A DNA stretch of 64,000 bases, the filler included, from Dimargaris cristalligena (taxonomy: Eukaryota): NCBI GenBank assembly GCA_003614675.1. It is 11 parts of 11 records of this genome, joined end to end, with 100 filler letters (N's around TTAATTAATTAA, not from the genome) between each part and the next. Parts side by side here need not be neighbours in the genome. Positions count along the whole stretch, not along the records: positions 23,488 to 29,237 come from ML003584.1; 10 more parts are not named here. The stretch is one strand, 5' to 3'. Shown one piece after another: positions 1 through 64,000 of this stretch. Below the pieces are notes generated by a model, which saw nothing but the letters and a program-made list of their open reading frames with translations, made no database searches and was not told the DNA's origin. Position 1 is the stretch's first letter, and each line of letters starts with the position of its first letter. Made by a program: the position numbers and the translations under genes.

Positions 1-3000
1 GGATTTTATACTTCAAGTTGTGGTTGCCAAGGACTGACCTTTTGAGCTTCCAAACTGGTATTTTTCATATTGGATTACTTTAGTTAAAAACTTTATAAAG
101 TTGGTTTTATTAATATTTTCATTTGAGTGACAAACCAGTTCACCTGGAGAAGCCAACCTGCCCTTTTGATATATTTTTGTTGTTCATTTTAGTGGCTTGA
201 CACCACCACACTGTGACACTACCGCGACTTCAGGCTGTGTTGATAAGGAGGCCACTGCCTCCTCGTGAATCCCGAAGGCTACTAACAATAGGCTGGACGT
301 CCCAGGTAGTACATATATGGCCTAACAATACAGAATCTAGAAAAATCAACAGCAAAAATAATCAAGCCGGGCAGTCTGCTCAGCACTAACAAAGTTACAC
401 CCCACCACTAGTAATCATTTTGGGTGGCAGTGCCATGTATTAGTATCTAGTTTCTAATAGGTCAGTTAAAGTACTCTCCATACCATGCCGCCTATCTTCA
501 AGTGTATTTTTTGTCAGTATAAACATGATATCCTCACAATGTTTACTTAATTATGTCTAGTCACTCTAGTTCACCTATTTGTCTCGATATTTGACACCCA
601 TACATGCTATTAACCCTTTTGAAAACTGTTATTTGCTTATAACTTATAGAACCAGTACCCCTAGTTTGTACTTTTAACTGTATGTGACAAGAGTCACTTT
701 ATTCACAATTTGGAAATAAAAAGGTGCAACCTCTTCAGGCATCTAGCCACCCTTACCAAAAATTCGCTTGTGGCCAACATCAGGTGTATTATTGTTTCCT
801 GGTTACTGACAGTGTCATAAAGCCCAACTATCTATTCAAACCATTTCCAAAGCCCGGCTCTATTAATGGAATGTGGAATCAAAATTACAGTGATGGAGTA
901 TTTCCAGGCCCACTGTTATCTAGGCTACATATTGACATTTGCTGAGATTATTAATTAACATATGATTACTGTGGCTTTCCTAAATAAATGAGTTCTGGTC
1001 CAGCTGGGCACTATTAACAGGTGACATATACCTACTTATATGATGTATTAAATATTTATTTATTTATCAAATTGGCTCAAAACCGCCAACGAAAAATTAT
1101 ATATAAGGGTTGTGCAATAAAGATGTAACTAAAAGGGGATTAGTAGGAAAACACTTTATTGATACACTGTTAATGAAAAGAATGGAGTAATGATGAGTAT
1201 ATTGGGTGGGTATGTTGATCATCAGAAAAATGTGCTAAAAAATACAGTGTTAATTCTATAGAGCGACAGAGGAATGGAAATGGCCCCGGATTGGTGTGTT
1301 ACATAGGAAAGTCAATTAGGACGCAGCGAGGAATATGTCATAAGGTAAAATATCTAGAACTTCTGTGTTAAGCGGCGTGTTGGAATATGCAGTTATTGTA
1401 TGGCCTGCTTAGCGGCTTGTGCCAGCTTAGGAAATTGGTGGTTCGCTGGGGGTTAGTGGTCATTGGGGCGTATGAAGAGAGCAAATTGAGACATCAGTCC
1501 CGAACCCCAGGTGTAGTGCACCTATCCAGAAATCTGGTGACCTATCTGTTACACTGTAGCGCCAAAAGATTTCTAGATGGTGGTAGCGGAGATTTAAAAA
1601 AATATTATATAAAGATGCATTGGTTAGACAATTAAAAATAAAAAATGTTACTGCTACCTATTCTTCAATGCTCGATCAAGAGGCCAATTGGGTGGTGGAA
1701 AATCAACAAAGTCATTGCGGTGGTTTTCCATGCAAGAGCCGTGGCAATGCCATATCTATTATCCTAGTCCTTTCCGGAAAAAAAGGGTGCCACAAATAAG
1801 CACAGTAGAAATTGATTTTCATTATAATGGAGACAGACATGAACACAGTATATATTGTGGCCGCTCTATATAAGCGGGAACCATTCTCACCACCTCAGAA
1901 ACGAACGATAGACAAAAAATAATTCAATATATATAAATAATTGCTTACCAGTTGTGAGAGTCATTCACGGAATGGTTCTCATCCCCCTTGTAGTGGGGGT
2001 CATGGGTCGGGTAATCCCGAAAGACCCAGAACCACCTTTTTATTGTAAATATAATAGATCGTTTAATGCCAGGCATGTTAGTAAATACCCCATAGTGATT
2101 GTGGATTATAGGCCAGTGGGGTTGACTGGCGGGGATTTATAACCCCCAACACGCGTAATCCCCCACAGATGGGTTATAATCCCACACTATTAATAGAAAA
2201 AGAGAAACATTATGCTAGATGGTCCACTGGTGACCTTTGCGAACCTTCACACCTACTCGCCACCATTGTTGACTAATAGTAGGTACCATCCCCTCATTGG
2301 TTTAATACATTGAATTCTGAATAATCGTATGGCAAGGGGGCCCTCGTAATACACGGTTTATGGGTGGACACTGCCAGATTCCTCATAATAAGTGCATCCG
2401 TCCCCTCGGCTGTTCAAAAATTGGCCTAATTAGGCCAAGCTGAATATTCATTACATGAATAATTTCTTAAATAATAAAGAGGCGCCGGAAATAGGAATAA
2501 ATGAAGCACTAGGACTTCCAGGTCCCGCATAGTCTAGCCCCCCTGCGGGGGTTTTGTTAGGCCATTAGGCCTATTTGTAATCTTTGTTTCAGTGTATGCC
2601 CTATTGTTGGCCTAGGAAATGAATTTGAAAAGAGTAAGGTCAGGTGTAATAGACCACCAGCCATCTTATTGAAGTCATACTGCCATTGACGATTGCTTCG
2701 ATATCCAACCAACCCCTTTGTTTCCTTGGCCGATTGTCCAATACAAGGCCTAGGCCGTTATGCCTTTCTGTGAAGGGGTGGGGTATTGGTTGGGTCTACT
2801 TCTCACGATTTTTTACCACAGCCATTTGAAGATCCGATAATTTAACGAAGTGATCCTCACAAAATAGTCGATGGTAATGTTTGCGGATATGGCCATCAGT
2901 GCCGGATTTCATTCAAATAGAGGGCTTTCAAGTTGACAGGCCTTATCTGAACAATTAACTTGTCTGTACATCCTTTTGTGCCGTGTGACTTGGTGACAGA

Positions 3001-5793
3001 TTTGTCAATACCCAGCCGTAATTCGTCGTGTGGGCGAGGCAGTATCGTCTAGGGTATCACTCCCACCCTACACTGGTCGGGCTTTTTGCATATCTAGGAG
3101 TTATTGTTAATGTCAGATTGCGTACCATTCACTAGGGTTCCATTTGCGATGCCTGTACACTTGGTCATTGTAAATGTATTAGTAAGTTAAATAATGGAGC
3201 ACCAACCAAAAGATTTGACCGAATTCGATTATTACCTGTGTGGATAGGCCTGTTTCCTTTCCACAAACCTTTTCTCCAAGACTAGTCACTGAATTCGGAT
3301 GACATTACGCATCGAATATTAGTTATAATAGGGTTATATAAAAGCTACAAGGGCAATTATTCCCTTTTGGGGAAACTGAGGATTCATACAGATTTTTATT
3401 CGGACAAATCGACAGGGTTATTTATCTGAGGTGTGGTATTTATATAACCTAACGCGAGCTGTCAACTTTAGAGCAGACCCTTAAGGTAGTATTTCTAGGC
3501 CCGCCCTCCTATAATAAGGAATACAGCAGCTGCTCATAATGTCACATTATTCCTTAGCCTTAAAAAATGTGTTGCTCCTGTTACATCCACCCTGGTGGCC
3601 GAAACCAATACTATCAATAATACTGCGGTAATACCTCAACCAGAGGAGAGGATGTGTAGAGACCTAGATAACCGGGGGCTGGATAATTCAGATACCCCAG
3701 CCGTTGATGAGGACAACCCAGTCCACAAACTATAGTAGACCCAAGCACTGATAATTACTACACTATGGGATACCCTAATGATCCTTACTCAGTGGGGACT
3801 ACCATATATGCGCTATGCATTTAGTAATAGTCCCACGGCAGCTGGTAAACTGATTATATAAAGGGGGTTCGGCCAGTGCGCCATTATCTCCTCAGTTTAC
3901 TAGCACCCCCAACGCTACTACCCTCTTTTATTCTCAGATACTAATATTATACCCGCTAAATAATAAAACCACCCTCATTTCCATTCGCCAATTAATATAC
4001 CAACGAAATACATGCCCGTTGTGGCTAAGGCAACTGATTTGTATTTAGAAGCCATTTACTATCCTGGTTTTTACATTGATTATTTTCTCGTCCGTAGGAC
4101 TAGATCTATTCACTCGCCATCTTTAAGTTCCCATGACTGTATAATATTGGCACTACTTATTCAGTTCACCTCTGTACCTTTCTGTTTAGCACAGGCCCTA
4201 AAATGCCAACTCTAATACTTCCATGATAGCTTGGTCACCAATCACCTGACCATTTTAATGTTCTACGTGTTTTTTAGAAATGAATTAAAGAGATGAATCT
4301 ACATCCCGGAATTACCTTACTGTCACCCGTTGTTCAGTACCTATGCTTTTTAGGTGATTACACTACAACCCGATTACAGCCATTGGACGAGGTTAGCCAC
4401 CCAGATCTTAGGCTGACACTCGATCCCTCTAAGCTTACATTTGGTAGTAACTCTCTGCCCTGCAAATGGTAAATAGTAAAGGCCCCAGTCAATCAGCTAG
4501 AAGGACACGAGTTATTAAATAGAGAGTACCTCTTAATGTCCCGAGCTTGCTGCGTTTTAATACAATTAGTATTATGTTATTGAAATCTCCCACTTAACAT
4601 CATAGTTAGTTGGTCCAACTCGCCCTGTGTGTTACTACTATAGGACAGGCGCTATGACATAATATAGCCCTATACCAGTGACCAGTGTAGAAAAGCCCCG
4701 ACTGTATTGGGTTGGAATATTTAACATAACAACCATTAACCCATTACTATTGACTAATGAAGGTGGTATGTTATGCTCAAGCTGGGGGAAGGGGGCATGA
4801 ATTACCAGTATTGCCGAGTAGAAGGGCCATTTGGTTCAGATAACAGACATAGGAGATATATTATTGGTATTACATTAAGACATAACTTAACCGAGACGTG
4901 GGCTTCCGAATTTCTACACTACTTCGTTTAACATGGCTAATAGGGTTTGTAACTGTGTATTGCCCATCGGGCGGTGCATTTTTGTTGGAGGGGTCAGGTA
5001 ACCTCTACACCATCTAGGCGGCGGGCCCCTTCAGACGACCATAAGCTTATTTACAGTAGCTAATTCGATCAGACAAATCAGGATATCTTACAGTCAGTTG
5101 CATTCCGATGAACATACTGGAAGAGCAATATTTAGTATCGTAACTGATCTCTGGTTAAACATTGCAGTTTTCTTTAGGTCAAGAGTTGTATGTAAATAAT
5201 GGTTGTGGTATCCGTAAGCCAATTGACAGTAAATATTTACCCAAACTGACAGCTTAAAAACAACAATCAGTAATTTCTTGATAGAAAAGGGGGAAAGCCC
5301 ACCAATGTGGACTATTCATCATACCCACTAGCTTTCATTAATAATCCGTTGACCTACAGTTAACAAAGGCCGTGGCAAATACCACTATTACCAAGATGGA
5401 TACCAGCAAGACAACCTTCGGATAATTCCCACCACCCTGCAAACCATTTACCTATATCACCTATACCAGTCGCTCAAAGGGTGGAATTACAATGAATCTA
5501 GCCTTGGATAACCTCCACCGCCACTACGTGATTCATCCACCCAGCCCCGGAGGCGTTATCAGTATAAAAAAGCACCCTAGCGCAGATTGATTAAAAAAGT
5601 GCCTGAGTACTACCCTACTAATGAAATATACCATTATGAAGACATCCATTAACAGCACATGGATTATAGAAAATCGGACAGTATAAATAGTGGAACCGTC
5701 CTTGATTTATTAATTAAAGATATATGAAAATGTAAAACTAATTGAAAACGCAATGGGATACAAGTGTTTACCTCCCATGGTGTACTAACCCCA

Positions 5794-5893
5794 NNNNNNN
5801 NNNNNNNNNNNNNNNNNNNNNNNNNNNNNNNNNNNNNTTAATTAATTAANNNNNNNNNNNNNNNNNNNNNNNNNNNNNNNNNNNNNNNNNNNN
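5794..5893. other. Artificial contig-joining spacer (44 N + TTAATTAATTAA + 44 N); first of ten
   Basis: The same 100-nt spacer with stops in all six frames occurs at 5794-5893, 11668-11767, 17535-17634, 23388-23487, 29238-29337, 35076-35175, 40908-41007, 46739-46838, 52570-52669 and 58381-58480. The intervening contigs never increase in length (5774, 5767, 5753, 5750, 5738, 5732, 5731, 5731, 5711 bp). Confidence 0.98.
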
Positions 5894-8800
5894 TGGCGAC
5901 AGACCGCGTGCAAGCTTGCCAAATTGATCGACAGTGTGGTGTGGTGTATTCCATAATTGCACATTGGGGATTCGGTAGTGTAGACGGGAAAGTGAATGGG
6001 TGGGGTGGGTTGGACCTTCTCCAGAGTTGTCTGCCAGAACTGCTGGAGCTGGGATTGGTCGGTACTTTGGAGATGGGCAATGTAACTACTATACTGGGCG
6101 GAGGGGGTAGGTGCAGTACCGTGGTATAAGTCCACCAGCTGGGCCAAAACGATGTTCTGGGACCAGGCGTCGAGCAGGGCATGGTGAAATGTAAAAAAAC
6201 ACAAGTGGCGGGAATTGCCAGTGCCAGGTGGAGTGAAGAGGGCCATTCGGAATAGTGGTCCGTCGAAAGTAAAACCCCGTTGGCGATCGGTTTCAAAGTA
6301 AGTGTTTTCCAATGTAGACCAATCATAAACTACATCAGCATTGATTGACCATTCAATATCGCACTGCTTAGTGATAACCTGGAGGAAGGAGTGAACTGAT
6401 AGCGACCCTGGCTGGAAGAATTTTGTTCGCAAGATGCCATGATGTTCAGCTAACTGCTCCCAGGCTTTCTGGAAACGATTCATGTCTAAGTCCCCGGAAA
6501 TGGCAAAAGACTGCTGCACCATATACGAGCTTGGGTCTTTAAGGGTGCTGACAAGGAACCCCAATTGAAGCCCAGAAACCGGCAAAATATCGGTAATGTT
6601 GTCCAAATTCAAGTTTAACTGAGAAGCGGCCTCTTGTAAGAGAGATTCCAAGGCGGAGGAGGGATGATCTTTTTCATCCAGTAAGCTATAGGGCTCGTAG
6701 TGGGTAGGACTGTGGGTTTCTAAGGGCCTGTCAGATGTGGAGTGATCAGAAGCACACTCGGCCAGCCCAATGATGTTGCAACACTTGAACACCTGGGCGA
6801 TGGAGATATATAAACCACGGTCTCGGCAGAGAGAGGAAAACAGAATAGCCGAAATGGAGTCGCCACCAAGTTGGAAAAATGAATCATAAATGTCAATCTC
6901 GTCACTGGGAATATTCAAGGTCTGACTGAGGGCCTCCACGACCCGGGCCTGGGCTAGATTCTGTGGGGCTGTAACGGTACGGCCGGCATCCATTGAGGTT
7001 AAGTCGACGATTTGTGAGGCTAGGACATGTTTGTCGGTCTTGCCGTTAGTGTTGCGGGGCAGCACGTCAATACTAAATATGGAGTTGGGGTTCATATAGG
7101 CTGGTAGAATGCGGCCTATATGCGATTTGACAGACCCAATGGAAACTGAGCCAGGACAGACGAAGGCATAGATGCTTCGGCTAACAATGACCACAGCAGC
7201 ACTCTGTATATCGGGATGACTGAGTAGCACAGATTCGATTTCTTGGGGCTCAATACGATGGCCGCGAATTTTTACCTGGTCATCATGTCGGGAAAAGTAC
7301 TCAACGGTGCCATTGGGTAGCCAGCGGGCCGAGTCTCCTGTCCGGTACATATTGCCTGAGCCACTAAAAGAATTGTGGATTAATCTCACTGTATTGAGGT
7401 CGGGCAAGTTGACATAACCCCGTGTGACTTGCACGCCACCCACGTAGATTTCACCACGAACCCCAATTGGAACGGGCCGCAAGTAGCGATCAAGGATATA
7501 GCCCTGAGTGTTGGGGATTGGGCGACCTATAGTCAAAGTATCACCAAGGCTGTACTCGACTGCATGCGAGACCAAAACTTCCGTGGGCCCATATATATTG
7601 AACAGTCGACAGTGACGGGCCCAGCGCTCGGCTACTTCACGAGGAAGGGCCTCTCCGCCGGAGATGATCGTTTGGAGTCTGGGGTATTTGGCCGGGTCAA
7701 GGGAGGCCAGTACAGTAGGGGTAGCAAATATGGCCTCCACGTTGGGTAGCGTGTCCAAGAGGTCTGTTCGAAGAACAAGGGTGGCCCCCTTGCATAGACC
7801 AGTAAAAATCTCGAGCAGGGCGGCGTCAAAAGTCAATGCCATATTCTGCATTAGACGTTGACCGGTGTATATGCCATAGGTCGATTCCAACTGTTGGACA
7901 AAGTTACCCATCAGGCGATGTTCGATTTGAACGCCCTTGGGCCGACCCGTGGTTCCCGATGTGTACACTATATAGGATAGGTCAGAGGTGCGAATGTGCG
8001 GGAGGGCAGGTAACTTGTCTTGAGGCAGTTGGAGGGGCATAAGCCAAGGGTCGATTGGTTGGATTTCGACTTGGGCGAGGGCTAGGCGAATGGCAGAGAG
8101 CTTGGACTGGTCCGTCATATTGGTAAGAACCCGGCTTATGCCGCAGTCTTCTATGATATACTGGATACGCTCGATAGGGAAGGCGGGGTCCAGGGGAACT
8201 AAAACCGCCCCCGACAACTGTAAGCCCATAAAGGCTGCAATTGTGCTGGGTACCCGTTCAATGAGCAGGCCAATGGGTGTTTCACGCGGGACGCCCTGGT
8301 CTAGTAGTCGCTGAGCTAGATTGAGTGACTGGCTATGTAAATACGCATAGGTCCACTGAGTATCCTCGTGCTCCACGGCAATAACGTCCGGTCTGATCTG
8401 AGCCGATTGAGTAAACAAGTCCGGCACACAAGCACTATGATCAATGGCCAGACGGGGGCATGCAAATTGCTCAGCTACTACAGCCTGCTCGTTTGGCGAA
8501 AGCATGATTAGGTCTTGTACGCGGGGTTGACCATCAGAGTCGGACAAAGCGGAGACCAGCCCTTTGAATAGGGTACAGAAGTGCTGGGCCAGGGTGTCGA
8601 TATAGGTAGAGTCAAACTGGAAAGAATTCCAGCTCAAACTAGCGTGAAGTTCGCCATGCTTCATTTGGACCACCAGTGATAGGGGATAGTCTGTAGACTC
8701 AAGACATTCGGTATCTGTAAAAGTAACCGGGTGATCCCGGTTTTTTGACCCTGTATCAGGGTAACTCTCGTACACAACCAGCGTATTAAACAGGTCGCTT

Positions 8801-10868
8801 GGCTGAATATCCCCTTCGACCCATGCGTTAATCTCGGATATATGGTGGTGTTCATATGAAACAACTTGTTGAGAGCTATGATGAATAGCAGCGACCCATT
8901 GAGCCACGGACATGGTCTCATCAGCTTGAACCCGAAATGGGACGGTGTTGATAAGACATCCCAGGTGGGACTCGATGTCGGCGAGGGGCAGTGCTCGGCC
9001 GGATACGGTGTTGCCGAAAATGACGTCGAGCTGACCAGTGTAACGGCTCAAGAGAAGGGCCCAGGCGGCCTTGATAATGACGTAAGGAGTAAAGCCCATA
9101 CGGTGGGCGAGTTGAGTGATAGTGTCGGCATTCTTCAATAATACCATTTGCAATTCGGCCCTAGGGGAGTTTGGCTTGCGGCTGGGCTTGGGGAGTTCCA
9201 ATTCGGTGGGCTGTTCGACCCCTCGCAGGTACTCCGACCAGAACGATTTCGCACTTTGTTTGTCCGAGCTTCGTAGATGAGCCACATAATTACGGAATAC
9301 AGGGGGTTGGGCAAGCAAGGTTTCAGCGTCATTTTGAAGATGGGCCCGAAGCCGGCCAATTAGGATGCCAATAGACCACCCATCAATAAGTGCATGATGG
9401 ATGGCTAGTAGGTAGCGGAATGAGTTTGATGATAGTTGTTTAACATGGACTCGGAGAAGAGGTTCGCTGGGGCCGAAACCACGCTGCTTGTTCGACTGCA
9501 TGAAATCAGACTCACTAATTGAGTCCACGTCGGACCACCCGTTAAGAACCTGCCAGCCGAATCGTGGTTCTTGGGTCACCACTTGGACACCCTGGCACCG
9601 GGAGTTACTCCAAGTAGTTACAAATACAGTACGTAAAATGGTGTAGTCACTCACAACTGCTTGGGTGGATGTTTGGAGCTGGTCGATGCTCGAAATACCA
9701 GTTACCGTAAAGGCCAGTTGGACCAGGTATTCGGAAGGGTCCTTGGCCGTGGCTGTCCACATGCCCTGCTGCATGGGCAGCATGGGGTAGAGGTCTTCGA
9801 CATCATTCGCGGAAAGACCTACGGTGACCAGCTCAGCCTCGAGTTTAGCCAGTTCAGGTAAAGTGGTGTGTAGGCCAGTAAAGTCCGATGGGGTCCAAAC
9901 ACTGGGGGTAGGGGACACGTCCAGAAGTTGCACCATATTTGCAAGCGAGACACGGAAGTAGTCCAGCAGAGTCTCAACCACATCTGTTGCAATGACTTGT
10001 GGGCAGTACATAATCATGAATTTAAGTCCACCCGGAGTTGGCAATCCGATAACCTCCAACACCTGTGTACGAAGTTCACCGGGGTCACAGACGGGAAGTT
10101 CCGAAACCAGTTCCGGGCGAACTACCCAAGGGGCTCGGCCGTGCATAGACAAGGCCCCGTCATTTGTTGTGTTCCCCAGGTGGTTAAAACAGACCTCCAT
10201 CGGTGAGAATGACTGTCCATTAGAGGACCCACCTTGGGGACGGCGAAGAACCTGTTGAAGACCATGCTGTAAACCGTAAGTCCCAGTTAAAGATCGGAGG
10301 GCCTGTTTGGCCTGCTTGAGGAAATCTAGTGCGTTCGTTTCACTACTCACCTGGGCTTGGCAGGGAGTCATAGAAGTGAACCAGCCGACGGTGCGACCGG
10401 GATCGAGACTGGGTTGCCACGGATGACGACCGTGGGATTCATTGAAAATGGTGATGGTCGGGGCCTGAGAGATAGAGTTCAGGGCCTGGAATAGACCAGC
10501 GAGCATCAGCTCTAGAGATTGAATACGTGCGGTATCAGGCTGCAAAAGGGCATCCGACAGGATAGGGTCTAATGTGACAGATTGGCACTGGGTATTGGCT
10601 TGAGTATTCAAGGCCAGGCAGTCTGGTCCAGTGAGGGGTAAAAACGATACCGGTGGAGTATTTGTCTCGGGGTCACTTTCAGTCTCAGGCATGGTCTGCT
10701 TGGCCCAGTTGGCCAACTCCGTGGCCCAGGTGGCAAACGAAAGGGGCTGGGGCACGGGTGATTGGCCGTCTAGGAGTCTAGCCAAATCCTCGAGTAAAAT
10801 CGACCAGGAAACTAAATCCACTATCAGATGGTGGATGGTTAGGAATAGCCATTGACGACCTTGCCAAA
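5894..10868 (-). CDS. Non-ribosomal peptide synthetase fragment, domains E(partial)-C-A-T-C(partial); both ends missing
   Basis: E motifs: TIHHLIVDLVSW (read just upstream of the called start), ESHGR, RTVGWFT, FNHLG, then a TPSDF linker. C: YPMLPMQQGM, IHHALIDGWS. A: YTSGTTGRPKG, TFDAA, NIYGPTE, YRTGD, QVKIRGHRIE, NGKTDK. T: FFQLGGDSI. Second C: LPVSGLQ, FHHALLDAWS. The 3' end runs off the contig; the 5' end stops at an inversion junction. Confidence 0.96.
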
Positions 10869-11667
10869 AGTGTCGAGTCTACCACCACAGTATCCTCCCT
10901 CCACCCAATTCCACCAACAGACCTGGCCTACATTGTATTCACCTCGGGCTCCACCGGTCTCCCCAAGGGTGTGATGGTCGAACATCGCAGCCTTTTGAAT
11001 ATGCTCACCAGTCCTACCCTCGAGATGCTGCAACAGCCAGGCACCCGAACCATGAACGGCATGGCAGCTGGGTTCGATGTATTTTTCCTGAACACCTTGC
11101 TTCCCTTATGCTACGGCTCTACTCTGGTATTCTACGGCGATGATCTTCCGGGCACATTGAAAACAGTGCAGCAGGCCATTCTGCTTCCGTCCATCATCTC
11201 TACCCTGAATCCCCAGAACTATACCAACCTGAGCAACTTGCTGGTTGGTGGTGAACACTTACCCCGAGAATTAGCGAGTCAGTGGTCTGCAGCGACCACG
11301 TTTTACAATATCTACGGACCGACCGAAGCCACCATCGCCTGCCTTATGACTGAGGTTCCGCCTTCTGGAAGTGTTCCAATCGGCCGACCAATGGCCAACT
11401 ACGAGTGTTACATTTTGGATGAAAACCTACATTTGGTTCCGATTGGTGCCGTCGGTGAGATATGCATTGGAGGTGTCGGAGTCGCCCTCGGTTACATCAA
11501 TCGACCGGACCTCAATCCAATTAAATTTGTCGATAATTCATTCACAGGGCAAGGCAAAATCTACCGGACTGGTGATCTGGGCCGCTGGCTACCCGATGGC
11601 CAAGTAGTGTGCTTGGGGCGCATGGACAGCCAGGTGAAACTGCGGGGGTTCCGTATCGAGCTCGAAG
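10848..11667 (+). CDS. NRPS adenylation domain fragment (motifs A3 to A8), truncated at both ends
   Basis: The frame upstream of the called GTG reads AIDDLAKSVESTTTVSSLHPIPPTDLAYIVFTSGSTGLPKGVMVEH. It continues with GFDV, GGE, NIYGPTE, GEICIGGVGVALGY, YRTGDLGRW and QVKLRGFRIELE to the contig end. Confidence 0.93.
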
Positions 11668-11767
11668 NNNNNNNNNNNNNNNNNNNNNNNNNNNNNNNNN
11701 NNNNNNNNNNNTTAATTAATTAANNNNNNNNNNNNNNNNNNNNNNNNNNNNNNNNNNNNNNNNNNNN

Positions 11768-12831
11768 ATGGGGAACCCGGGGGCCAGAGTGAGTCGGCCA
11801 TTCAAATCATAGGCACATTGCCCTTCCGTATGGGAAGTGCACAGGCATTCGTGGGTAGACGAAAGACCATCGCAGTTATGGGGACATTGGCATCCCAGGG
11901 CCGTACTTGGGTCGGGGGGCGTAATAGTCGGTCCGATGATGGACTTGTCAATATAGGTGAAGGTCAGCGGTGGACCATCGTCGTCCACCTCGTTAACCAC
12001 GGAAATGGGTGGTCCCTTGGCGTGCGAGATGGCATCCAGGAACCGCCTAATGTTGGGCTTCATTCGGACCACGTCAATGGATTCGGAGTGAAGCCCCCGA
12101 CGGAGGCGCTGGCCCCGCTTGGCCGGGGCCACGGTCTTTCTAATCCCTGCTGCGGGGTTCTGGGGGATTTCCTGTTTAAGGGGTAGCCAGGGAGTATCGG
12201 TTGCCGCGGGTGGTTGAGCTTTCGGGGTTGAGGCCGAAGGTTGGACCGGAACTGGCTCCGGGTGAGTAACGGGGGGTGAAGCTAAAAGCGGTGGGCTAGG
12301 TGTCGTTGTAGGTGTGGAGTTGCTTGCCAAAAACTTATCTAGAGTACTCTTAAGAGTTGGCTTGACCGGGGGTGACGACTTGTTCAACGACCGGTAGTAT
12401 TGGCGGACCAAAGACGTGCAGTTCAGGTTATTGCGAGGCTCCCAGGTATTCCACTCCTCGGTGTACCCTTTCCACTTAATAAGGTATTCGACGGTCCCGC
12501 GCACCCTCCGATGGTTGACAATGCTCTCAACCTCGTACAGTTCTTCTTCTTCCTCCGGGGCAGCCTCGGAAGCCGCCGTAGTGTGTTCGGTAGGTTTCGC
12601 AGGGGATACAGAATCGACAGCATTGGTCACTGGGTTCTCGACTAAGGTCGGTGCTGGAGACGCGGCCGGGGAGGAGGAAACTAAAGGTAAGGAGTACGAG
12701 TCGGCGATATCCATGGCCATTGATAGGCTAGGGGTTGGTAGAGACGGGCAATTTTCTTGGAGGGAACAAGGGAGCTGTATCGGCTCCGTCCAGAGTACTT
12801 GTTCCGTCTTTAAATCAGGACTGACCATTGT
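11768..12831 (-). CDS. clr4: Clr4/SUV39H-type histone H3K9 methyltransferase, 5' part (chromodomain + pre-SET); SET domain cut off by contig end
   Basis: Chromodomain YEVESIVNHRRVRGTVEYLIKWKGYTEEWNTWEPRNNL and pre-SET ISVVNEVD..FTYI..GCQC..C..CLC..CAY. A TACTAAC branch point (~12888-12894) and CAG acceptor precede 12831. A possible ATG-only first exon lies at 13224-13226, followed by GTAAGT. Confidence 0.88.
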
Positions 12832-14837
12832 CTGTGGGGTGTTGCAGGGGGTGTCAAACAGATGGGTATTAAAAAGACACAATACGGGTTAGTATGCAGT
12901 TTCTTTATTCAATGGGTATTTAATGCGCCTGGTCAGAGGGGGGACCACGCCGAATGAGTATAGTGCGTCTTTGAGCAGTCGCCTGAATGAAAAGAGCCAC
13001 AATGGAACCAAGTAATCTGAGAGCCTCCGGGTTTACTATGTATGCTAATTTGGCGGTTCCGATTTTCATGACCAGACATGGGTAAACATTCAACAGCAAG
13101 AGCCTCAGGGCACTAGTTAACGGAAAGGCAAATCAACCCCTCGGTGGTTCAAGTAATAAGTGCCTAGCATTCGAGGCAATAGGATACACCAGGAGCAGGG
13201 CACTCGGCGATAGTTACACTTACCATTGTTTAAAAGAGTGGCGAAGAGTCAGGTTTGGGGGTTGTGCTTAGAGTACTCTGAGAAGTCCGCGCCAATTAAG
13301 AAGGGCCGATTGGAAAGTATTGTACAATCAGAAGGAGCAAGTATCCGCGAAGACGAGCAACGGTGGTGGAAAGGCAAAGATAAATGCAGAGTGAGGGGAT
13401 ATTTCCACCTGTCCAGGAAGCAAGGTGAAACGGTAGCCAGTTGTAATTCAGCTTAGGGAAGTTTACAAGTAAAGAGATTCACTAAATATTATAGTGCGAA
13501 AATGGGGTGGGGGGGTCAAACTTTATGATTATTCAATGGCTTCGGAGGCTAAACCCATGAACTAAGCTTCAGGGTGTCAGAGCTGAGAATAGAGGACTAT
13601 AGCGAATTGTGGTTAGGAAAAGGGCAGTGTCACTGAAGAGTGTTTTTCAAAAAAGAAAATGGGTTTCACCTAAAGGACGTATAGGTGATATGGACAGAAC
13701 TAAGGCCTGGTAGTCCAATAAGGCCAAAGTAAAAGAGAGACTGGTAAGTAAGTGGAGGGTCAGAGAAGAAGGAGTAGGATAGCCTTGGTTAAAGCTTACT
13801 GGGTAATGTTAAACAAAGCCTCATTCCAGATTTACAAAGGGGCATGTAACTGAGAATGGTTGGAGATCCCCAAAGGATGAATGTAAAGTACATACCAAGT
13901 AGGTATCAGATAAACTGATAGTAAACTCTAGTGGTGATACTGTTTTCTATTAGGGCAGAAGGATGGGGAGTTTTCATATAGACAGGTGTAAAGTAGTATG
14001 GGATATGGTGTATCTATTAACTATGTGTGTAAGAGTACTTTAGATGGTTGGGATAGCAATGGGATGTGGCATAATACTTTTGGGAGCAATAAAAATTACT
14101 TGGCAATAGGGTGGATTAATGATTTACCCTATATTCCCCTGCAAGTGGAAGTAACTTGTGACCAACGGCGTGCAAAAGTAGGTGATATTTTTACATTATC
14201 ACATGACCTTCCTTCCCGGTCATTGGCCAATGATTATTTCCGATTCTCCCATACCATGGGACTAAACATCGACAATCCAATCATCTATTGCCCTGGTGGT
14301 CCATATTTTTTTTTTTCTACTGGTATAACATACCTCTTATTCCTAGGGTCATCAATGGGAAAATATTTCAAAAAATCCACTACATTTTAACCCATCGGGC
14401 TTAATAAAAATAAAAAATGTAATATATTTTATATAAATGACGTCATTAAGCCAATATTCCTAAAGTAATTTTTTTAATAAAACCCAATTTTATTTAGCTA
14501 TTGCAACCAGGAGAGGCTTCCCCTGCCCATAGGATGGAGGCCAATCTCCTCCATAGCAACTCCTCCCCAAGTAAGGAAGACCTGCAGGACTATGGTGGAG
14601 ACAGCCTGACCCCCCCAATAGAGGAGGACATCCTCCCCCCAACAGCACAAGAGCAGTACCTCATCCAAGAGGAATAAAACAAATTACCCCAAGTGGCTAA
14701 CTATTATTCTTTGTCTTAGAAATAAATACTTACTTTATATTTAAATGCATTCAGTCATGCTTATCTACCTACCCTACTTAGCCCACCTGGTTATACTATA
14801 GTAGGCTAGAGTTATTTTTTTATAGTTTAACTTATAG

Positions 14838-15168
14838 TGTTGCCTGGGTTAACCACACTTAGTCCATCAAGAGTCCCAAGGATAGACTTCTTATAGTAGA
14901 TGAAGCTCAGGCTCAGCCAAGCAGGTCACTATTATTAGGTACAGATATAGTACTAACTAATAAAGGCTTCAAATGCAGTTATAGACAAGGGGCATGCAGC
15001 AGGCACACTTACAAGTTAATACAGGGGCAGTGAGCATATATAGGGCTTATTAGGGTAAACCAGGGGGTAAGAATAAGCTAAAGAATCTAACTAGTCCCAA
15101 TGGGGGCCTGGTTATATATATACAGGGGCAACTCCAGAGATAGGCCCCAGGGGAAGGGTATTACTAAG
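14838..15168 (-). mobile_element. LTR family A, partial copy (3' half), reverse orientation
   Basis: Begins TGTTGCCTGGGTTAACCACACTTAGTCCATCAAGAGTCCCAAGG, matching the other family A copies. It is truncated where the next copy begins. Confidence 0.85.
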
Positions 15169-15891
15169 TGTCGGCCTTCCTAATCTGACTTAATCCAGTC
15201 CTAATGATTGCCCATCCTTATTAGGCCTTATAGTACTATATGGGAGAAGTTCATCCAAGCTATATAACAAAAAATCCATTAGATTTGGCTAATATTACTA
15301 GTTAAAAATAAAATTCCCATATATTCTCCCATACATATATAATGTAAACCCTTATATAGCTGGGCTGAATTTTACCCATATTAACCCTCCCATAGTCACC
15401 CCTGGTACTATGGGTCATCATTTATTATATAACCCTGCCCATTGTGACCCCAACACTTTGCACCCCAAATACTCCACTTGCTGATCCAAGTCTCTTCCAG
15501 TTCCCATGAGAGTCTTCCTGATGCAAAGCCATCTGGTCAGGCCCTTTACTTATCCACACCTTAGCCTTAGTCATATTCCCCTTGGGACCTCCCTCTGGAA
15601 CCATCCCTGCATATATAACTGGGCCCTACTGGGATTGGTTCAATTCCTTAGCTTATTCCTACCCCTTAGTTTACCTCAATAAACTCTATATATGCTCACC
15701 CCCCCTTGTACTAACTAGTAAGTGTGCCTGCTGTATGTCCCTGATATTTACCTGCATCTGTCCTTTATTGGTTAGTACTATGCCCCCATCCTAATGCTAG
15801 TAGCCCACTTGGCTGAGTCTAAGCCCCACCTACTATTGGAAGTCTATCCTTGGGACTCTTGATGGACTAAGAGTGGTTAACCCAGGTGATA
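15169..15891 (+). mobile_element. LTR family A, solo LTR with an internal insertion of roughly 140 bp
   Basis: Starts TGTCGGCCTTCCTAATCTG, contains ATATATAAC (TATA-like) then AATAAA, and ends GGTTAACCCAGGTGATA (terminal CA mutated to TA). Confidence 0.8.
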
Positions 15892-18800
15892 TGGTTCTTT
15901 CCATTTTATATCTATCATAAAACAAACTTTATTTTTAATCTATCCTGGAATATTATTAAGAGAATTAGTAGTTATCCCAACATATATTATATTAGATGAT
16001 CATACTAGATGATGTAATAATAAATTTGATGGGTAAATGCAAGTGCCTTTAGGTGTAAATTAAACAAATTATAGAAGTGAGAAGGAATTATAAGGGGCAA
16101 AGCTAGATGATACCTGTAGTTGGTTTTATTGAGTTAGATAAAAACAGTAATTAAGATAGAAATAATGTCCCAGGTATAGGACAATATAATCAGAGATATA
16201 GAATTAGTGGTATGCAGGATATGAATTGTTAACACTAGAAACTACAATGGAATAGTAGTTAGTAATGGAGGTAGAATAAAGAATAGGCTATGTTGAGTAT
16301 TTGAATGAGAGAGTAGGGATGGTTGAAGGGGGGATATACTCCTTCAGTGGCTTATTGAAAAATATGCCCTGGCAGGTCTTTTTGTCTGATGTTGGTATAA
16401 TATGGGACATCTACTAACCACCAATAAGATTGGCATAGATCACTATAGATTGCCATAGATCTTTTCCCAATTCTAGTAGGCTAATTAGAAGACCATTTTA
16501 CTATTCATGTGAATTATTATTCATTTAAAAAAAATTATTACTTTTAGATGAATGTAATCACCAATTCAATACTTACATATATAAACTAAATAAAGTTCTC
16601 CTCTGGGGAACAGCAGATCCACTTAATATCCATAATTTTAAGATACTTTTAACCTATCATGTTTCCTCTAACTATGTTTGTTTATTAAATTAACCTGTGG
16701 CCACTCATTTTATCCACTTAGGATACCCCTTACCAATTACACAAATTAATACAAATATCATGACTGGTTAATTTAAACTATAAGAATAACCAGCTTTATA
16801 AGTAAAAAACTCATACCAATGGATGGGTAAATTGGCATTTAATATTATAGAAATATATCCTCATTATCCTACTGTGTTTTATTATTATCATTATATTTGT
16901 GCTGCCGTGGGCAGCTGGCCAGGGGCCGCGTAAGCTCCAGCGCATATTGCTAATCCAAAAAGTAGTCATACTTTGGATGAATTCAAGGCCCCTGGACAAT
17001 TGACAAGTTATTTCCATGGAAACGGTCCAGGGTTGTTAATATTATTTTATTTCTTTATGCTAGCTGATTCTCTTTTCCTTCAGCTTTCCAGATTATACTT
17101 CCATTTGCCTTTCCATCCATTATTGATGAAGTTATAGGTCATTAAAGTCAATGATGATTTTATGCTATGACAATCCTTTATAAGCAGGGCTTGGGAATAA
17201 CCAGCCTCCGGTGGACTCCTTCTTGGAGTCGCGCCATACAATTTCTTAAACATGAATTCCTTTTTTATTAACATCCGACACGGAGGAGGACTGGGAAGAC
17301 TGTGTCTTCCAACCTTCCAATTTCTATCCTTTGCTCTTTCCAACCTATTTACAACCATAGTTTAGCCAGTAGGTCAAGTTTTTCCCCTATCTTTAGGTTT
17401 TTTATGACCTACAATTATTGCAGTATTACTCTTAGCTATAGTTATTTAGTTTGGTCATTTTTCATATATATATCTTAGTAGCATCCCCTCAGTTGAAGGG
17501 ACAAGTTAGTTTTGAGATAAATGAATAAATATCTNNNNNNNNNNNNNNNNNNNNNNNNNNNNNNNNNNNNNNNNNNNNTTAATTAATTAANNNNNNNNNN
17601 NNNNNNNNNNNNNNNNNNNNNNNNNNNNNNNNNNCTAAATGTCGGTAAATAGTCACCACTGACCCTTTCCCATGGAGTTATTGCCGGATCTATTTCATCT
17701 ACTGACTTGACTGTTGTTTGACTAGAGCTTAAACGCTAAATAAACAGGGCGGAGGGATAAATCCTATGATTCTCCAGCTGCAGATATTGGGCCAAATACC
17801 AACCTGGATCTGTTAGTTAGTCTCACAGACTTAAATACCATCCACCTCGTGGCCATTTGTATGGTAAGATGACAAGGGGGGTTTCTATCCAGACCATACG
17901 GGTGCCGTTTATTAGTCGCTAATATAAATGGATAAATTGCAATTAAGCAGAGCTAGAGTTTCTTCCCTTACTAACGTTTCAACTGCTTTCAAGGCAAAAT
18001 ATAATATTACTACCACCACAAATGGTCGGACATTGTAACTAACCGCAAAATATGCTTAGTGATGGCATACCGAGAACTACAAAAGGAATTCAATGGTCTA
18101 AATTAGAAATATATTAGAACTGCAGGGAGCACCTCGGATGGTCCGTAGTATTGTTTATTATAGAGGCCTTGAGCCATCGGAGGTCGCTGTGTAAAGTGGC
18201 ATTATAATAAAATGACCACACTTGAGAAGGGGTGGTATTCCAAATAGGACACTCTATCAAGAATTGACGACCAGAAACTATCAGTTAGTGGAGTAGGTAA
18301 TTGTAATGTAATTTCTGGGTATCAGAGCCAGTCAGATATATATTAAAAGACAAAATGTCTAACAGGCTTCAAGTTGGCCCTAAAACTGGAGTTCCCTGGT
18401 ACTTGATAAACCACTTGCTCAAGTCTGGTTCAACTCAAAAACCAGTGGTTGTTGAAAAAATATCACGTAAATAACCCCTATAGATAGCAACTATCAAAAT
18501 AGTGAAGTGTATCGAAGAGAAAGGACTTCAGCGAAATACGGCGACAAGGGTAGCGTGCCATTAGCTAGACTAGATGAAAATTTAATTTTGGTTGACACCA
18601 TTGGCACCTCTCAGCAAATTATTTCGTCCGTACTTTTCCACGAGTTTCTGTCCTTGCTACGTATACCATCCCTAATATCTAAAACGACAAAAAATAAAGC
18701 TAGGCGACAAAGGCCTCCCTTTCGCTACACGGCAATACGATCTTATTATACATGAATAACTCGCCGGGTCTACGTACTATAAACAAATTTTAATGCCTGA

Positions 18801-19214
18801 AAAAGTAATTCCAGTGGAGCCGTCTCATGCTTTAAATGCCAGCTGTATACTAAACTATTATGTTATAGCTATTAAAAATAATAGGTGTTACCTAGTTTGG
18901 AACCCATAGCTAAAATCACAGATTCCTAATGGCCTTTCTCCAGCAACTTCCCAAATCTGAATGATACTTTTCCAAAAATATACGTCCCCCATTTAGCATC
19001 CGGAACGACAGTTACATTCACTGTGACATGTTCAACTTAGCAAAATATGTTAAAATATGGACATAAAAATGCCGTTTTTTTATCGGAGATATTTGATAGG
19101 GGTGTATTTTTGAACAGCAGATGAAATCAAGGAAATCGTTACAAAGGGCTATATGCCAAAGGGGCCAGAATCTAAAATCGGATGGTACGGAACAATAAAA
19201 ACACAATTGGGGAA

Positions 19215-21965
19215 TTATGGGCCAATGGGCTTGTCAACTACGGTCGGCATATCGGATAGGCTGCCCGCCTGGGTCTTGGCCCACATTTCGGCATAAATGC
19301 CGCCCTTGGCCACTAGTTCATTATGTGTGCCAAGTTCGGCCACCCTACCGTGACCCAGGACCACAATCTGGTCGGCATCCATGATCGTCGAAATTCTATG
19401 GGCGATTATGACAGTCGTTCGCGACTCCTTAGAGTTACGAATGTAGTCCATGATCTTCGTTTCGGTGGCGGTATCCAGGGCTGCCGTGGCCTCATCCAAA
19501 AGTAAGATGGGTGACTTTTTTACCAGGGCCCGCGCAATTCCCATGCGCTGCAGCTCGCCACCGCTCATCTTGTTGCCACTCTTATCGAGTTTGGCGTCAA
19601 AGCCATCCTCGCGCCCCATGATGGTGTCATATAGGTTAACGGCTTTGGCCGCCTCCACCACCTCATCTTTGGATGCCAACTCGCCAAGGCTGACAGCACC
19701 ATAGGCGATGTTGTAATAGATAGTACCCGGGAAGGCCACGAAGGATTGGTTGACGTACGCGATCTGGGAGCGTAAGTCACCCTGTGCCACTCGGCGAATA
19801 TCCTGACCATCGATGAGGATGGCTCCGTCCGCTACGTCCACCATGCGCATGGCCAGACTGAACAAGGTCGATTTACCTTGCCCACTCATGCCTACAATAG
19901 CCGTGGTACGTCCAGCCGGAATAGTGAAGTTGATATCGCGTAAGATCGGAGCCTGGTCGTCGTAGGAGAACGATACGTTGCGGAATTCAATGGTTCCCCC
20001 AATTTTAAGATCAAGTGAAGGAGCCCCGGCATCATCCTGAAGGTCGGGCGTCTCATGGATCGTCTTCACCGTGCTTGCATCGCGACTGGATGGTCGGAGG
20101 CGCATGGTAAACATCCAGGCCAAGTGGGCGGCCTGACCACTAATCGATTCATAAGCTTCAATCGCAATGATACACTCGGCGAAGGATAAGTCGCCGGACT
20201 GGACCTTCCAGGCGCACATTCCTAACCAGGGGTAGTAAAAGATAATAGGAAGGTTTTGATTCCAAAAATCCGCCTCCTTGGCAAAGGCCGCCTTCAGTCG
20301 AAGATAGACGGGTATATTTTGGGCCAGTTGTTGGTGTTCATACTTCTCGCTATTGAGTAGTTTGAATAGCAAAGTTCTGCACAGTCGATCCTCAATCCCC
20401 CATTCTAACCCGTAGTTGTTAATACTCCACGGCAGGGAGTCAGCTTCTAGGATAATACGGCAGTAGTAGAAGGCCAGGGTGTTAACGATAAAATACACAA
20501 TGACAAAAACCAATGCCTCGGGCCCGATACTTTGCCAAATACTGGCCATCACAAGGTACGTAGCGGCCCAGCGTCCAATGAATTTGGTTATATCGCTACG
20601 CAATGAGGTGGCAAATTCCACGTAGTCGTCAAGGGCAATTTCGGCTTGACTGATGGCCGTGGAAGATTGTTGATGCAGGTGTTGAATACGGTTGTAGGTT
20701 CGGTGTTTCCATTCAGAACGTACATTCCGACTAAGCCAGGTCTCCAGGTGCGTAAACAAGCCAGGGAGGATATTGCTAATTACTTGGCTGGGGAGATAGT
20801 AGTAGCATAAGTAACTGTGGACCGTGACTATTTGGGTCAGTACGCTATCGCGGAAGTCGCGGTTGGCTATGAACTCAATGTGTGTGGCCCCAACCCGCGC
20901 CAGAGCCACGCCTAGTATTACCAGGGTGCCGACGTTGACCTTCCAGTCGAAAAACAGGTGGTAGAGCAAGGCCGGGTACGTCCTAACTTCGCGATTGAAA
21001 AACCAAGGTTCAGAGGCACTGTGATTAGTATCTTCCTCGACCTTATCCTCGTCCTGAAAACGAATACGAGCACTAAAAACTGTGTAAAGTAGGTCAGCCA
21101 TTCCTCTTCCCATTTCATCAATCTCAAATTTTCTTTTGAGGGCTTTGGAGGAATCCCAAGTTATACCAAATAGCTGGTGGGGGGTTGCGGGGTTATCAGC
21201 AGAATCCAAGACACGGATATTGGAGAAATTGCGGAAAATGGGTTGGGTAAACCAGTCGGGAATCCGGGCGAGCAGCCACATGAGACCAACATCAAGAATA
21301 GGGACCATATGGCGGCGGTGGTACTGAGTTTGGTAACAGGTAGTGATGATTAGAGGAATGTAATAGACCATGGCTTGGCCTAATACTATCATCGTAGAGA
21401 GGGATGGTTGGTCACAGTGCCAATACAGGAAGGCCACAATACTTAGCTCGATGAATGCTAAACTGGCGTGGGTATACCAAAACCGAAGATGGGCCGAGCT
21501 ACGCAGACTCAGGCGGTAGAGCCACAGGGCCTGGTCGGGGTGAGAGGCTGGTCGCGAGCTCCGGCGGGATAGAACAAAATAGGACCAGGCAGCTGCCAAA
21601 ACAAAGCTTCGGATAGCACCGAAAGTTAGCGGGGCATATATTACTTCAGAACCAGTTTCCTTGCTCGTCCACATTAGCACTGTAACCATAATAAAGACGG
21701 CCAGGACTTGAAAACCAATGATGGAATTTGTGGCTATGCGTTGCAAATTTTCGAGGCGGACATTGATGGCTAGTTGCTGATCCTTCGTGGCCGTGGGGTA
21801 CGATTCACATTTGAAATATTTGGGCACACTGGATGCCGGTCTATAGGCGGGGCCTTGTTGGAACCGCAGGAACTGGACCAGGTAGGCCACGGTGAGAATG
21901 GCCGTGATACTGGGCCACATAATGACTTGTAGGGGGAACATGGTCCCCATAGTTTCGAAATCCAT
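19215..21965 (-). CDS. Half-size ABCB transporter, HMT1/ABCB6-like layout (N-terminal TM extension + divergent TMD + NBD), 916 aa
   Basis: IEFRNVSFSY, Walker A GMSGQGKST, Q-loop YVNQ, signature MSGGELQR, Walker B LLLDEATAALD, H-loop IAHR. Many hydrophobic segments lie in the N-terminal ~620 aa. The ORF is uninterrupted. Confidence 0.9.
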   Translation of the reverse strand: MDFETMGTMFPLQVIMWPSITAILTVAYLVQFLRFQQGPAYRPASSVPKYFKCESYPTATKDQQLAINVRLENLQRIATNSIIGFQVLAVFIMVTVLMWTSKETGSEVIYAPLTFGAIRSFVLAAAWSYFVLSRRSSRPASHPDQALWLYRLSLRSSAHLRFWYTHASLAFIELSIVAFLYWHCDQPSLSTMIVLGQAMVYYIPLIITTCYQTQYHRRHMVPILDVGLMWLLARIPDWFTQPIFRNFSNIRVLDSADNPATPHQLFGITWDSSKALKRKFEIDEMGRGMADLLYTVFSARIRFQDEDKVEEDTNHSASEPWFFNREVRTYPALLYHLFFDWKVNVGTLVILGVALARVGATHIEFIANRDFRDSVLTQIVTVHSYLCYYYLPSQVISNILPGLFTHLETWLSRNVRSEWKHRTYNRIQHLHQQSSTAISQAEIALDDYVEFATSLRSDITKFIGRWAATYLVMASIWQSIGPEALVFVIVYFIVNTLAFYYCRIILEADSLPWSINNYGLEWGIEDRLCRTLLFKLLNSEKYEHQQLAQNIPVYLRLKAAFAKEADFWNQNLPIIFYYPWLGMCAWKVQSGDLSFAECIIAIEAYESISGQAAHLAWMFTMRLRPSSRDASTVKTIHETPDLQDDAGAPSLDLKIGGTIEFRNVSFSYDDQAPILRDINFTIPAGRTTAIVGMSGQGKSTLFSLAMRMVDVADGAILIDGQDIRRVAQGDLRSQIAYVNQSFVAFPGTIYYNIAYGAVSLGELASKDEVVEAAKAVNLYDTIMGREDGFDAKLDKSGNKMSGGELQRMGIARALVKKSPILLLDEATAALDTATETKIMDYIRNSKESRTTVIIAHRISTIMDADQIVVLGHGRVAELGTHNELVAKGGIYAEMWAKTQAGSLSDMPTVVDKPIGP

Positions 21966-23121
21966 GACGCGGGGCGGAGTGGGATAAACGAGTGAGCTTA
22001 GAAGAAAAGGGTATGTATAAAAATATGTAACTTATGAAAGGAATAGGGAACGCAAAAGGTAAAGGTGAGAGTGCTAAACTTGGGGTCAAATACTTAAGAG
22101 GGTAGAGGTAATGTGGTGTTCATATGGTATTCGATAAGGATTCCCTTGTGGGGGCGGCTGCAAGGGCATATATAGCGAAAAATGAACCCGTATCTCCTCC
22201 TAACATAACTTTAGTATTTTTGTACTTCTCGGCAAGGATTTCCCACTAACGGGTTCTAATATTACTACAGCTTATCTTCGTACTTTACAGATAGAATAAT
22301 CGCTTAGGTGAAAGTGAAAGACATGTTGAATTTTGTTTTGACGAATGTTAATTGGAAAGAAGATTTTGAACATCCATATACAGAAGGCATACAATTTGTG
22401 AATATTCATTATTTTAGCTATGACATTGAAATGGTACGAATATATTATGGCAATTTTCTTTTGGCCCGCTGTTTTATTCCTAACAGTGGCTAATCAGTAT
22501 AATGAATTACAATAATAACAGTTGCATACTTATAATCCGGATTTAGAATGGCCGTGGCGCATTTCCCTTTTGACTCTCATCCATTATTAAGCATTTTTCA
22601 AAACACGGGCTTTACTTCAATGTCAAAGCCACGCTCCTTTCATCGACGACCGTTCGCATGGCTACTTCGCATATTCCTAGTATAATCATCGGTGGCAAGG
22701 TGAATTCGATTGGATTACATGCCTGTAATTACGATAACTCTATATTTCTTCTTTCATGGCATCCATGAATGCACCGCGGAACTTGGTGATAATAAATTCG
22801 ATCGTTGTGGGCATCTTTACATGTACTCTTCTACAGCGTGGATATGAAAGACATTTACCAGTTGAACACACCTTTGAATATAATGGGGCCGAAAGCACTG
22901 GTGGGGTTCCAACTCTTATTCATGAATGTGACCCGTTAAAAAAAGCAATACATTGTACAATGTCTTTAAAATTTCCTCGCTAGGGCACTGTATTGTGACA
23001 TTTAATGAGACCACTTATGGCTTCGGCAAGTTGACCCATTTCTTTGTTAGTTATGAATGATGGTTAGGGAAAACCTATTGTGGTCTTCATATCCCATCTA
23101 CTTAATCTGGTGCATACAACT

Positions 23122-23387
23122 TGTCACCCGGGTTAACCACCCTTAGTCTGTTAAGAGTCCTGGGGATAGGCTTCTAATGGTAGGAGGGCTTAGGCTCAAC
23201 CAAGCAGGTTACTAGCATTAGGGAGGGGCGCGGTACTAACCAATATAGGGTGAGTGTAGGCTAATGCAAGGGACATGCAGTGGGCACACTTACTGGCTAA
23301 TATGATGGGTGAGTATATAGTGAGTTTATTGAGGTAAACTATGGGGGTAAGGAATAAGCTAAGGAACTGAACTGGTCCCAGAGGGGC
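23122..23387 (-). mobile_element. LTR family A, partial copy at contig end
   Basis: TGTCACCCGGGTTAACCACCCTTAGTCTGTTAAGAGTCC... aligns by eye with the other copies. Confidence 0.88.
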
Positions 23388-26300
23388 NNNNNNNNNNNNN
23401 NNNNNNNNNNNNNNNNNNNNNNNNNNNNNNNTTAATTAATTAANNNNNNNNNNNNNNNNNNNNNNNNNNNNNNNNNNNNNNNNNNNNATTCTTCTCCTGC
23501 CCCTTGAGTTGGGATATAACCCCAACCATTCCCCCACAGCTTACTCTTTAGCTTGTAACTCCTCTTTTGTTTTCCCTTTTTAATATCTAGTCTAATAAAC
23601 CTATTTTCCATCCTTTGAAGTCCTGTCCATCTTATGGTACCTGGTCTTACTTATAGCCCATCATAACACATCCAGCCTTGAGATGGGATAGAGAGTTGGG
23701 TAGTTGCTATCCTAAAACTGTCTATAAAATGACCAGAACACCAATGGGGAGGAAGAGGGACAGACAAATGTTGACAGTGTTCAGTAAGGGAAACATGGTT
23801 TGGTTAGGGTAACCTAGAGTAACTTCAATGTGACATCGTCAGCTTTCAGGTGGCTTGCTGGAGTCCGATGTGGAAGTTATTGGGCACCCTTTGAAAGAGG
23901 GGGAGGGGGTCCACTTTCCTAGAATTATGAAAAGTATTATTTTTGTACAACAGTCATGTTCAGAATAACAATAGTGCCTCCATTGGGTTTCACAATTGGC
24001 CATGTATTCAGTGCACCAATGTATGATATATTATTAAAACAAGATGGCATTGAAGTGTTGGACATATTATCTCTATGGACGATGGATAGGTGGGTATGGA
24101 TATAGGCCCGAGGGAATTGTTAAATGGTTGGGCAGATCACCCCACCATCACTTATAATTCGGCCATATCGAATGGCAACAGTTTATTGGCTTTACAGGGG
24201 TTTTTTCAGGGATATTGTTATTTCGAATATAAATAATGGCCAGATTATATATAACAAGAGCAACTATAAAATCAGTATTGTGAAAAATAAAAAACTACTG
24301 GAAATAAGGGGTAATCTTATAGTAGCTAGAAATAGATTGCCTGTAGAGTATTGTAAAATCAACCTGTGGCCAATATCAATAATAGCTTGGATGTATATAG
24401 ATTCACTAATCTGGATTTCACCCTGATTACATTATGGGCCAGAGTTTTTAACCAAGAATGTGGCCTAATAGCATTTCTCATTCTTGGTAAATTGGCAGCT
24501 ATGAGATCGCTGTAATCCGGGCCATAATAATAGCAGGCTTAATCGCAGTTAGTAAAAAAGAAATGTTAAGTTCGACTCAGTACTGACACTGTACTTTAAG
24601 TGACCATAGAGCTCCACTCATCTATAAACCTTACCAGACCACGCTAACCAATCCTAAAGTGGTCAGAGCCATGGGTATCCTTCAAACAAAGCGGGACACA
24701 ACCCCTCGCGAATTTACTACATCTAGCTATAATTTCTATATCGGATGGCCCATCTTAAAAACAATATATAGCCATATATTACCCGGAAAGTCCTATGCAT
24801 GGGGTGTATTGCCGTTGAATATTTTTGGCACTATTGTACCAACACAGTTCGATAAAGTACTGCCTTTCATCTAAAGTGTATAGGATAATATATAATGAAA
24901 CACCCCTGTACCACCTCTTGCCAGTGCCCGCCTGGGCTCTTCTGTTGGTGTCTGTTTAACCATTATCCAGCTGAGGAGACTGTAACCACTGGGTTGGAAG
25001 GGTGCTGGTTACTAAAAGTATATATTCGCCTGGCCTGATTGGCCCCCATAGCGTATGCAGTGGTAGATGGACTAGATGTTCAATGGTATAGTTGGTTTAT
25101 TTAATGCTCCAATTAGACTCCTATCGGCTATCTGTTTAGATAATGAGAAGTAAAGAAAGTAGCAGAGTCGGTATTTTTTAATCGTTCGCTGTCGCATACT
25201 ATCGTTGGGTAGGCCCAGCGACGCTGGCTAGCTCAGTTGAATAAAAATTACTTTACCTATATCAGTTCTTAGTGGTAATGGAGGCGTGCATGACTCGGGA
25301 CCCCTTCCCTTCCTTCTGTCCTTCTAGATTTCTTCTGTATCATCTACTAACAGGGCTGGCCTTTGTCCCCTTGACTCGGAAAGAATTGCAGTTAAACATA
25401 TCCCTAATTCTTCAGGAACTTAAAAACCTTTAGTATCCGTGTTATCAATTTCTGCCCTTGCCTTTTATTTTTTCATATTTAATCTGTCCTATTATGAGTG
25501 GATTATTTTATATATAAAAACCTATTATGTAGGTCAAGTCCGGCATATCCCGCCAAATCCAAAAGTAGAAGTGATGGTGGATACCCCGTTTTTAATGGAT
25601 TCCCCTAATTATGCGCCCAGGTGCCTCTCCCTCCCAAGGGACCTATTCGCTCTGTGGCTAGTGTTGGGGGTGTCTTCGATTTGTGCCTAATTAGGTCGTT
25701 TACGAGAGGCCCAGGCACTGAATATGCCACCATATATTACTTATACCACAGTGGCTTGATCATAGTGCCCATAGAATCCAATCGCTGGCGAGCGACTGCA
25801 GCGCCTCCGTTGCCCTATTTTTCCAAAATTATTTTAAACTGGGCACTGTATCTCCCCAATAGCCAAGCAGTTATTTTCAGAGGGATTAAGTAGTCATACT
25901 CCTGTCATACCACTGGACATTCGATGGAAGCATCCATGTTATGGTTTGTGTGAGTTTGAACAACAATGAAATGAACCTGTGGAACCAACGCTCCACGCCT
26001 CTTTCAAAGATCGACAGTCGGTGATATGAGAGATAGGGATCTGTATGGACCACACCCTAATATCAACTGCCCCATAATTTCCAATACTTTTCGAGCTCGG
26101 TAATTAGGGGTTATAATGCGTGTAACGATAATATGCGACAATTTTGTTCGGCTGCTTTTTCTTCAAATTGTTTTTCTTAATGTCTGCATCTAGGAATTAG
26201 ACCCCGACCTTGCCTATAAAAACAGGTCAATTGTCCTCGTTTTAATAGTCGCCACACGGCTTAGCATCTCCTGAACCTTTTCATTGAAGATTTTGTGAGC

Positions 26301-26428
26301 AGCATCTTATTATTCTGTACCGTTTTCCAACGATTCGTTGAGCAGTGTTTTCGAAGTACTTCCTTCTACCCTCCCACCCTTTTACAAGGCAATATTCAAA
26401 TTCCCCTTCTTTTCCGTACTCATTCACC

Positions 26429-28128
26429 ATGAAGATTATTGTGTCTACCCTCTCGTATCTCTGGATGGCCCAATTGGCCATGGTTATGGCCAGCCCCGTA
26501 CTCACCCCTCTTGACAACCAGGAAACTCCGTCCACCCAAGAAAATCAACAACAGATGCCCCCAATGGTCCGCACTTCTCCTCCCCTTAGAGGTTCGCTCG
26601 ATCGGCTTCCCCGCGAAACTATGTTGAATATCGTGGGTCATACTGACGACAACACACTTCCGGTGTTTCTGGAAATTTCGCGTGGTATCAATCAAGTGGT
26701 CCAGGCCAGTATTGCCTATCGAAACAAAATGGTAAGTTGTGATGAGGGAAGGCCATTGCTGGCAATATGCTCCAACTAATTATACAGCACAATTTTTTAC
26801 TTTTGGAAGGATGTGGGTCGAATTTACCTATATCGTATTACTAAGCCTCCGACTGCCGCGAAAATCGTGTTTCCACTCCCGTCGTCGTTGGAATATATTA
26901 GCGGCAGATCTGGCTAGATTCATTCCGCTGTGATATAGACTACCGCTATCTGTAAGAGTCATTCCCGTCCAAGTCTTCATCTAAATCTAATCCCTCGCCT
27001 ACCACTATTTATATTTCCACTTGGATTACCAACCCTGTTTAGATGAGACTCCGTCTTCCCACCGTAAGCAACTATGGCCAAGAGTATGATGATCTTGCTC
27101 AAAGTGAAAAGGACTACTTGATCGACTTGTTCAAGTTCGAGTTCAACCTTGACCACTACTCATTTGGTGACCCCACTGATTTTACCCTGGAGCAAATAGC
27201 CAAAAGTTACCGGGAACAGCCCTTATCTGAAATAACTTCGGCCATAGAGGCCTATGTCGAGGCTGAGCTAATGGCGGAGAAACGTTGGAGGGTGGTGGAG
27301 TTTTTGGCGCTCACCCCTGACCAAATGTATGCCATATCACCGATGATGGGCCTGGTGGTCGACGGCAATATCGATCTAGTGCTGGCCCTCCAAAGTCGCC
27401 TGGCGAGCTACTGTGGCTCTACACCATTCATGGCCGCGTTTAACGAGGCCTGGGCACCGGCCACACACCAGTTGTTTGTAGCAGCGGAAACAGCCTACGG
27501 TATCCAAGAAGGTTTTGAGTGTACGGCCCACGGCTTTGTAGTGGTCCAACTTGCCACTCTTTTCATCCTAGCCTCCTTACAAAAATGGGAAGCCCTGATT
27601 GAGTTCCTCGCAAAAACCGAGAATATGTCAGGGGTTATCGACTGGAGTCAAACTATATTGGGATTCATGCTCATGTTCGAAAATGGGGTCGATCCCTTGA
27701 CCTTTGGGTACTATCAAAATTTGCCGACAGAACCCTCCTTTATTCGCCATATCCAGCTGTGTGCCGACAAATATCAATTTACCCGCACCCATACTGAAGC
27801 CGCTATTCAATGGGATACTATTCAACAGGACTTTCCGGAAGCCCTCCAATTGAACTCCTCGATTGACAAATGCCCTTTCGATTTTCTGGGTCACAAAATC
27901 CGATATGACGTCACCAAAAACAGCGTGGCCTTTGTCGTGGATGAGGATGTTATGAAAGGCGTGTTGGGTAATCGACCTTTCGTAAAGAGTGGGGAGGGTG
28001 TCTTGGCCGAGCCCATTCCTGAGGTCCTGACCAGTAGCTACAATGCTCGCGATATGCAGTTCGCTCTAGATTCCGTTGAAATGGACAGAGATATCGAACA
28101 CATTAAACTTGTCAGAGACCTGGATTAG
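26429..28128 (+). CDS. Predicted secreted protein (~462 aa) with N-terminal F-box-like motif; join(26429..26731,27043..28128)
   Basis: Signal-peptide-like MKIIVSTLSYLWMAQLAMVMA-SP, followed by SLDRLPRETMLNIVGHTDDNTLPVFLEISRGINQVV. A GTAAGT donor at 26732 and TTTAG acceptor ending at 27042 join in phase 0 to the 361-codon ORF. TATAAAA lies at ~26215. Confidence 0.72.
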
Positions 28129-28826
28129 AAAACCAAACCCGAGGAAACTTAATGGCCTTGGAGTTTCTCTAATATCGAGTAATTGCAATCATGTTTGGTT
28201 TTCGACCTCTCTACGGTCGGTAGGATTGATTTACTTTACCCCGTTCCCTACATTAGACATATAAATGGCGGTGAAGCTCCTGTGGCATTGAAGGGACTTT
28301 CAGTGTAGCTGAATATTAGTGCGCGATCACTATAGCTCAATGTATCACCTTATTTATTTTATATATCGACACAATAGGACTACTTTGGGTTACATACATT
28401 TTACAGCTATACTATATATTTTTTTTATATTTCACGGAAAAAACCCAGTGCTTCAAAAAATGGCTGTTAATTCTGGGTATATGATGCAACCCTCGCTATT
28501 GTTTATTATTTCTACTTTTATTTATAAAATTTTGGTTCCATACCTAATGCCAGAACTGTGAGTCCGAAATACGCATAAAATATTATCTATTTTCCAATAC
28601 TGTTGTGCATGTTTGTAGATTAAAGGCCTAACCCCCTTTCACTGGGGAGCAATTAATTGATAATCCTCAGCAATATTCTACCCATTGAGGGGTGATGAAG
28701 GGCGATTTCTGTAAAGATATCTTTAAAGGTACTTGATTCTCATTTATCAGTCATATTATACCAACAGTATGTATTTCAGGCATAGCTAATTACTGTGATT
28801 CAATGATAGAGTCTCTCATTTTGACT

Positions 28827-28920
28827 GTATATTTCAATCAGTACCAATAACCAAATAAAAGGGAAGACAGCAGCTAGAGAACAGTAGGCACCTCTAGGAG
28901 GCTAGTTGTATTGAATAGTA
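28827..28920 (-). repeat. Dispersed repeat family B (LTR-end-like), copy 1
   Basis: GAAGACAGCAGCTAGAGAACAGTAGGCACCTCTAGGAGGCTAGTTGTATTGA closely matches 63908-63960. A weaker match lies near 16110-16140. Confidence 0.65.
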
Positions 28921-29164
28921 TAATCAATAGGGGATATTTTAAGCTGCTAAAATAATAGGATAAAGAATAACTAAATAAAATCACATGATGGGTGGAAATG
29001 GGATAGGATAGAAGACTTATTTGGGCATATTTTTTAACAAATGGTATGAATGGTAAAGCAGAAATAAGTTGCCTATATTTCAAATCACTGTTAAATACAT
29101 ATATATGCCAGATATTTAGGTAACTCTTAGTATGCCTAAAGTTCTGATAATAAATACAGTAGGG

Positions 29165-29237
29165 TATAAAGCCTAGGTTAACCACTCTTAGTCCATCAAG
29201 AGTCCCAAGGATAGGCTTCTAATGGTAGATGGGGCTT
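29165..29237 (-). mobile_element. LTR family A, short end fragment at contig end
   Basis: GGTTAACCACTCTTAGTCCATCAAGAGTCCCAAGGATAGGCTTC core shared with the other copies. Confidence 0.85.
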
Positions 29238-29337
29238 NNNNNNNNNNNNNNNNNNNNNNNNNNNNNNNNNNNNNNNNNNNNTTAATTAATTAANNNNNNN
29301 NNNNNNNNNNNNNNNNNNNNNNNNNNNNNNNNNNNNN

Positions 29338-29392
29338 ATCTATCTTTTCAAATAAAGTTCAGTTTTCAAGGATTTGATTTCAGTTCTTTACA
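29338..29392 (+). repeat. Terminus of a young repeat (family C, probable LTR 3' end) abutting the Gypsy RT
   Basis: Exact reverse complement of 46684-46738. Contains AATAAA and ends ...CTTTACA. The flanks differ at the two loci. Confidence 0.85.
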
Positions 29393-31971
29393 AATTGTGG
29401 ACCCAGCTGGATGATTATCTACAAAAGGGGTGGATTCAACCGGGATCCTCACCCTGGGGGGCGCCTGTTATCTTTGTCCCTAAAAAAGATGGGACACGTC
29501 GCATGTGTATTGATTATCGTGTGTTAAACACCAAGACTATTAAGAATCGGTACCCTCTACCACACATGGATGAAACCTTTGCCTGTCTTGCGGGATCTAA
29601 ATTCTTTTCCAAAATTGATTTAAAATTGGGCTATCACCAAATTCGCATTCATCCTCCTGATGTTCCCAAGACTGCCCTGAATACTCGATATGGGCAGTTT
29701 GAATTCTTGGTTATGCCTTTTGGGCTCACCAATGCGCCAGCGACTTTTCAAACCCTTATGAATGGGATTCTACATCCCTTCTTGGACAAATTTGCGATGG
29801 TTTACCTGGACGATATCCTTATTTATAGCCCTACTGAGGAAAGTCATCAAAATCATTTACGGCAAGTCTTACAATTGTTGGAAAAACATCACTTATATGC
29901 TAATCTATCAAAATGTGTCTTTGGGCAATCGTCTTTGGAATATTTAGGTCATATTATTTCTTCTAGTGGTGTTAGTGTTGACCCACGTAAGATTCAAGCC
30001 ATGCAGAATTTCCCTACACCTAATAGTATTAAGGCCCTGCAATCTTTTTTAGGTTTAACTAACTACTATAGGCGATTTATTAGCCATTATTCAGACACTG
30101 TTGCTCCTTTAACCAGTGCCCTACGTAATAAGCCCAAAGAACTAACCTGGACTATAGAATGTCAAAAGGCTTTTGAAACCCTTCGCCACCAACTTACTTG
30201 TACCCCAGTGCTAATTTACCCTGATTTTTCTCAAACCTTTGAAATTTTTACTGATGCTTCGGCTACTGCACTGGGGGCTGTATTGATGCAGGACCAGGGT
30301 TTGGGCTTACAACCCATTGCCTATGAGTCCAAAAAATTAACTGGTCCAGAATCTCGTTATGCGGCTCATGAACTTGAACTGTATGCCATTATTTATACCC
30401 TAACTACTTAGCGCCATTTTATCCATGGTCAAAAATTTACCATTCATTCAGACCATAAGGGGCTACAGTTTCTTAAACATACTGCTAAACTCCCTTTACG
30501 TTTACATCATTGGTTGGAGATGCTTCTTGAATTTGATCCCAACATTGAATATCTTCCGGGAACCCAGCAGTTGGTAGCGGATACTCTTTCCCGCTGCCAT
30601 GAGCCTAATCCCACTTTGAATATGGTGACTGAGCAATTGTCTCTTACCATTGATGATCTACCTGCTAATTGGATTGATCACATGCGCTCTTTATTACACC
30701 ATGAACCATTACCTACTGAACTTACTCCTCAAGTGCAACAACTATTGGAGCAAGAACGGGTTCATTGCTACTGGGATGACCATACTAACTCACTTTGCCG
30801 ATTGATTGATAATAATCAAGTCCCATACATTTCCCCTAATGATCGGCAATGCCAGTTACACCAGTATCATGATAATTTCGGCCATGAGGGCTATCAAGCT
30901 ACCTATCACCGGATGAAATCCCGAGTTTGGTGGCCCCAATTATTAAGTGCTGTTCGGCGCTTTGTTCGAGAATGTCCCCGCTGTCAAATTGACCGCCGGT
31001 CCTATCCTATTACTTGAGTTAAACCTACACCATTAGTGCCTGTCTTACAGCCCCTGGATATGTGGGGCATGGATTTTGTTGGCCCCCTGGTAAATTCCCG
31101 CCGAAATAATCGCTATCTGATAACTGTGATTGATCATGCCACTGGTTTTCCACTAGCGCGGGTGATTCCGGAGATTACTGCTGAAGCGGCCATTGCATTT
31201 CTTAGAGAAGAATTAATTCCTGTATTTGGATTACCACGCCAAATCTTAACTGACCGTGGTGCTCAATTCACTGGTAATGATTTCCAGGATTATTTACAGT
31301 CCCTAAACATCCATCATCTCTTAACATCGGCTTATCACCCTGCTACTAATGGGCAGGTAGAACGTTGCCATGCTGAAATCAAAGGAGGCATTCGTCAACA
31401 AAACACTGGGCCCCGACGCAATTGGGATGACTTTCTTCCCACTGTGCTATTAGCCATTCGCACCCGAAGCTCTCGTATTACTAATAGTACCCCCTTTGAA
31501 TTAATGTATGGACGACCTCCCCGAGTTCCTGGAGACCGATTATTACCACCTTTGGAGGAACATGCCTCATACATTACCCCAGAAACACATCAACAACGCA
31601 TCCATAAGGTCAATACACAACGTCAACGGGTCTACCAGAGTCATCAGAAATACCGTTTACAAGTTCGCCATAAGTTCTGGGCCAGCCGCCCAAAAACACG
31701 GCAATATCAGGTAAATGAGGCTGTACTGGTTCATGATTATACAGCGCGCTCTCTCCAACCACGATGGTTTGGACCATTTCGAATTCACCAGGTGTTACGA
31801 TGGAACACTTATCAACTCATAGCTCCAAATGGACGTCTCAGTCCGGCCCCTATTCATGTATCTCGTTTGAAACCAGCGATAGTGACGGCTGCGAATTTTC
31901 GGGCCTGGCATTTGCCACCCCGTTATAATCGCACCCTGGAGGAGGGTGGTATTGTGGCCGGACTAGCATGA
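29393..31971 (+). pseudogene. pol: Gypsy pol, single reading frame broken by two in-frame stops
   Basis: The three called ORFs share one frame. TAG at 30409-30411 replaces the conserved Trp of WRH (TGG->TAG). TGA at 31015-31017 probably derives from CGA. Confidence 0.9.
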
Positions 31972-32733
31972 CCTTAGTAACTCTATTAATTCCTACATTT
32001 AACTTTCTTCGGTCTCGGACCTTCCCTCCAAAAGAGGACGGACTGTACGAGCTTTTCAATTCTTTATATTCTACTGGAGTGGTAGACTTTCTGACCACAT
32101 ACCTCAGTGACACAATGCTCTTTCTCATTAAGGAGCTATGTAGTTATAGTAGTAATAGTCGATATATATATAATCTAGCCGTTCCCCACAGGGTGAACGG
32201 CAATTCCTCTCCTAGCTTCAATTTTCTTATTTTCTTTAGCAATTATTTTAAACCAGGGTCGTACTGGAAACTACCTGCGACTATTTTCAATAAATCATCA
32301 TTTATATATATCTATAACCCACCATTTTAACACATTTCCCGTTTTCGGACGCGATTGGCACAACAGAAATGTGATAAAATCACCAGCTCATGATACTGCC
32401 GGTTCACCATCACAACCACAAGCTCGCCGTTTACCATTAATTCATCATTTACCACCTGTTCACAATCTACCATCACTTCATAATTTACCACAGGTCCCCA
32501 TTGTTCAACGAGCTCATCAATCTTAAATATAGATAGCCTCTGATTATAATCAGGAACGGCTATATTTATCACTAGTTCCTTACCATATAAATACCAGCAA
32601 CCTCACACTTTCTTGAATTCGGCAACCAGCTTTTCTCTTCCTCGTTTTTCTTAATAAATTCTTTAAATCCAATTTCCATCGATTATCTATTGTTTTCAGT
32701 GAATTATTTACATTTTTACCAAATCCCATAACA
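31953..32733 (+). repeat. 3' LTR of the Gypsy element (right boundary approximate)
   Basis: TGT directly after the PPT, TATAAATA at ~32587, AATAAA at ~32653 and a candidate end ...CCCATAACA at 32733. No second LTR is available for confirmation. Confidence 0.6.
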
Positions 32734-35700
32734 GAAATAATTATAAAGGATTTAGATTTTATGGGCTGTATTTTAAAAAATTGGTTTTTAGAAGTTTAGG
32801 GTTAGCTGGTTGATGATAAATACAATCAGTAGGCCGCCATACCGACCTATTAGTACGCTGGTGTATCGCCCAAAAATATAATATATTAAAATGCAGACCC
32901 TGTTTTGCCTCATCTTAACTGGACGTTTATAGTGATGCTAGTTCTTCACACGTTTTATTCTTTGAATTACATATTATTTACAAATAGTAAAAGTAAATTT
33001 ATATATAAATACGTTTTATCACCAATGACAACCTATATTTCAAGCAAGTATCATCTCTGGCGATCCCGAGTGATTCGATTGGGTTCATGAATAGTCAAAA
33101 CTAGGGTTGATCGATACCCATTTTCAAATCGCCTTGTCAACATGCTTCAACATTCCATTGGTTTTTACATCCGAAGACCACCATCCCTGCCTAACTTCCG
33201 GCCAGGAGCTATCCCCTCGATTGAACTCGCCTGGGCTAGCCGAACAAGGCCGTTTCGCTACCCCTTATTCCCGATTATTGGTCCGTCGCCGGTTTTTTTT
33301 TGCCTCTCTCCCGCCCCCCACACGGCCACTTTATATTGGCCCGGGCCCTTTGAGCGCGCCCCTTAATCGGGATCCGCTGACCCAACCCCGCTGGCCCTAC
33401 CTTCTGGACGACGGGGTGCCCGGACGAGCGGACTAGGGGCTATTTAAGGGATAGGGGTGCAGTGCCATGAAAAGGCTAACCTGGGCGGAAGTTGCAAAGA
33501 TAGGCCGCACCCCCTTTTCCCATACCCGGCTCATGTGGGGGAGCAGTGCTCATGTGCCCCAACACACTATACAATACTTTATGTCGACCTGTTGAATTAT
33601 GCTGGTTTAATGAGTCTATTGGCTTGTATCTGGGATTAAATAGAGGTTTGAACCTTTGTCAAACATCGTAGGGTAGGTTTGAAAAGTAATTGCTGAAATA
33701 TCCTCGAGATTGAGGGGAGGTTCTGGGGACGATAATAAACCAAGTTTCTGCATAATATATTTAATTTAAATACCCATAGTATGATACTTAATTAAAATAA
33801 ATTAATAATATGGGATAGTCAATCCAAGTTCTATATAATCCATAAGGGTAGTCATCGAGGCCAGCTCTGGATAGTAAGAATAATAAACACCCCCGCCAGA
33901 ATCGACTATTCCTTAGCAACAAACCTGATAAACGGCTGTGAAGGTATCGGACTTCTCATTTCCTAATCATTTTTTTCGGTTAGTAGACACTAGAAGGACC
34001 CTGCGCATTAAAAAGCAACCCTGGCAGATGGACAAACAGGCTGGACCCTCTCCCCTCACTTTGGCCTATCTGAATTATCACCATACCTTGCCTGGCCCCC
34101 GGTATAATCTACCTGACCTTACTTAAATTGTTGTCCGGCTCGTGCCCACGACATCCCGCCCCCTGATTGACGCTTAGTCCTCTTCATACTCCGACTATCT
34201 GTACTTCCACCCTTAACTTCCCCACCTGTCCAAACTCTTTATTTAGTACGCTTCACAATTGACGCATTTAGGTTTCCTGTATATCCTTTGTTGGGTAGTA
34301 TGAAAACGTTAATGTCTTAAATCGATTACACACTAGCGGAACGACCCCCTACAGAAAACCATGCTCCTCTCCGCGTCGGACTGGCGAGCGTCTATTTCAG
34401 GGTTGCTACCAGGGGCCTCGTTGCCCCGTTGATGGCGGCGGGGTTGAGGCCCTTGAACCATTTGTTGAGCAGTTGGAAAACATGGGGGTAGACAATGATG
34501 CGTTTACAAAGTCAAAAAAAAAATGACTCGGAGACCCCTAACGGGTACATTATTTAACTAGGAGATAAATGACACCGTCCTTATTAAGAAATAGTCCGAT
34601 GTAATGATTAACGATGAGCTCAAAGGCAGGCGTTCTTCAAAATTGGACTTTATCTGCCTACTTTCCTGGATATATAGGTGCTCTAAGAAGTGTAGTGACT
34701 TGACGAAGTATGCCCTGGATTTCGAAATTATATATGTATGCCGGTGCGTTATCTTTTCCTGGAGCACACTATCCATGGGCTCTCCAATGCAAGTATTGCA
34801 CCATGAAGGATGATACCTTTGTCTGACACCCGGGATTGGCGATGACTGACTTAATGTATTTTTAAAGTCGTCGTTACAAACCCAATGATGAAAATCCCGT
34901 ATGCTTGACAATGCCCCTATTTTATTAAACCCCACGCCGCCGTCCAATTCGGATAAACAGGACGGGAATTGAAATCTTTGGCCAACGGGTGTCATGGGCT
35001 AGGATGCTTTCGTCATTCCACAGGTAGCGAATTCTTACTCGGCGCCGAGCTTGATATCCACTCTACGAGGACTCTNNNNNNNNNNNNNNNNNNNNNNNNN
35101 NNNNNNNNNNNNNNNNNNNTTAATTAATTAANNNNNNNNNNNNNNNNNNNNNNNNNNNNNNNNNNNNNNNNNNNNATTATATACATATTGGTATTCCTAT
35201 CTAATCTTTATTTTCGCTTTGCGCATATCATTTATCTGATCATTACTTAGTTCTACTTATTCCTCATTGACTTTTTTGGGGTATTTGGTATATCACTCAC
35301 TTACCTCCCTCCTGTCTTTCAAAAAATAGGACACCCTGCCGTATTAAAAAGTATTTATTATTTGGTGTAGTTATCAATAACTAGTATGTGGATGAGGAAT
35401 AGTTGACACTGATATAAATAGATTGATCACCCATCTTCGCAAAAATAGATTGGCATCGTTTGGCTAAAAATAATAATACAATTTTATATTCCATATCTAT
35501 ACTATAGGAATCGACTGCTTAAGTCCGATAGTGGAATTAGGCATATTTAGAGGTACACATAAGTTAAAAAATGATCGACATTAAGGCATTATGCAAAAAA
35601 AAGGCACGTAATGATAATAAATATATATTAAGGGAATTCCTCTATTACAAATAAAAGGTCTTGTGGCAAATGGTGTGAATTAGGCCAGGTGGCTGCCTAC

Positions 35701-35815
35701 TCACTAGCAAATGGTCGATTGCGACCTGATCTTAGCCGTCCATAATGACCAACCCTTCCCTGCGATCAATCTAACCTTAGATTCCAGAAGAGGGGAGAGG
35801 AGGTCACGTCCTTAC

Positions 35816-38800
35816 TCAGGGAGACGTGGAGGAAGGCGAAGTAAGCTGAGACTGGTCGGTTGCGCGGGTGGCCTGGAACACTTCGTGGACCAATTCCATT
35901 GGCAAATGCTGCATGACCAAGGCATCTACCTGACACTGGTGCTGGCGGGGCGGGAGGAGTTGTTGTTGGTCTCGCAACACGGCCACCACATCTTCTTCCA
36001 GCACGGTGGTGCGGTCGGCCCGGTCTGTGTGGCGCACGATATCCCTGGCCACTTGTTGGAAAAACGCGTGGGATGCGTCCGTTAGGGCCGAAACCAGCTC
36101 CGGGGGTACCCGCGTTTGCCGGGTCACTGACCGGAAAAGGTCCCGCAGGAAAGTTGCTGGGAGGGCGGGGATGGGTCGTCCGAATTCGGAGAAACGCGCG
36201 GGCGCACGGCGGGGCGCGGTACGGCGAGGAGGGGGGGAGGCTTTACCGGTCCGGTCGCGTCCCAATGGGCGGGGCAATGGAGGAAGTCCCGCGGTGGCCG
36301 TCAGGCGGGGTGGGAGAGGGTCTTTTTGGCCATCCGTCAGATCAGGGGCCGGTGAAGATAACGGCAAAGGTGAACGTGAACGCGAAGGTGAAGCGGGCTG
36401 CCCGGTCGGGGTCCCTGCATCGGTCAGTTGGTCGAGTGCCATGGTGTCGGGAAACTCAAAAACGGATACGGCACGGGCTGGAGGGGTTTCGGCGGAGCCC
36501 GCTCCATGCGCCGATACATGAGTAGGACTGTCGAATGAGTCTAGCGGTCTATATTACAGGGGGAGTGGTACATTGGATGGAAGGTAAATTCCGGGTTAAT
36601 TGAGGCATAAGCAACGGCAGTATCAATCCCAGGCAATGCTATATGATATCAGTATAAAGGCCGGTGTTATTTGTCATTGGATTATAAAATAACGAGTAGA
36701 AGTGCAAGCTAGTGTGGTATATATATATTACCTGATTGGTTCGTCCATCGATGCAGGTTCGGGGTTGTTGGTTGTCGCTGACGGGCGTGAATTGGCTATC
36801 ATTGGCGATTCACTGTCCTCCTCGCCGGTAAGGGGGTACTCGGACATATTGGCCGGCGAAAACTCGGGATTAAAATCAATTTGGCTAAAATCCCGTTCGG
36901 CTAATATAGCCCCGGGGGTAAATTGAATACTGTGCATAGACATTCGTTCATCCAGGCGTCGTCGCCGGGAGGCATCGGCCGTGTCAAATTCCTCAAACGT
37001 CACCTCATAATCTAAGTCAGGGCCCAAGTTCAAACCATCACCATCATCATTATCGCCACTGCCACCGTCAGCTCCTTTAGTAGGGAGTCGGTAGTCGAGC
37101 CCCGGAAGGGGGTCATAGGAACGTCCAGGGGACTGGGTATGGGCCATTATAATCCCAGGACTTTCATTGTTAGTGGCCGGGGTGGGGAGCTGAGCAGGAG
37201 AGTCGGGTTTGGACCCAAGAGGAGTAGCCGCAGTGGTGATGTGGGGGGAGGAGCTGGTCGGGGTGGTGTTGGTAGATGATAGAGCCATTGGTAATAATAC
37301 TGAAAGCGGTACTGAAGATTGGCCGGTGGTGGAGGCGTCCATGGATGGATCGAGCATACTCTCCGCATTGAAAAAACTGAGTTCTTCGGTGGAACCGAGG
37401 CTGAATCGACTATACCGGCTGAAGGCCGACGCCGTTGATGGTCGGGTGCCGCGCGAGGAGGACTGGGCCCGCCGGTTGGGGGTGAGTTTGCTGTTGGTAC
37501 TGGCCGACGGGTCCGGGGAATCTAAGTCCAAGTCGGGATACTCCAATTCAAACTCCGAATACCGACCGGCGGGGGCACGGCGCCGATTTTCAGTGGCCGG
37601 CAGTAAACGAGCCCCTGTAGGAGGTAGAAACGAGCGACTGGCTCGCCAGGGGGTGGCAGAAGTGGCCCCCGCAGTGGTGGTAGTAGATGGGACAGGAAGA
37701 GGAGCAGAATCACTATTAAGAGTATTACTACTACCCTGGTCTTCGCTTTCCTCGCCGAAGGCTACACTGGAGGTCGAATAGCGAGAGGTCGGACCCCGGT
37801 GGTTAGTTTTGGGGGCCTGGGTCACAACCGGGAGTTTCTGGGGAGTGGTGGGACGATTCGATGGAACGCGGGACAGGAGACGGAGGAGTCCCTGGGGGGT
37901 CTCTTCAGCATTAGGGGCCGAAAGGCCCGTTGGGGGTGGTTGCCCCGGGGTGGGCTGTGGAGTAGTACCGGCGCGGTACATTTGGGTCACGGACCGCGTC
38001 CGTTGGACCGCCTGGGACGATAACCGACTACGAAGAAGCCGTATATGGTTCGACGCCGGGGGAAGCGGGGCATTGGGTTTAGATGTTGTATTGGTTAACC
38101 GGCCGGGAGTGCGTGGGCCCCCGATAGTAGGGCGTGCGGCCGAGCGGAGAATTGTTTTAAGGTTCGCGTCGTTGGTAGTCCGGGGCCGGGTCTGGGGGGT
38201 ATGCGAGGTCTGAGGGCCACCCGGGGTCTGCTTAGGTGGGGGCGGAGTTCTATAGTTGTCCCCCTCCTTCGCGGGAGGCGTTTGGATGGCCGCTGGGCTG
38301 TTCTCAGCGGGGTGTTCTTTCACTAATGTTTCCGATAGGGACTTGAGGAGAGTAGACGGAGTGTGACTGAACGCTCGTTTGGTGCTGGATTCGGAGTTGA
38401 GGCGAACAACGACCGAACTGCGATCGTTGGGGTCGATTTCCATCGTGGGTTGAAGGTTAGTAGGTGACGAATGGGTACGCCCCACAATGGGTGATTCAGC
38501 CGATTGGGGTATCGACGGCTTGGGCCGAGTTGAATCGGTCCCATTTTCCGTATTATTCCGTTCCGCGTCGCGAAGGTTTTCCAGGGGCGTTTGCACTGTA
38601 AATACGGTCGACTGGGCTGGCCGACGGGTACTACGGGGGGTCGAGGGGGTTTTCATAGCCAACGCCCAATGGGGCTGTTTAGGGCGGCCAGTTGTTGGCA
38701 CCGGGTCCATGGGTACACTGGTCTGGTTGGGGGCTGCCCGCCGGGTGGAAGCAGCGGTAGCTGGACCAGGCGCCCGGGTTTGTGCCAGTCGATTCAGGAC

Positions 38801-38875
38801 TTCGGATATCGTGTTAGGCGAAACATCTACTTTGTGGCGGGCCCGCTTGGGACTGGGGGGCGATGGTTCAGCCAT
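35816..38875 (-). CDS. CENPT: Centromere protein CENP-T (Cnp20/Cnn1 family), ~958 aa; join of 38875..36732 and 36548..35816
   Basis: C-terminal histone fold LPATFLRDLF...VSALTDASHAFFQQVARDI..H...ADRTTVLEEDVVAVLRDQ...LVMQHLPMELV. Long S/T/P-rich disordered N-terminus with TPxxLL[KR] motifs. A GTAATA...ATAG intron at 36731-36549 joins the two ORFs in frame (2877 nt). Confidence 0.85.
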
Positions 38876-39932
38876 ATTCCCTATGCTTGAGGTGAGGAAT
38901 AGGGCGTTGGCGGAGGGAGAAAACAGACCAGTAGAAAGAATGGGGAGTGGAGTTGGCTGAGAAGATACAGAGCGGGGGCAATTGGCATAGATGGGTAGTT
39001 ACAAATTGGAGGAAAGTGTAGGCCCAATAATACTCTAACACCAATATAATAATATTGGGAAAAAAAGTAAATACAACTAATGGAATGGGCTTACGTTTGA
39101 AATGTAGGCTTGTTTGGGTAAATGGTGGTAATAGTGGCATACCATAGCATAGTATTCTATTGGTTTCCACTGTTATGCACCAGGGGTAGCGGAGCAGCAC
39201 TGGACTTAGTTCAGCCATTGCGGTAATCGGAATGATTGAGGGGCTACCAATTCAATATATAAAAACAAGGTTTCGGGTGGACAAATTTCGAGCATCATCC
39301 GATAAAAATAGACACCTTCTCCATACGATTTATTGGTTAATACGGGTACCAAAAGTTAAAGTCGGAGTTTAAAAACCCGAAAATACATACATTTGTGATT
39401 TACATGGCATACAGGAAAGTCTTTGGTAGTCAAGGGTAAGGGGGTATAGCTGGCTACAGTGGTCTGCTTAAAGGAAAGGAATAAAGTTTAGCACAATAAA
39501 AAAACATTTGTAAGTTAATTTAGTATTGCAAAATGGTCTATTTTGGTGGTATTCCTACTCATAGTCCAAAAGGGTGGAATGTCTGAGTTAACCCATTAAA
39601 ACAAACCTTTCTGTTAAACATGGGTTTCAGTTACTTGGAGATGAGTCTTTATTAGTATTACACACTATCAAAGCCATGCCACACAATGTTATTCATCCAG
39701 GCATGAACCTGAATAAGCCCTTATTGTGTTAATAACTGGGCTTAATCTTTACCTTATGGATGCCATATACATTCATATCAGCTTTATCAATTGGCCTAGA
39801 TAATGGTGTGCTTCTCCTTACTTGCCACTCTAATTTTTATTACTGACATTTCTATTAATTGCATTAGTATAAGCTCAAATGATTACTTAACTCAATATAT
39901 ACAATATATATATATATTATCTATAGCCTCTT

Positions 39933-40515
39933 TGTTACACAGGTTAACCACTCTTAGTTTGTCAAGAGTCCCAAGGATACGCTTCTAACAGTAGATGGGG
40001 CTCAGGCTTAGCTAAGCAGGTTACTAGCATTAGGTAGGGGTATAGTACTAACTAATAAAGGCTATAAATACAGGTATAGGCAAGGGATGTACAGTAAGCA
40101 CACTTACTAGTTAATACAAGGGTGGGGAGTGTATATAGGGTTTATTAGGGAAAACCAGGGGGTAAGAATAAGCTAAAGAATCTAACTAGTCCTAATGGGG
40201 CCTAGTTATATATACATGGTAGGCAACTCTAGAGGGGGGCCCTGGGGGAAGGATACTACTAAGACTAAGGTATAGGTAAATAGGCCAACTAGATGGATAT
40301 TAGGGCATGGAAGGCTCTAATGGTAACTGGAAGAGTTTTTGGATTAGTACTTGAGTAATTAGTATAAAGAGGCAGAGTCTGGAAGGGGGAAGGTTATATA
40401 ATATAGGATGATCCCACAGTCACCCCTGGTACTATAGGAAGGTTAACATGGTGCTATTAGGCCTAATAGGGACATGCTAATGTGTCTGAATTAAGGCAGA
40501 TTAGATGGTCCAACA
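39933..40515 (-). mobile_element. LTR family A, full-length solo LTR (~583 bp)
   Basis: Bounded on the + strand by TGTTACACAGGTTAACC and GATTAGATGGTCCAACA, i.e. TG...CA termini. Colinear with 62468-63048. No clear target-site duplication. Confidence 0.88.
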
Positions 40516-40597
40516 GATTCTTTATCTCAAAAGTAACTTATCCCTTTAACTAAGGGGATGCTGCTAGGGTATATATAATAAATCAACTGAAATAAAT

Positions 40598-40907
40598 TGT
40601 CACCCGAGTTAACCACTCTTAGTCCGTCAAGAGTCTCGGGGATAGGCTTCCAACAGTAGGCGGGGCGTTGGACATGGCCAAGCGGGCTACTAATGTTAGG
40701 GGCAGTGACAAGACTAACCGAATGAAGCAAGCGTAGAACATAGGCAAGGTCCGTGTACTAGATGCACACTTACTGGTCAGTACTAGGGGGTGAGTGTATA
40801 TAGAGTTTATTGAGGTAAACTATGGGGGTAAGAATAAGCTAAGGTACTAACTGGTCCCAAAGGAGAGCCCGGTTATATATACGCTGGGATGACTCCAAAG
40901 GGGAGGT
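40598..40907 (-). mobile_element. LTR family A, partial and least-mutated copy, at contig end
   Basis: TGTCACCCGAGTTAACCACTCTTAGTCCGTCAAGAGTCTCGGG retains CpG sites that are lost in the other copies. Confidence 0.88.
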
Positions 40908-41007
40908 NNNNNNNNNNNNNNNNNNNNNNNNNNNNNNNNNNNNNNNNNNNNTTAATTAATTAANNNNNNNNNNNNNNNNNNNNNNNNNNNNNNNNNNNNN
41001 NNNNNNN

Positions 41008-44000
41008 CACCCCCACTGCCACCACTACCGTTGTAGCTAGAATTTGACCGCTGAAACGGGGCCGCTTTCTTCGTCATAAGCTGACTGGAGCTCGAGGACC
41101 GCAGCAAGTCGCGGTAGGACCGATCACCCGCCCGGCTATTCCCGGAGAAGTGGCGAGGGCGGTCGGTCGTCTGGCTGGCGGATGGTTTCTCGGACTCGGG
41201 AGGGTACGACGACATGAAATACGACGATAGCGTCGAAAACAGGGATCCATCCGCTTCCTCGTCAGTGGACTGGTTCGGCCCATTTTCCCGACCCGCCAGC
41301 TGGTCGGCCTTGTCCAGGTAAATTTGACTGTATTCCCCGGAGCGGAATAGGTCATCGGTAGTGGGGTCAGGAAAATAGGCTAAGCCATCGCTGGAGTGGA
41401 GGGTCACGGGCAAATGGGTCGGGTACAGTCGATCCGGTAGAGCCGCCCAGCGGACCCGGAGACGGTCTTCGGCCATGATGGCCGCGGAGGGTTCAAAATG
41501 AAACGAGGGACGCCGGCTATTCGCCAGAGGGCTCAGTGCAAGTGAGCGTGGGGTAAGCCCAGTAGCAGGAGGGGAGCATGCACCGGCATTGGGACTAGGG
41601 CTGCGGGATGCGACAGGGATATCCAGGGTCAGAGTACCCGAGGGGTGCAAGGTAAAGAACGTGCCTTCGAGAAGATCGGCGCAGGCCAAACTGAGGACCG
41701 TACGCCAAATGAGGGTCCAGCCGGCGGTGATGTACTGGGGGACCCAGCGGGCTAGTCCCAACATGAAAATCAGAGCTACTTGACCTCGGTAATCCCGACC
41801 TAGCTGGAGGGACAGGTCGGTCAATACCAGGGTGGAGGGTTCCGCGGACAGCTGGTCAGCCGAGGAAACCCACGGATCCGACGTAGAAGGTGGGCGCTTA
41901 GGGGTTTTGGCCAGTGCCTCCGGAGACGGGTCCGCAGAGGGGTTCGCAATCACCACTGGTTGGAGTAGATTGGTTTGGGAATAGTCCTCCAATACACCCG
42001 CAATGGTGCACAAATGGCTGACGAGTTCTTCGATACAACCGGGCACTTGGTATTGGACGGCAAGCTGGGCACAGAGATAAAGACCGGTGAGGGCTGACCG
42101 CAGCATCTCGTCATCGGAGCATTTCAATAGCACCTGGGAAAAATTCATAAGCAGCCGGCGGTAGCTGAGCGCAAAGAGTAACCCGTCGAGTGTGGTAGGT
42201 CGAAGTGTAGCCAACAGCTCCCCACTGGACGAGCTCACCGAGTCTAGCTCTGACCGACCGGGGGTATGAAGGCCCTCCCAGACCTCGTCAAAGCGATCTA
42301 CCCGATCGTGCTCTTCGGGGATAATAATTTCCTTGCGCCGAATGCCATCGAAAACGGCCTCCAGATACTCCGACGAGAAGTTCTGCCCAGCGTTGACGCC
42401 CCGCAGGTTGCGGCAAAAGTCGTCCAGTTTCATGCGCGTTTTAACTTGGGGACTATGTTGGTCGGTATTAAGCATGATCGATGCGTAGGAGAGGACAAAC
42501 GCCGCATCGGGGTTAGCTACTTCCGGAGTGGGCCCACTACCGTCTTCGGAAACAAGCTGACTGTCTCCCTCTAGCTGAGACTGGCAGTAACGTTCGGCAA
42601 AGGTTTCCACCACCCGTTCAATCTGCTGGGATTCACCGGGGATACGGAACTGGGTCAGGAGGATTCGAAGCGCTTCGTCCAGTCGCAGACCTTGGAAATC
42701 AAATAAGTTGATGTAGGCCCGGAGGACGGGCAAATGTTTGGGCCGTGATAGATAGTCACCCAGCAGGGCCTTGTTCAGGGAGGGTGTGTGGCGAAGGAAC
42801 AGGGCTAATCGTAACACCTGGGCCTCGTCTAAGTTCTCCGGAGCAAACGTGGGCGGGTCGGAGCCTTCGGACGAGGGAGGATCTTTCGAGTTTGACGGGG
42901 GAAGGAACCCCACTTCCGCAAGAAAACGGATACCCTGTTTGGGGTTGTGGTTAAACAACGCCGCTGCAAAAAGGAGTGTAGTCTTTTGGGTCTGGGCACC
43001 CAGCAACTGCTCCAATGCCATTGCTTCACCTTCGGGGAGCGGATACGGGTGGGGCTGGCGGGGATCGGCCGGAAGCGTACCGTCAGGGGAAGTAGTGGAA
43101 GGCGGGTGGAGTAGCGCCACGAGTGACGTCCAAGAATCCGGCTGATTGGGTGCGTTGGCTTCAGCACGGGCCACCATGGCCTGCAATATGGCCGTTAGTT
43201 TTTGGGTACACACCTGGCTTTCCTCGCGGAAAGCAGCATTCCACTGGTCCGGATTGGCCGAGTATATTTGTAACAGATGGGCACTTTGTTTTTGGAACGC
43301 GTACACTGGGGCCGGGGGCTGTGTACCAGCCCAGGATGGGGGAGATGGCATTGTTGCCGAGGTTTCGGGAACGAGTCGGCCCTTTTCGGGGGCTGGAGAA
43401 AGGGAGTCTGGTGGAGGAGCCTTTCTCAGCGAACGCATTAGATCGACCTCGATATGGGGCAACGAATGCTGACAAAGGAACGACAGGTACATTTCCCACA
43501 GATTGCCCGTATACAGGTCCGAGTCAAAAAGAACCCATAGGTCACTAATGATAGCCGGATCCTCCGTAATGTTGGTCAACTGGTCGAGAGCGCGGCAAAA
43601 TAGGAGACGGTGCTGTGGGGTAGGTAGGGGGCGTACCCGCTGAAGGACCACAGACGGGAAGTGATTACCAGCCAGCGAATAGCGAAAGTGTGGGATAACA
43701 TCGCGCTGGCGTTTCAAAAGAGGAGCCAGCTGGCCTTCGAATAGCTCGTTCAGCTGAGTGGCTTCCACGGCGAGGTTGGGGAGACTGGTGTTCCCCAGCT
43801 GAGTATCTAGTGCGGGATGGGACAGTCGGGCTAGAAACAGCGCGAAGAACGTTTGGAAATATTCCTTGTGAATCCGGCGGAACTGTGGCAAAATGTTGGT
43901 GACCAGTCTAAGAGCGGTGGCCATTAGGGGCAGGAAATCGGTCTCCGCAATTTGGTACAAATATTTTAGAAGATCGTTGGCGATCTGGGTCTGGAAGCTG

Positions 44001-45448
44001 GGGTGATCTAGAATAGCCGGGCCGTTGGTTTCGAAGGCCTGGTTCAGGGCATTAAGAGCAATTAAACGCATGGTATCGGTATACTGTAGATCATGGGGGT
44101 TCAAGACGGCACCCAAAACCCGGAAGAGTTCTAGCAGGGCCGGTAAGCCGTAGCCGGAGTAACGCAATTGGATCCACGCTTCGCTGGAGGCAGCGGAGGG
44201 AACTGAGGTCATGGGCTCCCCGGAGATAAGCGGACTGGCCGAGATAGCGGGGGATTTGCGAGCGACTGAATGGGGACCCTCCTGAGGATTAATGCGTCTA
44301 GTGAGGGTACTGTTACGCCTAGCCATAGGAGTAGTTGATGATGACGGGTCGCTCGAGGTCGACGGGGATTCACCCCTGGAAGAAGGCAGGGCTAGATCAC
44401 CGGCCCCCGCATCCACAATAAGACGGGGTAACTCGCCAAACAGCAAACGCACCCAGGCCAAGAGAAAGGTTTCGGACGTCGATCGGAGGAGTGGATTAAT
44501 TCGGGTTTGGCAACTCAGGCTGATGGTGGTTTCCAGCATTTCACAGACGACATCATTGGTCAATAAAAAGCCGCCAGGTCGGTTCAGGACGGCGTTCATG
44601 ACTTCCAGAATCTTGATCAAGACCTGCTCGTCCGTAGCGGGATTGGAGGCTTCAAAGCGGCACTGGGAGGCGGCCGATGCAACTACCACCAGAATTTGCT
44701 GGTAGTCGGACAAGGGGCCCACGGCAGTAGCCGCTTCGGGTGGGAGGGGGTGATTTAGTCCAACGGGTACGGGTAGCTGCAGAGCACTCAGCGCCCGGCC
44801 ATTCACCTGAAGCATGGATTCGAGGTGACCATTCTTGACAATCCTTTCGAGGGACTGTAGCGTAGCCAGGATAATCAGACCAGCGGCCCCGGCTCGCAAC
44901 AGCATAATCCAGGGAAAAATCACCGCCATGGGTACCGTTGCTAAACTGGCGGGGCTCTCGTGCAGCACCGTGAGAAGGGTCTGGAGGGCGGTTACCATCG
45001 CATTTCGAGCTGAGATGTTTTCGAGACCAATGGCCGTGCCGGCGAGCAACACGCGGTGGTAAATGGGGAGCGAATAACCGCCATCCGCCGGGAGTGCAGC
45101 CTCGGACCCGGCACAGAGCCGATCGTATGCTGCTTGCAAATTCCGGATGGCCGTGGAGGGACGGGGGGGTGCTGGTTCCGCCTGAGTATGATGGGCCTGG
45201 GCCGCTTGGGGACCGGTGGCTTCGATGGAGCGCACAGATGAAGACCTTTCCATACGTTCCGAGGCGGGGCCGAAAGAGCTCATGCCCAATTGGACCCCCA
45301 GTTTGCCAAACGGCAACTCGGGGACCGAATACCTCCAATCGGGGCTCTTTTTCAGCACATTGAGCAGGCCGTAGATTTCATTGGCAAGGAAGCTGCAGTT
45401 GATGGGCATAGTAGGGGCCAGGGGCATAGGTGCAGAGAAGTACTTCAA
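41008..45448 (-). CDS. GBF1: Sec7-domain Arf guanine-nucleotide exchange factor, GBF1/Gea1-Gea2 family; 3' truncated
   Basis: Sec7 domain: FNHNPKQGI, LGDYL, LDEALRILL, FRIPGESQQIERV (glutamate finger), YASIMLNTDQHSPQVK, NLRGVN. GBF1-type N-terminal motifs: NEIYGLLNVLKK, CRFEASNPATDEQVLIKIL. The exact start Met is uncertain. Confidence 0.9.
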
Positions 45449-46214
45449 ATAGGCGATGTTGAATGGGGAGGAGGTGAAGTAAAGGGCGGGGGATGGAGGG
45501 GTCGGTGTTCAAATACAAGGGTCTTTGGAAAGGATGAACATACGGTAAAGTAAAGAAGAGCAATCAACACTTAATAGTGGGATGTCTGCTTAGACAATGG
45601 CTGACCTGGAGAAGACAGCAAGTCGAAGAGCAGGGACAGGGGGTCGACGTTTTGGTGTGGAGAACAGGCATAGTCAGCATGGTGGCAGATTTTCCCCGGT
45701 TGGGAGCGTCCCTATTATTTCAAGCCAGGGCAGGGCCGCTTCCGTTATGCACAGACCTTCGTAGTATACTGGGTAGACCCAATGCCAATATAATGTGACC
45801 CTCTCCTGTCCCAGTCGACTCTATCAGCCCCCCTCTCGCATAGCTTTTCTGGCCATTTGGCTTTGAGTTATATATAAGTATTTTTACCATATATACCATT
45901 TAAAATTGGGTACAATTGGGTTGAATCTTGCAAATATGGACGCATCCATGCTTACCAGTATCTAATGAGAACACATGTTAAATACATTAGGCAGGGTGGT
46001 AGAACTCTATCTTCAGTTCACTTGGTCCTTGCTCAACTTTTGTTCCACTTACATAAACATAATGGGCCTTAATGAGTGATTCAAAGGAAACCAACGGGCT
46101 ATAACAACTGCATGTTCACTCTACTCTGTACTGCACCAGTTGGTAAACAATCTCGTAACACTTGGCGGTACCATGACATCATACAATTTTACAAAGCTAT
46201 TCTGCTTTACCAGC

Positions 46215-46415
46215 ATTGACGTTAGTAATGCCACGACCATATTACTGCACAGGTAGTTTTCCACTACAGAGATCTTAACCCAGATAATATTGTTATGCAA
46301 CACAATGGATCTGCTTGCATGGTTGATTCAGAGTTGCGGGCTTTTATCCATTAGACTTGTGTGATGGTCCATCAACTGCTACATCATCTAAACAACCCCC
46401 ACCTACATTCCTATA
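46215..46415 (+). pseudogene. Degenerate protein kinase fragment
   Basis: Hand translation gives IDVSNA...LH, then in another frame YRDLNPDNIVMQHNGSACMVDSEL. This resembles the HRDLKPxN...DFG region but is frameshifted with surrounding stops. Confidence 0.45.
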
Positions 46416-46683
46416 CAATTGATTAAAGTCATTACAATTTGGATATGGCAGTACTAATGAGATACCTCTAGAGTAACAATCCTACACAATAGAATTATGG
46501 AGGGTAAGTCAATATATTTGAAGTGGTAAGCCAGAACTGTATGGCGGAAATTTCACAACTAGGCAGGGCATAATAGGCAGCTGATAAAGGGGGGTGGGGG
46601 AACCGATGAAGTGTGGTAGTCATAAACTGGGAGTGGGGATCAGAGCCATGCCCCATCCCTTAGCTCCATGATCTGAACTCCCT

Positions 46684-46738
46684 TGTAAAGAACTGAAATC
46701 AAATCCTTGAAAACTGAACTTTATTTGAAAAGATAGAT
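46684..46738 (-). repeat. Terminus of young repeat family C, second copy
   Basis: Exact reverse complement of 29338-29392, at a contig end. Confidence 0.85.
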
Positions 46739-46838
46739 NNNNNNNNNNNNNNNNNNNNNNNNNNNNNNNNNNNNNNNNNNNNTTAATTAATTAANNNNNN
46801 NNNNNNNNNNNNNNNNNNNNNNNNNNNNNNNNNNNNNN

Positions 46839-46893
46839 GCAGAGCGTCTGCCTAGTAAGCAGAAGGTCTTCAGTTCGATTCTGGAAATAGGCA
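46839..46893 (+). tRNA. tRNA-Thr(AGT), 5' end cut off by contig start
   Basis: Anticodon arm TCTGC-CT AGT AA-GCAGA, variable region AGGTC, T-arm TTCAG-TTCGATT-CTGGA, 3' acceptor strand AATAGGC + A, then an oligo-T Pol III terminator. Confidence 0.92.
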
Positions 46894-48160
46894 ATCCTTT
46901 TTTGGGAATTTTTATTAACTGAATCTATTTTGCTATCTAATGTACTACATTTTTATATAATTTGTCTATGATATTTTTTATATATAATCAGACGGTTAGC
47001 TATCATACGAAACATTGAGATGGACAAAAAAAAAACTGCCCGTATCTAATTTTACAACGCCCTCAAGGGCACCAAATAGTACCCGGCTGATACCTCCCTC
47101 AACACTGCGGGCATTGTGCCCACCATTAAGGAGTTCGTCGCGGTGGGTGGTGGTCAAGAGATTATGCAGGTCGTCGCCATATCCTAACGCCTGGGTAAAT
47201 GCGAGTGACGTTTCCTCCACAAGATCCACAAATATAAGGTCAATCGCGTGCGGGGACACTTCGGTCCCAGTAATACCATTGCCTTGCTCCTCAGTCCATT
47301 TCTTTTGGTACCTCTGGTTTGTAACCACATCACCTGGGGCCCATTCCTCGGTGCCTTTGGTTTGGCCTCTCTACGTGTACATTTCTTTATGGGTATATCT
47401 AGGAACTAAATACAGTTTATTAATGGTCGATATAAAAGGACAACCAGTGCGATAGAGACGGGTCGGATCAATTCTTTTAAAAAAAATGCCCAAAACAATG
47501 TATGCAAGAAATTCCGACCCGCGGTATCCAATTCTGGGTGGCAGGTAAGTGAGAAAACGGATGGAGTATGCAAGTTTGAAATGAAAGTCCCAGCTCCGCT
47601 CTACTTGTGAATACTAACATTGTACTAGGGGTGTCTTTGTATCATTAAACAGCATTCTTAGCAATCTCTGTAGCCTGCATTGTAAGATGCCGTACCAACC
47701 GCACCAATCCTACAGTGGATTTTCCCAAAGTACTAAGTACCAATAGAGACGTCTCATAATCATTTATAAAAATAATATATAGATAAGCTCAGTGGACAAA
47801 ATGAATGAAATGAATTGAAAGGGGGATGATATATAGATGTATATATATAGAGAATCCCTGTTTTGGAATTTAGAGATAAAAAGATATGAAAAAGCGGGGG
47901 AGTATGCATCAGTGGACCATAGTAAAGAAGTATGCCGACGGCTTAATAAACCAAATAATGAAGATCAGCCGATCCAATCGACTAAGACATTGCATAAAAG
48001 GCAATGCGTGATCTCCCCTGTTTCCATCAAGAATTGACTTAGCCGACCGGAAAATAGGCATGCTATTGTATACTGGATCATAGGCCGGTTCTTATACTAT
48101 CTTATCCACCTGAGAAAGGCCCAATTAGCCAGGCATTACACGGTTCGAGACCTCCCCATT

Positions 48161-49963
48161 TTAGTCCTCCAGGAAGAAGTAGTTCCCGGCCACCTTCTGC
48201 TCCTTGTCTTTAAGCGAATCCAGCTTGTTGATACGGGGCCGGAAGTTGGTGGGATCACGGCGGAAGGTAATCTCCAACGAGGCCAGGAACTTGTTCATAC
48301 CAGTGAGTAGGGACTGGGGGGAGTTGGCGGTTGCTTCCACGGACGGGGTACCGTCATAGACGACCACACGGTCGGCCAGATAAGTGGCCATGATGAAATC
48401 GTGCTCGACAATGAAGGCGGTCTTCTTGGCGTGCAGGATGAACCGCTTGATGACCTTGGCGGCCACAATACGCTGCTCGGAGTCCAGGTAGGCACTAGGC
48501 TCATCAATCAGGTAAATCTCGGCGGGCCGACCCAGGGCCAGGGTAATGGCCACGCGCTGCAATTCACCCCCGGACAGGTTCTGAACCTCGAGATCCAGGA
48601 GTTCTTCGATCCGCAGAGGCTTCAGCACATCCGTCTGGAACTGCGGGTGCATGAACATACCCTTGATTTTCTTCAACAAGAGCATACGCACGGTACCCTT
48701 GAACTGAGGGCTGATCTTCTGGGGCTTGTAGCTGACGCTTAGCTCGGGGACCTGCTGGTCGCCGTCGGCCTTGAGTAGACCGGCCAACAGACGGATGAAA
48801 GTGGTCTTACCCGTGCCGTTCTGACCCAACATCACGATGATTTCAGAGTCTGTGAAGGAACCTTCCTTGACATGCAGGGTAAAGTCGCCCAGAGTCTTGG
48901 TCATATTCGGGTAGCGGTACATGCGGTTGCGATCACCGTCGTCACGGTCCTCAGCGTTCTCAGCCAGACGGAAGGTCAGGGATTCGTCACGGAACCGCAG
49001 GTTTTCAGTGGGGATTAGACCATCGAGGAAAATATTGATACCTTCCCGGACACTGAAGGGCATCGTCACGACACCGTAGATGGACGGCCGGCCGTAGAGC
49101 ACGCAGATAAAATCGGATAGGTAATCCAGGACACTCAAATCGTGCTCGACCACAATGACGTAGCAGCTGGGGCCCAGCAGGGAGCGAATCACTCGGGCGG
49201 CATTCAAACGTTGCTTAACATCGAGGTAGGACGATGGTTCATCGAACATGTAAATGTCGGCCCGCTGGATGCAGGTGGCAGCAATAGCGAAACGCTGCAG
49301 TTCTCCCCCGGATAGTTGACTGACCTGGCGGGTAAGCACGTCCTGGAGGTCCAGCATCCTAATGAGGGTTTCCTGATTGTTAAGTTCGGAGCGGGAGCTG
49401 AGCAGCTCACCCACTTGACCATTCACGGACTTGGGCATGGCATCGACCCATTGGGGTTTAATGATGGCCTTGAGGTCGTCCTCCAGGATACGGGTGAAGT
49501 AGTTTTGCAGTTCGTTGCCCCGGAAATGACGCAGAATGTCCTGCCAGTCCGGAGGGTCGTCGTAGCGGCCCAGGTTGGGCTTGAGCTTACCGGACAGGAT
49601 CTTCAGGGCGGTGGATTTACCAATACCGTTGGTACCGACCAAACCCAGCACCTGACCGGGCCGAGGCACGGGAAGCCGGTGGAGCTTGAAGGAGTTGGCG
49701 GTGTACCGGTGAGTGGTGTCCTTTTCCAGATTGGTGGGCAGATTGATGATCTGGATGGCTTCGAAGGGGCATTTCTTGACGCAAATACCGCAACCGATGC
49801 ACAGCTCTTCGGAAATGAAGGAGATCTTGCTGGTAGGCAGAACTTCAATACACAGCTTGCCCATCCGATTCACCGGACAGCCGCGCTTGCATTCCTGTCG
49901 GCATTTCTTGGGTTTACAGCGATCGGCGTTGACGATGGCGATACGGGTGAGTTTATCAGACAT
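48161..49963 (-). CDS. RLI1: ABCE1/Rli1 ribosome-recycling Fe-S ATPase, 600 aa
   Basis: Fe-S domain [30 protein letters not shown]...[12 protein letters not shown]. Two NBDs ([26 protein letters not shown] twice) and the [14 protein letters not shown] tail. The true start is the ATG at 49963; the longer called ORF runs into a probable 5' UTR intron. Confidence 0.98.
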
Positions 49964-51820
49964 GGTGAAAGAGGGGTCAACAAGGAAATGGCCAAGAACA
50001 AGGCGGACCGGTTGATTTTCCTGGGAGAAAAAAAAATAGATATTAAAAAGAAGAAAAGGGGGATGGGGGAAAAGAAAAGAGGGGAGATTGGCGGTAGATG
50101 GCAACAAGCACAGCTAGTCAACAGACATGGAACCACAGGCCTAAATGAGAAGAGACCCAAGTGGATCTGCAGAGTAGGATTTTGAAAAGGGAACGTGGTG
50201 CGATTTACTAGGCGGACTTGGGTTTTTTTTACGTCTGGATATACCACGCCCTGCGAGTGGTTGGTTATAAAAGGCCCGAAAAAAGGCTGCTGCAATTAGG
50301 CGCGCCCGCATTGGACCAATTGTGGCTGCTGTGCATGCTACACTCTAAAGCCCTTCTCCCCTCTATAAAGAATTGGAAGAGCTGCAATCACTGGGTCTTG
50401 TGGCCGTCTGTGTTCGAGTTTTCGCCATTGTACGGGGGTCGTTCATATCGGGAGGCCAAGATCTATATAATACCAAGAAAGGTGAACCCTTGTACGCTTT
50501 TCTAGCTACAATTTCCTCTGGCCAGCCATTTGTTAAAATAGCGATCATTTTTCACAATCGGGTCTACCTAGTTGAGCCGGCTCTAGCCTAATTTCTCCTT
50601 GGTACTTCGGGCACAACTCCACACCGCCGGGCCAACCTCTTGCTTGTTTTTAAAGATGGATTTAGACATGGAGACGCAGTACGAACGTCTTATAATGGAA
50701 TAGTCAACTTTACATCATAGGCACCGTGATGCCCTTGTTACTGTAACTGTGGTTTCAAATGGGTTCCAAAGTACTCGTCGGTTAGCCACCCTTCATAATT
50801 GATTAAATCTGGGGTGGCCCATTTCAATTAATTACATTTGCTCTCAAGCGTGCCAATGGTAACTAAAGGTAAAAAGGCTAAGGATAAAAATAATGTCTAA
50901 TAATAATGTACAATAGATGCGGAAATCTTAAGGGACTCATAGTAGGAATGCGCCCTATGCTAGCCTAGGGCATTGGTTGTAGGTGAATATTCATTTAGAT
51001 CAAGACAGGACTATATCGACAATGCTCCATTGAACCGTTCCACACTAGCACACGTATATAGGGGAAATTTACCACCAGTCACTCGTTAGACTAATTCGTT
51101 TATACAAACTTATTATGTTAATAGAGGGGAAAGAAAAAATTTTCCGTAAAAATATTACTTTCCCCGAAGTAGAAAGGAAAAATTTTCTAGCGAAAATTTG
51201 TTTCTCTATCTTTCTCCTTCTTTTGTTCCTTCCTACCATCCGACCCTATTCGTTTATTCTATTTTTACGTTCAAAATTTGTCTCTGCCGTGTTCTTTACA
51301 CATGTGCACGACGACCTTTCGGTTATTATAGACCGTGGACTTGTCCATTGTGCGAAATAAGTATCGCCAATAAATAACAAAACGTCGACGGCATCTATTA
51401 ACGATAATACGGTGATGATGGTGAATGTTGCGGGATATCATGATTGCTGTTTTTCGGCGTGCACCGAAGATGCCCTTTTTATAAGAAGTAAATGTAGTTA
51501 CTGAAAGCAAGACACGATTATGGCGTGTTGCGGTGGGGCTGGGGTACCCCGGGGGAATGTAAGACAGTGATGACTCGAACTGCTGAGTAATAATTAAAGG
51601 GACGCGAAGGGACACGTCAGTAATTCTATGTGCGTTAGACAAGGGACGTAAAACGTCACAGTCGGGTTGAACCTCAACTATATAGCTATAATTTAATGTC
51701 CAACAGACGCAAACGCCTATGCAATCAGGTTCCCACTGCCCATCGCAGTAAATTACCATCCATAGACCAGAGCCTGTATGTCGGGTTTAATTCCATTTGG
51801 ATAAGGTCCTTTATAAAATG

Positions 51821-52552
51821 CTAGATAAGACATTGGGGAAAATACGTAAAAACCTTAGCAACTGCTAAATATTCCCGAGGATATCGTCGTAGATGTTTAA
51901 TAGCCACTCCACCCCACGGGCTACCCCAGGCCTCTAGCGTCAAGAGCTTAGCGTATTCCCAGTACTCGGGATAAAAACCACTATATTCCCAGTCCAGGAC
52001 GGCTTGGATGGCCAGAGTGGTTGGGTCTATAATGATGTTGCGGGGGAAGAGATCGTTGTGAGTAAAGACCACTTTATGGTTATTATCACCAAACATTCCC
52101 TGAAACAAAGGATAGGCGTCTGGTTCTTCAAAGACAACAGAGATCTCTTTACATAGACCATCATGGAAGCTAGCCAGTGAAACATACTTGTCGCTAACAG
52201 GGAATGAGTTTCCAACGATAGGACCGACCTCATTGTCAGGTGACACGTATGTTTGTAAACGATCCACGATATCGCGCATTTGCACACCTATAAGATCGAG
52301 TTCATCGCTGCTTAGAGATTCAAACACGGATTTGAGGGTAACCCCGGGCACGTGTTCCATCTCGATGATAAATCCATCGTCAGCTGATTCGTATGCTCGG
52401 ATGACCCGTGGGACTGGGACACCCACCGAGCGAGCCATATCCATCATTCGGACCTCATGACGTGTTACTCGGGAACCCTTCTTGATCACCACGCCGTCGT
52501 CGGATAATAGAACTGTCGCACCCGCCTGCTTGGCAAGTAAGATGGTATTATC
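51821..52552 (-). CDS. Aminoglycoside phosphotransferase/choline-kinase-like protein (APH family); first exon missing
   Basis: VPVPRV, MEHVPG, FTHNDLFPRNI (Brenner motif), VLDWEYSGFYPEYWEY. The frame stays open up to a TAG acceptor at 52553-52555. Confidence 0.88.
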   Translation of the reverse strand, partial: DNTILLAKQAGATVLLSDDGVVIKKGSRVTRHEVRMMDMARSVGVPVPRVIRAYESADDGFIIEMEHVPGVTLKSVFESLSSDELDLIGVQMRDIVDRLQTYVSPDNEVGPIVGNSFPVSDKYVSLASFHDGLCKEISVVFEEPDAYPLFQGMFGDNNHKVVFTHNDLFPRNIIIDPTTLAIQAVLDWEYSGFYPEYWEYAKLLTLEAWGSPWGGVAIKHLRRYPREYLAVAKVFTYFPQCLI

Positions 52553-52669
52553 CTACATGTTTAATGGGTNNNNNNNNNNNNNNNNNNNNNNNNNNNNNNN
52601 NNNNNNNNNNNNNTTAATTAATTAANNNNNNNNNNNNNNNNNNNNNNNNNNNNNNNNNNNNNNNNNNNN

Positions 52670-52879
52670 ATGACCCGGGGCAACGTCCACCCCGACGGCA
52701 AGATCCTGTTCATCGGTGGCGGTAGAGACGGAGGACTGGACCTGGACCTGGGCCAGCTTGGTGGTAGGGGGAGCGAAATGAGAGGTCTGTTCGACCTCGG
52801 TGGATAGCGAGGGCGAGCTAAGCAGCCAGTGGGCCAGCAGGTGCTTACCATCGAATTCACGAACAGCTTTGGCAGCCAT
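52670..52879 (-). CDS. ACL: ATP-citrate lyase, N-terminal fragment (disrupted by an inversion junction near 52705-52724)
   Basis: MAAKAVREFDGKHLLAHWL matches the ACL N-terminus. The opposite strand at 52670-52724 reads MTRGNVHPDGKILFIGGG, an internal ACL motif. Confidence 0.85.
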
Positions 52880-54852
52880 GGTGTGTGTTGGGGGGATATA
52901 GTATGTGCAGAGGGGGGATGCGAAGGAAAAGAGTGGAGAGATGCAACGTTGGGTACGGATGACGGCCCGGTACAAAAGTAAAGAGAGAGGGGGAGAAGGG
53001 GGGGACGGGCGGGGGAAACAGAGACAATAGGCAGCGTAGGATCAACGGGGAGAGCGGAGAGAGAAAGACGGGTCACTAATCGGGAAGCGGGGTTGAGGAG
53101 GTAAGAAGCGGGGGGCAGTGTATGCGTCCGTGGCCAATCACAGCAGGTTTCGGTGGCCTGGCAGTGTGCGGTGGGATGAGGTGGGTAGTGTTGGAGAATA
53201 GGGGGGGATGTGGTACACAAGGTGACAATAGCGGTTCGAGGGTGGGCCGCACCGCCTAGTCTAAATACCTGCGGCCTGGCCCTGGTCCTTTTACCCCAGC
53301 CGGGTTATCATGATCAGTCGAAATCCTTCAGGGGCCGGGCCAAGAACGAACGGCTTGCAATCCCGCCACGGCAGTTATCAGGCCACACATTCCGCCCTGC
53401 TTCCAGTGCTCGGATCATAGCAACGGAGGAATGGGCCCATTCTGCCTAAAGCATTTTCCTTCGCTCTGATTGCAGTGGCGAATGTATCACCCCATTTGGG
53501 CCAGTCAGCGACCAGCTCATACTACCGGCCGGGGGTGGATTGTCGCACTGGCAGCTGGCCCGTCAGCCCATTCTCCTGAATCGCCCCATCAGAGCCCTAG
53601 CCATATGCTAATTCGCTTAATGACTCAGAGGCGGCGAGTTTCATCGCTGGCGATCGCCGGCTCACTCCACACTAGCGGTCCGTTTCCATTGACACATGTT
53701 GCGGCCACTTTTAGTCATTGTATTCATTAGTAACCAATGGCCTGTCTTGGTCTGATTATTTCTTAAAACTAGGCCCAAGCCCCAAAGCGACCTGAAGAAA
53801 ATGGAGGGGGCCATGGTCAGCCACGGTGATCAGAGAATATCGGGTATGCGTATTTTCTCCCTTAAACCAAACCACCCCTCCGAATAATAACTATCGCAAT
53901 TTGTTTATTGCCCGAGATTGGGTGGTCCGATAGCTATCGTCTGACAGTGATTGGTTATTATGGGCGTGTCTGATATTTAACTAGACTGTGTTGCCGAGAA
54001 TAATTACACTATTGCCCTTCAATTGGCCTGACAAAACCAGGGTGAGAAGGAGGGAGCGGTGGTGATTGATGAAGGTGATATTGGAATGGATCGTCTATAC
54101 CTGAGTGCGATATGCCAGCATACTTGCGCCCCTATCACTCCACTTTTCTCCCACTCTCCCCCTTATTTCCTCTCCCTTGACATTCCCCTATTCCCCACAT
54201 ACTTCTCTATAGGTTCTGGTAGGAGTTGGCCGTAAAGGCATGTGGGTCCCATTAACTGAATAAGCGATTGAGAGCCCTTTGGCAAGGCGTAGAATGGGTA
54301 AAGAAAGCTCAATACACACAAAGCACGGATTGATTATCGTTTTATTTCAGAGGGTTGGCATTAACGCCACACAAAACACCAATACATTGTGTCCATCTGG
54401 GGCTGACCATATCTAAACCAAACCAGCGGTACAATAATACCGCTTGGTAGGTGATGGAATAAGGCCCTGTGTAATAAAAGTGGTTATATGGCTAGGCTGT
54501 ACACCAGCTGTGAGGATCAATTGGACCAGCGATGAATAGCACCTACAGGCAATTTATCCTATCGCACAGCTTTACAATCCTACAAAACCATCATGGCAAA
54601 CCAAATCCAAGGATGACGAATCTAAGCACCAACCTCCTCTTATTAATCTTTACCGCCGCACTCACCATCGTCACCAAATATAGAGAGACTCCTGCAGAAT
54701 TCATCGTAACGGTTTACGGTATAATCATCACATCAAATCAAGAAAAATAACCTACATCACCCCACATTGTTTTAGGCCTGAGATAATCTGACGGGTTCAT
54801 ACGCTAGCCTCCAAAAATGGCAATACTAAAATACTCATGTCCATAGTCAGAT

Positions 54853-57800
54853 TCATAACATATCACGCACGAGGCAATGGATCGCCCCATATTTCGCTCG
54901 ATTGGGAACGGCGGGGTTCTCATCAGCAATTACAGTTTGCCGCTGGTGCTCCCGGGGGCAGAGGAATTGCCAACGACCCCTCAATTCCTCGCAATTGTAC
55001 CGTTGCAGCTGCAGTTGGTCCAAACAACAGTCAACTGTCAAGCGAAATTGGGTGGTTCGGGACTCACTCATCCAGCCAAAGTGAAGGCAGGTCTCAAACA
55101 AATCTAATACCGTGCCAATCATTTGCAGCTAAGTAGGTGGCCAACAAAGGGGGAATACAGATAGCACAGTTCAAAACAGAATGGTCCGACAATTCGGGTT
55201 AGGTGTGAGTGCACATTTTCTTTCATAGTGGACGCCCAAAGTATGGGGGGTGGGGGAGGGGGGTACATCCTTAGACCCTCGGATTGTGTGGTATGCGACC
55301 GGTTATTCCTAGTTTGCTGATTATGTCTTACCTTGGCCTCCGACTCCAATACGATGGTCTCCACGACTACATTTTCTCGGGTATCATCGAGATCACACTC
55401 TTCGAAAAAAGTCTCAATATCTGGTAAATGCCGATAACAATAAAAGAAAGCCTCCCGTAAATCACACAGCCTTTCAGCCAAAAAGTTTTCTTCATCGACA
55501 TCAGCCGAAGCCCCTTCCGTAATGTCGGGGTCCTGGGGGGTCGTCACTGTGGGGTCAACGACCGAAACGGTCTCTTCCACATCGTCGGCGGGCATAATAA
55601 GGGCACTTAACTGGTGGGCAAGAAGGGTGAAAAGGGCCGCAAGGTACCTGCCCCTGATGCTGACCCAGAATGTGCCTATGGAAAAAAACAGTGGGGGTGG
55701 GCAAGTATACATATCAGGGATGGTGAGTAATTGGAATGTAACACATAGTGCAACCATGGCCATACATAGCAAGGTTGTAAGCTCGATGGCGAAGGGGAAT
55801 GGTGATAATGAACCATTAACAATTCACCAAGCGAGGGTAGCATCTTTCATGGATGGGGGAGTCGGAGGAGAATGCGGCAGCCGACACGGCTATCCTAGCG
55901 ATTCCATCGAGATTGAACGCGTCCCAAATAAAATACAAACATGGATACTTACTAAAAAGTCGATACTCCACCTCCAGGCCGCGGCAGAGGGTCAATAGGG
56001 TTTGAATAATGCCCCCTACAACTACCACGAACAAACAGGCCAGTTTAGGCGACGTTTCACGGACCACTACTGGAACATCAAACTGGAGCGCATGCAGCAA
56101 AGGCACCAAGAAAAAGTGAATTTCTGAGGTGAATAGCTGGGCATTGTGTTCACGGTAGACCGAACTGGTCAGTTCCAGCTCCAAGCGGCTTAACAAACCG
56201 GTTAAAAAGCGCGCGTAAGTCAGGCCATTATGCAGGGTATGGGGATGGCAATCAAGTCCCAGAAAGTTGGGCAGGACCGTTTCCCGCATGACGCAGGCCC
56301 GGAACCCGGACAGATTGGCGTTCCAGCGAATGTGGGGATCATGATCCTGGGCACTATTGCGTAGGGCCCCCGTGAAAATAGCCACCTGGTCCTGGGCCAG
56401 TATATCCACCGGCCACGTCGTGGTGGAGCGATGGAAATGGTCAGCGAAAAAATGCCGAATGGCCAACCGCACGGGAGGATTGGTCAAAAAGTCCAACTTG
56501 GCTAAACCGCGCAGTTTCTGGCCCAGGTAGAGATGGGTGGGGGGAGAGGGGAGAACCCCCGAGAGAAGGAACTGTAATTCAGGAGGTCGTTCGGGCCCTC
56601 GTTCGGGTACCCAGTCATGGCAGTGGGCCACTATACCCGCCAGAATAGGGTGGAGGACTTGCATGGCGTACTTCGTTTCGACCGCCACCGGTAGTTCCCG
56701 GGCGAAACTGGCCTTCATAGTGCCTAGCAGCGTACGGACGTAGCCCGTATATTTGACCCGGAGCGCAGCGCAGCGAGCCGGATAATAGATGGCACAGGCC
56801 TTGTAGTGGTCCCCCATATTACTCAAGACCCCGTTAATCAACCCATCACGCTGGCGCCGAAACTCGTCGCGGTGGAGCTCGTAGCGTCGGCGACGGGTGT
56901 TATAAGTAACCGGTAAGTTATTGAAGAGGAACCGATCGGTGGACCGCGTGTTTAAAATAGCGGTCGTCAACACCGCCTGGAATGAGATATCCACGTCGGC
57001 CACGGTTTCAAACCACAGATCATAAAGACGATCCACAAACCGCTGGAAGAGTCCCGCGCGCCGATTACTATGTCGTAATATAGGCGCCAGGAACATAAGA
57101 ATGGCGTGTCGGCGGACGAATGGGTCAGTAATAACCGTGAAGGAATCGGAACCAAATGGGAACAGATAGTTTTCCCCNNNNNNNNNNNNNNNNNNNNNNN
57201 NNNNNNNNNNNNNNNNNNNNNNNNNNNNNNNNNNNNNNNNNNNNNNNNNNNNNNNNNNNNNNNNNNNNNNNNNNNNNNNNNNNNNNNNNNNNNNCAACCC
57301 TTACGGCGATAGTCTACCAGCAGACGGGCGCACTCGGCGAAACACCACAGGGCCTGCTGGGTCTGGGCGGTTAGACGCTGGCGAACCGCGGAGAGCACCG
57401 CCGTCGATTGGGGCGGGGGGTCGTCAGTAGTGATACATTGCTCTATAGCCCATTTCCGCAGAGTCGCCGCGCCGAACTTATCCAGTGCATCGAGTATGGG
57501 CGTAAATTCCGACGGTGGCTGGGTATGACTCATGGGCGGGATGATGATTGCATTGCCGGTGGCTGCAGGGGGCGGGACAATTAGGTTGGATACGATGTTG
57601 GAGGGTGGTACACTCTGCTGGTTCTCCAGGGCAATTAATTGTGCTAAGTCATCTGGATCTAACTCATCGTCCCAGTCCCAATCATTTTCGGTGACCGTAG
57701 GCCCGATAATAGTCGTGGAAGCGGCTGTCGACGTAGCGGCCGCATTATGGATTATTGGAATGGCAACCACACTAGCGTGTAGGGTATTGGCTGGTTCATC

Positions 57801-58380
57801 CACCGGGGCTGGCTGACAGGCCCGAACGGTTCGGGAAATTCGGCGGATTAAGCCCTGTAGGAGGTTTAGGACATCCGTGAGGAGAAGTCCCCGCAGGCGC
57901 GTATTGCGGTCGAGCACCTTGGGCCAGGCTAAAAACGACGAGGTATCGGTAATCGCACAAATCAGTCGTTAATGTTAGTAAAATTAGCGATGTTCACCAT
58001 TGGTTGTTTACAGACTGTTGAAATGAGTTAGGCCCATCAAATATGGGTTGGTTTTGCAGTAAACGTGCAAATAATCGGCTGGCATATACTTACGAGGGTC
58101 ACGAATGAGTTGGTACAGTACTGTCAAATTGTAATTCACTTTCAAGGGATTCTTAGAGAGTGATTCATGAATACGCTTAATGTAATATAGTCCACTTTGT
58201 AGCGTAGTTAGGCGTTCACGCTGGTACTGGCGTAACCGATTCCGGTCGGTCGTGGTTAAAAAATTGGCCTGATCCGCCGCCCGATTACCCCCAACGTCCG
58301 AGGGAGCCCCTAGTGGGTTAACCAATGATTCGTCAGGACCGTCCGCCCGGAAAAAGGGAACGAACAGTGGGGCCAGGGTG
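54853..58380 (-). CDS. Mms22/Mus7-like DNA repair protein, multi-exon, 5' truncated, with an internal assembly gap
   Basis: LWFETVADVDISFQAVLTTAILN...LFNNLP...EFRRQRDGLINGVLSNM...YV..LL..MK resembles the fungal Mus7/Mms22 C-terminal region (recognised from memory, not searched). Clear intron at 58011-57929 (GTAAAC...TACTAAC...TTTAG). Further probable exons lie at ~55676-55332 and ~55128-54853. Confidence 0.55.
57178..57294. other. Within-scaffold gap (117 N, no stop linker)
   Basis: A run of N lacking the TTAATTAATTAA core, flanked on both sides by same-strand coding sequence. Confidence 0.95.
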
Positions 58381-58481
58381 NNNNNNNNNNNNNNNNNNNN
58401 NNNNNNNNNNNNNNNNNNNNNNNNTTAATTAATTAANNNNNNNNNNNNNNNNNNNNNNNNNNNNNNNNNNNNNNNNNNNNA

Positions 58482-61400
58482 GAGTTTTATGGAATGGTTC
58501 AACGGTCGGCGCAGAATGTTGGCCAGATCAATAGCTATATAAGCAACCATGGGGTTACCCTCTCGTCTCTTCTTCGAGTAGCGATGGCGGTGGTACTTCA
58601 CCGACACACAGGGTCAACTGACCCAATCTTTGGCGTGGTCGTCTCAGGGCGGAATATTCTCTTGCCTGGCGTAGAAAACATTGTCGGAGCATGTATCAAT
58701 ACCATTCCCTGCCGAGTGGCACTGGGTAGCAACCCGTCGGTCCGGGATACTCTACAAGCGGTGTACTCGACAAGCACCCGGGCCCATGGCTTCGAACACT
58801 GTCGACTTACGGACATCCATCGCTGGAGTGGTCTCAGTCATGAACGCCTATTATTCAACACGCTCCTGGTACTGGAAAACTACCCCGAAAATTCTGAAAA
58901 TCCGGACCTTCCATTCCAGTTGGAGCCTGACAGCTTCTGGGATCCTACGGACTTCCCTCTCGCGGTTATTGCCCATACCCAAGGGGATAAGCTTCAATTC
59001 CGAGTGGCCTACCGCTCCCTCGATTTTACCTCTGAGTTCGTTAACTCCTTTGCTGACCATTTCGTGGCCGCCTTGTCGACATTACTGACAGTTGATGCTG
59101 GTAACCCAATTACCGACACCCAAATTCTCCCTACATCTGAACGGGCGCAACTGCTCGAAAATTGGGCTACAAACCCACGTCATACCCCCCGAGCCTTGGC
59201 CCACGACCTATTTGAACAACAATGCGAACGTACACCTCACCTCACGGCCCTTATTCATAACGGCCAACAATATACCTACGCCCAGCTGGACATGACTGCC
59301 AATCGGCTAGCCCACTCATTGGCCCTGAAGGCACCCTGTGGTTCTGACCGGATAGTGGCCCTAATCGCTGACAACTGCCCAGAACTTATAATAGGACAAC
59401 TGGCTATTTGGAAGACCGGCTGTGCGTTTGTGATTCTGGCCCCCGACTACCCCGCTGAACGGCACCAGCTGATATTGGAAGATACGCATGCAATTGCCGT
59501 TATGGGCAAGGCCCCCAACCTTTCGACATTAAATGCACTCGGATTGGGGGTCTCTACGCTACCGTTTAACATTACTGCGCTACTTGCCGATAGCCCGACT
59601 GGCGCATACCCATCGCCAGCCATTGACCCCTCCCATTTGGCTGCAATCATTTACACGTCGGGTTCGACTGGTATCCCCAAGGGTGTAATGCACGAACACC
59701 ACGCTTTAGCCAACCACTGGCAGGGCATGGCCAGTATTACAAATATAACGCCTGGTACCATTACCCCAACCCTCGTTACCCCCACCTTTGACGTGTCTCT
59801 GTCCGAGATATGGACTACACTGTCCTTTGGCGGTACCCTTCTGGTAACCCAAGGCGAGTACGAAGGTGCCCTTGCCCAGGCCACACGGGCCTGCTGCACC
59901 CCCTCTCTGTTATCTGGTTTTGACCCCATCAATTTCCCCAACCTGCGTCAGGTCATTATCACGGGTGAGCCAGCCAACCAAGGAATAGTGAATAAATGGG
60001 CCGACTCGGTTGACCTCATCAACTGGTACGGTCCTACCGAAGTGGCGTGTGGATCCCACTGGACGCGGCTCTATTCCACTGACTCGGTAATCCCCATTGG
60101 CACTCCACTACCTAACGCTACCGGCATTATTCTCGACACCCATATGAACCTAGTCCCTGTGGGTGCCATAGGCCAGCTCTACTTGGGCGGTCGTGGCCTG
60201 GCCCGTGGCTATCTCAATCGCCCTGAACTTACGCAGGATAAATTTATTCATAATCCGTCCACGGATGAGCGCATCTATCAGTCGGGTGACCTGGCCCGCT
60301 GGCTACCTAATGGCCAGATTGAATGCCTCGGCCGGATCGATAATCAGGTGAAGTTACGGGGATTCCGCATTGAACTAGGGGAGATTGAAAGTGCCCTGGA
60401 GCGTCACCCCACTGTGAATCAGGCTTGTGTTGTGATCCAGGACGAGAACCACTTAATCGGCTACGTTGTTCCCCCTTCTAGCCAGATGGCCGCTATCATG
60501 GACTCTCTGCGGACTCAGCTTCCTTACTACATGGTACCCTCCGTTCTGGTGGAACTTGTCGAATTGCCACTGACCCGGGTGGGTAAAGTGGACCGCAAGG
60601 CCCTGCCCAGACATATTTTTACGGCCAGTAGTAACAACCACGAGGCCGTACAAGTCAGCCCGGCCGAAGCCCGGCTTATTGGTTTAGTTGCCGAAACTCT
60701 CCGGATCGATCCGAGCGGTATTCCACCAGCGGCCACTTTTTTCCAGGTCGGCGGTAATTCCCTTTCGGCCATTCAATTGGTATCCCGCTGCCGTCGCCAA
60801 AACCTCCACCTGGCCCTGGTGGATATTAGCCGGTCCAACACGATTGCCTATCTTGCGGAACTTATTTCAACCCTACCCGATTCCATTGAAGTGTTGTTAG
60901 GAAATGACCTTGGTACGGCTGATTCGGGAACAGGGGTTGTTCGACTTACCCCGCCTCAGTTGGAGCTTTTTGCCCTCCAACTGGCTGACCCCCACTACTT
61001 CCCGTTACCCACCGTGTTTGAGTCCCGCACACGATTTACTGCTCAACAGTGGCAGGCCGCCTGGGCCAAGGTGGTGCGGCGCCACGATATGCTCCGGGCC
61101 TGCTTCCAGTCCCTCAATGGGGGAACAGCGGTCAAGATTACCGATTTGGCTGACCCTTCACCCACCTGCTTCCAATACCACCAATTGAACAATATTTATG
61201 ATGCCCTGGCCCAACTCAATGAAGTTAATCACCAGATTAATTTCGAAACTGGGCCGATTTCTCAGGTTCGGGTGTTTGACATCAACGATGTTCAATACGT
61301 CTACATTGCCGTTCATCACCTGGTCTTTGATTATCTGTCCGTCCAAATTGTTCGGGAAGACCTTTCGGCCTTCCTATCCGACCAGACTCTTGAGCCCACA

Positions 61401-62216
61401 ACCCTGTCGTACAAGGCGTGGGCTGACCATCTCTGGTCTTTGGCCCAGACCACTGACCCAAGCAACATTGCTTTACCCACATCAGCCGCTCCATTACCTT
61501 TAGAGCTTCCTGTGGATGACATGAGAATTACCAACGAAACCCGGGAGCGTGCGGTAGGACTAGTTGACCAGAGTGTTACACGTCAGCTTATTAACACTGT
61601 TGCCAAACAGCTTGGGGCCACACCAGTTGAGCTGATCTTGACGGCCCTAGTATGCGCCTACAACCGCCATTTCGGGTTTTCCCAGATGGATATGGCATAT
61701 TTAAGTCACGGGCGCAAGGATCCCCGTGGCCAATGCGACGTCTCTCGAACAGTAGGATTCTTCGCCTGTCAGTTCCCCCTGGTTTTCCAATGCGCTTCGA
61801 ATGGCGACCTAGTGGACACCTTACGTGCCGTCCAAGCTACGTTAAGCACGGGCGTAGACAACGGTTTCCTATATACCGTAGTCAAGAATCTACATTCCTT
61901 CTCCAATGACCAAATCGAACTCAAGCAGCAGTTTGATGCACAGCCCCAGTTCGGTTTCACGTATTTGGACGACATGGCCGTCCGAACTTCTTCCGACTTG
62001 TATACTCTTCTGGTTGAACGGCCTGCGATGCTCAATGACTTACACACTGCAAAGAGCCAAAACAAATACCCATTTGTACTCGACTTCGCGGCCTGGAACA
62101 CCACCGGGGGGTTGGAACTCATTACTAATTTCAACTCGAAACAGTTCCGAATGGATACCATTAGCAAATTTATTGCGCGTTGGAAAGAATGTCTACTTGA
62201 ATTATCCCGCATTTAA
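58482..62216 (+). CDS. NRPS final module: C(partial)-A-T-terminal epimerase-like domain; 5' truncated
   Basis: C: FGVVVSGR, GACINTIPCR, LFNTLLVLENY. A: YTSGSTGIPKG, TFDVS, NWYGPTE, YQSGD, QVKLRGFRIELGEIE, GKVDRK. T: FFQVGGNSL. Terminal domain: LTPPQ, HHLVFD, SHGR, SRTVGFF. Genuine TAA stop at 62214-62216. Confidence 0.96.
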   Translation, partial: EFYGMVQRSAQNVGQINSYISNHGVTLSSLLRVAMAVVLHRHTGSTDPIFGVVVSGRNILLPGVENIVGACINTIPCRVALGSNPSVRDTLQAVYSTSTRAHGFEHCRLTDIHRWSGLSHERLLFNTLLVLENYPENSENPDLPFQLEPDSFWDPTDFPLAVIAHTQGDKLQFRVAYRSLDFTSEFVNSFADHFVAALSTLLTVDAGNPITDTQILPTSERAQLLENWATNPRHTPRALAHDLFEQQCERTPHLTALIHNGQQYTYAQLDMTANRLAHSLALKAPCGSDRIVALIADNCPELIIGQLAIWKTGCAFVILAPDYPAERHQLILEDTHAIAVMGKAPNLSTLNALGLGVSTLPFNITALLADSPTGAYPSPAIDPSHLAAIIYTSGSTGIPKGVMHEHHALANHWQGMASITNITPGTITPTLVTPTFDVSLSEIWTTLSFGGTLLVTQGEYEGALAQATRACCTPSLLSGFDPINFPNLRQVIITGEPANQGIVNKWADSVDLINWYGPTEVACGSHWTRLYSTDSVIPIGTPLPNATGIILDTHMNLVPVGAIGQLYLGGRGLARGYLNRPELTQDKFIHNPSTDERIYQSGDLARWLPNGQIECLGRIDNQVKLRGFRIELGEIESALERHPTVNQACVVIQDENHLIGYVVPPSSQMAAIMDSLRTQLPYYMVPSVLVELVELPLTRVGKVDRKALPRHIFTASSNNHEAVQVSPAEARLIGLVAETLRIDPSGIPPAATFFQVGGNSLSAIQLVSRCRRQNLHLALVDISRSNTIAYLAELISTLPDSIEVLLGNDLGTADSGTGVVRLTPPQLELFALQLADPHYFPLPTVFESRTRFTAQQWQAAWAKVVRRHDMLRACFQSLNGGTAVKITDLADPSPTCFQYHQLNNIYDALAQLNEVNHQINFETGPISQVRVFDINDVQYVYIAVHHLVFDYLSVQIVREDLSAFLSDQTLEPTTLSYKAWADHLWSLAQTTDPSNIALPTSAAPLPLELPVDDMRITNETRERAVGLVDQSVTRQLINTVAKQLGATPVELILTALVCAYNRHFGFSQMDMAYLSHGRKDPRGQCDVSRTVGFFACQFPLVFQCASNGDLVDTLRAVQATLSTGVDNGFLYTVVKNLHSFSNDQIELKQQFDAQPQFGFTYLDDMAVRTSSDLYTLLVERPAMLNDLHTAKSQNKYPFVLDFAAWNTTGGLELITNFNSKQFRMDTISKFIARWKECLLELSRI

Positions 62217-62467
62217 CTATGCTATTTATCTTTTGGCAGTGTACTGTATGCCTGAATTGTAGTTTGCCAAGTAGATAATATTATCTGTGCCGATTCAGGC
62301 CACTGTTCCTATATTACACCCCAGGCTGTATTATATATTTGATTAACTAAAGGCCTCCTTTGGTGCATTAAAGCCTTTTTATTAGGACATATCCTTATAA
62401 CAGCAGACTTGCCAGTTGAAGCACCCAACTATTATACCAAGCTAGATAGCTACAATGTGATAGTCTA

Positions 62468-63048
62468 TGTTAGACTATCTAATCCTTCTTAATATGGACA
62501 CTTTAGTATCTGCCCCTATTAGGCCTTATAGTGCCATATTAACCTTCCCATGGTCACTCCTGGTACTATAGGTTCATCCTATATCATATAACCCTCCCTC
62601 TTCTGGACTCCGCCTCTTTGCACTAATCACTCAAGTGCTGATCCAAAGATTCTTCTGGTTACCATCTGAGTCTTCTAGATACTAGTAGCCACCCAGTTGG
62701 CCTATTTACCTATACCTTAGTCTTAGTAGCATTTCCCTTGGGACCTCCCTCTGGAGTTGTCTACACATATATATAACTAGGCCTCCTTGGGACCGGTTCA
62801 GCTTAGCAGCTTATTCCTATCCCCTAGTTTACTCTAATAAATACTATATATACTTACCCTCTCATACTGACCCATAAGTATGCCCACTGCACATCCCTTG
62901 TATAACTAATCACCTAAGCCTTTATTGGTAAGTACCATGCCCCATACCTGATGCTAGTAGCCCACTTGGCCAAGCCTAAGCCCTGCCTGCCATTAGAAGC
63001 CTATACTTGGGACTCTTGATGGACTAAGAGTGGTAAACCTGGGCAACA
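62468..63048 (+). mobile_element. LTR family A, full-length solo LTR (~581 bp)
   Basis: TGTTAGACTATCTAATCC ... ATATATAAC ... AATAAA ... GGTAAACCTGGGCAACA. TG...CA termini, colinear with the reverse complement of 39933-40515. Confidence 0.88.
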
Positions 63049-63862
63049 CAGCTATTTCTGGTGAGTGATGGGAAGGAAAGCATGGCCCATGGTATCAACC
63101 CTATTGAACAACATTTTCTTATATATTGCTATACGTAAGGCCAGATTACAGGATACTAATTCAAATTGTTCCAAAGTAAGAACACAATGCTTTCATCTGC
63201 ATTCTCCAACCTTATGCTGAAGGTGACAGTCTAAGTAAAAGGTTGAAACCCAATATAGAGAATGTGTCAAATTGCCCCCTCAGAATGGTTACCATTGTGT
63301 TATTATTTGGCCCTAATTTTGATGCATAAATTATATTCCTAATAGTGTAGTCTCTGGTGGTCATTGCTAAGTACTATTGTAATTGTACAATAACCCAGCA
63401 TTTTATACAGTTCCCTTCGTACCCTGTGGTGCCTATTTCAGGGACTGGTGTTTATATATGAATTGGGTGCACCATAGGGTGTCACAATCTGGGACCTATA
63501 TTGAATAGAAAGGGGCATACTTACTTAACTAGAGAAGCACATAGAGAAGGGAATAAACCAATGACACACTTTACATAAGATTGAATAGGCAGAGCTCTCT
63601 GAGGGGAAATTGAAGGGGGCCATTCACTACTCAAGTGTGGTGTCATAAATTTTGGAATGGCTGTATTATCACTGGCAAGGAAGCCACTCACTAATAGATG
63701 CCTATATGCCTGTCACAGAATCCCTGTTTCCCCGGAATATTTATACATAAGCTATCCAACAGGAAAACATTAGCTAGAGAGTCATTTTAAATCGATTCCA
63801 AAGATGAATGTTAATCAGCACAAGTCACCCCCTCCCAATCCTAATTTATGCTACCAAAGTTC

Positions 63863-64000
63863 TGTTGGAATACTAAGGACTTAAAGGAAATAAAACTGGA
63901 AGTAAGAGAAGAAAGCAGCTAGAGGACGGTAGGTACCTCTAGGTAGTTAGTTTTATTGAGTTGTAATTTCTGTAGAGTGAAATATAATTGGCTAATATGG
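63863..64000 (-). repeat. Dispersed repeat family B, copy 2
   Basis: GAAGAAAGCAGCTAGAGGACGGTAGGTACCTCTAGGTAGTTAGTTTTATTGAG matches 28863-28916 and carries AATAAA on the minus strand. Confidence 0.65.

Follow-up and report, generated by a model that had tools for sequence, protein, structure and literature searches.

The gene described here, which is a predicted two-exon gene of the expressed type in Dimargaris cristalligena, encodes a protein with a signal-peptide-like N-terminus, an F-box-like segment and a helical C-terminal domain. It is best explained as a secreted, host-entering F-box mimic that would hijack the SCF of the host with a helical substrate receptor, a reading to which we assign a probability of roughly 40%. 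The protein would enter the secretory pathway via a cleavable N-terminal signal peptide and would be released at the haustorial interface. In a purely conjectural step, it would then reach the cytosol of the mucoralean host. There, the divergent F-box (residues ~56-95) would dock on the C-terminal helices of the host Skp1, and the helical domain might serve as the substrate receptor of the hijacked SCF ubiquitin ligase. The features of the gene and of its surroundings are listed in Table 1, in which positions count along the window, i.e., the whole 64-kb stretch of DNA that was analyzed.

Table 1. Features of the candidate effector gene and of its surroundings in the 64-kb window.
Feature	Position	Strand	Remarks
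NRPS modules	5842-10878	-	
Chromo/Pre-SET gene	11716-12888	-	
ABC transporter	19215-22031	-	
TATAAA, possible TATA box	26215-26220	+	209 nt upstream of the ATG; putative, read from the sequence
Exon 1	26429-26731	+	101 codons by translation; signal-peptide-like segment, P/Q/T-rich linker and F-box-like segment
Signal-peptide-like segment, residues 1-21	26429-26491	+	MK, hydrophobic core, VMA/SP; heuristic scan
P/Q/T/S-rich linker, residues 22-55	26492-26593	+	Residues 22-42 conserved among Dimargaris paralogues
F-box-like segment, residues 56-95	26594-26713	+	LPxE ... I ... L ... ISR.I..V
Intron	26732-27042	+	311 nt, phase 0, GTAAGT...TTTAG
Exon 2	27043-28128	+	361-aa all-helical C-terminal domain (27043-28125) and TAG stop (28126-28128); by translation
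Ty3-type pol	29356-31971		Broken by two in-frame stops
CENP-T-like histone fold	35816-36553	-	
Sec7 GEF	40952-45508	-	
ABCE1	48161-50113	-	
NRPS modules	58437-62216	+	

For identification of relatives, 1.84 billion representatives were searched exhaustively by HMMER with a threshold of E<=0.001. This search revealed six proteins (clusters), all at E<=1e-10 and all from Dimargaris or Tieghemiomyces, and a profile search of a 5.8-billion set added two further members. With the cluster members included, the family comprises 11 proteins. Four of them are from Dimargaris cristalligena, namely P0003, P0004 (76% identical), P0133 (53%) and P0005 (57%), and seven, which are 20-29% identical, from Tieghemiomyces parasiticus (P0006, P0010, P0007, P0011, P0008, P0009 and P0132). 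Relatives outside these two genera, other fungi included, were not found among the 1.84 billion representatives, and the predicted protein family is restricted to these two genera of the Dimargaritales. The recurrence of the same architecture in 11 proteins of two genera is more than would be expected by chance. Some of the Tieghemiomyces pairs may be alleles, because 66% of the BUSCOs are duplicated in this assembly according to the available part of its description (PMC9866270). Nine of the 11 members have a signal-peptide-like N-terminus, and nine possess the whole F-box-like segment. The proviso of the initial annotation that the genome should be that of a haustorial mycoparasite was borne out: the closest records belong to Dimargaris cristalligena, and the available text on the Dimargaritales, both genera included, places them as haustorial mycoparasites within the Kickxellomycotina (PMC3734964). 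A description of this family was not found in our literature searches, and the phrase "secreted F-box" was absent from the entries that one of them listed. In the available parts of the mycoparasite-effector and zygomycete-secretome literature, F-box proteins are not mentioned; the supplements of these works may list the proteins described here.

The coding sequence opens with an ATG at 26429, and the last residues of exon 1 (...NKM) end at 26731. They are followed by a perfect GTAAGT donor at 26732, and the TTTAG acceptor (27038-27042) is pyrimidine-rich. Without splicing, reading past exon 1 in frame leads to a stop at 26777-26779, which would give an ORF of 116 aa. The GC content of the intron is 42.8% compared to 49.1% for the coding sequence. 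The spliced product of 462 aa equals the NCBI hypothetical protein H4R33_004516 (P0003) of Dimargaris cristalligena, except for Ala442, which is Val in the database entry. Since this entry shares the junction, the two-exon model drawn up initially is the same as the choice of an annotation pipeline. The gene is also intact in a contig from another study (run X5), which spans 25000-28920 and shows 13 differences to the window. Two of these fall within the CDS (27699 G>A, synonymous at Leu320, and 28064 C>T, leading to Ala442Val), none in exon 1 or the intron, and 11 within 28150-28857. In addition, short diverged contigs from runs X1, X4 and X5 map onto conserved stretches of exon 2, and we infer that they represent paralogues in the same genomes. 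A second copy of the gene within the 64-kb window was not found by tblastn.

The two exons might also be separate genes, or exon 1 a relic, so that no joined protein would exist. Exon 2 opens with its own ATG at 27043, immediately after the in-frame TAG of the acceptor, and the sole match of the intron to the branch motif CTRAY is located 56 nt before the acceptor, with none in the last 50 bases. As this TAG closes the exon 2 frame upstream, 27043 is the earliest position at which the 361-codon ORF can be spliced to exon 1. A missing junction is at odds with the perfect donor, the pyrimidine-rich acceptor and the phase 0 of the intron, and also with the identical junction of H4R33_004516. When family members were compared to the window by tblastn, the alignments stopped and started at the proposed junction: the first ones end at 26731-26737, except for those of P0133 (26767) and P0005 (26617), and the second ones begin at 27043-27067. 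P0004 and all seven Tieghemiomyces proteins, which are predicted proteins throughout, cross the exon junction without a gap in the alignment. In Tieghemiomyces, a residue other than Met is aligned to the initial Met of exon 2, thus the helical domain would not be free-standing there. Because the homologues are all predicted models as well, a very small chance is left for a wrong gene model.

Signal-peptide-like N-termini were called by a simple heuristic script based on N-terminal charge, uncharged run and -3/-1 site. The window protein has one positive charge (K2), an uncharged run from residue 3 to 28 (26 residues) and a single -3/-1 site after A21, so that by this script all three properties of the classical signal peptide that had been proposed (MK, hydrophobic core and VMA/SP) are present. 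The linker described before as Q/P-rich is seen in the translation as a P/Q/T-rich stretch. In the nine members with a signal-peptide-like N-terminus, a single positive charge at the N-terminus is combined with at least 13 uncharged residues in a row and a -3/-1 site. In P0008, P0009 and P0132 from Tieghemiomyces, only 13 uncharged residues precede a charge and are then followed by the -3/-1 site. Cores of 13 residues are too short for a membrane span and point to a cleaved signal more than to an anchor in the membrane. Behind the core, the flank is neutral to acidic, which would favor a C-terminus facing outwards; in the window protein it is acidic, with a net charge of -3 across the next 15 residues. 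The N-termini of the Dimargaris, P0007-type and P0008-type proteins are unlike in sequence (about 5 of 21 residues identical); the predicted signal-peptide property is kept across the two genera while the sequence differs. P0006 as annotated has neither a signal peptide nor a hydrophobic N-terminus. P0010 starts with an apparent signal end, followed by SPVLT, the motif which opens the mature Dimargaris proteins. This remnant gives P0010 an N-terminally truncated look and suggests that its start was mis-called. Among the Dimargaris paralogues, conservation is higher in the predicted leader than in the mature protein, which is an effector-like trait: for residues 1-42, 32 of 42 are identical in P0005 and P0133, compared to about 51-54% for the mature part.

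The motif of the F-box-like segment is formed in the window protein (residues 60-91) by L60, P61, E63, I68, L77, I83, S84, R85, I87 and V90. Its Tieghemiomyces counterpart, CP.EI.L.IM....D...M.RFLE[VLI][ST][RH], has equal spacing and no indels. Common to both genera at fixed spacing are L/C-P-x-E, then I, M/L and [LVI]-[ST]-[RH]-x-[ILM]. Compared by eye, the hydrophobic spacing of this segment of ~40 residues is what we take to be that of the canonical F-box. Two members deviate as annotated: P0005 is devoid of the entire segment and P0133 of its last third. In hmmscan searches of Pfam-A, none of the 11 members matched an F-box family, and neither did the exon products P0001 and P0002 (cut-off E<=10 for these two and for nine members, E<=1 for P0132 and P0133). 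Of the F-box assignment made in the initial annotation, the quoted motif string is present in the translation and its F-box fit is one by eye; the HMMER check suggested there came out negative, as the spliced protein has no Pfam F-box match at E<=10. The segment is conserved in nine of the 11 members.

Searches of the PDB by sequence at E<=10, starting from the family profile or from P0003, P0006 and P0007, returned no F-box protein. The hits obtained at E>=0.13, among them a phage tail protein, PCNA and SdhE, were rejected as chance. The best PDB hit of the family profile is YgfY/SdhE (SdhE/Sdh5, an FAD assembly factor), which covers profile positions 86-152 (the EYDxLSxxEK stretch). With E=0.13 and 14.1 bits it does not reach significance and is therefore treated as a chance match. 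P0004 and P0132 are named "F-box domain-containing" in UniRef, and the language-model neighbors include an ascomycete cluster of this name, whose score of 0.90 counts as no more than a lead. In the AlphaFold2 monomer, calculated from a nine-sequence alignment, residues 1-75 show pLDDT values below 50 and residues 76-110 values near 46-49, and helices appear in the region of the segment only at 76-90 and 96-102. Taken as a whole, it is probable that the segment is a structurally genuine F-box.

For the complex prediction, which had been suggested with the Skp1 of a Mucorales host, residues 48-140 were combined with a fungal-type Skp1, and alignments were not used. This Skp1 is a metagenomic stand-in (ORF of L064) recovered via a Skp1 motif and not the host protein; the metagenome ORF of L028, which was also considered as Skp1 query, was arthropod-like. 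Three runs resulted in ipSAE values of 0.68, 0.68 and 0.66, compared to 0.36, 0.25 and 0.00 for the controls. They pass the mark of the tool, which 51 of 78 solved complexes attain, as do 2 of 108 mismatched pairs. The tool itself rates such an outcome as support for binding, but not as a demonstration of it. The runs share at least 72% of the contacts, with a partner pLDDT of 61-63. In the model, partner residues 54-88 are placed on Skp1 residues 80 and 94-157, i.e., on the C-terminal helices, which is the canonical interface. The tightest contacts are made by I68 and I83/S84, which are conserved motif positions. SCF complexes have been solved many times. The pass of the model therefore shows likeness rather than binding, and it may reflect the memory that the model has of these solved complexes. 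The predicted docking fits the own Skp1 of the parasite as well as that of the host. On balance, we lean towards the view that the segment binds Skp1 in life.

The domain encoded by exon 2 was folded alone with AlphaFold, using an 11-sequence alignment. The resulting model, with a mean pLDDT of 79.9 and a pTM of 0.80, is all-helical apart from two short pairs of strands. The remaining ~360 aa had been described as matching nothing recognizable, and indeed hmmscan assigned no Pfam family to these 361 aa. At E<=0.001, Foldseek gave no match for the whole model in the PDB and BFVD and none for the exon 2 domain alone in the PDB. The best VIA-align result for the whole model has a Z of 5.6, within the stated background for helical models. 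For the domain, the best result is Wolbachia CinB with a Z of 6.2 (145 aligned residues, rmsd 4.7), also in the background range, and TPR/PPR-like rows follow at a Z of about 5-5.7, which is background for helical models. An ankyrin reading was considered on the basis of language-model scores of the Atlas only (0.79-0.91) and was not adopted. For residues 102-462, every Atlas neighbor is an ankyrin cluster (0.79-0.86, lead level only); Ank families were not found in Pfam at E<=10, and the fold searches contained no ankyrin chain above background. LRR families were not found in Pfam either. The modeled domain has no clear known relative, which is no proof of a new fold, and it is presumed to be the substrate-binding part of the protein.

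The gene is located in a gene-poor part of the window (about 22-36 kb), which contains Ty3-type relics and scattered copies of a 66-nt repeat. A gene-poor setting with transposon relics is an effector-like trait. The initial annotation was wrong in describing the contig as otherwise made of decayed repeats: only these 22-36 kb are poor in genes, and the window also harbors two NRPS genes and genes for an ABC transporter, a chromo/Pre-SET protein, a Sec7 GEF, ABCE1 and a CENP-T-like protein.

Like ordinary fungal F-box proteins (PF00646, PF12937), the members of the family show an LPxE motif of ~40 residues followed by a domain of putative substrate-binding function, and the segment is modeled on the C-terminal helices of Skp1. 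Ordinary F-box proteins are not known to carry a signal peptide, and the Pfam models detect them, whereas here none of the 11 members is found by Pfam and nine carry a signal-peptide-like N-terminus. The closest working analogue is SSGP-71 of the Hessian fly (Mayetiola destructor), and the resemblance is one of putative functional analogy only. According to the available text of two sources, SSGP-71 is a multigene family with signal peptide, N-terminal F-box and a C-terminal protein-binding domain of LRR; it mimics a host E3 ligase, Skp1-like proteins of wheat are bound by the F-box, and some members have no F-box (PMC7330099, PMC4617103). Both are families of a eukaryotic parasite which combine a signal peptide, or here its likeness, with an N-terminal F-box or F-box-like segment and a C-terminal domain, and in both the F-box is missing in some members, here entirely in P0005 and partly in P0133. 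SSGP-71, as described in the same text, is directed from insect to plant, has an LRR C-terminus and an F-box that is recognized as cyclin-like F-box. In contrast, the family described here would act between fungi, its novel helical domain has no LRR, and its putative F-box is too divergent for Pfam. A sequence relationship to SSGP-71 was not found.

Several bacterial effectors, like AnkB and LegU1 of Legionella, RipG/GALA of Ralstonia and VirF of Agrobacterium, are reported to recruit the host Skp1 by an F-box, and a domain chosen by the parasite picks the host proteins for ubiquitination (PMC4617103). They are delivered by type III or type IV secretion and use ankyrin or LRR partner domains, whereas the proteins analyzed here carry a predicted eukaryotic signal peptide and neither ankyrin nor LRR by Pfam. 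By the lack of such Pfam matches, the family is a member neither of SSGP-71 nor of the bacterial F-box effectors. We consider the term "undescribed" for this kind of effector as too strong, since effectors with signal peptide and F-box are known from the available descriptions of SSGP-71 (PMC7330099, PMC4617103). As a candidate, the family is filed as one that may work like an F-box mimic and that lies outside the F-box family as defined by Pfam.

Another explanation would keep the secretion and abandon Skp1. The segment could be an N-terminal helical module peculiar to this family, or a relic that has decayed, and the novel helical domain would act outside the host cytosol, e.g., in the extrahaustorial space or in the wall or secretory pathway of the parasite. 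The nine signal-peptide-like N-termini suit this explanation just as the 11 negative Pfam results, the absence of F-box proteins among the PDB sequence hits and the low AlphaFold confidence of the segment do, and P0005 and P0133 manage with no or only part of it. The positions contacting Skp1 in the model are, however, conserved between the two genera, the complex reaches 0.68 while the best control remains at 0.36, and two members bear F-box names in UniRef. We regard a secreted protein that does not bind Skp1 as rather unlikely.

The segment could also be a working F-box on the cytosolic side of the parasite. The usual site of action of F-box proteins is the cell in which they are made. The family would then belong to the parasite's own SCF and would regulate the parasite's own proteins, with the N-terminal stretch being a membrane anchor in the ER or another organelle, or being unused. 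This is consistent with P0006, which as annotated has no hydrophobic N-terminus, with the Dimargaris run of 26 uncharged residues, which is compatible with a membrane span, and with a docking model that suits either Skp1. The charge distribution argues against it, as a positive N-terminal end and an acidic or neutral flank behind the core favor an orientation in which the C-terminus faces the lumen or the outside. Furthermore, the 13 uncharged residues and following -3/-1 site of three Tieghemiomyces members are typical of cleaved signals, and no other fungus among the 1.84 billion representatives has a member of the family. A role in the parasite's own SCF appears improbable, and the secreted F-box mimic directed at the host SCF is retained as the best explanation.

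To our knowledge, almost nothing is known about the control of fungal hosts by biotrophic mycoparasites. Should the F-box fail, the family would still be lineage-specific and predicted to be secreted in two parasitic genera. In its widest form, the proposal is that these proteins represent the first fungus-to-fungus cytoplasmic effector family, in which F-box mimics exported from the haustorium would use the host Skp1 and a receptor fold not seen before for proteasome targeting, as an independent fungal invention of the strategy known from SSGP-71 and the bacterial F-box effectors; this is held with considerable doubt. As a candidate for a new variety of F-box-mimic effectors, the family is a good one. 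If this is true, the combination of an export signal and a Skp1-docking motif would provide a testable handle on host manipulation in the biotrophy of fungi on fungi. F-box mimicry would also have arisen independently for a third time, following that in bacteria and viruses and that in the gall midge, and the confidently modeled helical domain with no known relative would represent a new type of substrate receptor.

Two paralogues of the window protein in Dimargaris cristalligena, P0005 and P0133, whose genes lie outside the window, differ from it in architecture as annotated. In P0005 the conserved leader (residues 1-42 of the window protein) is fused straight to the helical domain, and in P0133 the F-box-like segment breaks off after two thirds of its length. 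This reflects either a true loss of the F-box within the family or differing donor choices by the annotator. If real, the loss would parallel SSGP-71, the signal-peptide F-box effectors of the Hessian fly, some members of which also lack an F-box. The long members of the family are P0009 and P0132 from Tieghemiomyces (876 and 934 aa), whose acidic, Ser-rich tails contain a repeat of about 60 residues in two to three copies. Since P0132 and P0007, a further Tieghemiomyces member, lie on one 48-kb contig, five locus tags apart, local clustering of the family in Tieghemiomyces is suggested.

A match of the family profile to the SdhE/YgfY FAD-assembly factors is weak and below significance (E 0.13). 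It covers window positions 26690-27180 (residues ~88-150 of the window protein) and is centred on the conserved EYDxLSxxEK stretch, which directly follows the F-box-like segment.

Close downstream of the gene in window coordinates, a Ty3/gypsy-type pol, interrupted by two in-frame stops (30409-30411 and 31015-31017), represents a decayed retroelement. Copies of a 66-nt repeat, 73-92% alike, are dispersed on either side of the gene in the window and are probably pieces of a single transposon or LTR.

Features in the window outside the gene
Feature	Position	Strand
Ty3/gypsy-type pol (RT, RNase H, integrase zinc finger and core; single frame)	29356-31971	+
66-nt repeat copies	14842-14907, 23126-23191, 29171-29236	
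66-nt repeat, inverted copy	15821-15886	
N-run pair (example)	29238-29281 and 29294-29337	
Single N run, 117 bases	57178-57294	
Chromodomain and Pre-SET ORF	11716-12888	-
CENP-T-like histone-fold ORF	35816-36553	-
Non-ribosomal peptide synthetase (NRPS) stretch (condensation, AMP-binding, PP-binding domains)	5842-10878	-
NRPS stretch (same domains)	58437-62216	+
ABC transporter	19215-22031	-

Between positions 5794 and 58480, 44-base N runs occur in ten pairs, with 12 bases between pair members and a period of ~5,840 bases. Because this spacing is regular, the runs look like masking or window preparation, not assembly gaps. Several long ORFs in the window end at them.

The chromodomain and Pre-SET ORF is a predicted piece of a SUV39/Clr4-like histone methyltransferase. 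Together with the CENP-T-like ORF it represents ordinary chromatin genes, located near the repeat-rich stretch in window coordinates. NRPS genes are reported to be abundant in Dimargaritales (PMC9866270), and the two NRPS stretches, accompanied in the window by the ABC transporter, fit the richness described there.
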